Below are positions 1 through 64,000 of a stretch of 64,000 nucleotides of DNA, in pieces. Below the pieces are notes generated by a model. The model ran no database searches, was not told the DNA's origin, and saw only the letters and a program-made list of their open reading frames with translations. The position numbers and the translations under genes were made by a program. Positions within the stretch are counted from its first letter, which is position 1, and every line of letters starts with the position of its first letter. The stretch covers positions 1,760,001-1,824,000 of the forward strand of contig CAVTTN010000002.1 in NCBI GenBank assembly GCA_963737655.1. Reading direction: 5' to 3'. The stretch is from an uncultured Planctomycetota bacterium (lineage in GTDB: Bacteria > Planctomycetota > Planctomycetia > Isosphaerales > Isosphaeraceae).

Positions 1-1310
1 GGGCGGCCGACCACTGGGCCTCGTGGGCGGCGCTCCAGGGGCCTCCGCCCAGGACGTTCCAGCCCAGGGGATAGACCGGGTTGCCGTGGTCGATCACGTT
101 CTTCGCCAGCCACGGGCCGATCGCCACGGCCAGCCCGAGCGAGAACCCCAGGACGGCCCGGGGCGACCGCCAGGCGATCGCCGCGAGGCCGAACGGGACC
201 ACGGCCGAGATCAGCCCGGGGTACTTGCAGCCCATCGCCCCTCCGGCGAGCCCCTCCGACGACCGCCCAGGACGTCCCGGGGGCGTCTCGGCGATCCCAG
301 GCCCAACCGGCGGCCCAGATCAGGGCGGCGTGGTAGTAGCACAAGGGGCCTTCCACGTAGGGGATCGCGGCGAGGCGGAAGATCCAGGGGGTCGTCAGGT
401 AGACCGCCGCCGCGACCCAGGCCGCCCGGGGAGACGCCCTCTGGCTCGCGACCAGGGCGATCATCGCCGCCGCCGCCGGGGCGTGGAACATCACCAGGAG
501 CTGACCGGCCATCGCCCCTCGCCACCAGTCGCCCAGGACGACCATCCCGAGCAGGTGGAGCATCTCCACGCCGAAGGGCATGCTCGTGTAAACATTGTGC
601 GGCAAGAAACGGATTCGTCCGCCGAGATAGTATTCCTTCGGCCCCTGGAGGTGGTATTCCAGGCAGTCGAAATCGATCGCCGGGGTCATCGCCCCCAGGG
701 CCATCAGCAGGAGGAACGGCCCGACGACCAGGGCGAAGCCGACGAGGGGCAGGGGGGAGGATCGCTCCTTCGGAGGGTCGTCCGGGCGAGGAGAGCGGAG
801 GCCCCAGGCCCCGCTGAGCATCAACGCCGCGAGGCCGATCCGCACCGCCCACGGGTCCAACAGCCCGAGACGGCCGATCAGGAGCGTCAGGGCCGATAAG
901 CCGACCATCCCCAGGCCGAACCCGACGCCCAGGCGGGCCGGCAAGCCCATCGACCGATCCGCGCCGAGCCCTTTCAGGACCAGCCCGCCCAATCCCAGGG
1001 AGGCCCCGGCGATCAGGAGGGCCGCCCCGGCGATCGGCAGGCGTTGCGGGAGGTTCTCGACGTGCCGGAGGTCGGCCGCGACCTGGCCGATCCGCGATTC
1101 CTTCCACGTGATCCCCGGGATCAGCTCGGGGACGACCTGCATCAACAAGATGCCCCGGCGGACCCGCGTCCCCTTGATGCTCCGGGCGTTCGGCAGGGGC
1201 TCGACCAGCCACCAGCCGAGGAGGACGACCTCGACGATCGCCAGGGCGATCAGGAGGGGGATCGCGGCCCGAGATCGTCGGGGGATCAGAGCATCGGCCC
1301 GATCTGCCAC
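1..1310 (-). CDS. Multi-pass membrane protein, GT-C/ArnT-like; runs off the left edge; apparent frameshift near 252
   Basis: Manual translation gives many TM segments plus DFDCLEYHLQGPKEYY...HNVYTSMPF and, after a 1-nt shift, GAMGCKYPGL. Probable GTG start overlaps the end of uxaA. Confidence 0.65.
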   Translation of the reverse strand, partial: MADRADALIPRRSRAAIPLLIALAIVEVVLLGWWLVEPLPNARSIKGTRVRRGILLMQVVPELIPGITWKESRIGQVAADLRHVENLPQRLPIAGAALLIAGASLGLGGLVLKGLGADRSMGLPARLGVGFGLGMVGLSALTLLIGRLGLLDPWAVRIGLAALMLSGAWGLRSPRPDDPPKERSSPLPLVGFALVVGPFLLLMALGAMTPAIDFDCLEYHLQGPKEYYLGGRIRFLPHNVYTSMPFGVEMLHLLGMVVLGDWWRGAMAGQLLVMFHAPAAAAMIALVASQRASPRAAWVAAAVYLTTPWIFRLAAIPYVEGPLCYYHAALIWAAGWAWDRRDAPGTSWAVVGGARRRGDGLQVPRADLGRGPVRPRGDRLAVAPGRPGVLARAGRGDRPVAGEERDRPRQPGLSPGLERPGRRPLERRPRGPVVGR

Positions 1311-2851
1311 GGGGCGAACTCCTCCTCGCCGACCCCTCCGCGCTCGCTCCGGGTGGTCCGGCCCGAGGCGACGTCCAGGATCAGGTCGAACAGCCTCCGG
1401 CCGACCTGCTCGACCGGCTCGCCGTCGAGGATCGGGCCGGCGTCGAGGTCCATGTCGGCCTTCATCCTCTCGAACATCACCGAATTCGTGGCCACCTTGA
1501 TGCAGGGCGTGGGCTTCAGCCCCAGGACGCTCCCCCGGCCGGTGGTGAAGACCAGGACGTTCGCGCCCGAGGCCACCAGGCCGGTGGTGCAGAGCGGGTC
1601 ATTGCCCGGGGTGTCCATGAAGACCAGGCCCGGCGAATCGACCCGCTCGGCATACGGGACCACGTCCACCAGAGGGCTCGTGCCGGCCTTGGCCAGCGCC
1701 CCGAGCGACTTCTCGTAGATCGTCGTCAGCCCGCCCTGCTTGTTCCCGGGGGACGGGTTGTTGTTGATCTCGGCGCCGAAGAGGCCGGTGTACCACTCCC
1801 ACCACTTGATCCGCTCGATGAGCTTCTCGCCGACCTCCCGGGAGACGGCCCGGCGGGTCATCAGGTGCTCGGCCCCGTAAATCTCGGTGGTCTCGCCGAG
1901 GACGGCGGTCCCTCCGTGAGCAACGACCAGGTCGCTGGCCACGCCGAGCGCCGGGTTGGCCGTCACCCCCGAGTTGCCGTCCGAGCCTCCGCATTCCAGG
2001 GCCAGGCAGATCTTGGAGGCGGGTTGCTCGGTGCGGGCCCAGGAATTGGCCTCGGGCAGGAGGCGGTGGACGGCCTCCACGGCGGCCTCGACGGTCCGGG
2101 TGATCCCGCCCTGCTCCTGGATGTTCAGGACCCGCGGCCTCTCCGATTTCGGGCCATTTCGAGGGGCCGCGCCGAGCGTGAGGAGGTCTTTCGACTCGAC
2201 GAACTCGCTCGCGGCGTTGACCTCGCAGCCCAGGCCGACGATCACATACGCGGCCACGTTCGGATGGTTCGCGAACCCGGCCAGGACGCGCTCCAGGACT
2301 TGATGATCGGCCCCCCCGGCGGGCATGCTGCACCCGCCCTTGTGGGTGATCGCGAACACGCCGTCGACGTTCGGGAAATCCCGCTTCCAGGAATCGTCGC
2401 GGAAGCGTTCGGCGATGTAGCGCGACGTGCTGGCCGAGCAATTGACCGTGGAGATCACGGCGACGTAGTTCCTCGTGCCGACCCGGCCGTCGGGGCGGAG
2501 GTAGCCGAGGAACGTCCGGGGCTCGACGCTCGGAGGGGGCGGTGCGGGCTCGGAGGCGAAGGCGTAATCGCGCTCGAAGAGGTCGGCCGAGACGTTGTGG
2601 ACGTGGACCCAGGCGCCTCGGGGGATCGGCTTCGAGGCGAACCCGATGACCTGGCCGTACTTGACGATCGGCTCGCCCGGGGCGATGTCGCGGACGGCCA
2701 TCTTGTGGCCCAGGAGGATCGGCTCCCTCGCCTCGACGACGTCCGGGCCGAACTCCAGGACGGCCCCCCTGGGGATCGGCCGGGAGGCCACGGCCACGGA
2801 GTCCTCGGGCCTGAGCAGGACCGCCCGTCGCGGCCCGGTCGCCGTCGCCAT
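1286..2851 (-). CDS. uxaA: Altronate dehydratase family protein (SAF + UxaA/GarD domain)
   Basis: GHKMA...IVKYGQVIG...HVHN (SAF), GRVGTRN, LGCE, ECGGSD, NNPSPGNKQGG, FTTGRG. Confidence 0.9.
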   Translation of the reverse strand: MATATGPRRAVLLRPEDSVAVASRPIPRGAVLEFGPDVVEAREPILLGHKMAVRDIAPGEPIVKYGQVIGFASKPIPRGAWVHVHNVSADLFERDYAFASEPAPPPPSVEPRTFLGYLRPDGRVGTRNYVAVISTVNCSASTSRYIAERFRDDSWKRDFPNVDGVFAITHKGGCSMPAGGADHQVLERVLAGFANHPNVAAYVIVGLGCEVNAASEFVESKDLLTLGAAPRNGPKSERPRVLNIQEQGGITRTVEAAVEAVHRLLPEANSWARTEQPASKICLALECGGSDGNSGVTANPALGVASDLVVAHGGTAVLGETTEIYGAEHLMTRRAVSREVGEKLIERIKWWEWYTGLFGAEINNNPSPGNKQGGLTTIYEKSLGALAKAGTSPLVDVVPYAERVDSPGLVFMDTPGNDPLCTTGLVASGANVLVFTTGRGSVLGLKPTPCIKVATNSVMFERMKADMDLDAGPILDGEPVEQVGRRLFDLILDVASGRTTRSERGGVGEEEFAPWQIGPML

Positions 2852-3089
2852 GAATCCCGCCCCTCGCCCGAGTTCCGGCCGATCTCCTCACCACGGCCAT
2901 CGTAGTGCCCGCCCGGCGATTTGGGAATGGGAGGCCGCCGGGCCGACGGGTTGCTCCGGTCGAAGGGATTGCGGGGGTGAGGCGGAAAATCGCCCGATCC
3001 GGGCGGTCGGCTTGATCGCCTGGGACGCTCAGAGTATGTTTGCACGCTGCGACGATGGCGGTTGCCGAAATCGGGCGGGGGGCACGCCG

Positions 3090-4046
3090 ATGAGCATCGC
3101 GTTTTCTTGCCATTTCTGCTCTCGGAAATATCGGGTCGATGACGGCCTCGCGGGCCGGAAGGTCAAGTGCAAGGAGTGCGGGACGGAATTGTCCATCCCC
3201 ACGCCCCGGACCATGGCGACGGCGAGCAGGCCCTCGGCCCAAGGCGGCGACCTGTACGGGCTGGACGACGAGGCCCCATTGCCCCCGCCCCGGAGGCCGG
3301 GGATGGTCGTCGAGAAGCCGAAATCGTCGCGGTCCCGCAGGAACTCCGGCGCGGATGGCGGCGACCAGTGGAAGCGATCGGGGATCAGCCTCCTGATCTT
3401 CGGCGCGGGGGCGGTGATCCTGCCCCTGATCGGCCTCCAGTGGAGGCTGCTCAGCTTCCTGCCTCCGGCGGCGCAGATCGGCCTGGGGATGCTCATGCTC
3501 CTGGGCGGGATGTTCTGCCTGTTGACGTCGTCGATGGGCTTCCTGAAGGCGCTGGGGTTCTCGGTCCTGGGGCTGGTCGTCGGCATCCCGGCGTTCCTGG
3601 TCCTGGTCGGGATCGGCCTGGAAGCGGCCGGGGTGCAGCCGCCTCAGCCGGGCAACAACGGCGGGGCGAACGTGGCCCAGGATGACGGCGGCGTCCCTCC
3701 TCCGGCCAATCCCGTCTTCATCCCTCCTCCGGCCCCCCCGGCGCCGATCCAGCCGCCGAACTTCGGCCAGCAGCCGGGCAATCCGAACTTCGGCCAGCCC
3801 CAGGGCCCGAACTTCGGTCAGCCCCAGGGTCCGAACTTTGGGCAGCCGCAAAATCCGAACTTCGGTCAGCCGCAAAATCCCAATTTTGGACAGCCTCAGG
3901 GTCCGAATTTCGGCCAACAGCCGGGCAATCCGAACTTCGGTCAGCCCCAGGGCCCGAACTTCGGCCGGATCAATCGGCCGAACTTCGGCCGTCCGCCCGG
4001 GATGCCGAGCATGCCCCGAGGCCCGCAGTTCGGTCCCCGTCACTGA
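3090..4046 (+). CDS. Zinc-ribbon membrane protein with Pro-rich and PNFG-repeat C-terminal tail
   Basis: N-terminal CHFC...CKEC, about three hydrophobic helices, low-complexity tail. Confidence 0.75.
   Translation: MSIAFSCHFCSRKYRVDDGLAGRKVKCKECGTELSIPTPRTMATASRPSAQGGDLYGLDDEAPLPPPRRPGMVVEKPKSSRSRRNSGADGGDQWKRSGISLLIFGAGAVILPLIGLQWRLLSFLPPAAQIGLGMLMLLGGMFCLLTSSMGFLKALGFSVLGLVVGIPAFLVLVGIGLEAAGVQPPQPGNNGGANVAQDDGGVPPPANPVFIPPPAPPAPIQPPNFGQQPGNPNFGQPQGPNFGQPQGPNFGQPQNPNFGQPQNPNFGQPQGPNFGQQPGNPNFGQPQGPNFGRINRPNFGRPPGMPSMPRGPQFGPRH
3756..3989 (+). repeat. Coding tandem repeat of 24-27 bp units encoding PNFG(Q/R)xxx, 10 copies
   Basis: Recurrent ccgaacttcgg(c/t)cag; protein PNFGQPQG/PNFGQQPGN. 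Confidence 0.9.
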
Positions 4047-4174
4047 GAAAAAACGCCGACCGCCGAGAAGATCCGGCCCCGGGGAGCGAATCCCCCGGGG
4101 CCGGGCCGGTTTGTGGGGGCCCCACCCACTCCGCCCCGTGGTCTCGGATCGCCTGGACCGGAGGTGCCCTCGCC

Positions 4175-4936
4175 GTGTCGATCGAGGTCGAAGATTATCA
4201 CAAGGTCTACAAGGACTTCGTGGCCGTCCAGGGCGTGTCGTTCCGGGTCGAGCCGGGCGAGGTGCTCGGCCTCGTCGGCCCCAACGGCGCGGGCAAGACG
4301 ACCACTCTGCGGGCCCTGGCCGGCATCTTGGAGCCGACCCGCGGCCGAATCCGGATCGACGGCCACGACCTGAGCTCCGACCCGGTGCCGGCCAAGGCCG
4401 CGCTGGCCTACGTCCCGGATGACCCGAAGCTGTTCGACAGCCTGACGGTCTGGGAGCACTTCCGGTTCATCGCCTCGGCCTACAAGCTCGGCCCCGACTG
4501 GCCGGAGAAGGCCGAGCGGCTGCTCTCCCAGTTCGAGCTCACGGAGAAGAAAGGCGCGCTGGCCTCCGAGCTCTCCCGGGGGATGCGGCAGAAGGTCGCC
4601 ATCGGCTGCGGCTACCTCCACGACCCGAAGGCCATCCTCCTGGACGAGCCGCTGACCGGCCTGGACCCTCGCGGCATCCGCACGATGAAGGAGACGATCC
4701 TGGAGAGGGCCGACGCCGGGTCCGCCGTGATGGTCAGCTCCCACCTGCTCTCGCTGGTGGAAGACCTCTGCACGACGATCCTGATGCTCGACCGAGGGCG
4801 GGTCGTCCTCCGGGGGAGGCTGGACGACCTGATCCGCGAGGCGGCGGAGTCGGGCCGGGCCGAGACGTTGGAAGACATGTTCCTCCGTTTGACCGAAACC
4901 GAGGCCGACAAGACGGCCGCCGCCCCGGAGGTCTGA
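4175..4936 (+). CDS. ABC transporter ATP-binding protein
   Basis: Walker A GPNGAGKTT, signature LSRGMRQK, Walker B ILLDEP, H-loop SSH. Confidence 0.95.
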   Translation: MSIEVEDYHKVYKDFVAVQGVSFRVEPGEVLGLVGPNGAGKTTTLRALAGILEPTRGRIRIDGHDLSSDPVPAKAALAYVPDDPKLFDSLTVWEHFRFIASAYKLGPDWPEKAERLLSQFELTEKKGALASELSRGMRQKVAIGCGYLHDPKAILLDEPLTGLDPRGIRTMKETILERADAGSAVMVSSHLLSLVEDLCTTILMLDRGRVVLRGRLDDLIREAAESGRAETLEDMFLRLTETEADKTAAAPEV

Positions 4937-4940
4937 CCTC

Positions 4941-6581
4941 GTGGACCGCGCCCTGATCTTGCTCCTGTGGCTCCGGTTCCGCGCCTGGTTCCGTCGGACG
5001 GTCCGGCGGATGGCCTCGGTCCAGGGGCTGATCCTGACGGCCCTGGGCCTCATGATCTTCGCCCCGTCCGCCTTCGCGCTGCTCTTCGATCGCTCCGCGC
5101 CCAACCCGGCCGGGCTGGCCGAGGGGACCCGGCGGTTCGGGCCGATGATCCTCTGCGCCTATTGCTTGCTGACGCTCCTGTTCTCGCCCGGAGACAAGGC
5201 GTTCGCCTTCAGCCCGGCGGAGATCAGCTTCCTGTTCCCCGCGCCGTTCAGCCGGAGGCAGCTCCTGGCCTACAAGGTCGGCGGCAACCTGTTCCTGGCG
5301 ATGCTGTCGTCGGTCTTCGTCGTCTTCGCGATGAGGAAGACCTCGCCGAACCTGTTCTGCCTGTACGTGGGGCTGGTCCTGGCGTTCTGGTTCCTGCAAC
5401 TCTTCGCGATCACCGTCACGCTCCTGGGCGCGGCGATCGGCGCGGCGGCCTCGACGTGGAGGAGGCGGATCGCCGTGGGCCTGATCCTCGGCCTCGTCGG
5501 CGCGGCGGCGGCCTCCGCCGGGCTGGAGGCGCTGAAGGGCCTGGACCTGGATACGATCAAGACGCTGGAGAACGCCCCGGCCGTCCGCGCGGCCCTCGCG
5601 CCGTTCCGGCCGTTCACCAACGCGATGACATCCCGAGGGGTCTGGCACGGCCTGCTCCGATGGGGCGGGATCGCCCTGGGGATCGACGCCTGCCTGTTCG
5701 TCCTGATCCTGGCGCTGGATGCCCGCTACCTCGAATCGGTCGCCGTCAGCAGCGAGCGGTTCTACGCCCGACTGGAACGGATGAAGAAGGGCGGCCCGGC
5801 GATCCGGGCGAGCAAGCCGAGGAAGAAGCCCTGGAAGAGCGTGCCCGACCTGCCGTGGTGGGGCGGAATCGGGCCGATCCTCTGGAAGCAGCTCCTCACG
5901 GCCCGTCGCGACATCTGGAAGATGCTGATCCCGACCCTGTCGTGCCTGTCGATCGCCGGGCTCGGCGTGTTCCTCGCGAACTACACGCCTGCGGGGCCCG
6001 ATGGAGGCGGGTTCGCCATCGGCTTCTCGATCGTCCTGCTGAGCTTTTCGCTCATGTTCAGCCCTCTCCTGAATTTCGACTTCCGAGGGGACTACGAACG
6101 GATGGAAGGGCTCAAGACGCTGCCGATCCCCGCGTCCCGGCTGGCCCTGGGGCAGGTCGCGGCGCCCACGGTCCTGGCGACGGTCCCCCAGGTGCTCTGC
6201 ATCGTCGTCCTGGGCGTCGGCGCCGGTCCGGTCCCGGCGTGGTTCTGGACGTTGCCGGCGTTCGCCCTCCTGGTCAATGCCCTGCTCATGGAGGTCGAGA
6301 ACGTGATGTTCCTCTGGTTCCCGACGAAGCCCCTGGCGGCCACTCCGGGGGACATCCAGGCGATGGGCCGGGCGATTTTGATGATGCTGGCCAAGACGCT
6401 GACCGTCGGCGTGACGGGCGGGCTGGCGGCCCTGCTCGGCCTCGCGGGCTACTTCGTCGGCGGCTGGATCGCGGCCCTGACGCTCGCCTGGCTCGTCCTG
6501 GTCGGGTTCCTCGTGGGCTTCGTCCCGCTGATGGCGGCGGCGTTCCGGGGGTTCGACGTGGCCAGCGACATCCAGGGATGA
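4941..6581 (+). CDS. Putative ABC exporter permease
   Basis: Many TM helices, FSPAEISFLFPAP motif, starts 4 bp after the ATPase gene. Confidence 0.85.
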   Translation: MDRALILLLWLRFRAWFRRTVRRMASVQGLILTALGLMIFAPSAFALLFDRSAPNPAGLAEGTRRFGPMILCAYCLLTLLFSPGDKAFAFSPAEISFLFPAPFSRRQLLAYKVGGNLFLAMLSSVFVVFAMRKTSPNLFCLYVGLVLAFWFLQLFAITVTLLGAAIGAAASTWRRRIAVGLILGLVGAAAASAGLEALKGLDLDTIKTLENAPAVRAALAPFRPFTNAMTSRGVWHGLLRWGGIALGIDACLFVLILALDARYLESVAVSSERFYARLERMKKGGPAIRASKPRKKPWKSVPDLPWWGGIGPILWKQLLTARRDIWKMLIPTLSCLSIAGLGVFLANYTPAGPDGGGFAIGFSIVLLSFSLMFSPLLNFDFRGDYERMEGLKTLPIPASRLALGQVAAPTVLATVPQVLCIVVLGVGAGPVPAWFWTLPAFALLVNALLMEVENVMFLWFPTKPLAATPGDIQAMGRAILMMLAKTLTVGVTGGLAALLGLAGYFVGGWIAALTLAWLVLVGFLVGFVPLMAAAFRGFDVASDIQG

Positions 6582-6584
6582 CGA

Positions 6585-6983
6585 TCAACGCTCGGCCTCG
6601 CCCCTGGGCGTCCGATTCCGCCACCACCGCAGCCCTCTTCGGCAGAACTCGGCCCCCGCTCCGAGGAAGAACGTGCCGAGCATCCCGGCCCCGGCGAGCT
6701 GCCCCGGCTGAATCACCTCGCCTTGCTGCATCGCCTGGAACCCGAAGAACGCCAGGGCGATCATCCCCAGGCCCACGAGGATCAAGACAGCGCCCATGGG
6801 CAACTGGGCCGCGAGCAGGGAATTCGGGGTCGGCGGCGTGTACCGGGTCCCGCAGTCCTTGCAAAGCCGGTCATAAACCAGAGCCAGTCCCGGCGGCGCG
6901 ACCTTCTTGAACCGGGCCGACCCGCACTTCGGGCAATATGGAGAGACGGGATATTGCCCCTCGGGGGCGACTTGCAGGCCCAT
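6585..6983 (-). CDS. Small zinc-ribbon membrane protein
   Basis: CPKC...CKDC followed by two TM helices; start uncertain. Confidence 0.6.
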   Translation of the reverse strand: MGLQVAPEGQYPVSPYCPKCGSARFKKVAPPGLALVYDRLCKDCGTRYTPPTPNSLLAAQLPMGAVLILVGLGMIALAFFGFQAMQQGEVIQPGQLAGAGMLGTFFLGAGAEFCRRGLRWWRNRTPRGEAER

Positions 6984-7234
6984 GCGTCGATCCCTCGATC
7001 GGCGGATGAGATGAGGTTGGGTCACGATGGCGGATGGGCCGCAACCGTCCGGGTTGATTCGGCGGACTCGATCATCTGCTCCGGCGTCAGAGGGATCTCC
7101 TTGCGATCCTTGGGCTTCTCCACCTCGCCGATCATGTCGCCGTTGAGGAAGTACTGAGCAGAGACAGATGGGACGATCAGGGTGCCGATCCCGAAGACGA
7201 ACAGCAACGGACGAAGCCCGATGACCCAGGTCAC

Positions 7235-7519
7235 TCACCCGCGCGATTGCCAGGAACGAGGATGGCGAGAACGGTGGACCACCGCGAGGATCAAGATCTC
7301 ACCGCCTTCGATTCGATAGTAGACGGCATACGGGAAATGGCGAGTCGGGACGTGGCGGAAATCGCGGAAGATGACGGCCGGCGCCTCGGGCATCCGCGAG
7401 ACCCGCGCCAAAGCGTCTTCCACGGCCCCGAGGAAGGTCTCACCGAGCCCGGGCTGCTGATCCTCGTACCAGGCCTTGGCCCGGGCAATGTCGGCCTCGG
7501 CCTCCGGGAGGATGATCAT
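7235..7519 (-). CDS. Type II toxin, RelE/ParE family
   Basis: PEAEADI...AWYEDQQPGLG...HFPYAVYY...ILAVVH.SRHP.SW. Confidence 0.88.
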   Translation of the reverse strand: MIILPEAEADIARAKAWYEDQQPGLGETFLGAVEDALARVSRMPEAPAVIFRDFRHVPTRHFPYAVYYRIEGGEILILAVVHRSRHPRSWQSRG

Positions 7520-7752
7520 GGGTTGGGACCGGATGTCCCTCGCAGCCGGACCAGGGCCTCTTCCCAGGTCGATCCGGTATGAGGATTCGCTCGATAGGCC
7601 GCCAGGCGACGATCGAGCTCGTCCTTGAGATCCTGGGGGATCTCCGTCTCCATCGGCTCGTCGGCGAGGCTGATCCAGATCTCATCCAGGAGCTGGCACC
7701 TCTGTTCGAACGTCAGCAGGTCGATCCCAAGCGATTCCATCAGCGAGGACAT
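7516..7752 (-). CDS. Addiction-module antitoxin (TIGR02574-like)
   Basis: QLLDEIWISL...ELDRRLAAY...STWEE; 4-bp overlap with the toxin gene. Confidence 0.85.
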   Translation of the reverse strand: MSSLMESLGIDLLTFEQRCQLLDEIWISLADEPMETEIPQDLKDELDRRLAAYRANPHTGSTWEEALVRLRGTSGPNP

Positions 7753-7843
7753 GATTCGCATCCTCCGATCGGGGCGAGGCGATCCGGGGCCTCGGCATCC
7801 ATTGTAGCCGATGCCGAGGCCCCTTCCAGCCGGGCTCCTGGCC

Positions 7844-9079
7844 CTAGGGCCTCTTCACGAATTCATAGATGCGGCCGTCGAAGGCGAGGAGGAAGAGCTC
7901 GCCGTCGCGGTCCTCGCCGAAGGCGGCGATGTTCAGCGGGCGGTCTTTCGTCAGGTCGATCAGCTCGCCGTTGACCGTGGCCTTGCCGTCCTTCTCGCGG
8001 AGGCCCCAGACCCGGCCGCTCTGGAAGTCCCCGTAGACGTACACGCCCTCCAGCTCGGGCAGCGCCTTGCCTCGATAGACGTATCCGCCGGTGATGCTCT
8101 GGCCGGTGTCCTTCCGGCCGCCTTCCTGCCTGTCGCCGTGGGGGTACTCGGCGATCGGCGGCGAGAGGTCCGACGGCTTCACGCGGGCCTTCTGCTTCCT
8201 GGGGAACGGGTGGAAGCCTTCCTTCACGCTCCAGCCGTAATTGCCGCCGTTCTTGAGGACGTGGACGATCTCCCAGAGGTTCTGGCCGACGTCCCCGGCC
8301 CAGATCGTGCCGGTTTTCCTGTCGAAGGTGAACTTCCAGACGTTGCGGAGGCCGATGCAGAAGACTTCCGGGGCCCAGTCGGCGAATTTCTGAGGGTCGC
8401 GGAGCCGGGGGTTGTCCTTGGGGATTCCGTAAGGCTTGCCGTCCTCGGGATGATCGACGTCGATCCTCAGGATCGAGCCGAACCAGTCGCTCGGGTTCTG
8501 GCCGGAGAGCAACGGGTCGTCGGCCGCCCCGCTGTCCCCCAGGGAGATGTAGAGGAAGCCGTCGGGGCCGAACTCGATGCAGCCGCCGTTGTGGTTGGAG
8601 AAGGGGTCCTCGGCCGAGACCCAGATCCGCTTCTCGGTCTTCGGGTCGGCCTTCCTCGGGTCGGCCGAGTTCCTCTCGAACCGGGAGACGACCGACCGGC
8701 GCTTGCCGTCGCCGTCGTCGGCCGAGTAATAGAGGAAGAACTGGCCATTCTCGCGGTAATTCGGGTGGAAGGCCAGGCCGAGGAGCCCTTCCTCGTTGTC
8801 CTTGTGCATGCGGTCGGGGAGGGTCAGGAACTCGACCTTATCCTTCGTGTCCTTGACGTCGGGGAACGACCAGACCTTCCCCTGGTGCTGCTCGGCGACG
8901 AACAGCAGGTTCGAGCCATCCCGGGGATAGGCCATCGCCACGGGGCGATCGAACCGGAGGTTGGGGAAGGCCACTCGGGTGGTGAGTTGGGGCAAGCCGT
9001 CGTCGGCGGAGGCCGGGGCGATCGTCGCGGCCAGGGCGAGCGTGAGCGTGAGGGCGATTCGAGGGGCGAAGGGCGGCAT
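7844..9079 (-). CDS. PQQ-dependent glucose/sorbosone dehydrogenase family protein, secreted
   Basis: Signal peptide, EEGLLGLAFHP, NHNGG.I.FGPDG.LYISLGD, GLRNVW, GGNYGW. Confidence 0.9.
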   Translation of the reverse strand: MPPFAPRIALTLTLALAATIAPASADDGLPQLTTRVAFPNLRFDRPVAMAYPRDGSNLLFVAEQHQGKVWSFPDVKDTKDKVEFLTLPDRMHKDNEEGLLGLAFHPNYRENGQFFLYYSADDGDGKRRSVVSRFERNSADPRKADPKTEKRIWVSAEDPFSNHNGGCIEFGPDGFLYISLGDSGAADDPLLSGQNPSDWFGSILRIDVDHPEDGKPYGIPKDNPRLRDPQKFADWAPEVFCIGLRNVWKFTFDRKTGTIWAGDVGQNLWEIVHVLKNGGNYGWSVKEGFHPFPRKQKARVKPSDLSPPIAEYPHGDRQEGGRKDTGQSITGGYVYRGKALPELEGVYVYGDFQSGRVWGLREKDGKATVNGELIDLTKDRPLNIAAFGEDRDGELFLLAFDGRIYEFVKRP

Positions 9080-9209
9080 TCCGGGCGTCTCCGGGGTCTG
9101 GGCCGGGTCATGGGCGGTCGCGGGCCAACCCAGTAGACCGGAAGCGGCCTTCGATCGTCAAATCCTCGCCAGAACCGGGAAACTTCGGGGTCCAGCCCCG
9201 GCCGGGGAA

Positions 9210-9536
9210 ATGTCGATGAGGGATCGCCGCCAACCCGCCTTGTCCTCTCGGGGAAGCCGGGGTAGCGTGCCGGACCGCCCCGGGTCCGTCCCGTCTTTCT
9301 GGAAGGAGATTCCCCCCCATGACGACCGCGATCCCGAACCGTCTGAGCCCGGCCCGAGCCGGGCCGAAATCGACCAGGCCGGAGTGGACCTGGAGTACCA
9401 CTCGCTGATGGGCGTCCTCGGAGGCGACGAGCCGACGCACGTCCGGTCGTTCGAGAGGTCCGTTTTCGCCCGGATCCTCCACCCCGCCAGGGCCACCGGC
9501 GGCGCGATGACCGCCGAGCATTCGCCCCGGCTGTGA
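9210..9536 (+). CDS. Hypothetical protein
   Basis: ORF fills the gap between two minus-strand genes; no recognised motif. Confidence 0.35.
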   Translation: MSMRDRRQPALSSRGSRGSVPDRPGSVPSFWKEIPPHDDRDPEPSEPGPSRAEIDQAGVDLEYHSLMGVLGGDEPTHVRSFERSVFARILHPARATGGAMTAEHSPRL

Positions 9537-9574
9537 CCCGGTGGGACCTGGTGACTGGCCACCAGGTCCCGTCC

Positions 9575-11074
9575 TCACCCGCGATAGTGGGCCTTGACGG
9601 TCTCGACGGCCCGCCGCCACCGGGCGAGCTGCTGGCCTCTCCAGGATTCGTCGCGCCTCGGCTCGAACGAGACGCCCCCGGCCTCCAGGATTCCGGCGAC
9701 CTCGCCGATCGACGGCCAGAATCCCACGCCCAGACCGGCGAGGACGGCCGCGCCCAGGGCCGTGGATTCGCCCTGGGGGCTCCGTCTCAAGGGGCGGCCG
9801 AGCAGGTCGGCCTGGAACTGGAGGAACGGGTCGGAGCGGGCCATCCCTCCGTCGCATCGGAGCTCGCCCATCGGCTCGGGCGAGTCGGCGTCGATGGCGA
9901 CGATCAGGTCGGCGACCTGGAAGGCCACGCCTTCGAGAGTGGCCCTCGCCAGATCGGCCACCGAGGTGGCCCGGGTCAGGCCGAAGATCGTCCCCCGGGC
10001 CTCGGGCTCCCAGTGGGGGGCGCCGAGCCCGGTCAGCGAGGGGACGAACAGGACGCCGGAATCCGGGTCGGCCTTGTCGTACAGCAGGTCGATCTCCGGG
10101 GCGGCGCCGACGGCCTTCAACCCGTCGCGGAACCACTGGACGGCCGCCCCGGCGACGAACACGCTCCCCTCCAGAGCATATTGCGGAGGGCCCGACCCGA
10201 GCGAGGCCGCCACCGTGGCGACCAGCCCCCGGGACGACCTCACGGGCGACGATCCGGTGTGCGAGAGGAGGAACGCGCCGGTCCCATACGTACACTTGGC
10301 CCGGCCCGCCTCCCAGCATCCCTGGCCGACGAGCGAGGCTTGCTGGTCCCCGGCGACCCCGGCGATCGGCAGGCCGTCGGGGAGGTAGCCCAGTCCCTCG
10401 GTCCGGCCGATCTCCCCGCAGCTCGGGACGATTTCGGGCAATATTCCCTCCGGGACTCCGAAGAAGACGCAGAGGTCGTCGGCCCAGGAGAGCGTCTTGA
10501 GGTCCATCAAGAGGGTCCGGGAGGCGTTGGTGGCGTCGGTCGCGAACCTCCGGCCTCCGGTCAGGTGCCAGAGCATCAGGGAATCGACGGTGCCCGCCGC
10601 CAGATGGCCCGAGGCCGCGAGCGTGCCGGCCTCGGGGACGTTCTCCAGGAGCCAGGCGATCTTGGTGGCCGAGAAGTACGGGTCGAGGACCAGGCCGGTC
10701 CTCTCGGCGAGCCAGTCGCGGCGGTCGCGGTGGGCCTCGCAGAACCCGGCCGTCCGGCGGTCCTGCCAGACGATCGCCGGCCCGACGAATCGGCCGCTCG
10801 CACGGTCCCAGGCGACCGTGGTTTCCCTCTGGTTGGTCAATCCCACGGCCGCGATCCGGTCGGCCCCGATCCCCGAACTCCTCAGAGCGTCCTGAACCGT
10901 CAACCCCACCGAATCGACGAGCGTCTTCGGGTCGTGCTCGACCCACCCCGACCTCGGGAACGACGGCGGGACCTCGACTTGCCCCTGTCCGACGGGACGA
11001 AGCCGGCGGTCGTAGACGAGCGAGCGGGTGCTGGTCGTCCCCTGATCGATCGCCAGCAGATGATCGCGGGCCAT
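9575..11074 (-). CDS. glpK: Glycerol kinase
   Basis: AIDQGTTSTR, TNQRET, WQDRRT, YFSATK, GDQQA, KCTYGTG, ALEGS. Confidence 0.93.
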   Translation of the reverse strand: MARDHLLAIDQGTTSTRSLVYDRRLRPVGQGQVEVPPSFPRSGWVEHDPKTLVDSVGLTVQDALRSSGIGADRIAAVGLTNQRETTVAWDRASGRFVGPAIVWQDRRTAGFCEAHRDRRDWLAERTGLVLDPYFSATKIAWLLENVPEAGTLAASGHLAAGTVDSLMLWHLTGGRRFATDATNASRTLLMDLKTLSWADDLCVFFGVPEGILPEIVPSCGEIGRTEGLGYLPDGLPIAGVAGDQQASLVGQGCWEAGRAKCTYGTGAFLLSHTGSSPVRSSRGLVATVAASLGSGPPQYALEGSVFVAGAAVQWFRDGLKAVGAAPEIDLLYDKADPDSGVLFVPSLTGLGAPHWEPEARGTIFGLTRATSVADLARATLEGVAFQVADLIVAIDADSPEPMGELRCDGGMARSDPFLQFQADLLGRPLRRSPQGESTALGAAVLAGLGVGFWPSIGEVAGILEAGGVSFEPRRDESWRGQQLARWRRAVETVKAHYRG

Positions 11075-11210
11075 CGGCGGGCCCTCCTCGGAGGTTGCGG
11101 ATCGTCGGAGACGGGACGGCCCGCATCGTAGCAGAGAGACCCGTGACAAACCCGTCCCGACCGATCAGAATCGAGCCGCATCGTCCCCCATTCCGAAGAA
11201 AGGACCCGTC

Positions 11211-11646
11211 ATGAGCGAGGACGTCCTGATCCCCCTGGCCGGGATGGCCATCCCGATCGTGATCGTGCCGACGGTCCTGGCCTTCCGGCAGGCGTCGAAG
11301 AAGCGAGAGCCTCGACCACGCCGAGAGGATGAGGGCCCTGGAGACCGGCCAGCCCCTGCCGAACCGGACGCTCTGGCCGGCGGCCCTGACGCTCACGGCC
11401 ATCGGCGCCGGCGTGCCGATCGCCGCGTTCTTCTTCACCCTGATCGCTACGCTGAACGGCTCGGTGCCGGGGGAGATCTGGATCGCCCCGGTCGTCACGA
11501 CGTTCTTCACGACCCTCCTGACCGGCTCGCTCGCCCCGAATCTCCTGGGATCGGCCAGGCCCGCCCCGGGGCCGGACTCGCTGGCCAACGACTCCAAGCC
11601 CAGCTTCGATCCGGACGCCTACGACGTGGTCGGGCGTCGCGGTTGA
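11211..11646 (+). CDS. Small membrane protein, frameshift near 11310
   Basis: TM-KKRE|DHAERMRALETG-TM-TM when ORFs 11211 and 11329 are joined. Confidence 0.65.
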
Positions 11647-11674
11647 TCCTCCCTCGGATTCAAGGAGCGAAAGG

Positions 11675-12111
11675 ATGAGCGCGTTTCCCTGGGGCCTGAT
11701 GTGGGTCCTCCTGATCGTGTTCGGCTCCTGCGGCGTCTTCGTCGGCCCGCTCGTCTTCTTCGGGATGCGGCAGGAGCGCCGGAAGCACGAGCTGGAGCAC
11801 GCCGAGAAGATGAAGGCGATGGAGCTGGGGCTCCTTCCCGCCTCGCTGGAGTCCTTGAAGACGGAGGCGGGGCTGTCTCGGACCCTGGTGGCGCACGTCC
11901 CCCTGGGCGCCCTGGGGATCGTTCTGGCGCGAGCTGGCTCCTCGGCCCTCAGTCGTGGGCCTGGGTCGGGGCGGGACTCGTCGGCTGCACGAGCGTGGTT
12001 TGCGGGACGATCCTGGCCGTCCTACGCCCCCCGCCCGACCAGCGCCGACCCTCGGCCAGCAAGCCGCCGGAGCTCTCCGAGGCCCTCGACGCCGTCGCCC
12101 TCCGCAATTGA
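11675..12111 (+). CDS. Small membrane protein paralogous to the preceding gene, frameshift near 11925
   Basis: TM-RRKHELEHAEKMKAMELG-TM; C-terminus continues in the frame of ORF 11701. Confidence 0.6.
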
Positions 12112-13398
12112 TCCGCGGAGCCGAGCCAGCCCCGACGCCGCCCAGACGCCCATCAACGGCTCGATGGGCACATGGAATCGGGCCGAGACGATCGTCAGCG
12201 AGTGGAACCCGGCGATCAATCCGGCGGTCAGGAGCGTCGGCCCGAGCCTCCTTCGAAGCGCGCTCGGCATGAGGAGGAGGCCGAGTCCGGCGAGGACCGT
12301 CAGCCCGAGGTGGCCGCCTCGATAGATCCGGCTCCGGGTCTTCGGGTTCGTCTCGTCGAACAGGACGAAGAAGCGGAGCCGGCGGAGGCAGAGCCGCGGA
12401 TACCGCCAGGGATCGGCCCGGAGGTCGGCCATCGCCCGGCGGAACAGGAATCGCGAGCGGGCCGGCTCGGTCATCCGGGCCATCCGGTCATAGTCGGCCC
12501 GGGTCAGGGCGATATCGTCGAGGTATCCGGCCTCGTGGCGGGCTTCCCACAGGGCCCGATTCTGCTCTCGGAGGCTCGTCCCTCCCGAGCTCAACGCCCG
12601 ATCGACCGACGGCCGGACGACCTTGTCCGTCCCCTCGCTCTGCCGGCAGTTCCCCTGCCAGAAGGCGTATCCGAACGTGCTCTTCACGAACACGATCTCG
12701 CCGTGGACCGCGTAATTTCGGGCGATCCAGGGGGAGACGCCCAGAATGGCCGTCAGGGCGATCCGAAAGGCCGTCCTTCGCCACGTCGGGAGTCTCCCCA
12801 GGGCCACGGCCCAGGCGATCCCCGGGGCCGCGAGGCCGAGGATCGGGTCGGTCAGGATCAGCAGGGCGAGGACTCCTCCGCAGAGCACGCCGTCGATCGC
12901 CCGGCCCGTTCGCCCGCTCCGAAACCCCAGGGCGAGCGACCAGACGAGCAAGGTCGAAGCCAGCGCCGCCACCTGAACATGGGTCGCCGAGTAGACGAGC
13001 GTCGGATGCAGGGCCGCCACCAGCCCCGCGACGATCGCCACGAGCTTCCGTCCCGGGGTCGCTTCCCGGGCCAAGGCCATCGCGCCGGCCGCCAGGATGC
13101 CTCCGAGGATCGCCTGGCCGACCTGGAGGACCAGGAGGGCCGTCGGCGAGCCGACCCCTCCGAGGGCATAGGCCCCGGCCACGACGAACGGATAGATCGG
13201 CGCTTGCTGGGAGGTCGGCCCGTCCGCCCCGAGGAACTGGACCGAGAACCCCCGGCCGGCGAGCAGGTTCTCGGCGATCTCGCCGTGCTCGAACGTGCTC
13301 CGGGGGACGTGGTGGCTCTGCAAGACGAGGATCGCCGCCACCCTCACCGCGATGGCCAGGACGACGACGGCCGCGGCGGGGCCTCGGGGAACATTCAT
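12022..13398 (-). CDS. GT-C fold membrane glycosyltransferase (ArnT/PMT-like)
   Basis: EHGEIAENLLAGRGF...QAPIYP, PWIARNY, ARFHVPIEP; many TMs. Confidence 0.75.
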   Translation of the reverse strand: MNVPRGPAAAVVVLAIAVRVAAILVLQSHHVPRSTFEHGEIAENLLAGRGFSVQFLGADGPTSQQAPIYPFVVAGAYALGGVGSPTALLVLQVGQAILGGILAAGAMALAREATPGRKLVAIVAGLVAALHPTLVYSATHVQVAALASTLLVWSLALGFRSGRTGRAIDGVLCGGVLALLILTDPILGLAAPGIAWAVALGRLPTWRRTAFRIALTAILGVSPWIARNYAVHGEIVFVKSTFGYAFWQGNCRQSEGTDKVVRPSVDRALSSGGTSLREQNRALWEARHEAGYLDDIALTRADYDRMARMTEPARSRFLFRRAMADLRADPWRYPRLCLRRLRFFVLFDETNPKTRSRIYRGGHLGLTVLAGLGLLLMPSALRRRLGPTLLTAGLIAGFHSLTIVSARFHVPIEPLMGVWAASGLARLRGSIAEGDGVEGLGELRRLAGRGSALVGRGA

Positions 13399-13407
13399 GA
13401 GGGATTC

Positions 13408-14978
13408 CTACGGGCCGGTCCTTCGGCGACTCGCCGGATCGGCCGGGATTGTGGCGGCGGCCTCGCTCGGGGTCAATCCGACTTGGCTCGTTGCCCTGAC
13501 CCGATAGACCACCGCCGACCTCGGCCCGCCCGCCGAGTCTCCCCAGACGCGCTCCACCCGGTCGGGCGAGCGGGAGACGAACGCCGACAGCGGGCTCGGG
13601 GCGGCCCGGGCGTAGCGTTCCTCGTCGATCAGGAGGAACGCCACGCCGAAGCGTTCGATCAGCGACGAGATTTCGGCCGGAGAGGCGCCGTCGGGAGGGG
13701 CGATCGCGGCCCGTCCGGTCTGCCAGAACACCTCCCCGGGATGGCGGGTCAGGACCGGCCCGATCGAGTCGCGATCCTCGGCGATCCGGGCGCAGGCGGC
13801 ATCGAACGGAGCGTTCGCGAGCCGGGAGGTGTCGGCCCGATGGCCGAGGATCGCGTAGAGGGAATACGGGATCGCCCCGATCAGGACGAACCCGGCCGCG
13901 ATCCCTCGCGCCCTTCGTCGCCCGATTGGTGCCAGGATCGCCGCCAGCCCCTCGGCCAGTCCGGCGAGGAGGAACGGGATGATCGGGACGAGGAACCGGC
14001 CCGCCTCCGTGAACGGCCAGAGGAGCAGGAGGGCCAGGGTCGCCAGGGGGGCCATCGCGAGGAGGCGTTTTCGGGGCGTCCGAAGCATCCTGATCCATCC
14101 GACGGCGATCCCGCCCGACACGAGGCCGGCGAATGCCGTTGCCGGGATCGTCCAACCCGGTCGGAACACCGTCGCCACCTCCACGACCGGGCCGAGCCAC
14201 TGGTCGGGCATCCTCCGCAGATAAAACAGGGTGTTTTCGGCGATCGTGGCGAGGAGGCCGGACCTCGGGACCAGGCCGATCTGGGTCCGTTCCCGGACCG
14301 CCGCAAGCCAGACGACCCACGGCGAAACGACCAGCATCATCGACATCCCAGCAACCGCCGTCGCGGCGACCTTTCGCCTCAAAAGCAGGTCGCCCAGGAC
14401 CGCCGCCGCCATCGCCAACCCCGCGTGACGGGTCAAGATCGCCGATCCCAGGGCCATTCCGAGCGCGACCCCCCACGATTTCCGCCCGGATCGCGCGACC
14501 CGATCGGCCAGGAGGAGCGAGAGCGTCCCGAGAAGGAGAAACGGAGGCTCCGAACCGATCGCCGATCCGTCCCGTGCCCATCGCCAGTCGATCGCCAGGG
14601 CCAATCCGAGCAGGAAGGCCACTTCGGGCCGGAAGCGCACCCGAAAGAGGAGCCAGGAACCGATCGTGGCCGCGAGCGTACAGGCCATCGCCAGGAGATG
14701 CGCCGCCGGGCGCTCGGCCCGGTGATCCGCCAGGTCAGGGCCAGCCAGATCGGATATCCCGGAGGGAAGTGGGCGTGGAGGGGGGCGTTGGGATGGTCGA
14801 TCTCGCGATAGCCCCGGCCGTCCAGGAGCGACCGGGCGAGGACCGCGTATCCGGCGCCGTCGAATCGAGGAGGGGAGTCGAGCCGGGCGTTCGCCGCCAT
14901 CGCCAGGGTCGCGACGACCGCCAGGATCGCGGCCTGGACCGGCCCGGAGCGGATCGCGGGGAATCGGGCGGGTTTCAT
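13408..14978 (-). CDS. GT-C fold membrane glycosyltransferase, frameshift near 14700
   Basis: DGAGYAVLARSLLDGRGY...HFPPGYP (ORF 14433) continues into SEPPF...LTRHAG...GRFLVP (ORF 13408). Confidence 0.75.
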
Positions 14979-14999
14979 CGTTCGCTCCCGGCCGGTTCC

Positions 15000-15104
15000 G
15001 GATTCACCACGAAGCCACGAAGGGCACGGAGGCGGACACAAAGAAGATAACGGGCTTCTTCTTTGTGTCCGCCTCCGTGCCCTTCGTGGCTTCGTGGTGA
15101 ATCC
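15000..15104. repeat. Perfect inverted repeat with 48-bp arms and a 9-nt loop (REP-like hairpin)
   Basis: 15000-15047 ggattcaccacgaagccacgaagggcacggaggcggacacaaagaaga is the exact reverse complement of 15057-15104. Confidence 0.95.
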
Positions 15105-15220
15105 CGCGAGTATTTCGACGTGCACGCGGCCATCATAAGCCCTCGGGAGGGATCTTGCTCGGCCCTGGCCTCCGTCGTACCTTGCGAGGCATCGCCTCGC
15201 CCGACCTTCGAGAGGTTCGC

Positions 15221-16390
15221 ATGCCCTCCTTCACCCTGACCGACGCCTCGGCCGACCTCTGGGTCGAGACCTTCTCCCTCGGCCCGGACGACCTGAACAT
15301 CGCCGGAGGCCCGGCCTGGTCGGTCACCAAGACCCGATTGAAGGGGGGCCGCCGCGACGGGGTGGACCTGATCCAGGTCGAGAACGGCCGGTTGGCGTTC
15401 TCCGTCATCCCGACCCGGGGAATGAACCTCTGGAAAGGGCGGCTCGGTGGTTTGGATCTGGGGTGGAAGTCGCCCGTGACCGACGGCCCGGTGAATCCGT
15501 GTTTCGTCGATCTCCAAAGCTGGGGCGGCCTGGGATGGCTCGACGGCTTCGACGAGCTCCTCGCCCGGTGTGGGACCGAGTCCTACGGCCCTCCCTTCAA
15601 GGAAGGGGACCGCTCTTACACCCTCCACGGCCGGATCTCGAACATCCCGGCGCGGTTCGTGGCCGTCCACGTCGAAGACGCGCCTCCTCATGCGATCACG
15701 ATCGAGGGGCAGGTGGACGAGTGCCGGCTGTTCTCGACCCAGACCCGTTTGGTCACGAGGATGACCACCGTCCCGGGGTCGAACCGGGTGACGATCCGAG
15801 ACGAGTTCCACAACCTCCGCGACTCCCCCGGAGAGCTCCAGATCCTGTACCACTGGAACCTCGGGCCGCCGTTGATGGAAGACGGGGCGAGGTTCCTCGC
15901 GCCGATGGAGATGATCTTGCCCCGAGACGCCGAGGCGACGCGTGGCCTCGGGCATTTCGGCGAGTACGGCCCGCCGCTCTCGGGATCGGCCGAGCAGGTC
16001 TATTTCTTCCGACTCCTGGGCGAAGGCCCCGAGGGCCGGACCCTGGCCATGCTCCGCAACCGAGCCGGAGACAGGGCGGCGGCCCTGCGGTTCTCGACGA
16101 GCCAGCTCCCCACCTTCACGCTCTGGAAATGCCAACGAGGGCCCAACGAAGGGTACGTCACCGGCCTCGAACCGGCCACCGGCTACCCCAACGCCCGCCC
16201 GTTCGAGGCCGCCCGAAACCGGGTCCTCACGATGGAACCAGGGGGCGTTTACGTCGCCGAAACGACCCTCGAAGTCCTCGATGACGCCGAGGGCGTGGCG
16301 CGGGTCGAGGCCGAAATCGCCGCGATCCAGGGGGGAAAGGCCCCGACGATCCACCCGAAGCCGGTCGAGCCATTCGTGGGCGAGGCGTGA
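15221..16390 (+). CDS. Aldose 1-epimerase-like / DUF4432 family protein
   Basis: PTRGM, WLDGFDE, YTLHGRISN, LYHWNLG, YVTGLEPATGYP. Confidence 0.8.
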   Translation: MPSFTLTDASADLWVETFSLGPDDLNIAGGPAWSVTKTRLKGGRRDGVDLIQVENGRLAFSVIPTRGMNLWKGRLGGLDLGWKSPVTDGPVNPCFVDLQSWGGLGWLDGFDELLARCGTESYGPPFKEGDRSYTLHGRISNIPARFVAVHVEDAPPHAITIEGQVDECRLFSTQTRLVTRMTTVPGSNRVTIRDEFHNLRDSPGELQILYHWNLGPPLMEDGARFLAPMEMILPRDAEATRGLGHFGEYGPPLSGSAEQVYFFRLLGEGPEGRTLAMLRNRAGDRAAALRFSTSQLPTFTLWKCQRGPNEGYVTGLEPATGYPNARPFEAARNRVLTMEPGGVYVAETTLEVLDDAEGVARVEAEIAAIQGGKAPTIHPKPVEPFVGEA

Positions 16391-16397
16391 GGGGCCG

Positions 16398-18524
16398 TCA
16401 AGCCTGTCGGGCGCGGAGGAGCCTCAGCGCGTTGGCCACGACGAGGAGGCTGACGCCCACGTCGGCCGCGATGGCCATCCAGAGGTTCGCGACGCCGAGG
16501 ACCGCCAGGACGAGGACCGCCGCCTTCGTCGAAAGGGCCAAGACGATGTTTTGACGGATGGTCCGCAGCGTCCGCCGTCCGAGGCGGACGAGCCAGGGAA
16601 GGCCGGTCAGGTCGTCGGCCATCAGGACGACGTCGGCGGTCTCCAGGGCGGTGGCGCTGGAGATCCCGCCCAGGGCGACGCTGACACGGGCTTCGGCCAG
16701 GGCGGGGGCGTCGTTCACGCCGTCGCCGACCATCCCGGTGGGGCCTCGGCGCCTCTGGATCTCGGCGATGGCGAGGGCCTTGTCCTGGGGCAGGAGGCCC
16801 GATCGACGGTCGGCGATGCCGAGTTCCTCGGCCACGGCGGCGGCGGTCGGGGCGTTGTCGCCGGTGAGCATCACGGCCTCGATCCCCAGGGCCGCCAGGT
16901 CGGCCAGGACCTTCGCGGCCTCGGGCCTCGGCCGGTCGGCCAGGCGAATCCAGCCCCAGGCGCCGGCCTCGCCGGCCACCGCCACGGCCGTCCCCGAGTC
17001 ATTCTCCGCGCGAACCAACCGGGCGTGGAACTCGGGCGGGCAGAGGCCGGATTCATCGAGAAATCGGTGACTGCCGACGTGGTAACGCGATGAATCGACG
17101 GTCGCCGTCGCCCCCAGGCCCGGGACGGCCCGGTAGTCGCCGGCCTCGGGGATCGCCAGCGAATGCTCCCGGGCGTGGCGGGCGATCGCGCGGCCCAGGA
17201 CGTGGCCGCCGAGGTCGCCGAGCGCCGCGGCGATCTTCAGGAGATCATCCCCGGGCCGACCCTCCTCCGGGACGACCTCCACCACCGAGGGTTCGCCCCG
17301 GGTCAGCGTCCCGGTCTTGTCGAAGGCGAGCACGCGGAGCCGGCCGACCTCTTCGAGGAACTGCCCGCCCTTGACCAAAATCCCCCGCCTCGCCGCCGCC
17401 GCCAGGGCCGCCACTACCGCCACCGGGGTGGCGATCACCAGGGCGCACGGGCAGGCGATCACCAGGACCACCAACCCCCGGAGGAACCACTCCCGCCAGC
17501 CCCCCGACGCCCCGAGCAGGGGGGGCCCGAGCATCACCGCCATCGCCACAATCAGGACGGCCGGCGTGTACACGGCCGCGAATCGCTCGATCGTCCGTTC
17601 CACCGGGGCCCGGCCCTTTTGCGCCGAGCGGACCCCCTCGGCGATCCGCGAGACGACGGACTCGTTCAGCGGGGCGCCGGCCTCGACCTCCAGCGAACCC
17701 TCGCCGTTGACCGTCCCGGCGAAGACCGGGTCGCCAGGGCCTCGGTCCACCGGGACCGACTCGCCGGTGATCGCCTTCTGGTCCAGGCTCGACCTCCCCG
17801 AGACGACCCGGCCGTCGATCGGCACCCGCTCGCCGGCGCGAACGCGGACGCGGTCGCCGGCCACGAGGTCGGCCGCCGGGACTACCCGGGTCGAGCCGTC
17901 GGGGCCGATCCTCTCGGCGGTCTCCGGGGCGATCTCCAGCAAGGCCCGGACGGCCCGTCGGGCGCGGTCCAGGCTCAGGGCCTCCAACGCCTCGGAGAGC
18001 CCGAAGAGGAACGCGATCGTCGCCGCTTCGTCCAGTTGACCCAGGGCCGCCGCGCCGACCACGGCCACGGCCATCAAAACGTGAATATCCAGCCGGAACG
18101 AGCGGATCGACCGCAGGGCCCGGGGGACCAGGCCCACGGCCCCGATCAGCGCCGAGCCGGCCAGGACCAGCCGGGAGGCCGGGGCAGGCCCTCCGGCCGC
18201 GTCGATCGCCATGCCGACCGCCAGCAGGAGGCCCGAGCCGACCGTAGGGCCCCAGCGAGAAAGGCTTGACGGAGACGGCTTGGGTCCGGTCTCGGACGCC
18301 CCGCCGACGACCTCGGCCCTCATCCCGGCCTTCTCGGCGATCTTGTGAATCAGGGAGGACGGTCCGATCTTTGCAGGATCGTACTGGACGGTCATGATCC
18401 CGTTCATGGGATCAAATCCCAGGTCGGCAACTCCGGCCGTCCCGGCGAGGGCCGATCGAAGGGCCGGGATCTCGGCCGGGCAATCCAGGCCCGCGACCCG
18501 CAGGACACATCGGGCTTCGGCCAT
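16398..18524 (-). CDS. zntA: Heavy-metal P1B-type ATPase (Zn/Cd/Pb type)
   Basis: HMA GLDCPAE, TGES, CPCAL, DKTGTLT, MVGDGVNDAP. Confidence 0.88.
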   Translation of the reverse strand: MAEARCVLRVAGLDCPAEIPALRSALAGTAGVADLGFDPMNGIMTVQYDPAKIGPSSLIHKIAEKAGMRAEVVGGASETGPKPSPSSLSRWGPTVGSGLLLAVGMAIDAAGGPAPASRLVLAGSALIGAVGLVPRALRSIRSFRLDIHVLMAVAVVGAAALGQLDEAATIAFLFGLSEALEALSLDRARRAVRALLEIAPETAERIGPDGSTRVVPAADLVAGDRVRVRAGERVPIDGRVVSGRSSLDQKAITGESVPVDRGPGDPVFAGTVNGEGSLEVEAGAPLNESVVSRIAEGVRSAQKGRAPVERTIERFAAVYTPAVLIVAMAVMLGPPLLGASGGWREWFLRGLVVLVIACPCALVIATPVAVVAALAAAARRGILVKGGQFLEEVGRLRVLAFDKTGTLTRGEPSVVEVVPEEGRPGDDLLKIAAALGDLGGHVLGRAIARHAREHSLAIPEAGDYRAVPGLGATATVDSSRYHVGSHRFLDESGLCPPEFHARLVRAENDSGTAVAVAGEAGAWGWIRLADRPRPEAAKVLADLAALGIEAVMLTGDNAPTAAAVAEELGIADRRSGLLPQDKALAIAEIQRRRGPTGMVGDGVNDAPALAEARVSVALGGISSATALETADVVLMADDLTGLPWLVRLGRRTLRTIRQNIVLALSTKAAVLVLAVLGVANLWMAIAADVGVSLLVVANALRLLRARQA

Positions 18525-18711
18525 CCTTCGGGGACCTCGGGGCCTCGGGGAACTGGCGGCGCCAGAGGCGGGCCGCCTGACTCCGGCCATTATAGGGAAA
18601 GCCCGAGGGCCGGGCAGCGCGACCTGGGGCCGCCCCGGGTTGTCTCGTCCCCGTGCCCTCGACTAGACTGGACCGTCGAAGTCTTCCGGCGGTCTTTCCC
18701 GGCGAGGGATC

Positions 18712-19311
18712 ATGGGCGACGTCTATTTCGTCCGGTTCGGCATGATGCGGCACGTCGCGCGGTTCGCGGCCGGCTCCGGAGGCCGCTTCGCCGCCGGGGA
18801 TCAGGTCGTCGTCGGCTCCTGGCGAGGGGCCGAGCTCGGGCAGGTCCTGGCCCTGACGACCGATCCGGACGATCCCAAGCTTCCCCCGCTCCGCCGGGCG
18901 GGTCCGGAAGACCTGGAAGCGGCCGAAAGGGGCGAGGCGGACCGGGGCCGTCGGCTCTCGGCGTGCGAGGCCGTCTTCCGGGACGGCCTTTGGCCCCTGG
19001 AATTGATCGACGTCGAGCCGATGCTCGACGACCGCCGGACCGTCGTCCTGTACCTGGGCCCCCACCGCCTGGACGCCTCGGGCCTGGCCCAGGCGGTCCG
19101 CGATTCGTGCGGACTCGACATCGTCCTTCAGCCGGTCGGTCGCGACGAGCCGGCCGAGGACGAGAGCCACGGCGGCTGCGGGTCGTGCGGCGAGGGGGGG
19201 GGCTGCGGGTCCACGGGGGGCGGCTGCGGGTCCGAAGGCGGCTCGGGGTGCGGTTCCTGCGCCGTCAAGGACCTCGTCCGTCACGCCAGCGTCCCGGCCG
19301 GGGACCATTAG
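18712..19311 (+). CDS. PSP1 C-terminal-like domain protein with Cys/Gly-rich tail
   Basis: GDQVVV.SWRGAELG.V, LELIDVEPMLD, tail GCGSCG..GCG...GCG...GCGSC. Confidence 0.7.
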   Translation: MGDVYFVRFGMMRHVARFAAGSGGRFAAGDQVVVGSWRGAELGQVLALTTDPDDPKLPPLRRAGPEDLEAAERGEADRGRRLSACEAVFRDGLWPLELIDVEPMLDDRRTVVLYLGPHRLDASGLAQAVRDSCGLDIVLQPVGRDEPAEDESHGGCGSCGEGGGCGSTGGGCGSEGGSGCGSCAVKDLVRHASVPAGDH

Positions 19312-19504
19312 GGCGGTCCCGGCCGGGGGTGCGACCGAATCCGACGAGGACCGGCCCCGACCGGTTCGCGGTTGATTTCGCCGCTCCGATTTTGTAATCG
19401 GGATTTCGTTCTCGGGGGATAGTTTGCTTGTACGGGAAAAATTCCCGGCTTGAACAATACGCATGGGAGGCTTTCCGGATGGTTTTTCGGGAGACGATGC
19501 CGTC

Positions 19505-19699
19505 ATGCCCCGAGTTCGCAACCCCCGCTTCGCGCCGGAGTGGCTGGAGAGGAAGCTCAGCCCGTCGAACGTGGTCGCCGCCCCCTCGGCGATCGTGACG
19601 ACCATGACGTTCGATGACCCCGAGCCGCTGCCGCCCGAAGTGCCGGGCGACCCGCCGATCGAGCCGATCACCCCGACCGGCCCGACCGGCCCAGGCTGA
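19505..19699 (+). CDS. Small peptide with planctomycete-type (RxxxExLExRxL-like) N-terminus and Pro/acidic tail
   Basis: MPRVRNPRFAPEWLERKLSPS...DDPEPLPPEVPGDPPIEP; GGAG upstream; preceded by an AT-richer region. Confidence 0.65.
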   Translation: MPRVRNPRFAPEWLERKLSPSNVVAAPSAIVTTMTFDDPEPLPPEVPGDPPIEPITPTGPTGPG

Positions 19700-19736
19700 G
19701 GAGAGGGAGAAAGTCCGACCCGGCCCCGGGACGGAC

Positions 19737-22638
19737 TTAAGGGGCCGAGCCCGGCCGAAGGCCCAGGAGGGCCGTGATCCGCTCGCGGGCCCCGTCGAAG
19801 GCCGGATCGTTGGCGAAGTGGTGATCGAATCGGCCGGGCTCGGCCCGGGAGGCGTGGCCGAAGGACTCGGCCGCGCGCTCGATCAGCCCCTCGGGACCGC
19901 CATAGGAGGCGGAGGCGGCCAGGGACCGGGACAGGACGTAATCGGAGTCGGCGACCAGGGGGGAATTGGGCTTCAGGATGAGGCGGGCCCGCGGCCCCGG
20001 CCTCCGCGGCGCGAACGGCCTCCGTCGGGAGCCGGGAACGCAGCCGGGCCGCCGCCAGATAGTGGTAGGCGCGAATGGCCCGGGCGTCGGCTCGGAGGAG
20101 TTCCTCGAACCTGGCGTGGTCGATCAGTGCGGCCATCTCGTTGGCTCCCTCGTTCCTCCTCAGGGAGTAGAGCAGCAGGGCCCGATCGAACCGGGCGGGG
20201 AGGTGCTCGGGGTCGGCGTCCAGGGCCCGGTCATACTCGGCCAGGGCGGCGTCGGGTCGGCCGGAGCGATGGAGCAGGGTGGCGATCAGCGAGTGGGCCT
20301 GGGCGTCGTCCGGGGCGGGGTCCGGAGCGTCGTCGGGCGAGGGCAGCGCGGCCCCATCCAGGGAGGAGCTCGCGAAGCCGAGTTCCCAGGCCGAGGCCCG
20401 CCCTTCGGCCCGGGAGAGCCGGGAAAACCGCCGGGAGTCCGCCTCGGCGGCCTCGGGTTGGCCCATGCGGATGTGAGCCAGGGCGCGATTGCGGTAGGCG
20501 TCGCGGAGGTCGGGGTCGATCTCCAGGGCCCGATCGCACTCGGCCAGGGCCGCCTCGACCCGCCCCAGGGCGAGCAGGCACCCGGCCCTCTGCACCTTCA
20601 GGGCCGGGTTCCTCGGTCTCCTCGTCTCGCACTGGGCGAGGAATTCGGCGGCCGAGGCGAACTCGGAGAGGCGGAACGCCGAGGCCGAGGCGCGAAGGAG
20701 GGTCCAGAACGATCCGGGGCGCTCGGCCAGAGCCTGCCGAAACAGGGCGAGGGCGTCCGAGGCATGCTCGGTCTCGGCTTCCAGGCCCAGCGCGTGTAGT
20801 TCCAGCCACCGGGGCGGCGGCCCCCCGGTCGAGGGCGGCGGGGGGGCCTCTCCCAGTCTCTCGCGGAGGGTCCGGCGCCTCTCCCGCCACGGGGCCAGGC
20901 TAGCCCACCGGGGGGACGCCTCCAGGACGGCCAGGGCCCGGCGGACGTCCTCCGGCGAGTCGCGGCGATCGGCCAGGGCCGAGCTCAGTCTCCAGGCGGC
21001 CTCCATCAGCCAGGTTTCTAGGTCGTCCCGGTCCTCGGGACGGAGGCTCCGGACATCGTCCCGCGATCGCCAGTCCTCGGGGCCCAGGACCGCGAACAGC
21101 TCCAGGTGGGCCCGGGCCGTCGCCGCCGGGTCGTCGAGCGGTTCGGCCCTCCACTGGCCGACTCGCCTCATCCGGAAGATCGTCGGGTCGCCGCTGTCCC
21201 AGAGCGAGGCGAGTTTGGCCTCGGCCGCCGCCCTGTGCGACTGGTGGAGGGCGGAGGAGGCGACGGCCGAAGCCAGGACGGCGATCCCGGCCACGGCCGC
21301 GAAGGCCGCGGCCGGGGCCTTGCGGCGGCGGAGCCACCGGCCGAGCCTCATCGCCGGCCAGAGGGGGTCGTCGGCCACTTCCGGAGCGCGGTCGGCCCTC
21401 CAGAGATCCAGGTCCCGGGCCAGGTCGCCCATCCTCGCGTAGCGGTCCCGGGGGTCGGGGGCGAGGCAGCGGTCGAGGATCGGGCGGAGTCCGACGGGCA
21501 CGCCCCGGGAGGCCGACCACCAGGACGGGTCCAGGGCGCCTCGGCCCTCGAACAGGACTCGGGCGATCGATCGGGGCGAGCCTCTCTGGGAGTCGGGCAC
21601 CTCGGGCCTCCGGCCGGTCAGGGCTTCGCGGAGGACCAGGCCGAGCGAGTAGAGGTCGGCCCGGGGGCGGTCCTCGGGCCGGACGGCCGAGGGCTTCCCC
21701 TCGGCCCGGGCCCGGAGCCGTTCCGGGGCCATGTAGGCGAGCGTCCCGCCGGGGTCCGTCGAGCCGCCGGCCCGGCGGTCGGCCGAGAGGTTGAAGTCCA
21801 GGAGCATGGGGCGGCCGTCGGCGGCGATCAGGACATTGGCGGGCTTCAGGTCGCCGTGGGTCACGCCCAGGCGCTCGGCGTGGTCGAGGGCCTCGGCCAG
21901 CCGGGCGATCAGCCAGGCCACGGCCCGGGGACCGTCGGACGAGGCGATCCGCTCTCGGGCCGGGCCCGGGGCCGTCGGAAGGAATTCGGGGGCCGCGACG
22001 CGATCCAGGGCCTCCAGGAACCCCCGGCCGGTCCGCCGCGATCGCGCGCCGATCCGGTCCTGTTCGGCCAGGACGTCGGCCCAGGTCGCCCCGCCCTGGA
22101 ACGGGAAGGCGATCAGGTGGAGCCCGCCGTCGTCGGTCGTCGCCTGGCGGAGGACTTCCACGATATGGGGGTGGCGGGCCCGGGCCAGGAGCCGGGCCTC
22201 GGGAGACGGCCGGGGCGAGAGCTTCAGGACCACCAGGCGGTCTTCCAGGTCCGCCTGTTCGGCCAGGAAGACGCGGGCCAGGCCGCCCCGGCCCAGTTCC
22301 CGGAGCAAGCGGTACGGGCCGATCTCGTCGCCGGCCGAGGGGGGCTCGACCGGCCCGGGGGCCGGGCCGTCCAGGAGCGAATCCGGCCCCTCGGAGGTCG
22401 GCGCCAGGAGCCGGCCGAGGATCTCGGTCAGCTCGGGGAATCGCCCGAGGTAGTCGTCCGGGTCGGGGTCGAGTCCTCCGGCGTCAGCCAGGAGGAATTC
22501 CTGGTAGACCAGGGCGGCCAGGTCGTTCGGATCGGCCGCGCCGAGCCTCTCGGCGAATTCCTCGGCCTTCGGGCGCTCGCCCCGGGCCCATCGGTCGGCG
22601 AATTCGTCGAGGCAGTCGTCCAGGGGGTCGGAGGTCAT
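19737..22638 (-). CDS. Ser/Thr protein kinase with TM and C-terminal TPRs; frameshift near 19995
   Basis: GRGGLARV, HGDLKPAN, DFNL, YMAPE, DLYSLG; TPR-like ALEIDPD, ALDADPE; shifted frame ends at TAA 19737. Confidence 0.85.
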
Positions 22639-23225
22639 CGCTTGCCCCCCTCGTCCAGGCGCTTCCTCGCGGCCTCCAGGACCCGGCGGACGGTCCACTC
22701 CCGGAGCCCCAGCCTCTGGGCGACTTCCTCGACGGTCAGCCCCTGGCGGCGGAGGGCCACGATCGCCGCTTGCCTCGGGTCGGGCCCGGCGCTCAGGCGA
22801 TCGAAGCACTCCTCGGCCTGGGCCTCCTGGCTGGGGGAGGGGTCGGGCGAGGGGAGGTCGCGGGGGGCGTCCGACCCGCCCCGGCGGACGTACAGCGGTT
22901 CCTCTCGACCCAGATCGAACTTGCGGGTCCGTGTCCTCCTGCGGAACTCTTCCAGGACCTTGTTCCGGGCCATCCCGGCGAGGTAGCGGCGGAACTGGGC
23001 GACCGTGCGGAACTCGTCCGGGTCGGGGCCTCCGGCCAGGAGGCTGCCCCAGACGTCCTGGACGAAGTCCATCGAGTCGTACCGGGCCCGAAGCACCCGC
23101 GGGAGACGGCCCCGGACGGCCGAGCGGACGTCGGCCTCGAACGCCGAGAGCAGGAGGGCCTGCGCCTCGGCGTTGCCGGCTCGGGCCCGGTCCATCATCC
23201 CGGCGAATTCGGCGTCATCCATCAT
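22635..23225 (-). CDS. ECF RNA polymerase sigma factor
   Basis: DFVQDVW...YLAGMARNKV, C-terminal HTH GLTVEEVAQRLG; 4-bp overlap with the kinase gene. Confidence 0.88.
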   Translation of the reverse strand: MMDDAEFAGMMDRARAGNAEAQALLLSAFEADVRSAVRGRLPRVLRARYDSMDFVQDVWGSLLAGGPDPDEFRTVAQFRRYLAGMARNKVLEEFRRRTRTRKFDLGREEPLYVRRGGSDAPRDLPSPDPSPSQEAQAEECFDRLSAGPDPRQAAIVALRRQGLTVEEVAQRLGLREWTVRRVLEAARKRLDEGGKR

Positions 23226-23561
23226 CACGGACCCCTCCATCGTCGAGGGACCGACCCGCCTTACTCGTGTCAGCCTACGGGTCGCGACGGATTATTATAA
23301 CGGCACTCCCGGTCCAAAGGCAGGGAGCTTCCGCGGAATTGGCCCCGAAAAGCGGAGTGCTCGGAAGATCCGGCGAGATTCTTTCCGGATTTCGCGCCGG
23401 TCCCTCGCGCCGATTGCAACCGGGAGGGTGCCGCCCGCCTCCGAGAGGGGGGAGGGACGGCGAGGAGGAGCCTTCCGCCGACCCACGGACGGGGCGACCG
23501 GACGACGGCCGACCGGGCGAGAGGTTTCGCCTGTCTCGGCCTTCTGGATTGGGAGCCACCG

Positions 23562-24464
23562 ATGATCCGCCCCTGGATGGCGAGCCGAGAGGCCGCCGGC
23601 ACGCTTGATCCCTACCTCCGCTCGATCCGCGCCGACTCCCTGTTGACGGCCGAGGAGGAGCGCGAACTGGCCGCCGCGATCGCCCGAGGGGATCGCGAGG
23701 CGACGGCCCGGATGATCCGGGCCAACCTCCGCCTGGTTGTGCGGATCGCCCGCGAATACCTCGGCCGGGGGCTGCCCCTGGATGACCTCGTGGGCGAGGG
23801 GAACCTCGGGCTGATCCGGGCGGTCCGCGACTACGATCCGGCCTTCGGCACCCGCTTCAGCACCTATGCGGCCCACTGGATTCGCCAGGCGATCCGCCAG
23901 GCCCTGCTGACGACGGCCGAGACGATCCGCTTGCCCGCGCACATGGTCGGCCTCCTGACCCGATGGCGGCGGGCCGAGCGCTCCCTGAGGCGGGACCTGG
24001 GCCGCGAGCCCTCGGCCCGGGAGATCGCCGACGCCCTGGAGCTGTCCGAGGCCCAGAGGGGGATGGTCGAGCAAGCGTTGCGGGCCCGCCGCCTGAGGCT
24101 CGACGGCGACCGGCCCGGCGGCTCGGATTCGTCTTCGTTCGACGAGGCGGCCGTCGCCCCGATCGCCGCCATCGACGCCCGCCCCTCCCCCGAGGAGCAG
24201 GCGGAGACCTCCGAGGCGATCGCCCAGGTCCTCCGCCGGCTCGATCGGCTCGACGGCCGGGAACGGACGGTCGTCTCCCTGAGGTTCGGCCTGGACGGCC
24301 ACGAGCCGATGACCTTGAAGGAGGTCGGCCGCCGCCTCGGGGTCACTCGGGAGTGGGTCCGCAAGATCGAGGTCCGGGCCGTCCGCAAGCTCGACGACGC
24401 CCCGGCCGCCCCGCCGCCCCCCGCGATGGCCCGCCTCCGCCGCCGGGCCGTGTCGGTTGGCTGA
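23562..24464 (+). CDS. Sigma-70 family RpoD/RpoS-like sigma factor lacking region 1.1
   Basis: LLTAEEE, ANLRLVV, GTRFSTYAAHWIRQAI, TIRLPAHM, MTLKEVG...TREWVRKIE. Confidence 0.92.
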   Translation: MIRPWMASREAAGTLDPYLRSIRADSLLTAEEERELAAAIARGDREATARMIRANLRLVVRIAREYLGRGLPLDDLVGEGNLGLIRAVRDYDPAFGTRFSTYAAHWIRQAIRQALLTTAETIRLPAHMVGLLTRWRRAERSLRRDLGREPSAREIADALELSEAQRGMVEQALRARRLRLDGDRPGGSDSSSFDEAAVAPIAAIDARPSPEEQAETSEAIAQVLRRLDRLDGRERTVVSLRFGLDGHEPMTLKEVGRRLGVTREWVRKIEVRAVRKLDDAPAAPPPPAMARLRRRAVSVG

Positions 24465-24491
24465 GTCGGAGGCTTCGGTCGGGACCGGCGG

Positions 24492-24833
24492 TCACGACTC
24501 GCGGCCCCCGGGCACGATCTGAGCGGCCGTCCCGTAGCAAAGGACCTCGGTGACTCCGGGGGCGATCTCGGTGGCGTCGTAGCGGACCGCCAGGATCGCG
24601 TTGGCCCCGAGCTCCTCGGCGTGGCGGATCATGAGGTCATACGCCTCCGACCGGGTCCTCTCGCACAGGGCCGTGTAAACCGAGATGTTGCCGCCGAAGA
24701 GCATCTGGATCGCCGCCGCGAAGTTGCCGACGACGCTCCGGGATCGGACCACGATCCCCCGGACGACGCCCAGGGTCTTGGCGACCCGAGTCCCGGGGAT
24801 TTCGAACGTGCCGACGACGAGATTGTGATCCAC
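24492..24833 (-). CDS. ybjQ: YbjQ / UPF0145 family protein
   Basis: LGVVRGIVVRSR...FGG...LGANAILAVRYD...EVLCYGTA. Confidence 0.85.
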   Translation of the reverse strand: MDHNLVVGTFEIPGTRVAKTLGVVRGIVVRSRSVVGNFAAAIQMLFGGNISVYTALCERTRSEAYDLMIRHAEELGANAILAVRYDATEIAPGVTEVLCYGTAAQIVPGGRES

Positions 24834-24967
24834 GGCCGCTCTCCGGACGCTGTCTGAACGCTCGGGCCCGCCGAGGGGCCTCGTCGAAGGGGATTCGCGT
24901 CCCGGGGGCCGTCCTTGGAGGCGACCTCGGGATTGACCCGGGCCGGAGCCGGTCCTAGCCTGGAGCC

Positions 24968-25753
24968 ATGAACGGCCCGCCCTCACCCTCCCGCCGCGAT
25001 TTCGTCCGGGTCGCCGGCTCGGCGGTCCTCGTCCCCGCTCTGGCCCGGGGATCGCCCTCCGAGTCGGCCGTGGCGCGGTTTTTCCGGTCGCTCCGGGCCG
25101 ATCAAAGGGCCGAACTCGCCTTCCCGGCCGATCATCCGCTGAGGTCTCGGGCCTCGAATCACTGGGCGGTCGCCCGGCCGACCGTCGCCGAGCTTTCGGC
25201 CGATCAGAAGGCTCTCTGCGGGCGGATCGTCCGCGAACTCCTGACCGAAGACGGGCACCGCCGGCTCCTCCGGGTCATGGACGACGACGGAGGCGGGTTC
25301 GACCGCTACCACCCGGCCGTTTTCGGCGATCCGGACTCCCCCGGCGCGTTCCAGTGGGTCCTGACCGGCCGTCACGTGACCATCCGCGCCGACGGCCGAT
25401 CGGCCGAGGCCACGGTCCCGAGCGGCCCTCTGTTCCTCGGACATTCCCAACCGGGCGAACGGAACGTCTGGGCGGCCCTGGGCGATCGGGCGAAACGGGC
25501 CCTGGGTGCGCCGGAGGTCGGCCCGGCGAGGATCGCCGATCTCCTCCGAGCGTTGATCGGCCCATTCCGCGCCTTCGCCATGCCGGAGGTCGGCGCCGGC
25601 CTGGACGCTCCCGACAAGCTCCGGCTCACGGGTTATCGGCAAGGGGGCGCCTGGACGCTCGAAGGACCGGGCTTTTCCTGGTACTTCCACGACTCGCCGC
25701 ACGTTCATGGCTGGCTCGTGGTGGGCGATCCGGCCCGTCCGGGGGCCGGTTAG
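24968..25753 (+). CDS. Tat-exported DUF3500-like protein
   Basis: SRRDFV Tat motif, AVFGDP...FQWVLTGRHVTIRADG, LEGPGFSWYF..SPHVH. Confidence 0.65.
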   Translation: MNGPPSPSRRDFVRVAGSAVLVPALARGSPSESAVARFFRSLRADQRAELAFPADHPLRSRASNHWAVARPTVAELSADQKALCGRIVRELLTEDGHRRLLRVMDDDGGGFDRYHPAVFGDPDSPGAFQWVLTGRHVTIRADGRSAEATVPSGPLFLGHSQPGERNVWAALGDRAKRALGAPEVGPARIADLLRALIGPFRAFAMPEVGAGLDAPDKLRLTGYRQGGAWTLEGPGFSWYFHDSPHVHGWLVVGDPARPGAG

Positions 25754-25821
25754 GGCCGGACGGCATCGCGGTTGCACAAAAAAACGGGATTGTGGGCTGG
25801 CCCGATCGATGGGAGGTTCTG

Positions 25822-26166
25822 ATGCGATTCCGTCACCCGATTTCGACGTCCGCCGGGCTGCTCCTCGCCTCGGTGGTGGTCCTGGGCGTCTCGGCCTCGT
25901 CGGCCCGAGCCCAGTTCCCGGTCTTCTACGGAGGCCAGGTCCTCACCCCATTCGGCAACCGAGGGAGCGACGGCTCGTATCGCTACCCCTCGACGACACG
26001 CTCTTACGGGGCCCCGAGGGGCTATTCCCGGGTCGTCCCGGCGTCTCGCACCTACTACGCCCCCCAGAGGATGTACTACCAGCCGCAACGGATGTACTAC
26101 ACCCCCTATCCGGGGCAGGCTCCGTACGCGACCCCTGGCAGGGCCATCTACGGCTATCGCCGTTGA
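25822..26166 (+). CDS. Small secreted Tyr/Pro/Gly-rich protein
   Basis: GGAGG RBS, signal peptide ending ARA-Q, YYxPQRM repeats. Confidence 0.65.
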   Translation: MRFRHPISTSAGLLLASVVVLGVSASSARAQFPVFYGGQVLTPFGNRGSDGSYRYPSTTRSYGAPRGYSRVVPASRTYYAPQRMYYQPQRMYYTPYPGQAPYATPGRAIYGYRR

Positions 26167-26199
26167 TCCGTCGAAATGCATCCCATGGGCTGGGAGGCG

Positions 26200-27057
26200 T
26201 TATCGTCCGCCCGCGGTTCCGGGCCCGATGATCACGACCCGGGATTGCCAGCGGCGGCGGACTCCGTCTCGCACTTCCTCTCCTGAGGATTCCTGGACGA
26301 TCGGGCCGCCGGGGCCCTGGGGAAGGGGCGGCATGGCCCCCATCGGCCCCATCATTCCCTGGAAAAATCGCTCTTGCTCCCGGAGGCGGGCCTGGAAGGC
26401 CGGGTCCATCCCCATCGGGCCGGCGCTGGCTCGGATGGCTTGCTCCATCCTCCGGTGGTTTTCCATCATTCGGGCCTGGGCCTCGCGGAACATCTGTTCG
26501 TGGCGTTCCTGAGCCTGGCGGAGGAATTCCTGCTGCCTCTGCCTCATCTGGGCCATCTGGGCGGGATTCGGCCTCGCTCGGACGCCCCGAGACGGCGGAG
26601 GAACGGGGGTCCGGGCGAGGGCCTCGTCGGCCTCCTCCTTCAATTTCTCGGCCTCGGCGAGGTCGGCCTTCTTCTTCTCGGCCTCCCGGCGGATGTCGTC
26701 CCAGGTCCCGGGATCGTCCTCGGCGGCGGGGGCAGGCGGATCGGCGGCCTTGGGGTCGCTTGGCTTCGCCTCCGGAGTCGGCGTCGGGGCGATCGTCGGG
26801 GCCTCGTCCGAGGGCCTGGGATCGGTCGGTCCGTCGGCGCGGGCGAACAGGGATTCGATCCGTCCCCGGGCCTCCTGGCCGAGCCCCCGCCAGTCGGATG
26901 ACGCGGCGCGGATCGCCATCACGACCAGGGCCAGAGCCAGGACCGCCGAGGCGAGCAGAATCCCCCGACGGACCCGGACCGGACGGCTCGCGACGAACAG
27001 GATCGGCTCCGGGGCCGTCTCCTCGGATTGGACCTCATTCACGGTCGTCCCCTCCAC
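26200..27057 (-). CDS. Membrane-anchored coiled-coil hypothetical protein
   Basis: One N-terminal TM, Pro-rich linker, Q/M/E/R-rich helical region. Confidence 0.65.
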   Translation of the reverse strand: MEGTTVNEVQSEETAPEPILFVASRPVRVRRGILLASAVLALALVVMAIRAASSDWRGLGQEARGRIESLFARADGPTDPRPSDEAPTIAPTPTPEAKPSDPKAADPPAPAAEDDPGTWDDIRREAEKKKADLAEAEKLKEEADEALARTPVPPPSRGVRARPNPAQMAQMRQRQQEFLRQAQERHEQMFREAQARMMENHRRMEQAIRASAGPMGMDPAFQARLREQERFFQGMMGPMGAMPPLPQGPGGPIVQESSGEEVRDGVRRRWQSRVVIIGPGTAGGR

Positions 27058-27258
27058 CAGATCCCCGGGCCGGCGCTCGTCCTTTTCGGATCGACGTCGG
27101 GGCCTTCCTATTTATTCGACCCGGTCGGCCGTCCTTCGGCAACCCATCTCTCCGCCTGGCTCGACCCGGAGGCGACAAAGCCGGAAGGTCGGGGTAAGAT
27201 TTTCGTCTCGGATGGACTGCCTCGCCTCGCCTTGCCGGTCGCCCCGGAGCCCCTCGCC

Positions 27259-28371
27259 GTGAATGACGCCTGGATCGCCGATCGGATGCGGCACATCGAC
27301 GCCTCGGGCATCCGCAAGGCGTTCGACATGGCCCGGTCCATGATCGACCCGATCAACCTCTCCATCGGCCTGCCCGATTTCGACGTGCCCGAAGAGGCCA
27401 AGGAGGCCGCCATCGCCGCCATCCGGGGCGGCTTCAACGCCTATACGCAAACCCAGGGCACGCCCGAGCTCCGCGGGAAGCTCCAGGCCGGGGTCGATGC
27501 CGAGTTCGGCCACGAGGACCGCCAGGTCCTGGTCACGTCGGGGTCGTCCGGGGCGTTGCTCCTGGCGATCTCCTGCGTGGTCGATCCGGGGGACGAGGTT
27601 ATCCTGTTCGACCCTTATTTCGTGATGTACCGCCACCTCGTCACGCTGGCCGGCGGCACCTCGGTGATCCTCGACACCTACCCCGACTTCCGGGTCGATC
27701 CGGCGAAGGTCGAGGCCGCGATCACGCCGAAGACGAAGGTCGTCCTCGTCAATTCCCCGGGCAACCCGACGGGCGTGGTCGCCTCGGGCGAGGAGATGAG
27801 GGCGCTGGCCGAACTCTGCCGGCGCCGAAACGTCCTGCTGATCAGCGACGAGGTCTATCGAACATTCTGTTACGACGAGCCGTTCACGTCCCCGGCCAGC
27901 TTCAACCCCGACGTCCTGGTGGCCGACGGCTTCAGCAAGTCCCACGCGATGACCGGCTGGAGGCTCGGCTACGCCCACGGCCCCTCGAAGCTGATCCAGG
28001 AGATGGCCAAGCTCCAGCAATTCAGCTTCGTCTGCGCCCCGAGCATCGCCCAGAAGGCCGGTGTCGCTGCCCTCGATGCCGACATGACCGCCCACGCGAG
28101 GAATTACCAGCGGAAGAGGGACGCGGTCGTGAGCGCACTTTCGGGCCTTTATGAGCTGGTCGTCCCCAGGGGGGCATTTTACGCCTTCCCCAAGGCCCCG
28201 TGGGGCACGGCGACCGAGTTCGTGGCCGAGGCGATCCGGAGGAACCTGCTCCTGATTCCCGGCAGCGTCTTCAGCCGCCGCGACACCCACTTCCGTATCT
28301 CTTACGCAGTCGATGACCGGACTCTGGAGAGGGGGCTGGGGGTCCTCCGCGAGATGGCCGGTCGCTCGTGA
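27259..28371 (+). CDS. PLP-dependent aminotransferase class I/II
   Basis: INLSIGLPDF, NSPGNPTG, ISDEVY, GFSKSHAMTGWRLGY. Confidence 0.92.
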   Translation: MNDAWIADRMRHIDASGIRKAFDMARSMIDPINLSIGLPDFDVPEEAKEAAIAAIRGGFNAYTQTQGTPELRGKLQAGVDAEFGHEDRQVLVTSGSSGALLLAISCVVDPGDEVILFDPYFVMYRHLVTLAGGTSVILDTYPDFRVDPAKVEAAITPKTKVVLVNSPGNPTGVVASGEEMRALAELCRRRNVLLISDEVYRTFCYDEPFTSPASFNPDVLVADGFSKSHAMTGWRLGYAHGPSKLIQEMAKLQQFSFVCAPSIAQKAGVAALDADMTAHARNYQRKRDAVVSALSGLYELVVPRGAFYAFPKAPWGTATEFVAEAIRRNLLLIPGSVFSRRDTHFRISYAVDDRTLERGLGVLREMAGRS

Positions 28372-28377
28372 CCGCGA

Positions 28378-29074
28378 TCAGGCATGCCGCCCCATCCCGG
28401 CGAGCCGGGCGATGAACTCGGCGTGCTCGGGCGAGGCCAGGCCGCGATCGAGGGCGGCGTAGACTTCCTCCAGATCGCCGCGAATCATGGCCCCGGCGTC
28501 GAGCCAGAGACCGGGGAAGACCCTGGACCGGAAGAGGCCGTCCGGGTCCGGCGGGTGAGCGACGAATCGGCCATCGCCGCGCAAGAACCAGAGGATCTCC
28601 GCGGGATCGATCCCCACGAAAAGATACTCGGGGACGCCGGCCCGCTCGTAGTCGTGCTTTTTCCCCACCAGATCGAGTCGGCGGCTGGTCTTACCGACCT
28701 CAACGACCAGCTCCGGAGGGCCCATGATGAAACCATCGACGAACCGAGTGAGCCCGCCGAGCTCGGCGGGGATCAGGAGCAGGCCGTCCGGTTGGGGCTC
28801 TCCGTAATCCCCGAGCTGAATCGTCGCGTTCAGGGCGCGCAGGACGCCGGGGGTAAACCTTTTGTAGTGGCCAAGCCAGTCGGAGACGTCCCCGTCGCGA
28901 AGCCCATGTTCGTAACCCAGAGGCGACGGCATGACGACGACCCCTCCGACGAGCCTCGGCCCGGGTCCCCGAGGGCATCGCCTGATAGCGATCGTGAAAG
29001 GTCCGGCGGTCGAGCCTCTGGCCATCGACCAGGGGCGGAGGCGCCGTGGTTCGGGGGCGATCGACGGTGCTCAT
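28378..29074 (-). CDS. Uma2 family (PD-(D/E)XK) endonuclease, frameshift near 28960
   Basis: MSTVDRP..RAE|LVGGVVVMPSP, EPQPD, PELVVEV, YERAGVPEY, FPGLWLD. Confidence 0.85.
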
Positions 29075-29763
29075 GGCCGGAGCCTCCCCAGCCGGGCGAC
29101 GAACTCGGCGTGCTCGGGCGAGGCCAGGCCGCGGTCCAGGGTGAAGAAGAGTCCGTTCAGGTCGCGTGAGAGCAGGGAGGCCGGGTCGAGCCAAAGCCCG
29201 GGGAAGGATTCCGATCGATACAGGCCGTCCGCTCCGGGAGGCACGCGGACGAGCCGGCCTTCCCGCCGGACGTGCCAGAACAAGTCGTTGGGATCGCCCA
29301 CCGCCACCACGTATTCCAGGACGCCCGTGAGCTCGTACTCGCGGAGCTTTCTTCCGAGGTCTTTCGACCGGGTGGAGACGGCGACCTCCAGGACCAACTC
29401 GGGTGCGCCACCGAGGAACTTCCCCTCGACCCGGGCCTGGCCGCCGCACTCGGGCTTGATCCTCAGGAGGGCGTCGGGCTGGACCTCGTTCTTCGGGTCC
29501 AGGATCGTCGTGAGGTTCGCGTTCGTCTCGACCCCGGGCGTGAACCGCTCGTAATGCAGCAGCCAGCCGACGGCCGCGTCGTTCTTCCGAGCGTGTTCCA
29601 GGCTGACCGGCGATGGCATGAGGAAGACGATCCCTCCGACGAGCTCGGCCCGAGTCCCCGGCGGCATCGCCTCATACCGCTCGTGGAACGTGGGCTGGTC
29701 CAGCCTCTGGCCATCGACCAGGGGCGGGAGGGCCGTCGTCCGGGGGCGATCGACGGTGCTCAT
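29071..29763 (-). CDS. Uma2 family endonuclease
   Basis: RAELVGG, EVQPD, APELVLEVA, GVLEY, FPGLWLD. Confidence 0.9.
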   Translation of the reverse strand: MSTVDRPRTTALPPLVDGQRLDQPTFHERYEAMPPGTRAELVGGIVFLMPSPVSLEHARKNDAAVGWLLHYERFTPGVETNANLTTILDPKNEVQPDALLRIKPECGGQARVEGKFLGGAPELVLEVAVSTRSKDLGRKLREYELTGVLEYVVAVGDPNDLFWHVRREGRLVRVPPGADGLYRSESFPGLWLDPASLLSRDLNGLFFTLDRGLASPEHAEFVARLGRLRP

Positions 29764-29791
29764 CGGGGGCGTCTCCTTCCCCGGAGAGGGT

Positions 29792-31150
<1,359 letters not shown>

Positions 31151-31716
31151 GCCAGGTCCTTTCGTCGCTCGGAACCGAGAGCCGCCCGGCCATCGCCGCG
31201 CGGCCGGAGGCCGGATTCGCCGAAGATCGGCGAAGGTCGCGATCGGGAGACGGTCGGGAGGGGATCGACGCGGCCCGCCGCGTCGGCAGGGGAAGGGACC
31301 ATCCGAACGGCCGAGGCCGACCAGGCGCCCGCCGGGTCCATCCGGGAGGAGATCGCCACCGCCGTCGATCCACCCGCCGACCCATCGCCCGGGGCTATGG
31401 CGTCGACCGCCCATCAACCGACCCATTTTAGAGCACGATCCCGGCCAGTGCAAGGTCGGCGGACGCTTTGCGACGGGCCCTCGCCCCGACCCTGGGGCGA
31501 TCCGGGCCCGATCGTCACGACCGGCGAAGGCCCGGATGCGGGCCCGCCGGCCGGACCCTCCCGATCCGCGAAGGCGGGCCGATCCCAGGAACTTTGGCGG
31601 CCACGGTTTGGCACCGCCGATCCCGGGCGGGTATAATGAGATCGACGCGCGCCCCGATCGCCCGTTCCCCGTCCTTCCCCAACTCTGGTCTCGTCTCGAT
31701 CGCGGGAGATGCCCCG

Positions 31717-32301
31717 ATGTCGATCCTCGGCAAGGTCCTGGTCGTCCTCGTGACGTTGTTGCTACTGGTCTGGATCTATTTCGCGGCGATGGTCGCCGAG
31801 CGGAATGCCAATTGGGGCAAGAAGATCCAGGAATTGGAAAAGAGCGTTTCGGACGTCCAGGCCCAGATCCCGGACGTCATCGCCGACATCAACCGACTGC
31901 GAAGTGAGGCGATCGTCGAGCAGGTCCGGGCGGAGAAGCTCCGCGAGACCTTCCGCGCCGAACTCGCCGCGGTCCAGAGGCTGGAGAGCCAGTCGAAGGA
32001 AGAGCTCGTCCGGCTCCAGCTGGAAGTGGCCAGCGTCGAGGCGCAGGTCGAGAGCGCCACGGCCCGGGTCCAGTCCCGGACCCAGGAGAAAAACGACCTC
32101 CTGAAGGAGAGGCGGATGGAGGAAGGGCGGGTGGCCGAGCTCAAGGACGAGAACACGCGGCTCCGCGGCGAGCTGAAGGGCATGCAGGATCAGTTCCTGG
32201 GCACGATGGACGACAACCGGAAGATGGCCCAGAAGCTCCTGAACCGGCCCTCCACGGCCAACGCCCCCCGAACCCGGCTGGGCAGCCTGATCGCTCGCTG
32301 A
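31717..32301 (+). CDS. Membrane-anchored coiled-coil protein
   Basis: [14 protein letters not shown] followed by a long heptad-rich region; GGGAG upstream. Confidence 0.75.
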
Positions 32302-32343
32302 CCGCCCGTTTGGCCGGCCCCTCCGATCGATCCGCAGAGGAAA

Positions 32344-32379
32344 GAGGCCCGGCCCGGACGTTGATCCGGGCCGGGCCTC
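32344..32379. terminator. GC-rich hairpin between convergent genes (15-bp stem)
   Basis: gaggcccggcccgga-cgttga-tccgggccgggcctc. Confidence 0.7.
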
Positions 32380-32410
32380 GCGAATTTTCGGGGGCGAACC
32401 GGGCCGGCGA

Positions 32411-32611
32411 TCAGCCCGGGGCCGGCAGTGGTTCGAGGCCCTGGACGGCCTTGCCCGAGGCGGGCTTGACCGAGGCTGGTGTTGTGGGCAAGGGGGGCGG
32501 CGCGGCCCCCTTCGGCGGTGTCGCGGCCTGGGGGCCTTCGGCGTCGCAGCCCAGCAAGGCGCCCAGGGCGAGCGAGGCCAGCCCGAGGCGAGCGGTTCGA
32601 GGGGCGTTCAT
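32411..32611 (-). CDS. Small lipoprotein downstream of the DUF1559 gene
   Basis: Lipobox LLGC after a basic/hydrophobic leader; Pro-rich mature part. Confidence 0.7.
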   Translation of the reverse strand: MNAPRTARLGLASLALGALLGCDAEGPQAATPPKGAAPPPLPTTPASVKPASGKAVQGLEPLPAPG

Positions 32612-32649
32612 CGGCGCGGGCCTCCGTCGAGGGGAAGGGATCGGTCGGG

Positions 32650-33714
32650 TCAGTACGAGCCGTTGTCGATGATCTCGCCGCCGGCGCGGGTGGCGAGCTT
32701 CCGGTACACGCCGTGGGTCATCTGGCCGTTGTTGGGGTTCGGGCCGCCGACGACCTGGATCGAGTCCTTGAGGAAGTGGACGGTGCCGTCCCCGAACAGG
32801 AAGTTCGCGCCCCCGGGATGGAGGCTTCGGAAGCCCCACTGGCCCATGTTCTGATAGGGCGTGCTCGCGTTGACGAACCAGTAGGGGCCGTTCGTGGAGT
32901 CGGCCGGGAGGTCGGGCAGGAGCATCGGCGCATTGGGCCGGGGCATCGTCGAGGCCATCGCCTGGACCCGGCTCACGCCCGGGGTGTTCGACCCGTACCA
33001 ACCGGCGTTGGTCCAGAAGTTGAAGACGGTGTCCGGGTCGTTGTGGAACCGCGACATCTCGCCCACGAAGAGGGTGTTGCTCGTCCCATCGACCACGTCC
33101 GCGACTCGGTAGCCGAAGTCGTAGCCGAACATCCCGTCGGGCGGGATCGAGGGGGACGTGGCGTTCGGGCAGCCGTACCACCAGTGCCAGATGTCCGTGT
33201 TGCCGACGACTGCCGCGTAGGACGTCTGGGAGTAGCCCGGAGAGGTCATGGTCCGGGGCGTCTGGCCGTCCGACGGGCAGAGGAAGGCGGAGATCCTCGT
33301 GCTGTAGCCCGTGCTGTTCATGGAGGCGCCGTTGACGCCGGTCATCGACCACGGCCCGCCGGAATCGGCGGCCGGGACGGAGAAGTTCAGCGAGTCGAAG
33401 ACCTGCTTCTGCTCGGAGTACGGCAGGATCAGGGCGAACATGGTGTGCTGACGCTTGTCGGCGCAGTCGGCCCCGATGCTCGGCGCGTAGCCGATCGCCC
33501 CCGGGGGGAAGATCCCGTTGGCGCTCTCGTAGTTATGGAGGGCCAGGCCGATCTGCTTGAGGTTGTTGATGCACTGGGCCCGGCGGGCCGCTTCGCGGGC
33601 GGCCTGGACCGCCGGCAGCAACAGGGCGATCAGGACGCCGATGATGGCGATCACCACGAGCAATTCGATCAGGGTGAAGCCGCGGCGCGGCCTCCTGGAG
33701 GCGTGACTTTTCAT
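32650..33714 (-). CDS. DUF1559 prepilin-type N-terminal cleavage/methylation protein
   Basis: GFTLIELLVVIAII...AREAARRAQCINNLKQIGLA; H-X9-DG motif HPGGANFLFGDG. Confidence 0.95.
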   Translation of the reverse strand: MKSHASRRPRRGFTLIELLVVIAIIGVLIALLLPAVQAAREAARRAQCINNLKQIGLALHNYESANGIFPPGAIGYAPSIGADCADKRQHTMFALILPYSEQKQVFDSLNFSVPAADSGGPWSMTGVNGASMNSTGYSTRISAFLCPSDGQTPRTMTSPGYSQTSYAAVVGNTDIWHWWYGCPNATSPSIPPDGMFGYDFGYRVADVVDGTSNTLFVGEMSRFHNDPDTVFNFWTNAGWYGSNTPGVSRVQAMASTMPRPNAPMLLPDLPADSTNGPYWFVNASTPYQNMGQWGFRSLHPGGANFLFGDGTVHFLKDSIQVVGGPNPNNGQMTHGVYRKLATRAGGEIIDNGSY

Positions 33715-33995
33715 CGAGAGGGCACTCCGGAAGGAAATCGTGGATCGGATCGGGCGGGTCGATTGTCGGGCGGGAGAGGAGGGTTTGGCGGGTTCCTGGG
33801 CTCGGTCCGCGAGGGTGCGAATCCTCCTGAAGATGAAGGACGGATAGCGTCGAGGGCGAGGCGATCGCCCCCTACCGAGTCACGGAGCTCCGCCGGATCG
33901 CGCCGGGGAAAAGCGACGAGGCCGGGGGAGACGAAGATGTCTCCCTCGGCCTCGTCGGAGGGGCCCGAGCGTCGCCGGATTGCCCGGCGATCGGC

Positions 33996-35450
33996 TTACT
34001 TGTTGTTGGCGGTCACGCCCGGCCAGTCGTCGGTGCGGAAGGGATCGACGGGGAGGCCGTCCCGGCTGTAGAGGTTGCAAACCGGGTTATCCGCCCAGGC
34101 GTAGCGGACGGCCACAGGGTCGCTCACGCCGTCGGCCGAGACTTCCACCTTGTCCTTGCCGACGATCTTCGCCTTGGCCCAGACGAACTTCTTGTCGGCG
34201 CCGGCGATGGCGAAGCCTTTCGGCTCGGGGGTGTCGAAGGCGTAGAGGCCGGGGCCGACGTGGTCGAACGTGAGGACGATCTTGTCCCCCTTCTTCTCCA
34301 TCGACTTGTAGGTCGGGCTCTGGTGGGCGATGTTGATGCCGTAGTCCTTCGCCAGGGCCCAGCGGGCGAGGCGCATGGCCACGTCCTGCTTGTTCCTGGG
34401 GTGGATGTCGCGGCCCTCGCCGATGTCGATGATCACGGCCTGGCCACTCTTGGGGAGCTTCTGGGTCATGGACTGCGCCTCGCGGAGCTCCGCCCAGGCG
34501 CTCTCGGCCGGCTCGGGCTTCTCACCCATGAAATCGGCGAGCTGGACCCAGTAGAACGAGAAGTCGCCCAGGCCCCACTCGTCCCGCCAGCTCCGGATCA
34601 TCAGAGGGAAGAGGTCGCGGTACTGGTAGGCCCGGCCGGCGTTGGTCTCGCCCTGGTACCAGATCGCCCCGCGGATGCCGTAGCCGATGGTGGGCTTGAG
34701 GACGCCGTTGTAAATGTTCGCCGGCTGCTGATTGCCGTTGTCCTTCTCCTGGCCCTTCCAGCGGTCGAGGAGTTCCTTGTACTTGCCGTCCTTCTCCAGG
34801 ACGTCCCGGCTGATCCACGCCTCGCACGCCGAGCCGCCCCAGGAGTCGTCGATCAGGCCGATGGGGACGTCCAGCGTCTGATAGAGCTGGCGGCCGAAGA
34901 AGTAGCCGACGGCCGAGAAGCCTCGGGCGGTCTGCGGGGTGCAAACTTCCCACTTGCCCTGGAAGTCGGACTTCGGCTCCTGGGTGCCGACCTGGGGGAC
35001 GGAGATCAGGCGGATCCTGGGGTACTTGGCCGAGAGGGTCTCCAGGTCGGCGTCATTGGCTCCGCCGACGTCCCATTGCATGTTGGACTGGCCCGAGCAG
35101 ACCCAGACCTCTCCCACGAGGACGTCGTCGATCTTGACCTCGTTCTTCCCCTTCACCACGAGGGTATGGGGGCCTCCGGCGGGCATGGGGTCGAGCATCA
35201 CGGACCACTTGCCGTCCTTGTCGGCCTCGACGCTCTTGGACTGGCCGGCGATCGAGACGGTGACCTTCTCTCCGGCCTCGGCCCAGCCCCAGACCTTGTC
35301 CTTCAGGTCGCGCTGGAGGACCATGTGATCGGTGAACAGGGCCGGCATCTTGACGTCTGCGTGGGCCCGATTGGGGGCGATGGCCAGGGCGGCCAGGGCC
35401 AGGCCGACGGCGATGGAACCGGCTGGGCCCGTCGTTCGGACTCGCTTCAT
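33996..35450 (-). CDS. Sialate O-acetylesterase family protein
   Basis: [35 protein letters not shown]. Confidence 0.92.
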
Positions 35451-35661
35451 GGGAGGACGTTCCTCGGGGTGGGTGGGGCGTCGATCTCGGCGGCCTCGCG
35501 AGCCGGCCCGATCGGCGGGGGACCGGCGGCGCCGATCGCAGCACTATAACCCGGGGAACCGCCGAGTAAACGGGGTCGTGGATCGTGGGACGAAGGAACC
35601 GCCCGACGGGAGGGGGGCCGGGACTCGTCGGCCGATCCTCTTCCCGCCGGGGCGAGAACGT

Positions 35662-36531
35662 TCAGGCGAGGACCGGGCGGGACTCGCGACGCTCGGCGCG
35701 CCGGGCCTGCGATTTGGGCGTCTCCTGGTCCTTCGGCGGCGGTTCGGCGGCCTTCGGCGGCTCGGCCTTCTCCGGGGCGTCGGCCGCCTTTGGCTCCTCG
35801 GCTTTCGGCTCCTCGCCCTTTGGGGTGTCCGCGGCCTTGATCGACCGGGGGGTCAGGATGACCTTGCCATCCTTGACCTCCAGAGACGAAATCTTGCGGA
35901 TCATCTCCCGGTTCTTCTCTTCCTTCATGTACTCTTCGGCCAGGTTCTGGTTCGTCAGCGAGGTCTTGAACTGCGGGGGCAGGTCCTTGCCCTTGACCTC
36001 GATCGAATCCATCCGCACGTCCAGGACATCGTTGATCAGGGACACGCGGAGGACGGCCGTCCCGTTGATGTAGCGACCGACGAGCTCCTTGCTGAGGTTC
36101 AGGGCCCCCAGCGGGAAGCTGATGTCGGCCTTGATCTTGCTGCCGTCGATCGAGACGTGGGCCTTGCCCTTCATGTCGGGGTTGTCGTCGATCATGGCGT
36201 TGAGGTCCTCGGCCGTCAACACGATCGGCTCGGCGGGCTTGCCGGCGTTCACGGCCTCGCGGAAGGCATCGACCCTTTGATGGAGCTGCTCTCGCTCGGC
36301 CTCGGGCATCGTGACCGGGGGCATCGCCATCGGGGCCGGCTCGCTGTACTCCTTCAGCGTGTTGACGCCGTATCGGTAGAGGAAGTAGCCCCCCGTCACG
36401 ACGGCGATCGCCCCGACGACGAAGAGGATGATCAGGGTGATGCAGCCCCAGAAGAAGCAGCCCCGGGACTTCTTCTCGGGGACGGAGGGGCCCTTGGTCG
36501 GCTCGGCGTAGAACATCGGGTCGTTGGACAT
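35662..36531 (-). CDS. Membrane-anchored hypothetical protein
   Basis: RGCFFWGC-TM, globular domain, P/K/E-rich tail. Confidence 0.7.
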   Translation of the reverse strand: MSNDPMFYAEPTKGPSVPEKKSRGCFFWGCITLIILFVVGAIAVVTGGYFLYRYGVNTLKEYSEPAPMAMPPVTMPEAEREQLHQRVDAFREAVNAGKPAEPIVLTAEDLNAMIDDNPDMKGKAHVSIDGSKIKADISFPLGALNLSKELVGRYINGTAVLRVSLINDVLDVRMDSIEVKGKDLPPQFKTSLTNQNLAEEYMKEEKNREMIRKISSLEVKDGKVILTPRSIKAADTPKGEEPKAEEPKAADAPEKAEPPKAAEPPPKDQETPKSQARRAERRESRPVLA

Positions 36532-36770
36532 CGTCGGTCTCGGAAAGGCGGGGGTTCGGTGGCGGCGCCCGCGACGGATTGTCGCGACCGGGCCGCCGAC
36601 CGGCAAGATGGCGGCGACGGCCCTCGCCGGGGAATTCGCCGATCGGGCGAGAATCTTCTCGGGACCTCGGGCCGATGGGTCCGACGGCGTTGTCAGCCCC
36701 TCGGCGATCGCGTACCCTGGGGGCGGGCCGATGGCCCCTCTCCGCCCCGAATCGTCCCGAGCCTCTACCG

Positions 36771-37292
36771 ATGCATCGGATCTTCCTCGCCCTGGCCGTG
36801 ACCGTCGGGACGCTCCTGGTCGTCAGCTTCGGCTCCGGGTTCCTCGTGCCGACGGGCCGGGGCGGGGCCCTGCACGACGTCCATTTCCTCCTCTCTCTGA
36901 TCACGACGATGGGCGTCCTGCTCGTCCATTCCGTGGCGTTCACTTACTTCCTCGGGACGGGGAAGTGGGTCAAGGAGGTCGTCCGGGTCTACCGGCTGCC
37001 GGAGTGGGTCCACTCGCAGGCCCTGAAGAACAAGAGGAAGGCGTTCCCGTTCGAGCTGGGGAGCATGCTGTTCATCGGGGCGGCGGCGTGGCTGGGGGGG
37101 GCGTCGGACACCCGGGCGAACTTCGACCCGAACTGGCACCTCGGCGCTTCGGCCATGGCCCTGGCGTTCAATCTCGGATCGTTCTTCGTCGAGTATGCGG
37201 CGATCGTGGCGCAGGCCCGGCTGTTGATCGAAGTCAAGGACCAGGCGGACCGCCTCCGAGAGGCCCAGGCCGCCGGCCTGACCGGGGCGTGA
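36771..37292 (+). CDS. Four-TM membrane protein
   Basis: Hydrophobic helices with intramembrane His residues; YFLGTGKWVKE. Confidence 0.7.
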   Translation: MHRIFLALAVTVGTLLVVSFGSGFLVPTGRGGALHDVHFLLSLITTMGVLLVHSVAFTYFLGTGKWVKEVVRVYRLPEWVHSQALKNKRKAFPFELGSMLFIGAAAWLGGASDTRANFDPNWHLGASAMALAFNLGSFFVEYAAIVAQARLLIEVKDQADRLREAQAAGLTGA

Positions 37293-37328
37293 TGGAGAGA
37301 GCCTCCGCGTCGAGGGGATTCATCGCCG

Positions 37329-38524
37329 ATGTCGCCTCTGGTGGTCGTGGTCCTGATCGTCCTGGTGGATTTGCTGGGGTTCACCATCGTGATGCCGTTG
37401 CTCCCCCCCTGGGCCGGTCCCGGGGGTATTCGCCGGAGCAGATCGGCCTGCTCTTCGCGGCGTACCCGATGTGCCAGCTCGTCGCCGGGCCGATCCTCGG
37501 CCGGCTGAGCGACCGCTTCGGCCGTCGGCCCGTCCTGGCGATCAGCCAGTTCGGCACGGCCGTCTCGTTCGTGATCCTGGCCCTCTCGACCAGCTTCCCG
37601 ATGATGCTCCTGGGCCGGATGCTCGACGGCGCCTCGGGCGGGAACATCCTGGTGGCCCAAGCCTACGTGGCCGACGTGACGAAGCCCGAGCATCGCTCGA
37701 GGAGCCTCGGCCTGATCGGCGCGGCGTTCGGGATCGGGTTCGTCCTCGGTCCGTTGCTCGGCGGGTTCCTCGTGGAATTGCCGGTGGCCGAGGGGTGGCG
37801 GCTCCGCCTGCCGTTCCTCGTGGCGGCCGGGTTCTCGACGATCGCCTGGATCCTCGTCCTGACCAGCCTCCCCGAATCGCTCTCGAAGGACGGCCCGAGG
37901 ACCGAGGCCCGCGTCCTGTCGTGGCGAGGGGTCGCCGACACCCTGTCCGACGGCCGCGTCGGCGGCCTCGTGACCCTGGGAGGGCTCACCACGCTGGCAT
38001 TCGCCGCCCTGGAAGGGACGTTCAGCGAGTTCCTCGGCATGCGGATGGGCCTGAAACCGCGGGAGGCGGCGTACAGCTTCGCCGGGCTGGGGTTCGTCAG
38101 CGCCTGCATCCAGGGCGGGCTGATCCGCCGCCTCGTCCCCCGGTTCGGCGAGCCGAGGCTGATCCTGGCCGGGATCGCGATCTCGGCGGCCGGGTTCGCG
38201 ACGATGGCGAATGTCTGGAACGCGCCGATGCTCGTCCTCGCGATCCTCTTGACCGGGATCGGCACCGGCCTGACCGCGCCGAGCGTCCAGGGCCTGCTCT
38301 CGAAGTCCACCCCGGCGAGCGAGCAGGGGGCCGTCTTCGGCACGCTCACGTCGGCACAGACGCTTGCGAGAATGATTAATTATGCCCTGGGGGGATATCT
38401 CCTGGCGAAGCTCGGGCCGTCCGGGCCGTACTGGGAGGCGGCCGGAGTGGCCCTCCTGGCGCTGGGGCTGGCCGTCGCGGTCGTCCGGCGTCGAGTCGTC
38501 GAGCCGGTGGCCTCGGGAGCTTGA
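37329..38524 (+). CDS. MFS transporter (DHA1/TetA-like), frameshift in a C7 run near 37405
   Basis: VDLLGFTIVMPLLP, motif A GRLSDRFGRRP, GAAFGIGFVLGP. Confidence 0.88.
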
Positions 38525-38547
38525 GGACGAGACTTTAGCAAGCCGCC

Positions 38548-40842
38548 TCAGAGAGGGCCGCCGATCGAGTCCGGATCGGTATAGCCGTAGCGGAGGAGGA
38601 TCGCCCGGAGGGCGTCGGGACGCTGGATCGCGATCTCGACGGCCTCTCGGACGGCCTCGGGTCGGATTCGCAAGAGGGTCTTCGCGCGGTCGGGATAGCG
38701 ATTCATGAGGTCCATCAGGCGTTCGGCGCCCGGGTGGCCGGCGACCGGCTCGCGGCGGGCGATCCGGTCGCCGGCGGCCCGGAGGCCCTCGGGGTCGGAC
38801 TTCGCCCAGTTGAGCAGATCGGGCTGGACTCCGAGCCGGCCCGAGGGCGTGAGGCCGTCGCCCCAGAGCCGGGCCAGCGGCTTCAGGTAGGTTCGCACCC
38901 ACTCCGGGGATCGCGGCGGAGGGGGCTTCGAGGTGTCCCTGCGGTCGAGCAACAGTTGCAGGGCCCAGGCCCGCGAGTGCGCCTCCGGGTCCGCGACCGT
39001 AGCCACGCGGAGGCCGCCGAGCTGCCTCGGGCGGAGCGCCCACCACGGCTTCATCGCAAAGAGGAGCCGGGAAACAGCGTCGGCCTTCGAGTCGTGCGTC
39101 AACAGGATTGCGAATGGGAATGAATCGACCGGTGGCGAGATCTCCAGGTCGCCTCGGAGGACGCCCAGGGATTGCTCGTCTTCCAGGACCATGACCGGGT
39201 TCGACTGCCCGTTGACGAAATCGAGCTTCGCGCCCTCGGGCAACTTCTCGTTCAGGTCCGAGTATGCGTCCGTTGTGAAGGCGTCGTACCAGTACGAGAG
39301 CTCGAAGCCCTCTCGCCAGGCGCCTCGGGGGCCACCGATGAAGGCGTTGTAATACGAAAGCTCGAACGGGTGGATGCGAACAAGGTCCACGGCGGCCGGA
39401 GCGAGGACGAGGAGGGCCAGGGCCGGCGTGGCCGAGCGATGGCGGAGGAGCTTCGCCAACCCAACCGTTCCCCACCCGGCGAACGCGGCGAGGAAGGCGA
39501 ACGCGGGGAGGAACAGCCGGACCCCGTCGTGGGCCGGAGTCTCGAACATCCTCATCACGGGGAGGGTCGCGAGGTTCAGGAGGAAGAACTTCGGCAGGTC
39601 CTCCCGCCACGGGGCGAGGATCAGGCCCGCCACCGCCGTAACGAGGATCGTCGCCGGGACCGTGATGGCGATCAGGACCCAGGCATTCGGCCAGGGGAGC
39701 GAATATTCGTAATTCTGCCCGAAATAGAGGACCTGGATGTCCGGGAGGACCCCTCGTCGGGTCGTCGTGATGGCGTAATAGTGGGCGAGCCGGGGGAGGG
39801 CCTCGCGCCACCACGCCGGGTTGCCCAGCCACGCCACGGCGGGGGCGAATGCCAGGAGCGCCTCCCACATTTCCAGCCCCGGGCGCTCCCGGCCCCACAC
39901 CGGATTCCCCTTGAGGAGCCGCCCGATCGCTCGACGGACCAGCCACACGCCCAGGGGGCACAGGAGGAAGGCGCCGGGCATCCAGGTCGAGGGGTGATCG
40001 CGGAAGAGGTCGGTCCTCGCGGGCGTGCGGAGGCCGGGATTCAGCCCCATCGCGACCTGGATCCTCAAGAATTCCTCGCTCAAGCGGCGGACTTCGAGAT
40101 AGGCGACCGCCAGAGGGGCCAGCAAGGCGGCCGAGGTCACGAGACCGTCGATCCAGGCGGCCCGATCGGCCTTGCGGAGGCGGGCGAGGACGAGCCATCC
40201 CAGGATCGGCAGGACGACGAGGACCGCGCCCATCTTCTCGACGAACGCCAGGCCCAGGAGGACGCCCGCGAGGACCCGCCACAGCCCGGCGCCCTCCTCG
40301 GTGATCCCCTTCCACGCCGCGAACGACGCCGCCACCCAGATCAGGAGGCCTGGCGTGTCGGTGTCGATCAGGTGGGCCTGGCCGTAGAGCCGAGGCATCA
40401 GCAAGAGCGAGCCGGCCGCGATCGCGCCGACCCACGGGCCCGATCGCCTCGCCAGGAACCCGAAGAGGAGGGCCACGGTCGCCGAGAATTCGAGGACCGA
40501 GGCCATCCTCCTCGCCGGGATGTCCTTCAGGAAGCCGCCGAAAAGTTCATACGTGAGCAGGTTTAACTGGCCGCCCAGGGGAGGGTGGAAGTTGATCCCG
40601 TGGCGGCCGTAAGGCCAGTAATAGAGCAGGGCGTCCGGGTCGAGGATCGCGTCGAGGTCGGCCGACGACCGGGCCTCCGCGAGCCTTTCCCACCACTGGA
40701 CCGAGACCATCTGGCTATGGCGATAGGCCGGCTCGTCGTAGGTCAGGCCGAAGTCGGCGACGGTCGGGGCTGTCGCGACCAGGGCGACGAGGAAGGCGCC
40801 GATCGTCGCGATCTGCCACGATCGGCCGGTCAACCCATTCAT
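38548..40842 (-). CDS. GT-C fold glycosyltransferase family 39-like
   Basis: GLTYDEPAY, NFHPPLG, DTDTP, HDGVRLFLP, LSYYN. Confidence 0.8.
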   Translation of the reverse strand: MNGLTGRSWQIATIGAFLVALVATAPTVADFGLTYDEPAYRHSQMVSVQWWERLAEARSSADLDAILDPDALLYYWPYGRHGINFHPPLGGQLNLLTYELFGGFLKDIPARRMASVLEFSATVALLFGFLARRSGPWVGAIAAGSLLLMPRLYGQAHLIDTDTPGLLIWVAASFAAWKGITEEGAGLWRVLAGVLLGLAFVEKMGAVLVVLPILGWLVLARLRKADRAAWIDGLVTSAALLAPLAVAYLEVRRLSEEFLRIQVAMGLNPGLRTPARTDLFRDHPSTWMPGAFLLCPLGVWLVRRAIGRLLKGNPVWGRERPGLEMWEALLAFAPAVAWLGNPAWWREALPRLAHYYAITTTRRGVLPDIQVLYFGQNYEYSLPWPNAWVLIAITVPATILVTAVAGLILAPWREDLPKFFLLNLATLPVMRMFETPAHDGVRLFLPAFAFLAAFAGWGTVGLAKLLRHRSATPALALLVLAPAAVDLVRIHPFELSYYNAFIGGPRGAWREGFELSYWYDAFTTDAYSDLNEKLPEGAKLDFVNGQSNPVMVLEDEQSLGVLRGDLEISPPVDSFPFAILLTHDSKADAVSRLLFAMKPWWALRPRQLGGLRVATVADPEAHSRAWALQLLLDRRDTSKPPPPRSPEWVRTYLKPLARLWGDGLTPSGRLGVQPDLLNWAKSDPEGLRAAGDRIARREPVAGHPGAERLMDLMNRYPDRAKTLLRIRPEAVREAVEIAIQRPDALRAILLRYGYTDPDSIGGPL

Positions 40843-42500
40843 CGCTTGACCTCGTCGTCAGGGAAGGCCCAGATCAGGGGGACGCCGAACTTCTCGACGA
40901 GGACGCATCGCGGGCCGAGCCGGGCGATCAAGGCGCGATCGATCGGGCCGAGCGCCCCGGGCCGGTTCTGGACGACGTACCACGCCGGAGGGCCCGGATC
41001 GATCGGGAAGAGGCCGAATTCCATGACGCCTTCGCGACGGAGGTAGACCCAGGACGTCGGGAACGTGGCGAACCGAACGGTCCGGCCCGATGGAGTCTCC
41101 CGGGCGAGGCGGTCGAGGGCGTCTCGCGAGAGGGCGTCCCAGAAGTACGTCGGTTCCATCCCCAGACGCACCGCGCCGGGCAATCCGCCGACGATCGGGC
41201 TGAAATACGAGAGCGGGACCGGCCAGATCAGGACCAGGCTCACGACCGCCTCGCCGATCGCGGCCACGACCAGCGCACGGCCCCACCGCCCCCATCGCGA
41301 CGCAGCCAGAGCGGCCCCCTCGCCGGCCATGAGCGCCAGGCAGCCGAAGGCCGGGAGGAACTGGCGGATGCCGTCGTGCCCCGGGGTGTTCGGCAACGCC
41401 CTCAACGCGAGCAAGAACGCCCAGTTCGCCAGGGCCAGGGCGGGCAAAGGGTCGGCCGAGAGGCGGGCCCTGAGAGTCCGGGCCGTGCCGATCAGGGCCA
41501 GGACCAGGAACAGGACGGGCGATGCCAGAGTGGTCCAGACCAGCGTGTTGTACGGCGGGAGCGACTGCTTGGGCGTCTGGTAGATGGTCCCGAGGAACTG
41601 GATCGGGATCGGGATCGTCCGCGCCCTGGACAGGTTCGAGCGGAAGAACCGCTCGACTCCGGCGATCGGATCGGGCCACCACGGCGGGTTGAAGGCGTAC
41701 AGCGTGGCGAGGGCGATGGCCCCGCCGACGGCCAGGGTGCCCAGGCCGCGACGGCTCCTCGTCAGGGCCGTCCAGACGAGGAAGGGCAGGGGCAGGAACC
41801 AGCCGGTTAGCTTCGTGTCGGCGGCCCAGCCCAGGAATAGGCCGAACAGGACGACCGAGCCCCATCGAGGTCCCTCGACGGCCCGGGCGAAGGCGAGGAT
41901 CGCCCCGACCCACAGGGCCGAGAGCAGGGCGTCATACGTGGCGTAATGCCCCAGGGCAAACATCTGCGGCGAGAGGACCCAGGCTCCCATGGCCGCCGAG
42001 GCCGACCACGGCCCGGACCTTTTCAGGAACGCTCCGAAGATCGCCCCGGCCGCGAGGCTGAAGGCGATCATCGGCCCGAGGCGGGCCCGGGGCAGTGGCG
42101 CCCAGCCTGGGGCGAGGACGTCGCCGACCATCCCCACGAGGGCGTAGAACGGAGGGTGCCCGTGCGGTTCCTCGCGGCCGAAAGGCCAGAACCAGGCGAG
42201 GTTGCGCGGCGAGAAGAGTCTCGGCCGGGTGTTGATCTCGGGGGCCGTCGGCGGCCTCATCGTGTCGTCCACGAGGCCGTCCAGCGGCTTCGGCGGGACC
42301 CACGAAGCGGAGAACTCCTCGGGGTCGCGCAGGGCCCGGAACCAGAGGCGAATCCGGGCCTCGCGACCGAGCGTATACCCCTCGTCCCAGCCCATCGCCA
42401 GGCCCGGCTCGGTGGCGACCATCAGGGCGAATGTCGCGAGGGCCGCGACGATCGGGGCGACGACCATCGGCCATCGGCGGGTCTTGGGGCGCTCGGCCAC
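40839..42500 (-). CDS. GT-C fold glycosyltransferase family 39-like, paralog of the adjacent gene
   Basis: MGWDEGY, HGHPPFY, TYDAL, HDGIRQFLP, LSYFS; 4-bp overlap. Confidence 0.8.
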   Translation of the reverse strand: MAERPKTRRWPMVVAPIVAALATFALMVATEPGLAMGWDEGYTLGREARIRLWFRALRDPEEFSASWVPPKPLDGLVDDTMRPPTAPEINTRPRLFSPRNLAWFWPFGREEPHGHPPFYALVGMVGDVLAPGWAPLPRARLGPMIAFSLAAGAIFGAFLKRSGPWSASAAMGAWVLSPQMFALGHYATYDALLSALWVGAILAFARAVEGPRWGSVVLFGLFLGWAADTKLTGWFLPLPFLVWTALTRSRRGLGTLAVGGAIALATLYAFNPPWWPDPIAGVERFFRSNLSRARTIPIPIQFLGTIYQTPKQSLPPYNTLVWTTLASPVLFLVLALIGTARTLRARLSADPLPALALANWAFLLALRALPNTPGHDGIRQFLPAFGCLALMAGEGAALAASRWGRWGRALVVAAIGEAVVSLVLIWPVPLSYFSPIVGGLPGAVRLGMEPTYFWDALSRDALDRLARETPSGRTVRFATFPTSWVYLRREGVMEFGLFPIDPGPPAWYVVQNRPGALGPIDRALIARLGPRCVLVEKFGVPLIWAFPDDEVKR

Positions 42501-42576
42501 GGGCAATCCTCGGGGTCGGGGCCCCGTCCCTCCGCCCGAGGGGGGACCGGGGCCCGTCCGGAGATTGTCGCCGATC

Positions 42577-43089
42577 CTAGCCGGCCGAGGCAACGAGTGC
42601 ACCTTCCTCGACCTGCTCCGCCCTCGGCTCCGGCTCGACCGAGCGGATCAGGGCGACCTCGTGGCACGAGGGGAACAGAGGGCAGCGGACGCACTCGTTC
42701 CAGATCTTGTGGGGCAGCTCGGACTTCTCGATCCGGTGATACCCGCACTTCTCGAAGAACTCGGCCACGTACGTGAGGGTGAAGACCGTCCCGATCTCCA
42801 ACTCCCTGGCGGCGTCCCAGCACCTCTCCACGAGCTTCCGCCCAACGCCCCGGCCCTGGGCCTTCTCGGAGACGGCCAGGCATTTGAGCTCGGCCAGGTC
42901 GTCCCAGAAGACGTGGATCGCGGCGCACCCGAGGATCGAGCCGTCGTCATCGACCGCCACGAGGAACTCGCGGATCGACTCGTAGAGTTCCCCCAACGAA
43001 CGGCGGATCATCAACTTACGATCGGCGAACGTGCGGATCAGGTCGCAGATGGCCGGCACGTCACCAACCCGGGCGGGACGGATGTTCAA
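42577..43089 (-). CDS. argA: GNAT N-acetyltransferase, short N-acetylglutamate synthase type
   Basis: RSLGELYESIREF, WDDLAELKCLAV, GRGVG, LPHKIWNECVRC; start uncertain. Confidence 0.75.
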   Translation of the reverse strand: MNIRPARVGDVPAICDLIRTFADRKLMIRRSLGELYESIREFLVAVDDDGSILGCAAIHVFWDDLAELKCLAVSEKAQGRGVGRKLVERCWDAARELEIGTVFTLTYVAEFFEKCGYHRIEKSELPHKIWNECVRCPLFPSCHEVALIRSVEPEPRAEQVEEGALVASAG

Positions 43090-43382
43090 TCGAGGAACCC
43101 CCAAGCCCCGGGCCGAGGCCCGGGCGTTCTTGCCAGATCGTCCGGCGACGGGGGACGACCCCCGGCCCCTCGCGGACGAACGGATCATTTTATCGGCGAC
43201 AGGGGGGGAATCAAGCGACATTTCCGATCCAATCGACATGGGCTTGTGCGACCGCGGCCGAGAGCTTCGGTCGGTCACGGAGGGCGGCCGAGGGTATCTT
43301 TTCCATGTCCGATCGAGCAATATGCTGCGATCCCCAACTCGGCCCATCCTTCAGGTTCCACGATCCGGCCCGGAGTCGTCCC

Positions 43383-45077
43383 ATGATCATGAGGTCCCGC
43401 CTGAATACGGCCCTTGTTCTCGCCCTCGGGGGCCTTTCGGGATGGCTGGTGGGTTCGGCCCGGATGAGCGTCCCCGTGAAGGCCGCGGACGGTCCTCCGC
43501 CGGCATCGCTCGCTTCTGCGCCCCTGCCGCCCCGCTCGACGGGGACGGCTCAGGGCGCCAGGAAGCCGCACATCGTCATTATCTGGGGCGATGACATCGG
43601 CCAGTCCAATATCAGTGCTTATACGCACGGACTGATGGGCTACAAGACGCCGAACATCGACCGGGTGGCCCGCGAAGGGATGATGTTCACGGACTACTAT
43701 GCGGAGCAGAGCTGCACGGCGGGCCGGGCGTCGTTCATCACCGGCCAGCACGGACTCCGCACCGGGCTGACGAAGGTTGGCATGCCGGGTTCGCCGCTCG
43801 GCCTGAGGAAGGAAGACCCGACGATTGCCGAACTGCTGAAGCCCCTGGGCTACGCGACGGCCCAGTTCGGCAAGAACCACCTGGGCGACCGCAACGAATT
43901 CCTGCCCACCGTCCACGGCTTCGATGAGTTCTACGGGAACCTCTACCACCTCAACGCCGAGGCAGAACCCGAGAACCCGGACTATCCCAAGGACCCGGCG
44001 TTCCGCGCCCGCTACGGCCCTCGGGGAGTGCTCGACTGCAAGGCCAGCGACCGCGACGACCCGACCGTCGATCCCCGGTTCGGCCGTGTTGGCAAGCAAG
44101 TCATCAAGGACACGGGCCCGTTGACCCGCAAGAGGATGGAGACGATCGACGACGACGTCGCCGAACGCTCGGCCCAGTACATCAAGAGTCAAGCGAAGGG
44201 GGACAGGCCGATGTTCGTGTGGGTGAATTTCACCCACATGCATTTCCGAACCCACGTCAAGCCCGAGAGCAAGGGTCAGTCCGGCCGCTGGATGAGCGAA
44301 TATTCCGACGCGATGATCGACCACGACAAGAACGTCGGCACCGTCCTGAAAGCGATCGAGGACGCGGGGATCGCCGACAATACGTTCGTCATGTACAGCA
44401 CCGACAACGGCCCGCACATGAACACCTGGCCCGACGGCGCGATGACCCCGTTCCGCAACGAGAAGAACTCGAACTGGGAGGGGGCCTATCGCGTCCCGTG
44501 CATGGTCCGCTGGCCCGGCAAGATCAAGCCGGGGACCATCTCGAACGAGATCGTCGGCCACCACGACTGGCTGCCGACCCTCCTGGCCCTGGCTGGCGAA
44601 GACCAGGTCGCCGAGAAGCTCCTGAAGGGAGACAAGGTCGGCGAGATGACCTACAAGGTCCACCTCGACGGATTCAACCTCGTCCCGTACCTGACGGGCC
44701 AGGCCGAGAAGTCCCCCCGCGAGTCGTTCATCTACTGCAACGACGACCAGCAGGTGACCGGCCTCCGCTACGACAACTGGAAGCTCGTGTTCCTGGAACA
44801 GAGGGCGCCGGGGACGTTGCGGGTCTGGGCCGAGCCATTCACGACGCTCCGGGTCCCGAAGCTCTTCAACCTGCGGCTGGACCCCTACGAGCGGGCGGAC
44901 GTCACGTCGAACACCTACTATGACTGGTTCCTCGATCACGCCTTCCTGTGTTTGCCGGCCCAGGACTACATGGGCAGGTTCCTGATGACGTTCAAGGAGT
45001 ATCCCCAGCGCCAGAAGGCCGCGAGCTTCAACCTGGACGAGGTCATGGAGAAGCTGAAGGCAGCTCCGACGAAGTGA
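43383..45077 (+). CDS. Arylsulfatase (formylglycine-dependent)
   Basis: WGDDIG, SCTAGRASFITG, GKNHLGD, STDNG, EGAYRVP. Confidence 0.93.
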   Translation: MIMRSRLNTALVLALGGLSGWLVGSARMSVPVKAADGPPPASLASAPLPPRSTGTAQGARKPHIVIIWGDDIGQSNISAYTHGLMGYKTPNIDRVAREGMMFTDYYAEQSCTAGRASFITGQHGLRTGLTKVGMPGSPLGLRKEDPTIAELLKPLGYATAQFGKNHLGDRNEFLPTVHGFDEFYGNLYHLNAEAEPENPDYPKDPAFRARYGPRGVLDCKASDRDDPTVDPRFGRVGKQVIKDTGPLTRKRMETIDDDVAERSAQYIKSQAKGDRPMFVWVNFTHMHFRTHVKPESKGQSGRWMSEYSDAMIDHDKNVGTVLKAIEDAGIADNTFVMYSTDNGPHMNTWPDGAMTPFRNEKNSNWEGAYRVPCMVRWPGKIKPGTISNEIVGHHDWLPTLLALAGEDQVAEKLLKGDKVGEMTYKVHLDGFNLVPYLTGQAEKSPRESFIYCNDDQQVTGLRYDNWKLVFLEQRAPGTLRVWAEPFTTLRVPKLFNLRLDPYERADVTSNTYYDWFLDHAFLCLPAQDYMGRFLMTFKEYPQRQKAASFNLDEVMEKLKAAPTK

Positions 45078-45148
45078 TCGCGGGAGCCGTTCGACCGGCC
45101 CGCGACGTCGCGGGCCGGCGCTCATGACGTCGAACCGGAGATGCCGCC

Positions 45149-45805
45149 ATGATCCGCCCGAGATGGTCGCTCGCCGTCGCGGCCCTGCTCATCCTGAACG
45201 CGGTCGCCGCAGCCGCCGACCGGCCGAACATCGTGATCCTCCTCGCCGACGACCTCGGCAACGCCGACCTCGGCCATCGCGGCAGCGACATCAAGACCCC
45301 GAACATCGACGCGTTGGCCAGGGGGGGCGTGAGGCTGGAATCGTACTACGGCCTGCCGGTCTGCACGCCCGCCCGAGCGGCCCTCCTGACCGGCCGCTAC
45401 CCGATGAGGCAGGGCCTCCAGACCCTCGTGATCTTCCCCAGCCACAAGTACGGCCTGCCGACCGACGAGAAGACGCTCCCCCAGGCCCTGAAGGTCGAAG
45501 TCTTCCGGGGCGCGATCCGCAAGGGGAACTGGAAGCTGGTCAAGACCGCCACCCTACCCGGCAAGACCGAGCTCTTCGACCTCTCCAGCGATCCCGGCGA
45601 GACGCAGGACGTTTCGGCCAAGCATGCCGAGGTCGTCGCGGACCTGGAAGCCCGGCTGATGGCCTACGCCCGCGAGCAGAAGCCGAGCTTATGGATGAAG
45701 TCGCAGGTGGACTACCTCGGCTTCCAGGGGGCGACCGTGCTCGACCCCGATTACAACATCGACGGCGGCCTGCCCACCGAGAAACCGGCCCTTCCGAAGC
45801 CGTAG
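45149..45805 (+). pseudogene. Sulfatase with a large in-frame internal deletion
   Basis: Signal peptide, DDLG, CTPARAALLTGRY, then directly AIRKGNWKLV/ELFDL..DPGE; only 218 aa. Confidence 0.75.
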
Positions 45806-45837
45806 GACGACTCCCCGACCCCGTCGGAGGAGAACGC

Positions 45838-46461
45838 TCAGCGACGGGCCGAAGTCTCCGAGGTCCGGGCCGCCCGGCGGGGCAGGACGCGCTCCTCGTA
45901 GAAGCGCTTCATGTGACGATAGTCCGGGCCCTTGTCCACGGCGACCAGGCCGAAGGTCTTCGAGACCTCCTCGGTCGCCTGCTCGAGGGTCCATCCGCAG
46001 TACATGGTCCGATAGGCGATCTGGACCATCGAGGCGCGGTTGATCCCGTGATGGCAGTGGAAATAGACGGGCTGATTCGCCGGGTCGGCCAGGGTGGTGG
46101 CGGCCCGTTCGAGCTGGTCGGAGACGGTATCGATCCGGTCCCCGGTCCGTTGCTCTTGCTCGACGATCGGGATGTGCACCCAGCGGACCCCCATCTCGTC
46201 GGCCAGGGCCTTCTCACGGACGGCCAGAGGGTGCGAGGGCGGGTGGGCCAGCGCCACGATCGTCTTGAAGTGGTAGTCGCGGATCAGTCGTTTCATCGGC
46301 CAAGGCTGCTGCCAGGCGCCCCGGTAGACCTTCCCGGGATCGACGGCGGCGAACTTGTCGGCGAAGACGTAATCCTGCCCATGCCGCCAGAGTTGCTGGA
46401 GGGCCAGGCTCAGGAAGCCCAGGAGGGCAACGCGGCGGAGCCACACGCGACGACGGCTCAT
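45838..46461 (-). CDS. Protein tyrosine / dual-specificity phosphatase family protein
   Basis: CX5R motif HCHHGINRA; N-terminal hydrophobic anchor. Confidence 0.85.
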   Translation of the reverse strand: MSRRRVWLRRVALLGFLSLALQQLWRHGQDYVFADKFAAVDPGKVYRGAWQQPWPMKRLIRDYHFKTIVALAHPPSHPLAVREKALADEMGVRWVHIPIVEQEQRTGDRIDTVSDQLERAATTLADPANQPVYFHCHHGINRASMVQIAYRTMYCGWTLEQATEEVSKTFGLVAVDKGPDYRHMKRFYEERVLPRRAARTSETSARR

Positions 46462-46708
46462 GGCGGGACGGACTCCGGGACAGGGGACGGACCGTCGGGG
46501 GCCGGGACTTTAGCAGCGGACCCCCGAATCGGCAAGGTCGGTCGATGCTGGAGCGGGTTACCCTCGACATTCTTCGTCCGGCCGGGGCGGCCCGGTCCGA
46601 GGAAAAACGGGCGAGGCTCCCGATTTGGAGTCGCCACGATCGGCAGAATCCGTATGATCTCTCGCCGCCCCCCCACCCCGCCCAGATGAACGGAAATCGG
46701 GTCGAATC

Positions 46709-48276
46709 ATGGATGATCGTCGGGCCTTGTGGGGCGTCGTCGCGGTGGCGGCGGCGCTGAGGTTAGGCTTTGCCGCGACGGTGGGCGTCGGCAACGACGA
46801 GGCCTATCATGCCCTGCTCGCGATCCACCCGGATTGGAGCTATTATGACCATCCGCCGATGCTGGCGATGGTCGGTCGGTTGGGGCTGTGGTTGGGGGGA
46901 GGGGCACTGTCGCCGCTGACGCTGCGGCTGGGGTTCGTGGCCCTCTTCGCAGGCTCCACCTTGCTGATGGGCCGCCTGACCAGTCGGTTCTACGGTCCAC
47001 GGGCCGGATTTGCGGCGGCGCTCTCGCTGAACGCCACGGCCTATTTCGGGGTGGCGGCCGGGACGTTCGCCCTGCCCGACGGTCCCTTGCTCTTCTTCTG
47101 GCTCCTGACTCTCGACCGCCTGGCCGCCGCTCTGTCGGAGCCGGGACGCCTGGGGCCGTGGATCGTCGCCGGGCTGGCATGGGGGGCGCGTTACTCAGCA
47201 AGTACCATGCGGTCTTCCTGCCGGTCGGGACGCTGGCGTTCCTTCTGGCCACCCCGGGGGGCCGGCGGATCCTCCTGAGGCCGGGGCCTTATCTCTCGGC
47301 GGCGATCGGGATGGCGATCTTCTCGCCCGTGATCCTTTGGAACGCGGCGAGAGGCTGGGAATCGTTCGCGTTCCAGGCGGGTCGAGCGGCGGGGGGAGGA
47401 GCGTTCCGCCCGTGGCTCCTCCTCGGCGCGATCGGGGCCCAGGCCCTGTACATCCTGCCCTGGCTCTGGCCTTTCGTGGTGTCGGCGCTTGGGCGGGCGG
47501 CATTCCGGTCGTGGAGGCGTTCTGAGCCGGGTCCGGCGTTCGACGCCGATCGGTTCCTCGTGATGCAGGCCCTCCCGCCCCTCCTCGCGTTCTTCCTCGT
47601 CGCGTGCCGACGGCCGGTGTTTCCTCACTGGGCGTTGATCGGGCTGGTCCCGGCCTTTCCCTTGTTAGGCAGGGACTGGGCCTCGCGATGGCCTGAGGGC
47701 TCGAATCGCCTCGGCCGACGGTTGTTCGGCGTCTCGGCGGCGACGCTCGCCGGGGTGGCGGTCTTTCTGGTCCAGGCGAAGACCGGGTTCCTCCAGCCTG
47801 GCCGGCTCGGGCTGCTGCCGCCCCGGAATGACCCGACGGTCGAGATGTTCGGCTGGGACCAGGTCGTCGGAGAGATCCGCCGCCGGGGACTCCTGGAACG
47901 CCCTGGACAGTTTGTGTTCACGAGCAAGTGGTATTACAGCGGGCATCTAGCCTTCGAGACAGGCAATCGCGTGCCTGTCCTCTGCTACGACCCCCGGGGC
48001 GGTCACGCCTTCGCCGAGTGGGAGGACTCGGCCGACTGGGTCGGCCACGACGGGCTCCTCGTGACTATGGATCGTTCCGGGATCGAACCCGCGATGTTCG
48101 GCCGGTGGTTCGCCTGGATCGAGCCGGTCGGCGAATTCGACGTCATCAGGGCCGGCGAGCCGGTTCGGAAAGTCCGCCTGTATCGGTGCTTGAAGCAGAT
48201 GAAGCCGTTCCCGGCGAAGGACGTAAGGACCCGGATGGCCCGCTCCGACTCGGCGGGGGATGGCCGCCTCCGGTAG
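46709..48276 (+). CDS. ArnT/PMT-like glycosyltransferase family 39, frameshift in a G run near 47185
   Basis: DEAYH...SYYDHPPM, LPDGPL, then LLSKYHAV, PVILWNA..GWESFAFQ. Confidence 0.85.
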
Positions 48277-48295
48277 AATGGGCCGAGGAGGGCCG

Positions 48296-49707
48296 ATGCC
48301 GAGACACACGACCGTCGAATTGGGGGCCGATCGAAGCCCGGGGCAGATGTCCAAGGTCGTCGGCCTCTATCAAATGCTCCTGAGGCGGGCCCTGGAGCAT
48401 TTTTTCCCGGACGCGAGGCTGGAAACCCTTGGCGATCGGAGCTTCATCGCCCTGGAACCGACTCCGGGCCGGCCGGAATTCTGCCTGACCGATGATCCTG
48501 ATGGTCCGGGGCTGGAGTTGGAGTGGTTCCGGACCCTCTATCGCTTCACCCCCGGGAGCCCCCGGCCGTTTCAGGAGGCCGAGAGGCGGCTGATCGAGTC
48601 GGCCGTGAGGGTCCTCGACCGCCGGTTCCGCGCCCTGTTTGATCCCGAGGCGGCCCATCGGGAGGAGATGTTCCATTACGCCGTTGAGGATTTCATCGTC
48701 GCCGACGACCTGGACTCCCCCGACGCCGTCCGGGTGCCGGCGGCCCTGGAGGCGCTGAGGGTCGCGGCCCTCTCGACCTATGAGAACCGGAGGGTTTCCA
48801 CGGGTGTCCTCCTCCTGGGGACGGAGCATGACCCGGCCGACCCCGAACGAGTCAATCCCCCGGGGCCCCCCGTTACAACGTCCGATTGGCGGCGATCAAG
48901 ACCCTCCACCGGATGTGCGATGGTTTGAAGACGCTGTTCGTCGTCGATCGCTCGGGCGACCTGGCCTGGGCCGTGGATGTGGAGCGGTGGGCCGACCGGG
49001 CCCAGGGAGATCTGCCGCTTCCGGCACCTTGCCCCAGACCGTACATCCACCATGCTCGGGCCACCCTCACCGGAGGCCACGTGGTCCTGGTGCTCTCGCC
49101 GTCTCAGGAGATCCGCGTGTTTGCCGGAGGGGCCCCGGTCTTTGCCTTCAGCGACGCCCGGTGGCGCCTCCTGGACGTCTCGACCAAATTCGCGGCGTGG
49201 TGTCGAGGGGTCGGCGACTCGTGCCCGTCGGACCTGGCGACCAAGATATTTCAGGCGGCGTTGAACCTCGGCGAGGAGAGGCGAGGGGCCCTGTTCGTGG
49301 TCCTGAGGGACCCCCGTCACTCGCTCCCTCTGCTCGTGGCCCCGGGCGACCGGATCTCGGACGACGCCGCGGGAGACACCCCGGACCCCGACGGCCTGTC
49401 TCCCCGGCTGGCCAAGAAGGCACTTCACCACCTGACCCGGGGCCAGACGCTCCATTCGATGGACCCCTCGATCCTCGAATCGCTCGCCGGGATCGACGGG
49501 GCGGTCGTGACCGACCCGTCGGGCCGCTTGCTGACCTTCGGCGCGATCCTCCGGGTGGCACCCGAGGTCGTCCTCTCGCCCAGGGCCGTCGAGGGGGCGA
49601 GGACCACCGCGGCGCTCGCCGCCTCGCTCCACGGGCCGGTGCTGAAGGTCAGCGAGGACGGCTTCCTGACGATGTTCCTCGGCGGCCAGAGGGTCTGGGA
49701 ACTTTGA
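48296..49707 (+). CDS. DisA_N / diadenylate cyclase-like domain protein, frameshift near 48865
   Basis: LSTYENR, RRGALFVV, LAGIDGAVV, FGAIL, GARTTAA, LKVSEDG. Confidence 0.75.
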
Positions 49708-49837
49708 CGACCGATCCCAAGGCCATCTCGGAAGCCGTTCGCCGAGGATTCCTCCTCTTGTAACCGTGGAGCGAACCCCATCTGGCGGGGCCTGGTCGCA
49801 TTTCCCGAAGGCAGAGTCTGACTTCCGGGAGATGCCC

Positions 49838-50227
49838 ATGAAGACGCGCAGCGGGAAACGAAGAGGTCCCGTCAAGGAGTAGTCCTGGCGGCGCACGATC
49901 GACGACCAGGCTCGATCGGGATTATCCGTCCGCGCTCTCAGCGAACGGAAAGGCTTGGAGGCCTGGAACTCCCATCGGTGGCGCAGAGCGCTGGCCCGTC
50001 GCGAGGGTGAGATCCCACCGTCCCGGGCAGTCAGACGCCCGAACTCGATGGCCGTAGTGCCCATTCCCTCGGCGTTCTTGCCGGTTCGTGTCGTCCAGGA
50101 TGCCACCAAGCCGATGGCAACAACGACGCCGATCGAGATCCTGCTGCCCGCCGGGCCGACGGTCCGGGTCACGAAAGGCTTCGTCGCCGTCGCCCTCGCC
50201 GCGGTGCTGGAGGCCCGAAGATGCTGA
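49838..50227 (+). pseudogene. tnpA: IS66 TnpA remnant
   Basis: KE*SWRRTIDDQARSGLSVRA, WRRAL, FLPVRVV, IEILLPAG.TVRV. Confidence 0.7.
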
Positions 50228-50590
50228 GCTTGCCTCCCTCCGTTCGCATCCTTTTGGCACGCCAACCGGCGGACATGTGCAAGGGATTCGACGGCCTCTC
50301 ACACCTCGTCCGGAGCGTGCTCCGAGAGGATCGCCCGAGCGGGCCTCTCTTCGCCTTTCGGAATCCTCGCGGCGATCGCGTCAAGCGTCTGTGATGGGCC
50401 TCCGACGGATTTCTCATCGCCTCCAAGCGTTCGGGAAAAGGCACCTTCCGTCTTCCGGCTCCCGGCGACGCCGACGCGACGAGCGTGGCGGTCAACGCGA
50501 CCGACCTGATCATGCCGCTCGATGGCGTCGATCTCCGGAGCCTCAAGCGACGTCCGCGACCCCGAATCGCGTGCGGACTTTTCGGGGTTA
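50221..50590 (+). pseudogene. tnpB: IS66 accessory TnpB remnant (not the Cas12-related TnpB)
   Basis: MLSLPPSVRILLARQPADMCKGFDGL...LFAFRNPRGDRVKRL* then KRSGKGTF. Confidence 0.8.
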
Positions 50591-50630
50591 GCCCCCTAGT
50601 CGGACACGTGCTTGCGCCTGCCATGTCGCC

Positions 50631-51503
50631 ATGAAGGACGTCGAAGTCGGCCTCCCCGACGACGTGGCCCGCTGCCATGAGCGGATCCGCCGGCCGGCGG
50701 ACTCCCTCGACGAGGCTCGGCGGCGGATCGAGCGACGCGGATCATCTGGACCGATGCCACCACGGTTCCGATCCGGGCCGCGACGCTCCCGAGGACGCGA
50801 AGTGTACGACTTCACGCCGCGTCACAGCGCGACGGGCCCGAGCGGTTCCTCGAAGCCTTCTCGGGTTATCTCCGGGCCGATGCCTTCGCCGGGTACGATC
50901 AGCACTGCACCGGGGCGGACCTGATTCGCGTGGCTTGCCGGGCTCACGTCCGTCGCAAGTTCTACGACGCCCGGCACACGCCCCCGTTGACGGCCCACGA
51001 GGCAATGGCTCGATCCGGGCAACTCTTCGAGATCGAGAGGGCGTGCAGCGCTCTCCCGGCCGAGGATCGTTGCATGATCCGACAACGGGATGCGATCCCG
51101 CTCTTGAAAGCATTCGGCGAGTGGTTGGACGAGCCAAGTCGAAACGTTTCCCCCAAGAGCCCTGTCGGTCAGGCGATTTGGTATGCACGAAATCAGTCGG
51201 AATATCTTCAAACCTACACCCGAGATGGCGAGTTGAGCATCGACAACAACGTCTCGGAGCGTGCGGGCCCAGGCCATTGGACGTAGGAATTCCTTGTTCG
51301 TCGAGAGTGATCGCGGCGGCCTGGCTGCGGCGACCTTGTACTGCGTTGTGGGAAGCTGCAAGCGGCACCAGGCCGATCCGTTCGACTTCTTCAAGGATGT
51401 CCTGGAATGGCTACCGTCCCATCCCCTCAATCGGCTGGGTGAACTCTTGCCCGACGCCTGGGTTGCGGCCCATCCCCAGGCCAGGCACAAGGTCGCGTCG
51501 TAG
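50631..51503 (+). pseudogene. tnpC: IS66 TnpC transposase remnant, deleted and frameshifted
   Basis: ACRAHVRRKFYDA, PKSPVGQAIWY, IDNNVSER, AIGRRN, ELLPDAW. Confidence 0.85.
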
Positions 51504-51648
51504 CTCGGCGCTGCTGGAGAACCGCGGGGATGTTCGAGCACGGACGCACGGAGCGACTCGGCCGATGTAATGCCTCGTCGAGTTCCCGGGCTGTCATCAT
51601 CCGCCGGTAGGGCGACTGGGCTCGTCGGGGAGGGTAGATTCGTATCTT

Positions 51649-52194
51649 ATGTCCCAGATCACCCAACTCCTGGATGCTGCCGCGACCGGCAACCGCCAAG
51701 CCGCGGCCCAGATCCTGCCGCTCATCTACGACGAGTTGCGGAAGCTCGCCGCCGCGCGCCTGGCGGCGGAGGCCCCGGGCCACACCCTCAACGCCACTGC
51801 GCTCGTTCACGAGGCCTATCTGCGGCTGATCGGCGACCAGCAGTTCGACGGCCGCGGCCACTTCTTCGCGGCCGCGGCCGAAGCCATGCGGCGCATCCTG
51901 GTCGATCACGCCCGCACACGCACGGCCGCCAAGCGCGGGGCCGGACGGCGGGTGACTCTCGATCTGGAGCGCGTCTCCGGTCCCGATCCCGACGCCGATG
52001 TCCTGGCGGTCCACGACGCCCTCGATCGGCTGGCCGCCGTCGACCCGAGGGTGGCCAAGCTCGTGAGCCTGCGATACTTCGGCGGCCGGACCCTCCGCGA
52101 AGCGGCGGAGGACCTGGGCATTGCCCCGCGGACCGCCGACGCCTGGTGGGCCTACGCTCGGGCCTGGCTGGCGGCCGACCTGTCCCGCGGATAA
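51649..52194 (+). CDS. ECF sigma factor (TIGR02999-like)
   Basis: YDELRKLAA, TLNATALVHEAYLRL, AMRRILVDHAR, WAYARAWL. Confidence 0.92.
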   Translation: MSQITQLLDAAATGNRQAAAQILPLIYDELRKLAAARLAAEAPGHTLNATALVHEAYLRLIGDQQFDGRGHFFAAAAEAMRRILVDHARTRTAAKRGAGRRVTLDLERVSGPDPDADVLAVHDALDRLAAVDPRVAKLVSLRYFGGRTLREAAEDLGIAPRTADAWWAYARAWLAADLSRG

Positions 52195-52274
52195 AAGATA
52201 TTTTGAAAACCAATGCGCGTTTCGGCGACAGATTCCGCATTGGGTGGGACGAACCACCACGCAGGAGCGTTTCC

Positions 52275-55200
52275 ATGAGCGAGATCGAACTCTTCACCGA
52301 AGCCCTGAACCGGACCGATCCGGCCGAACGAGCTGCATTTCTCGACCGGGCGTGCGCCGGGGATGCGGAACTGCGGCGACGGATTGATGAGCTGCTGGCC
52401 GGCCACGCCCGGAGCAGCCCCCTCGATCGGCCGCCGCTCTCGCCCGGGGAATCCTCGGAGACCGTGGACCGGGCGACGGCACTCGCGACCGGGGAGCATC
52501 GACCCCACGAGGGGACGGAGACCCTGGCTCACGTCGATCCCAGGGCCACCCCGGACGGGAAATCGGGGGCCTCCGCGCCCTCGACCGACGCGACCGGCGA
52601 GTTCCGACCCGACCGGGCGGCGGCCACGATCGATCACGCCGACTCGGATGCGACAACGGCTACGCCGAAGGCCCCCTCGTCCCACCAGGCCCTGGTCACG
52701 ACGGGCGAAGGGATCGGCACCGTCATCGCCGGACGGTACACGCTGGTCGAGGTCATCGGCGAAGGCGGCATGGGCTCGGTCTACCTGGCAAGTCAGACCG
52801 AGCCGGTGAGGCGGCAGGTGGCGTTGAAGCTGATCAAGACCGGGATGGATTCGCGGGGAGTGCTGGCCCGGTTCGATGCCGAGCGGCAGGCGTTGGCCCT
52901 GATGGATCACCCCAACATCGCCCGGATCTACGACGGCGGCGTCACCCCGGCCGGCCAGCCGTTCTTCGTGATGGAGCTGGTCAAGGGCGTCCCGCTCACC
53001 GACTATTGCGACCGGAAACGGCTGTCGGTCAAGGCCCGGCTGGATCTCTTCGTCTCGGTCTGCCTGGCGGTGCAGCACGCGCATCAGAAGGGGATCATCC
53101 ACCGCGACCTCAAGCCGGGGAACGTGCTGGTCACGGAAGTCGACGGCAAGCCGACGCCGAAGGTGATCGACTTCGGCGTGGCCAAGGCGAAGGAGGTGAA
53201 GCTGACCGACATGAGCTTCTCGGACGTCGGGGCGATCGTCGGCACGCCCACGTACATGAGCCCCGAGCAGGCCGACCCGACCTCGATGGATATCGATACT
53301 CGTACCGACGTGTACGCGCTCGGCGTGATGCTCTACGAGCTGCTGACCGGTTCGCCGCCGATCGACGCCAGGCAGTTCCAGCGGGGGGCCATCCTCGAAA
53401 TGCTGAGGATGGTGCGCGAGGTCGATCCGCCTCGGCCCAGCACCAGGCTGAGCACGGCCGAGGCCCTGCCGAACATCGCCGCGAATCGGAGCATCGAGCC
53501 GGCCCGGCTGTCGAGGCTGCTGCAGGGGGAGCTCGACTGGGTGGTGATGAAGGCGCTGGAGAAGGACCGCAGCCGGCGCTATGACACGGCCAACGGCTTC
53601 GCCCGCGACATCCAGCGTTACCTGGCCGACGAGGTCGTCGAGGCCCGTCCGCCCAGCCGCGGCTACCGACTCAAGAAGTTCGCCAAGCGGAACAAGGGGC
53701 AGGTGGTCGCGGCGAGCCTCGTCCTGATCACGCTCCTGGCCGGGATCGCCGGGACGACCTTCGGGATGATCCGCGCCGAGAAGCGGCGCGAGGAGGCCGA
53801 GCGGAACCTGGCGTTCGCCAGGAAGGGGAATGAGATCCTCAGTTCGGTGTTCACCGGGCTGGACCCGAGACGGACCTACGCCAACCTGAGCGAACTGAAG
53901 GAGGCGCTCGCGGACAACCTCGCGAACGCCGTGAAGGAGCTGGACGGATCGGCGATCGGCGACCCGCGAGAAGTCGCGACGATGCAGCACGAGCTTGGCC
54001 AGTCGCTCGTGGGGCTCGGTCGATTCGATCCCGCGATCGAGGTGCTGAAGAAGTCGTCGGATACGATGGTCGCCTGGCTCGGCCCGGACTACCCGGGCAC
54101 ACTGACCACGCTGAACAGCCTCGCCGTGGCGTACAACAACGTCGGCCGGTCTCCCGAGGCCATCGCCATCCTCGTGCGCGTCCGCGACGCCCAGGAGCGC
54201 ACGCTCGGTCCCGACCATAACGACACGCTGAACACGCTCAACAACCTCGCCGTGGTCTACATGGAGGCCTCGCGACTCCCCGAGGCGATCGCCACGCTCG
54301 AGCGCGCCCGCGACGCCGCGATCGCGAAGCTCGGCCCCAATCACCTCGGGACCCTGACCACGCTTTCCAACCTCGCCCAGGCGTACCAGCTGCTCGGCAG
54401 GACTTCCGAGGCCACCGCGATCCTCGAGCGCGTCCGCGACGCCAAGATCGCCACGCTCGGCCCCGACCATCCCTCGACGCTGAGCACGCTCAACAACCTC
54501 GCCGGAGCGTACTCCGGCGCCGGCAAGCTCCCCGAGGCGATCGCCCTGTACGAGCGCGTCCGCGACGCCCGGGTCGCCACGCTCGGCCCCAATCATCCCT
54601 CCACGCTCCAAACGTTCAACAATCTCGCCGTGGCGTACAAGGCCGCCGGCAGATCCTCCGATGCGGTCGCGGTGTATGAGCGCGTCCGCGACGCCCAGGT
54701 CGCCAAGCTCGGCCCCAACCATCCCGACACGCTGAGCACGCTCAACAACCTCGCCACGTCGTACACGGGCGCCGATCAGCTCCCCAAGGTGATTGCCCTC
54801 TACGAACGCGTCCTCGAAGGTTCGATCGCCACGCTGGGTCCCGACAACCCCAATACCCTGGCGACTCAATCCAACCTCGCCCAGGCGTACGAGGCGGTCG
54901 GCAAGCGCTCCGAGGCCATCGCGATGTTCGAGCGAGTCCGCGACGCCGTGATCGCCAAACTCGGGCCTGATCATCCCTCCACGCTGACCACTCTCAACAA
55001 TCTCGCCTCGGCATACTTGAGCGCCAATCGGCTCACCGAGGCCATCCCCCTGCTCGAACGCATCCGCTCTGCGCGGGCGGCCAAGCTCGGTCCAGACCAC
55101 CCCGACACACTCGTCGCGGAGCACAACCTCGCGGCGGCCTACAAGGCCGCGGGGAAGCTGCCCGAGTCGATCGCCCTGTTCGAGCGCGTTCGCGACCGCC

Positions 55201-56360
55201 AGATCGCCACGCTCGGCCCCAACCACCCCACGACGCTGTTGACGCTCCACAACCTCGCCACGGCCTACCTGCTCGTCGGCAGGGTGCCCGAGGCGATCTC
55301 GATCCTGGAACGTGTCACCGACGCCTCGAGCGCCAGCCTGGGCCCCGACCATCTCGATACCCTGCGTATGCTCGGGGAACTCGCCGATGCGTACCGGGCC
55401 TCCGGCAAGCCCGCCCAGGCGGTCACGCTCCTCGAGCGCATCCGCCGGGGCCAGGCCGCCAAGCTCCCCCCCGACCATCCTCAGGTCCGCATGACGCTGG
55501 AGTATCTCAAGGCGGCTTACAAGGACGCGGGCAGGCTCCCCGAGGCAATCGCCCTGCTGGAGCAACGCCGCGATGATCAGACCGCCAGGCTCGGCCCCGA
55601 CGATCCCGCGACCCTCAGCACGCTCAACCAGCTCGCCGTGATGTACTGGAAGACGAAGCGGCTCGACAAATCCGTGCCGTTGTTCGAGGAGTTGGTCAAG
55701 CGGGGCGAGGCCAAGGGCGGACGCCAGGATCCGCAAGTCCTGCTGAACGTCGGCAACCTCGGGGTGAACTACATGGATGCCGGCCGGCTGGGGGAGGCCA
55801 TCCCGCTCCTCGAAGAAGCCTATCGAGCGTCGAAGCAATTCCCCTCGCTTCGCGACGTCGCCAACCCTTTGATCGAAGCCTACAGGAGGTCGGGCCAGGA
55901 CGCCAAGCTCGTCGAGTTGATCCGCGAGCGATTGCCGGAGGCCCGGAAATCGCTGCCCGAGGACAGCCCGGAACTGGCCGGGATGCTCACCCAGCTCGGC
56001 CTGAGCCTCCTCCAGCAGAAGCAATGGATCGAGGCCGAATCGCACCTCCGCGAGTCCCTGGCCATCCGCGAGAGGAAGGAGCCGGACGACTGGCGGACCT
56101 CCAACACGAAGTCCGCAGTCGGTGGGGCTCTGCTCGGCCAGAAGAAATTCGCCGAGGCCGAGCCGCTGCTCCTCGCCGGCTACGAAGGGATGAAGCAGCG
56201 CGAGGAGAGCATCCCCCCCGGCGCCACCCGCATCGCAGAGGCCCTCGACCGGCTGATCGAGTTCTCCATGGCCACGAACAGGCCGGACGACGTCAAGAAG
56301 TGGCAAGCCGAGCGGGCGAAGTACCCGAAGGCGGCCCCGAGGCCGGGGGAGAAAAAGTGA
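52275..56360 (+). CDS. Ser/Thr protein kinase with TM and about 14 tandem 42-aa TPR repeats
   Basis: GEGGMG, HRDLKPGN, DFG, YMSPEQ; repeats LGP(D/N)HPxTL..LNNLA; GGAG RBS. Confidence 0.93.
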   Translation: MSEIELFTEALNRTDPAERAAFLDRACAGDAELRRRIDELLAGHARSSPLDRPPLSPGESSETVDRATALATGEHRPHEGTETLAHVDPRATPDGKSGASAPSTDATGEFRPDRAAATIDHADSDATTATPKAPSSHQALVTTGEGIGTVIAGRYTLVEVIGEGGMGSVYLASQTEPVRRQVALKLIKTGMDSRGVLARFDAERQALALMDHPNIARIYDGGVTPAGQPFFVMELVKGVPLTDYCDRKRLSVKARLDLFVSVCLAVQHAHQKGIIHRDLKPGNVLVTEVDGKPTPKVIDFGVAKAKEVKLTDMSFSDVGAIVGTPTYMSPEQADPTSMDIDTRTDVYALGVMLYELLTGSPPIDARQFQRGAILEMLRMVREVDPPRPSTRLSTAEALPNIAANRSIEPARLSRLLQGELDWVVMKALEKDRSRRYDTANGFARDIQRYLADEVVEARPPSRGYRLKKFAKRNKGQVVAASLVLITLLAGIAGTTFGMIRAEKRREEAERNLAFARKGNEILSSVFTGLDPRRTYANLSELKEALADNLANAVKELDGSAIGDPREVATMQHELGQSLVGLGRFDPAIEVLKKSSDTMVAWLGPDYPGTLTTLNSLAVAYNNVGRSPEAIAILVRVRDAQERTLGPDHNDTLNTLNNLAVVYMEASRLPEAIATLERARDAAIAKLGPNHLGTLTTLSNLAQAYQLLGRTSEATAILERVRDAKIATLGPDHPSTLSTLNNLAGAYSGAGKLPEAIALYERVRDARVATLGPNHPSTLQTFNNLAVAYKAAGRSSDAVAVYERVRDAQVAKLGPNHPDTLSTLNNLATSYTGADQLPKVIALYERVLEGSIATLGPDNPNTLATQSNLAQAYEAVGKRSEAIAMFERVRDAVIAKLGPDHPSTLTTLNNLASAYLSANRLTEAIPLLERIRSARAAKLGPDHPDTLVAEHNLAAAYKAAGKLPESIALFERVRDRQIATLGPNHPTTLLTLHNLATAYLLVGRVPEAISILERVTDASSASLGPDHLDTLRMLGELADAYRASGKPAQAVTLLERIRRGQAAKLPPDHPQVRMTLEYLKAAYKDAGRLPEAIALLEQRRDDQTARLGPDDPATLSTLNQLAVMYWKTKRLDKSVPLFEELVKRGEAKGGRQDPQVLLNVGNLGVNYMDAGRLGEAIPLLEEAYRASKQFPSLRDVANPLIEAYRRSGQDAKLVELIRERLPEARKSLPEDSPELAGMLTQLGLSLLQQKQWIEAESHLRESLAIRERKEPDDWRTSNTKSAVGGALLGQKKFAEAEPLLLAGYEGMKQREESIPPGATRIAEALDRLIEFSMATNRPDDVKKWQAERAKYPKAAPRPGEKK

Positions 56361-56428
56361 CCCCCATCGACCACCTCCGCGCGAGGATCCGGCCACCCGA
56401 CCGAGTTGGCTAAACGCTTGCCTCCGCT

Positions 56429-57802
56429 TCAGGTATCCAGCCTCTGGATTCGCTTGTTGATGTCCACGTTGACCGAGTAGTAGGGGTGGGTCAGGCGACC
56501 GGTGTCGAAGATCGTTCGGAGGTCCTCGACGTCGTCCGCCCCCAGGGCGTGGCCGAAGATGGTTCGGAGGTATTCGATCCCCTTGGGCGAGGGCTGGAAC
56601 CTCTTGGAGTCGTAGAACGACAGGGCCAGGGGGCGGGCGTGGATCGTGTTCCAGCGGTCCCGGAGCTTGTTCGCGTCGATGCTCTGGTAGGTGAATCCGC
56701 CGTCTCGGTACTGGAGGATGGCCACGCAGTTGTGGAGTCCCTCGACGAGTAGATCCACGGCTTTGCCGCCGAGCTGAGTGGCGTGGAAACGGTCGAAGAG
56801 GATGGGACGGCCGCCTCTCTGGGTATGGCCGACTTTTCGGACGAAGATGGCGGCGTCGGCGCTCTCGTTGCGCCTCTTGTGGGTGAAGAACTCGTTGCCG
56901 ATTCTTTCGACCAGGAGCCGCTTGACGGCCTCGGCCGCCCCGGTGTACTGGACGTTGCCGGCGGGGTCCTTGCTAGCGGTCAGGGCGCCGAGGCTCTGGC
57001 CATCGGGGCCGACCACGCCCTCGGAGACGCACAGGACGGCGTGCTTCTGGTTGTCCAGGACGGCCAGGACGCGCTCGACCAGGGCGTCGGGATCGACGGG
57101 GCTCTCGGGGACGAGGATCAGGTCGGGCTGGCCGTAGGCGGTGCCCAGGGCGATCATCCCGCTGTCCCGGCCCATGACCTCGATGATCGCGACCCGGCGA
57201 TGGCTCTCGGCCGTCGTCCGGATCCGCTGGACGCTGGCCGACGATACGTAGACTGCCGTGGCATAGCCCGGGGTAACGAAATTGACCATCTCATCGAGGG
57301 CGAAGTCCCGGCCGGGCCTCTTCTTGTACTTGTACCCCTTGGGATTGTCGGCCGGCTCGCGGACCCACTCGGTGTGCTCGTCGGGGTAGTTCAGGCCGAG
57401 GTCGTTGTCGATCGTCTTGGGGGCGAGGACGGTGGGGAGGTGCCGGGAGAGGGGTTGCATCCCGTTGATGGTGCCGTCGCCTCCGACGCAGATCAGGCCG
57501 TCGAGCTTCAGGCGCGCCAGGCGGTCGGCGACCTGCGAGATGGTCTCCACGTCGTCACCGTCCACGTAATCGCGAGAGGCGCCGAGGATCGTTCCTCCGT
57601 AGGTGGCCTGGAGCTCCGGGATGCCCTGGAACAAGGGGTTGAGGTGGACGTGAGGCACCTGGGGGTTCAGCAGGCCGCTGAACCCCTTGATGATGCCGAA
57701 GACCTCGATCCGCAGCTGGTTGGCCCTCTGGACGGCCCCGAGGATGGTGGCGTTGAGGGCGGGGGTGTCTCCGCCGGCGGTGAGGATGCCGATCCGTTTC
57801 AT
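56429..57802 (-). CDS. pfkA: 6-phosphofructokinase
   Basis: GILTAGGD, GGDGT, PKTIDND, EVMGR, GHTQRGG. Confidence 0.9.
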   Translation of the reverse strand: MKRIGILTAGGDTPALNATILGAVQRANQLRIEVFGIIKGFSGLLNPQVPHVHLNPLFQGIPELQATYGGTILGASRDYVDGDDVETISQVADRLARLKLDGLICVGGDGTINGMQPLSRHLPTVLAPKTIDNDLGLNYPDEHTEWVREPADNPKGYKYKKRPGRDFALDEMVNFVTPGYATAVYVSSASVQRIRTTAESHRRVAIIEVMGRDSGMIALGTAYGQPDLILVPESPVDPDALVERVLAVLDNQKHAVLCVSEGVVGPDGQSLGALTASKDPAGNVQYTGAAEAVKRLLVERIGNEFFTHKRRNESADAAIFVRKVGHTQRGGRPILFDRFHATQLGGKAVDLLVEGLHNCVAILQYRDGGFTYQSIDANKLRDRWNTIHARPLALSFYDSKRFQPSPKGIEYLRTIFGHALGADDVEDLRTIFDTGRLTHPYYSVNVDINKRIQRLDT

Positions 57803-58032
57803 GGGGTGTCCTGCTCGGCCCGGGTGAGGATCAGGGAGGGGCCGCCTTCAAGGCTCACGGCGTCGCCGAGGGCCATCTGGCGGCGTTTCCGCAATTCGAC
57901 CTCGCCGTTGACGCGGACCTTCCCCTCGGCGATCAGGGCCTTGGCCTGACCGCCGTTCTCGACCCAGTTGGCGAGCTTAAGCACCTGGGTCAGGTTGATC
58001 TCGCGGTCACCGACGGGGAGGGTCTCGATCAT
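57799..58032 (-). CDS. S4-domain RNA-binding protein (YbcJ/YaaA-like)
   Basis: INLTQVLKLANWVENGGQAK...VRVNGEVELRKRRQ. Confidence 0.85.
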   Translation of the reverse strand: MIETLPVGDREINLTQVLKLANWVENGGQAKALIAEGKVRVNGEVELRKRRQMALGDAVSLEGGPSLILTRAEQDTP

Positions 58033-58693
58033 TGTTGTCCCCAACCCGCTCGATCTCGTCCTTGACCGCGTCCCCCACGGCCTTGCCCAGGCGGGAGCGC
58101 CCCTGGCGGACGAGGTCGGGGACCGAAGGGGCCTCGGAGGACGGGGCGGGGCTGGCCGACGGACCGTCGGCAACGGAGGAAGGAAGGGCCTGAGCGTCGG
58201 AGAGATGCGCCCAGAACGGCAGGACCACGCCGCGGACCTCGTCGGGGAGGACCGGCCCGACGGCGTCCATCACCCGGCCCACGAAATGGCCGGTGGGGCT
58301 GGCGAAGATCGGCCCCCGGGTGCTCGGCGCGAGGCTCGCCACGAACATCGTCCCGACCAGACCGAGAATGGCTCCCTCGGCGCCGCCCAGGAGCATTCCG
58401 AGGTGGCGGTCGTACGCCTCGAACTTCATCTTGCGGAGGGTCGCCCGCACGGTCCAGGCCACGAGGAACACGCCTCCGGAGACCACGACATAGGCCGCCA
58501 GCATCGACCCGGCCCTCTGGACAGCCGGTTCTCCCGGCAGGTACGGGGCGAGCCGGGCCGAGACGGCATGCGAGCAGAGATACCCCAGGACGAGCGAGGC
58601 GATGCTGGCGATTTGCCATGTCACCCCCCGGATCGCCCCCCAGACCATTCCTGCCAGGACCAGGCCGATCATCACCGCGTCATAGGGCGTCAT
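58007..58693 (-). CDS. cvpA: CvpA family membrane protein
   Basis: YDAVMI...GAIRG, four TMs, DRHLGMLLG. Confidence 0.8.
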   Translation of the reverse strand: MTPYDAVMIGLVLAGMVWGAIRGVTWQIASIASLVLGYLCSHAVSARLAPYLPGEPAVQRAGSMLAAYVVVSGGVFLVAWTVRATLRKMKFEAYDRHLGMLLGGAEGAILGLVGTMFVASLAPSTRGPIFASPTGHFVGRVMDAVGPVLPDEVRGVVLPFWAHLSDAQALPSSVADGPSASPAPSSEAPSVPDLVRQGRSRLGKAVGDAVKDEIERVGDNNDRDPPRR

Positions 58694-58784
58694 CCCTGAC
58701 CTCCCGGTGTCTCGTGGGCGCGATTCCCTCCGCGTCCTCATGGTAACCGGTCGGCCGGGCGGGGCAAATGGCGATTTCGGGCTC

Positions 58785-59327
58785 TCAATGGAACCCTTTG
58801 CGGCGGTGGCGGCTATATCGTTGGAGAGAGTCCTCGATGACCGGCATGGCGGCCTCGGCGGCCTGGAACTCGTCCACCTCGACCGACTTCCCTTCCAGGA
58901 GCTTGTAGTCCTGGAAGAAGCGGCGGAGCATCGTCAGACGGTGGACCGGCAGTTCACCGGCCTCCTTGAAGCTGTTGAACTCGGGGTCTCCGACGGCCAC
59001 GGCGAGGATCTTGTGGTCGCGCTTGCCGCTGTCGATCATCGTCATCAGCCCGATGGCCCGGGCCGTGACCAGGGTCATCGGCGCCACGGCCTCCTGGCAG
59101 AGGACCAGGACGTCCAGAGGATCGTCGTCCTCGGCGTAGGTCTGGGGGATGAAGCCGTAATTGGCCGGGTAATACACGGCTGAATAGAGGACACGGTCCA
59201 TCCGGAGGAGGCCGGTCTTCTTGTCCAGCTCGTATTTGACGCTCGACCCCATCGGGATCTCGACCAGGGCGTTGAACTCCTGGGGCAGGTGCTCGCCGGG
59301 GGTCACGTCGTGCCAGGGGTGCAGCAT
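58785..59327 (-). CDS. ppa: Inorganic pyrophosphatase (family I)
   Basis: HPWHD, EIP.GS.VKYELDK, YPANYGFIP, DDDPLDVL. Confidence 0.95.
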   Translation of the reverse strand: MLHPWHDVTPGEHLPQEFNALVEIPMGSSVKYELDKKTGLLRMDRVLYSAVYYPANYGFIPQTYAEDDDPLDVLVLCQEAVAPMTLVTARAIGLMTMIDSGKRDHKILAVAVGDPEFNSFKEAGELPVHRLTMLRRFFQDYKLLEGKSVEVDEFQAAEAAMPVIEDSLQRYSRHRRKGFH

Positions 59328-59548
59328 CGCGGTCGGGCTTCCAGGGCGAATGGGGAAACATTTGCGGTCGTGGCTTGGATTGTACCATCGTCGGGTTCGG
59401 AAATCATCAGGGGATGGCTCGACGTGATCGTGTGTGCATTGGGCGGGAGAGGATCTCTTCCTTGACCCGAATCGGTGATCGCGTCGCCGGTCTGCCTCGA
59501 TGATGTGTTTGGAGACAAAAATCCAAGTCACCGGGCCCTCCGCCATTT

Positions 59549-61093
59549 ATGCTCCGACTCGATCGACTCCGCCCATGCCAGATCGCCGACGCTCCCCCTC
59601 GGACGCCCGAGGGGCTGTGGGCTTGGGTCCTCGCCTTCACGGGCATTCGGATCGCCCGGGAGCCGGTCTGCCCGGGGCATTGTTCGCCCTGGAAGTTCTT
59701 CTCGGAGATGTACTTCGGGAGGCCCTCTCTGGCCGTCGTTCTCGGGGCTCGGGGGGCCGGCAAGTCGTTCCTGTCGGCCCTGGATACCCACATGACCAGC
59801 CGGTTCCGGCCGAGGCACGGGACGCGCATCCTGGGCGGGAGCCGGTCGCAGTCCGAGCAGGTCTATCGCGTCCTCCGCGAGACGATCCACGACGGGTCGG
59901 GGCCTCTGGGGTCCGATGCGTCCTCGATCGCCCGACTGTTGAAGACCGAGGCCCGGTATCGCAACGGTTCGGAGGTCGCGATCCTCGCGGCGTCGAGCCG
60001 GAGCGTCCGAGGCCCGCACGTCCCTAGCTTGAAGCTCGACGAGGTCGATGAAATCGACATCGAGCTGCGAGAGGCCGCGATGGGGATGTGCATGGCCCGG
60101 GGCGGCTCGTCCGCGTCGGTCCTGATGACCTCGACGTGGCATCGCGTGGGAGGACCGATGGAGGGCCTGGTCGAGCGGGGCCGGGCCGGGGAATTCCCTC
60201 TCTATACCTTCTGCGCCTTCGACGTCCTCGAACGCTGCCCGGAGGAACGCTCGGGACCTAACCTGGAGAAATGCCCGGCGTGCCCGCTGGTGGCGTATTG
60301 CCACGACGTCAGCGACGGCGGCCCTCCTCTGGCGAAGCGATCCGACGGCCATTATGCCATCGACGCGTTGATCCAGAAGGCTCGGACGACGGCCTCTCGG
60401 ACGTTCGAGGCCGATTACCTCTGTCGAGGGCCCAAGGCCGATGGCCTCTGGTTTCCGATGTTCCGGCCCGAGACCCACGTGGAACTTCGGGCCGAATACG
60501 ACCCGGCGTTGCCGGTGCATCTGGCGATCGACTCGGGAGTGTTCACCGGAGCGGTCTTCTTCCAGGTCGCCCTGCGGATGACGACCGAGGGCCTCGTGGA
60601 GGAGGTCCGCGTGTTCGCCGATTACCTGGCGGAAGGCTCGACGGCGGAAAATCATGCCAGAGCGATCATGGACGTGGCCCGATCTCGATGTAACGGAAGG
60701 GTGGACGTCGCTTCGACCGACCCGGCCGGAGGGGCGAGGAACCCAGTCGGCCCGACGGTGATCGCCGAGTACGAGCGGGTCGGTCTGCGCCCTCTTCGGC
60801 GATGGCCGTTGGGGGCGGTGGCCGACGGCCTGGCCCTGGTGGAGTCGTTCGTGAGCCCGGCCGACGGCCGCCCCCGCCTGCTCGTCCACCCGCGATGCGT
60901 CGCCCTGACGAACGCCCTCCGGGGTTATCGCCGGGCGAGGCGCGGTGGCCAGTGGCAGGATTATCCCGAGGACCCCCAGCACCCCCACGAGGACCTCGTG
61001 GACGCGCTCCGGGGGGGACTGCGTGCCTGTTTCCCCGAGGGACGTTCGTCCCGTCCGACCCTCGCGAGGGTCTCAGCCCGACAGGTCTTCTGA
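59549..61093 (+). CDS. Phage terminase large subunit-like protein
   Basis: Walker A GARGAGKS, VRG + Walker B LKLDEVD, motif III MTST, RNase H-like LAIDSG...DPAG...HEDLVDALR. Confidence 0.82.
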   Translation: MLRLDRLRPCQIADAPPRTPEGLWAWVLAFTGIRIAREPVCPGHCSPWKFFSEMYFGRPSLAVVLGARGAGKSFLSALDTHMTSRFRPRHGTRILGGSRSQSEQVYRVLRETIHDGSGPLGSDASSIARLLKTEARYRNGSEVAILAASSRSVRGPHVPSLKLDEVDEIDIELREAAMGMCMARGGSSASVLMTSTWHRVGGPMEGLVERGRAGEFPLYTFCAFDVLERCPEERSGPNLEKCPACPLVAYCHDVSDGGPPLAKRSDGHYAIDALIQKARTTASRTFEADYLCRGPKADGLWFPMFRPETHVELRAEYDPALPVHLAIDSGVFTGAVFFQVALRMTTEGLVEEVRVFADYLAEGSTAENHARAIMDVARSRCNGRVDVASTDPAGGARNPVGPTVIAEYERVGLRPLRRWPLGAVADGLALVESFVSPADGRPRLLVHPRCVALTNALRGYRRARRGGQWQDYPEDPQHPHEDLVDALRGGLRACFPEGRSSRPTLARVSARQVF

Positions 61094-62697
61094 TGCCCAA
61101 AGACACCCAGGACCTCGAACTGATCGGCCGCCGCCACCCCGAGTGGCGCGAGCACCAACTCCGCTGGCGATGGCTCCTCGACTCGCTCGAAGGGGGTGAG
61201 CGCTACCGCCAGGCGATTTATGGATATGACCGGCGCGGCCTCCCCGTGAGGAACCTCGTCCGTCACAAACGCGAATACCCCGACCCTCGCGACTGGACCG
61301 GAACGACCCTCGACGGGATGACCATCCCTGCGACTGGTCCGGACTCGATCGGCCTGACAACCGACGACGATTACGAGCTCCGGAGGGCACGTACCCCGGT
61401 GCCGACGTTCGTCGCCGAGGCCGTCGAGACCCACCTGGCCCGGGTCTACGCCCGAGAGGTTACCCGACGGGGCCCCGAGCGCCTCGTCGAATGGTGGAGG
61501 GACGTGGATGGCTGCGGGACGACGATCGACCACTGGATGGCCGAGACGATCGCGCCCTTGCTGCTGACGCTCGGCCAGCTCGACCTCTGCTTCGATCATC
61601 CCCCCGCCTCGGAGGGCGAGGAGATCGAGACGAGGGCTGATGTCCAGAGGCTGGGCCTGGATCGGTGCGTGGCCTCGTACATCCTGCCGGAAAACCTGCT
61701 CTGGTGGTCCTTGGACGAGTCGGGCAACCGGTACCGGGAATGCCTCGTCCGCGAGTTTCGCGAATCCGACGACGGGCCGGTCGCGCTCTACCGCCACTGG
61801 ACGGCCGAGGGCTGGACCCTCCTCGACCCGGAGGGTGAGACCCTCGCCTCGGCCGATCACCCGTTCGGTCGGGTGCCGATCGTCCGCGTGTTCGACGCGA
61901 GGAAGCCGAGGTGCCTGAACGTCGGCCAGTCGCGCTACGAGGGCGTCGCCGAGAGGCAGCGAGAGTACTACAACCGAGACTCCGAGCTGATCCTCTCGGA
62001 CACGACCCAGGCCCACCCGCTGCTCCAGGGCCCCGAGGACTTCGTCCAGAGCGACGGCACGATCCCGATCGGGCCGAGCTGGCTCCTGCCCAAGAAGAAG
62101 AACGTCCAGGGCAACGGCGCGACCTACGAGGGGTTCTCGGTCGTCGATTTCCCGAAGGACGGCGCGGAGTCGATCCGCAAGAACAAGGCCGACATCCGGG
62201 ACGACGTGGACCGAGACTCGGCGCTGGTCCGTCCGGCGGGGGCGTCGGGCCCGGCGCAGTCGGGACTGTCGAAGCTGGTGGACCTTCGCGACGGCAACAA
62301 CCGCCTGGCGAAGATCGCAAAGGTCCTTTCCCGAGCGGAGCACGCCGCGGCGGAGATGGCCCTGCTGGTCCTGGGCGACGGCGAGGTCGATCCGGCGATC
62401 CGCTCGGAACTGGTGATCAATTATCCGGCCGACTTCGATCTTTTCACTGCCGGGGACGTTGCCGGAGCCACGGCGGATTTCCAGGCGCTGGTGGCCCGGG
62501 CCGGGAGCCTGCCAGAGACCGAGGGCCTCATGCTCTCGCGATTGATGAGGCTCTGCCTGCCGGGATTGACCGATGCCCAGTACGCCCGGTGCGATGAGGA
62601 GGTCATGACGCTTCTGGCCGAGAGGAAGTCCACGCAGAAGTCGACGGCCGGGGAGGGTCAGTTGCAGTACCAGGACGTCAGGCGATGGACGAGCTGA
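61093..62697 (+). CDS. Phage portal-like protein
   Basis: TGATG coupling to terminase; about 534 aa; RHPEW, YELRRAR, DVDGCG, HPFGRVPIV, YYNRDSE, QSGLSK, INYPADFD. Confidence 0.72.
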   Translation: MPKDTQDLELIGRRHPEWREHQLRWRWLLDSLEGGERYRQAIYGYDRRGLPVRNLVRHKREYPDPRDWTGTTLDGMTIPATGPDSIGLTTDDDYELRRARTPVPTFVAEAVETHLARVYAREVTRRGPERLVEWWRDVDGCGTTIDHWMAETIAPLLLTLGQLDLCFDHPPASEGEEIETRADVQRLGLDRCVASYILPENLLWWSLDESGNRYRECLVREFRESDDGPVALYRHWTAEGWTLLDPEGETLASADHPFGRVPIVRVFDARKPRCLNVGQSRYEGVAERQREYYNRDSELILSDTTQAHPLLQGPEDFVQSDGTIPIGPSWLLPKKKNVQGNGATYEGFSVVDFPKDGAESIRKNKADIRDDVDRDSALVRPAGASGPAQSGLSKLVDLRDGNNRLAKIAKVLSRAEHAAAEMALLVLGDGEVDPAIRSELVINYPADFDLFTAGDVAGATADFQALVARAGSLPETEGLMLSRLMRLCLPGLTDAQYARCDEEVMTLLAERKSTQKSTAGEGQLQYQDVRRWTS

Positions 62698-62882
62698 ACC
62701 TCATTGATGGGGATCGGGGGTCCAGGGCCGACGGCCCGGGACCCTCCGAGGAGATAGACCGAATGGTTCCGAGGGAAGTCTCTTCTCTGGCCGCCGCGAT
62801 GGTCGCGGTGGTCGCGGCGGCGGCGGTCGTCCGAGGGCTGATCGCCCCGGCGGTCCTGGGCCTGTTCGACCGGCGGAAGTGA
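62685..62882 (+). CDS. Small hypothetical protein with one hydrophobic segment
   Basis: Overlaps both neighbours; SLAAAMVAVVAAAAVVRGLIAPAVLGLF then DRRK. Confidence 0.4.
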   Translation: MDELNLIDGDRGSRADGPGPSEEIDRMVPREVSSLAAAMVAVVAAAAVVRGLIAPAVLGLFDRRK

Positions 62883-63472
62883 GCGATCCGATGATGGCGG
62901 GAGACTCGGGGATGCAGACTGAACCGACGACCTTCGAGCCGGGCGACCCGGGGCCGAGCGGCCCCTCGGCCGACGAGATGGTCACGATCTCGCGCTCGGA
63001 GCTGGAGGCGCTGAGGGCTCGGGCCGGGTCGCCGGCCGGCCGGCCCGAGGAGGCCGCCGAGGCTGACCGCCGTCTCGCCGAGCTGGAGAAGGCGTACCGG
63101 GGGGCCGTCCTGGATCGCGAGCTGGCCACGGCGCTAGCCGGACGGCCCCTGGTGCCGGGGGCGGCGGCTCAACTCATCAAGCTGTGGCGCGAGGATTTCG
63201 ACGTGTATGAATCCGACGGCTCGCTCCGGGCCGTCTCTCGCGAGGGCAAGCCGCTGGCGAAGGCGGTGGCCGAGCGGCTGGCGGAGCCGGAATTCGCCCA
63301 CTTCCGGGCCCCATCGTCGCGAGGAGGGGCAGCGGCCCGAGGGGCGAATCGCCCTCCGGGGCCTGAGCCAATCGGCGCGAAGACCCTGGGCGAGGCCGCA
63401 CTGATCCGCTGGCGGGAAGCCGCCTCGGGTCCAACCGGGGCCGCCCAGGCCATCGGCCTCCGCCGTCGCTAG
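62879..63472 (+). CDS. Putative capsid scaffolding protein
   Basis: Position between portal and capsid; acidic N-terminus, coiled coil, PEFAHFRAP..RGG near the C-terminus. Confidence 0.6.
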   Translation: MSDPMMAGDSGMQTEPTTFEPGDPGPSGPSADEMVTISRSELEALRARAGSPAGRPEEAAEADRRLAELEKAYRGAVLDRELATALAGRPLVPGAAAQLIKLWREDFDVYESDGSLRAVSREGKPLAKAVAERLAEPEFAHFRAPSSRGGAAARGANRPPGPEPIGAKTLGEAALIRWREAASGPTGAAQAIGLRRR

Positions 63473-63578
63473 GGGCGGGTCGAGTCATGAACGGTCCGGT
63501 GGATGAACCGCCGGCGTCCCTCTCGGAGCGAGCCGTCACCGCGGAGATTCGTCCGCTTTTCCGGGAGATCGTCTCGTC

Positions 63579-64000
63579 ATGCCGAATGCGTACTTGCAGG
63601 GGATCCAGGGGTCGCTCGACAACCAGGCCCAGATCCGCAACGACATCAGCGTGGTCGCCATCAACTGGTTCGTCAACCGCTGCCCGCTGGTCACGCGAGT
63701 GCCCCGCGTCCCGTGCGGGTCGACGACCTTCACGATGGTCAGCCGATCGTTCCGCAGCCGGACGGCCCAGCTCGCCGCCCCGGCCCTGGCGACCGATACT
63801 CAGCTGACCCTGGCCGACGCCAGCGCCTCTGATGAACGGCGACGTCCTGGAGCTGGCCTCGGGCGAGCGGGTCGAGGTCGTCGCCGACCCGATCCTCGCC
63901 ACGAATACCGTGCTGATCCGCCGAGGAGCCGAGGCCACCACGCCCGCTGCTGGCTCGGCCGGGGACACGATCCGCCTGATCGGCAACAGCCGGACTGGAG
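63579..64000 (+). CDS. Putative major capsid protein (SU10/DUF5309-like), partial; apparent frameshift near 63828
   Basis: Missing from the ORF track because there is no stop. GGGAG RBS; MPNAYLQGIQG..IRNDIS....NRCPLVTRV; +1 frame LMNGDVLELASGERVEV...VLIRRGAEATTPAA...DTIRLIGNSRTG. Confidence 0.62.
   Translation, partial: MPNAYLQGIQGSLDNQAQIRNDISVVAINWFVNRCPLVTRVPRVPCGSTTFTMVSRSFRSRTAQLAAPALATDTQLTLADASASDERRRPGAGLGRAGRGRRRPDPRHEYRADPPRSRGHHARCWLGRGHDPPDRQQPDW

What the first reader, a model, noticed from the sequence alone, without database searches (positions are those of the whole stretch)
59549..64000. Stand-alone phage head/packaging operon: candidate gene-transfer-agent-like element of a planctomycete
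Seen: terminase-large, portal, small ORF and scaffold genes overlap in series (TGATG at 61091, GTGA at 62879), followed by a capsid gene. The operon begins about 220 bp from the divergent housekeeping operon ppa-cvpA-S4-pfk. No integrase, att/tRNA site, repressor, replication gene or small terminase lies upstream, and GC and codon style look host-like. Established: prophages normally carry integration, lysogeny and replication modules, whereas GTAs (RcGTA, Dd1, VSH-1) are domesticated head-tail clusters fixed in core chromosome context. Inference: this may be a vertically inherited GTA-like or capsid-compartment system. I know of no characterised GTA in Planctomycetota. The right part of the cluster is outside the window.
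Basis: partly seen in the sequence, partly recalled or inferred. Interest (0 to 1): 0.9.

Follow-up and report, generated by a model that had tools for sequence, protein, structure and literature searches.

The report
Tamed phage particle genes, Isosphaeraceae
A set of virus-derived genes for a DNA-packing capsid sits at one fixed chromosomal site in many planctomycetes of the family Isosphaeraceae, has been inherited from parent to offspring and kept working by selection, and so looks like a previously undescribed "gene transfer agent"-type particle system, although the copy in this genome lacks the tail genes.

Summary
Window 59,549-64,000 holds large terminase, portal, a 65-aa ORF, scaffold and the start of a capsid gene, with the stated overlaps. 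The cluster runs on to about window-equivalent coordinate 74,125 (14.6 kb): two neck proteins, four fibre or spike genes, a lambda gpU-like tail terminator and a 79-aa ORF. Ordinary host genes follow.

No integrase lies within about 300 kb. I found no tRNA, att-like repeat or replication gene.

Related clusters occur in 90 of 121 genomes of the family (Isosphaeraceae by record titles). The window's lineage ("A") is single-copy in at least 38. It lies between pfk and fabF/ricT in many genera. Its tree shares 12 of 18 splits with rpoB. dN/dS is 0.03-0.07 for head genes, like the neighbouring host genes. Related true phages exist, including a complete 60-kb one with integrase.

This fits a domesticated, vertically inherited, GTA-like element in a phylum with no described GTA.

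Caveats:
- The ancestral "long" form also encodes tail tube and baseplate genes. This genome has a derived "short" form without them.
- The local capsid and terminator genes each carry one frame break, probably assembly errors.
- Particles and gene transfer are untested.

The parts
58785..59327 (-). ppa (inorganic pyrophosphatase), the left-flank host gene. The ORF is open to 59546 but the likely start is 59327.
   Evidence: PF00719 E 3.8e-56. A relative's ppa aligns from residue 68 of the long ORF. Sequence read.
59474..59504 (+). Conserved bipartite motif GGTGAT-N18-CGATGAT, 45-75 nt upstream of terL. Candidate promoter or operator of the cluster.
   Evidence: Found with the same 31-nt span in 4 of 4 same-genus genomes, despite unrelated upstream genes, and in G016 upstream of the small HTH gene. 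Not found in the other 27 loci scanned. The sigma-70 consensus scan found nothing. Function is inferred.
59549..61093 (+). Large terminase (TerL), 514 aa.
   Evidence: phrog_2 E 1.6e-12. Walker A GARGAGKS (66-73), Walker B LDEVDE (163-168) and several Asp in the nuclease half are at least 97% conserved in 34 TerL sequences.
61093..62697 (+). Portal protein, 534 aa. Its start overlaps the terL stop (TGATG).
   Evidence: phrog_145 E 1.6e-32. 71% identical to a same-genus portal over residues 1-531. Sequence read.
62685..62882 (+). orf65, a small ORF with a hydrophobic C-terminal segment. Function unknown.
   Evidence: ORF and GC3 0.82. Hydrophobic stretch at residues 30-62. Small ORFs of 70-84 aa occupy the same position in several relatives, with weak or no sequence similarity.
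62879..63472 (+). Head scaffolding protein, 197 aa.
   Evidence: phrog_206 E 5.1e-7. Homologues in nearly all related loci.
63579..63828 (+). Major capsid protein, N-terminal 83 residues. This piece is in a different frame from the rest in this assembly.
   Evidence: 82% identical to residues 1-83 of the intact 380-aa MCP of a same-genus genome. Translation.
63829..64000 (+). Major capsid protein, residues 84-380 (HK97-fold, SU10-type). It is cut by the window end and continues to L001 5722 (window-equivalent 64722; L001 coordinate + 59000).
   Evidence: PF17236 E 2.6e-34 and phrog_1328. There is a single-base frame break near 63828-63831 relative to all intact relatives.
64000..64000 (+). Placeholder for the rest of the cluster, which lies beyond the window. 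All genes are on the + strand, in L001 coordinates (add 59000 for window-equivalent).
- f37, small neck candidate, 5820-~6170. The 368-aa ORF here is a wrong-frame artefact.
- f25, candidate head-tail adaptor, 6112-6834.
- g464, beta-helix-like spike, 6923-8317.
- g379, fibre with a perfect 242-nt tandem duplication, 8302-9441.
- fib1017, tailspike or fibre (pectate-lyase N-terminus, Gp80 C-terminus), 9562-12615.
- g549, fibre-like, 12625-14274.
- g138, lambda gpU-like tail terminator, 14291-~14837, with a frame change near 14689.
- g79, the marker of the short form, 14886-15125.
- Host PSP1/RicT follows at 16006-16860.
   Evidence: - f37 and f25.
- Fibres: PF23140 E 1.4e-33 and PF12708 E 1.1e-7. 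Repeat D1.
- Terminator: model pLDDT 86.8, 57 Foldseek hits at E<=1e-3, lambda gpU TM 0.64/0.72. Frame change.
- g79: homologues in 12 short-form loci, none in long-form or B/C loci.
- PSP1: PF04468 and NF041131.

Best explanation
The window's right end is the start of a 14.6-kb phage-derived structural gene cluster. It is a domesticated, vertically inherited element of the family Isosphaeraceae (a 'viriform' of the gene-transfer-agent kind), not a prophage.

Shown:
- It encodes a DNA-packaging motor (TerL), portal, scaffold and an HK97-type capsid protein. It also encodes neck proteins, fibres or spikes and a siphovirus-type tail terminator.
- It lacks integration, replication and lysogeny genes.
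- It occupies one chromosomal locus (pfk | fabF-ricT) across many genera.
- Its genes co-diverge with the host and are under strong purifying selection.

Inferred:
- Under some host-controlled condition the operon is expressed, possibly from the conserved GGTGAT-N18-CGATGAT region.
- Procapsids assemble on portal and scaffold, TerL fills them with DNA, and neck proteins and the terminator close them.
- No small terminase with a specificity domain was recognised in this genome. Packaging would therefore start unspecifically on host DNA, as in known GTAs.
- The ancestral long form, kept for example in the Tundrisphaera sp. TA3 record, adds a tail tube, chaperones and baseplate-like genes, and could deliver DNA like RcGTA.
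- The form in this genome has replaced that module by a 79-aa gene. Its particles, if made, are tail-less heads with neck and fibres. How or whether they deliver DNA is unknown.
For: Gene content.

No integrase nearer than about 300 kb (13 PF00589 matches in the genome). No tRNA in window 40,000-64,000 or in the 35 kb beyond its end. No bracketing direct repeat of 14 nt or more. Flank ORFs in relatives are ordinary cell genes.

Distribution:
- MCP found in 90 of 121 family genomes, 42 of 53 genera and 37 of 47 high-quality genomes.
- 38 of the 121 have a full-length match at least 67% identical, which is lineage A (my count).
- An MCP profile found 77 of 98 family genomes. Outside the family it gave only 6 of 303 marginal 80-aa hits, five of them inside giant ORFs.
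- TerL was found in 0 of 16 genomes of other families.

Locus:
- pfk lies upstream of terL in 9 genomes, with S4 in 5 of them and cvpA in 3 (co-oriented where all three are seen).
- Genes of the fabF-PSP1-g234-methyltransferase block lie downstream in 11 genomes, including after the long form.

Phylogeny:
- Lineage A is one clade in the portal+MCP tree (SH-aLRT 100), apart from lineages that mix with viral contigs.
- 12 of 18 splits are shared with rpoB for 21 genomes. With shuffled labels the mean is 0.26 and the maximum 4 in 2000.
- Mantel r is 0.78 (MCP), 0.82 (portal) and 0.51 (TerL), with 0 of 2000 permutations as high.

Selection:
- G022/G127: dN/dS terL 0.056, portal 0.065, MCP 0.059, scaffold 0.17, against 0.035-0.15 for five flanking host genes. 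dS is similar (0.32-0.60 against 0.39-0.73).
- G018/G119: MCP 0.032, fibre 0.080.
- Both pairs are short forms, so head genes stay under selection without tail genes.

Contrast with real phages: 28 IMG/VR contigs carry related MCPs. These include a complete 60,163-bp phage with terminal repeats and an integrase. Of the 5 longest records, 4 have integrases.
Against: No particle, packaged DNA, expression or transfer data exist.

In this genome the capsid and terminator genes each show a frame break. The tail tube and baseplate module is absent from the whole assembly. The local copy could therefore be non-functional.

The frame breaks are probably assembly errors, but this is not proven.
- The frame-switch signal is 523 of 2343 testable junctions here.
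- It is 4 of 73 in high-quality assemblies and 9 of 36 in assemblies whose rpoB is frame-broken.
- The detector has false positives.

No lysis genes and no small terminase were recognised. About half of the cluster proteins have no family assignment.

rpoB alone is a thin species tree, and 6 of 18 splits differ, mostly weakly supported ones.

The element was not found in 31 of 121 family genomes, some of them complete. It is therefore dispensable.

dN/dS for fibres and the terminator in the window's own genus is 0.2-1.0, at near-saturated dS.
Confidence: 0.62

Rival explanations
1. Cryptic prophage remnant in slow decay. An old siphovirus integrated once and lost its integrase and early genes, and what remains has no function. 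The copy in this genome is already dead: it has no tail and has broken capsid and terminator genes.
For: The tail tube and baseplate module is absent from the genome. There are two frame breaks in 14.6 kb. The fibre region is variable or deleted in relatives. The element was not found in 31 of 121 family genomes.
Against: dN/dS is 0.03-0.07 for head genes, equal to host neighbours, and this holds in short-form pairs. MCP ORFs are intact at about 380 aa in essentially all good assemblies. TerL catalytic motifs are invariant. The element has been retained since before the deepest splits sampled in the family. Frame breaks track assembly quality, since rpoB itself is broken in the same kind of assemblies.
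Confidence: 0.2
2. Tail-stealing capsid island. Like capsid-forming phage-inducible chromosomal islands, the short form makes its own DNA-filled heads with a neck and terminator, and these are completed with tails of a co-resident or infecting phage of the related B/C lineages.
For: The short form keeps head, neck and terminator genes under selection but has no tube or baseplate. Related tailed phages and prophage-like elements circulate in the same family. Some genomes hold a second, divergent MCP.
Against: There is no integrase, replication, primase or excision gene, and no sign of mobility. The locus is fixed and the tree is congruent with the host. This genome holds no second element of the lineage. 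cf-PICI properties are recalled from memory and were not checked in a paper here.
Confidence: 0.08
3. Part of an intact, inducible prophage whose remaining modules lie beyond the window.
For: Only the first five genes are visible in the window. Related true temperate phages exist.
Against: The cluster ends about 10 kb past the window at host genes PSP1/RicT, a Planctomycete-Verrucomicrobia conserved protein and a methyltransferase. There is no integrase within about 300 kb. No other gene of the phage lineage occurs anywhere in the genome. The total is 14.6 kb, against 60 kb for the complete relative.
Confidence: 0.02
4. A DNA-free protein shell (encapsulin-like compartment or secreted nanoparticle) built from phage capsid genes.
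For: The capsid has the HK97 fold, and the form in this genome is tail-less.
Against: Terminase and portal are conserved as strongly as the capsid, with intact ATPase and nuclease motifs. Scaffold, neck and terminator genes are also kept. These are needed for DNA packaging and retention, not for a compartment.
Confidence: 0.03

Closest known systems
RcGTA-type gene transfer agents of Alphaproteobacteria (Rhodobacter capsulatus GTA, CcGTA)
   Same: A head-to-tail structural cluster of about 15 kb of siphovirus ancestry. No integrase or replication genes. A fixed chromosomal locus, vertical inheritance and purifying selection. The long form has terminator, tube, chaperone-sized genes and a short tail module in the same order. 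The terminator and tube models match RcGTA particle chains among other siphoviruses (6tba). GTA properties were taken from passages of PMC11841831, from abstracts listed, and from recall.
   Different: No sequence homology was detected: no Pfam or NCBIfam GTA family hit. The capsid is SU10-type. The phylum is different. No recognised TerS in this genome. Fibre or spike genes sit between neck and terminator. A derived tail-less form is widespread. No experimental evidence of particles or transfer.
Other independently evolved GTAs (BaGTA of Bartonella, VSH-1 of Brachyspira, Dd1 of Desulfovibrio, VTA of Methanococcus voltae)
   Same: The same concept: a phage-derived particle system kept by the host. 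The review read in passages lists these as genetically distinct but functionally analogous (PMC11841831).
   Different: None is from Planctomycetota: that review has 0 occurrences of 'Planctomyc'. No relatedness was tested here beyond the family libraries.
Temperate siphovirus-like phages of Isosphaeraceae in IMG/VR (for example the 60,163-bp contig behind L074, with direct terminal repeats)
   Same: Homologous terL, portal, scaffold, MCP (up to 58% identity to lineage C) and a large fibre gene. They probably represent the ancestral virus lineage.
   Different: The phage has an integrase and about 60 further genes (90 ORFs called). The element keeps only the structural genes and is not flanked by att-like repeats.
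Capsid-forming PICIs (tail-stealing phage satellites). Properties recalled, not checked in a paper here.
   Same: They encode their own terminase, portal, capsid and head-tail connectors but no tail, like the short form.
   Different: The satellites carry integrase, regulation and replication modules and are mobile. This element has none of these and is vertically inherited.

Membership tests
Gene transfer agent (functional class) | Phage-derived structural gene cluster without self-replication, integration or lysogeny modules | tested here: met
Gene transfer agent (functional class) | Vertical inheritance at a conserved host locus, with purifying selection | tested here: met
   Synteny. Tree congruence. 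dN/dS.
Gene transfer agent (functional class) | Produces phage-like particles | not testable with these tools
   Needs culture and electron microscopy.
Gene transfer agent (functional class) | Packages more or less random host DNA, in pieces shorter than the cluster itself | not testable with these tools
   Head capacity cannot be read from the sequence. The only indirect hint is that no TerS with a DNA-binding domain was recognised in this genome.
Gene transfer agent (functional class) | Delivers DNA to recipient cells (needs a tail or equivalent) | tested here: inconclusive
   Tail tube and baseplate-like genes are present in long forms. They are absent from this genome. Delivery itself is untestable here.
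RcGTA-like family (homology) | Sequence homology of head-tail genes to the RcGTA gene families | tested here: not met
   No Pfam, NCBIfam or PHROG hit to GTA-specific families. The MCP falls in PF17236 SU10_MCP. Only fold-level likeness shared with all siphoviruses was seen.
Pfam PF17236 SU10_MCP (major capsid protein family) | Score above the curated cut-off of 24.1 bits | tested here: met
   119.5 bits, E 2.6e-34, for the 296-aa C-terminal piece.
Intact temperate prophage | Integrase or recombinase and attachment-site repeats at the borders | tested here: not met
   The nearest PF00589 match is about 300 kb away. No bracketing repeat. No tRNA.
Intact temperate prophage | Replication, regulation and lysis modules | tested here: not met
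   None were recognised between the host flanks. Unknown small ORFs (orf65, g79) could hide a lysis function.
Tail terminator proteins (lambda gpU-like fold) | Alpha-beta sandwich fold that matches solved terminators | tested here: met
   Model pLDDT 86.8 and pTM 0.81. 57 Foldseek hits at E<=1e-3. Lambda gpU gives TM 0.64 (query) and 0.72 (target). The model is of the same-genus orthologue, not the frame-broken local copy.
Capsid-forming PICI (satellite) | Integrase, replication or primase and regulatory module; mobility | tested here: not met

The most novel reading that the evidence does not exclude
Isosphaeraceae carry an independently domesticated gene transfer agent, the first in Planctomycetota. 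Within it, a tail-less derivative (head, neck, terminator and a new 70-80-aa protein, with or without fibres) has replaced the tailed form in many lineages and is still kept by strong selection. These bacteria would then make DNA-filled, tail-less capsids that serve the host in a way no known GTA does. Possibilities are delivery through another entry route, borrowed tails, or a non-transfer role such as DNA export or storage.
Probability: 0.3. Interest if true: 0.85.

Novelty: new variant of a known kind. Interest (0 to 1): 0.72.

Why it matters
Only a handful of independently evolved GTAs are known. The review I read in passages stresses that their true prevalence and common rules are open questions (PMC11841831).

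This would be a family-wide, anciently domesticated candidate in Planctomycetota, a phylum with unusual cell envelopes and little known gene-exchange biology. It would add an independent case for testing what makes a phage become a host organ.

It comes with a natural experiment. Long (tailed) and short (tail-less) forms sit at the same locus, and both occur in cultured strains. The Tundrisphaera sp. TA3 record has the long form. The Tautonia sociabilis GM2012 and Tautonia sp. JC769 records have the short form.

Related free phages are available for comparison. The question of what selection maintains in a tail-less packaging machine is therefore directly testable.

Tried and rejected
- Sequencing runs: none was listed for the 10-kb stretch, and no RNA holder was listed. 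I could check neither expression nor the two frame breaks against reads.
- NCBIfam gave no hit for any cluster protein. Pfam-A gave none for TerL, portal or scaffold.
- Profile searches of PDB sequences for the tube (A3), terminator (A4) and f25 (A5) families gave nothing meaningful.
- The sigma-70 promoter and terminator scan of 59200-59700 found nothing.
- The direct-repeat search found no att-like pair bracketing the cluster.
- The 368-aa ORF after the capsid gene was first treated as a gene. I rejected it: only its first ~85 residues are conserved, and the rest is a wrong-frame read over the real f25 gene.
- I first put the portal start at 61090. The sequence shows ATG at 61093.
- The GC3-phase frame-switch detector is home-made. 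One of its six calls in the window (4885) is an ordinary boundary between an ABC ATPase gene and an exporter gene. Only the contrast between assemblies is used, not single calls.
- The atlas look-up for g79 gave no function.
- Lineages B and C were considered as vertical descendants of the same insertion. I rejected this because lineage A is a separate, fully supported clade, while their hosts nest inside the host tree. Whether B and C are prophages or further domestications was not resolved.
- One search failed on a stop codon, on a script error, and one search was an empty script.

Full report
**What is in the window**

The + strand from 59,549 holds four serially overlapping ORFs and then a capsid gene. 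PHROGs names them large terminase (E 1.6e-12), portal (1.6e-32) and scaffold (5.1e-7).

Upstream and divergent lie ppa, cvpA, an S4-domain gene and pfk. The gap to the likely ppa start is 221 bp. GC and GC3 match the surroundings.

**What lies beyond the window**

The window is G000:C2:1,760,001-1,824,000. I read the next 60 kb. The cluster continues to about window-equivalent coordinate 74,125.

- The capsid protein belongs to PF17236 SU10_MCP (E 2.6e-34).
- A small protein (f37) and a conserved 225-240-aa protein (f25) follow. For f25 there is an atlas lead to Mu Gp36/DUF4054 connectors.
- Four fibre or spike genes come next. One has a pectate-lyase-type N-terminus and a Gp80 fibre domain (E 1.4e-33).
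- A 138-aa gene and a 79-aa gene close the cluster.
- Host genes follow: PSP1/RicT, a Planctomycete-Verrucomicrobia conserved protein and a methyltransferase.

The AlphaFold model of the same-genus orthologue of the 138-aa protein has pLDDT 86.8. It matches tail terminators: lambda gpU at TM 0.64/0.72, T5 p142, an RcGTA chain, and 57 hits at E<=1e-3 in all.

No integrase lies nearer than about 300 kb. There is no tRNA and no bracketing repeat. No other gene of this phage lineage occurs anywhere in the genome. The cluster is therefore a stand-alone 14.6-kb structural module, not the edge of a prophage.

**Distribution**

- TerL was found in 17 of 24 other genomes of the family and in 0 of 16 from other families of the class.
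- The capsid protein was found in 90 of 121 family genomes, 42 of 53 genera and 37 of 47 high-quality genomes. It usually occurs once per genome.
- A capsid profile found 77 of 98 family genomes. Outside the family it gave only 6 of 303 marginal ~80-residue hits, five of them inside giant ORFs.
- Record titles name the family as Isosphaeraceae. Cultured carriers include Tautonia and Tundrisphaera for the window's lineage. Aquisphaera, Paludisphaera and Singulisphaera carry related lineages.

**Three lineages**

A portal+capsid tree of 60 rows separates three lineages.

- Lineage A has 23 rows and SH-aLRT 100. It holds the window's relatives plus one short viral contig.
- Lineages B and C mix genomes with IMG/VR contigs.
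- Among those contigs is a complete 60,163-bp phage with terminal repeats and an integrase. It shares only terL, portal, scaffold, capsid and one fibre gene with the elements.
- Four of the five longest viral records hold an integrase.

Real phages of this kind therefore exist, and lineage A is what is left when everything but the structural genes is gone.

**Vertical inheritance**

Lineage A sits at one locus. pfk lies upstream of terL in 9 genomes, with S4 in 5 of them and cvpA in 3, co-oriented where all three are seen. Genes of the fabF-PSP1-g234-methyltransferase block lie downstream in 11. In the window's genome the left block is inverted, so ppa abuts terL. In the three other genomes of the genus the left flank is different again. 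A 31-nt motif upstream of terL is kept in all four.

For 21 genomes, the terL+portal+capsid tree shares 12 of 18 splits with rpoB. With shuffled labels the mean is 0.26 and the maximum 4. Distance matrices correlate, with r 0.78-0.82 for capsid and portal and 0 of 2000 permutations as high. Hosts of lineage A include the deepest branches sampled in the family.

**Selection**

In the close pair G022/G127, dN/dS is 0.056 (terL), 0.065 (portal), 0.059 (capsid) and 0.17 (scaffold). Five flanking host genes give 0.035-0.15, with similar dS. In G018/G119 the capsid gives 0.032 and a fibre 0.080.

TerL Walker A and B motifs and nuclease aspartates are at least 97% conserved in 34 sequences.

**Long and short forms**

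In seven lineage-A genomes the terminator is followed by a further module.

- It starts with a 145-aa protein whose model (pLDDT 72.7) matches siphovirus tail tubes.
- Two chaperone-sized genes and five more genes follow, up to a ~700-aa protein.
- Only then come fabF and PSP1.
- The same module follows the terminator in lineages B and C. It has diverged from them about as much as the head genes have, so it is ancestral.

In the window's genus and in many other lineages, deep and shallow, the module is missing. A 70-80-aa gene (g79) stands in its place.

The Tundrisphaera sp. TA3 record has the tube gene next to the capsid locus and no g79. The Tautonia sociabilis GM2012 record has g79 and no tube. 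The Tautonia sp. JC769 record has g79 by the capsid locus and only a weak tube-like match on another contig.

Both close pairs used for dN/dS are short forms. The head genes therefore remain under strong selection after tail loss.

**State of the local copy**

The capsid gene changes frame near 63,828 and the terminator gene near window-equivalent 73,689.

A GC3-phase test flags 523 of 2,343 testable junctions in this genome. It flags 4 of 73 in high-quality assemblies and 9 of 36 in assemblies whose rpoB is itself frame-broken. The test has false positives, so only the contrast counts.

The breaks are most simply assembly indels, but I could not check reads.

**Interpretation**

The best reading is a domesticated, GTA-like element (confidence 0.62). 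The main rival is a functionless remnant (0.20). That fits the local copy's defects, but not the family-wide selection.

A tail-stealing island (0.08), a DNA-free shell (0.03) and an intact prophage (0.02) fit worse.

No small terminase was recognised here. In other genera a conserved ~80-aa HTH protein lies just upstream of terL. It is absent from this genome.

**Literature and earlier notes**

Full-text searches found no paper describing such an element:
- 'gene transfer agent' with 'Planctomycetes' (35 papers, 15 listed);
- 'gene transfer agent' with 'Planctomycetota' (12 papers, 10 listed);
- 'Isosphaeraceae' with 'prophage' (7 papers).

I saw titles and abstract starts only. A 2024 GTA review, read in passages, lists RcGTA-like, BaGTA, VSH-1, Dd1 and VTA and never mentions planctomycetes.

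Earlier notes of this scan report other tamed phage head loci in Phycisphaerae and Pirellulaceae. I did not test them. My class-wide capsid search shows that the Isosphaeraceae capsid lineage was not found outside the family, so these would be separate events.

Noticed in passing
L001 8471-8961 (window-equivalent 67471-67961, beyond the window end): A perfect (100%) 242-nt tandem duplication, 7 nt apart, inside fibre gene g379. It duplicates an ~80-residue domain and is either very recent or an assembly artefact.
   Followed up: no
window 59474-59504: GGTGAT-N18-CGATGAT upstream of terL. It is conserved with identical spacing in all four genomes of the genus although their upstream genes differ, and it occurs once more in G016. 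Candidate promoter or operator.
   Followed up: partly
loci L019, L023-L026, L028, L030-L033, L043-L049 (just upstream of terL): A conserved ~80-aa helix-turn-helix protein (core RWRFRRNLVIYVAHRQGLSQRLLADVFDLPRSRI, weak sigma-70 region 4 likeness). It precedes terL in 16 of the fetched lineage-A loci and is absent from the whole G000 genome. It may be a small terminase or a regulator.
   Followed up: partly
whole genome G000; in the window at about 280, 1255, 11305 and 11635: The assembly shows many coding-frame switches without a stop codon (523 candidates). This suggests frequent indel errors or many pseudogenes. Completeness is 87.7% in 3 contigs.
   Followed up: partly
L195 (Singulisphaera sp. 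PoT plasmid pPOT-2, 201,468 bp): A lineage-B head gene (48% identical capsid) lies on a plasmid rather than the chromosome.
   Followed up: no
L137/L138, L139/L140 and L141/L142 (flanks of lineage B and C elements): Lineage B and C elements in different genera share downstream neighbours: a pentapeptide-repeat protein, a sigma-70-like protein, and in the two where it was scanned an M32 carboxypeptidase. One carries a D5-type primase-helicase. They may be larger prophage-like elements, or further domestications at a second fixed locus.
   Followed up: partly
other families of the class (G257, G259, G297, G320, G413, G422): Capsid profile positions ~60-148 weakly match (E about 1e-6) a domain. 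In five of the six genomes it lies in giant open frames of 4,600-8,200 aa, which suggests a shared inserted Ig-like domain.
   Followed up: no
window 59549-61093 (TerL residues 222-252): An invariant Cys/His cluster (C222, C230, C242, C245, C251, H252) between the ATPase and nuclease halves of TerL. Possible zinc-binding insertion.
   Followed up: no
window 51570-56360: A 1,596-aa protein with a Ser/Thr kinase domain followed by a long TPR array. It lies just left of the pfk operon and is not part of the element.
   Followed up: no
G000:C2:6692059-6693342: A paralogue (38% identity) of the beta-helix fibre gene g464 lies far from the cluster.
   Followed up: no
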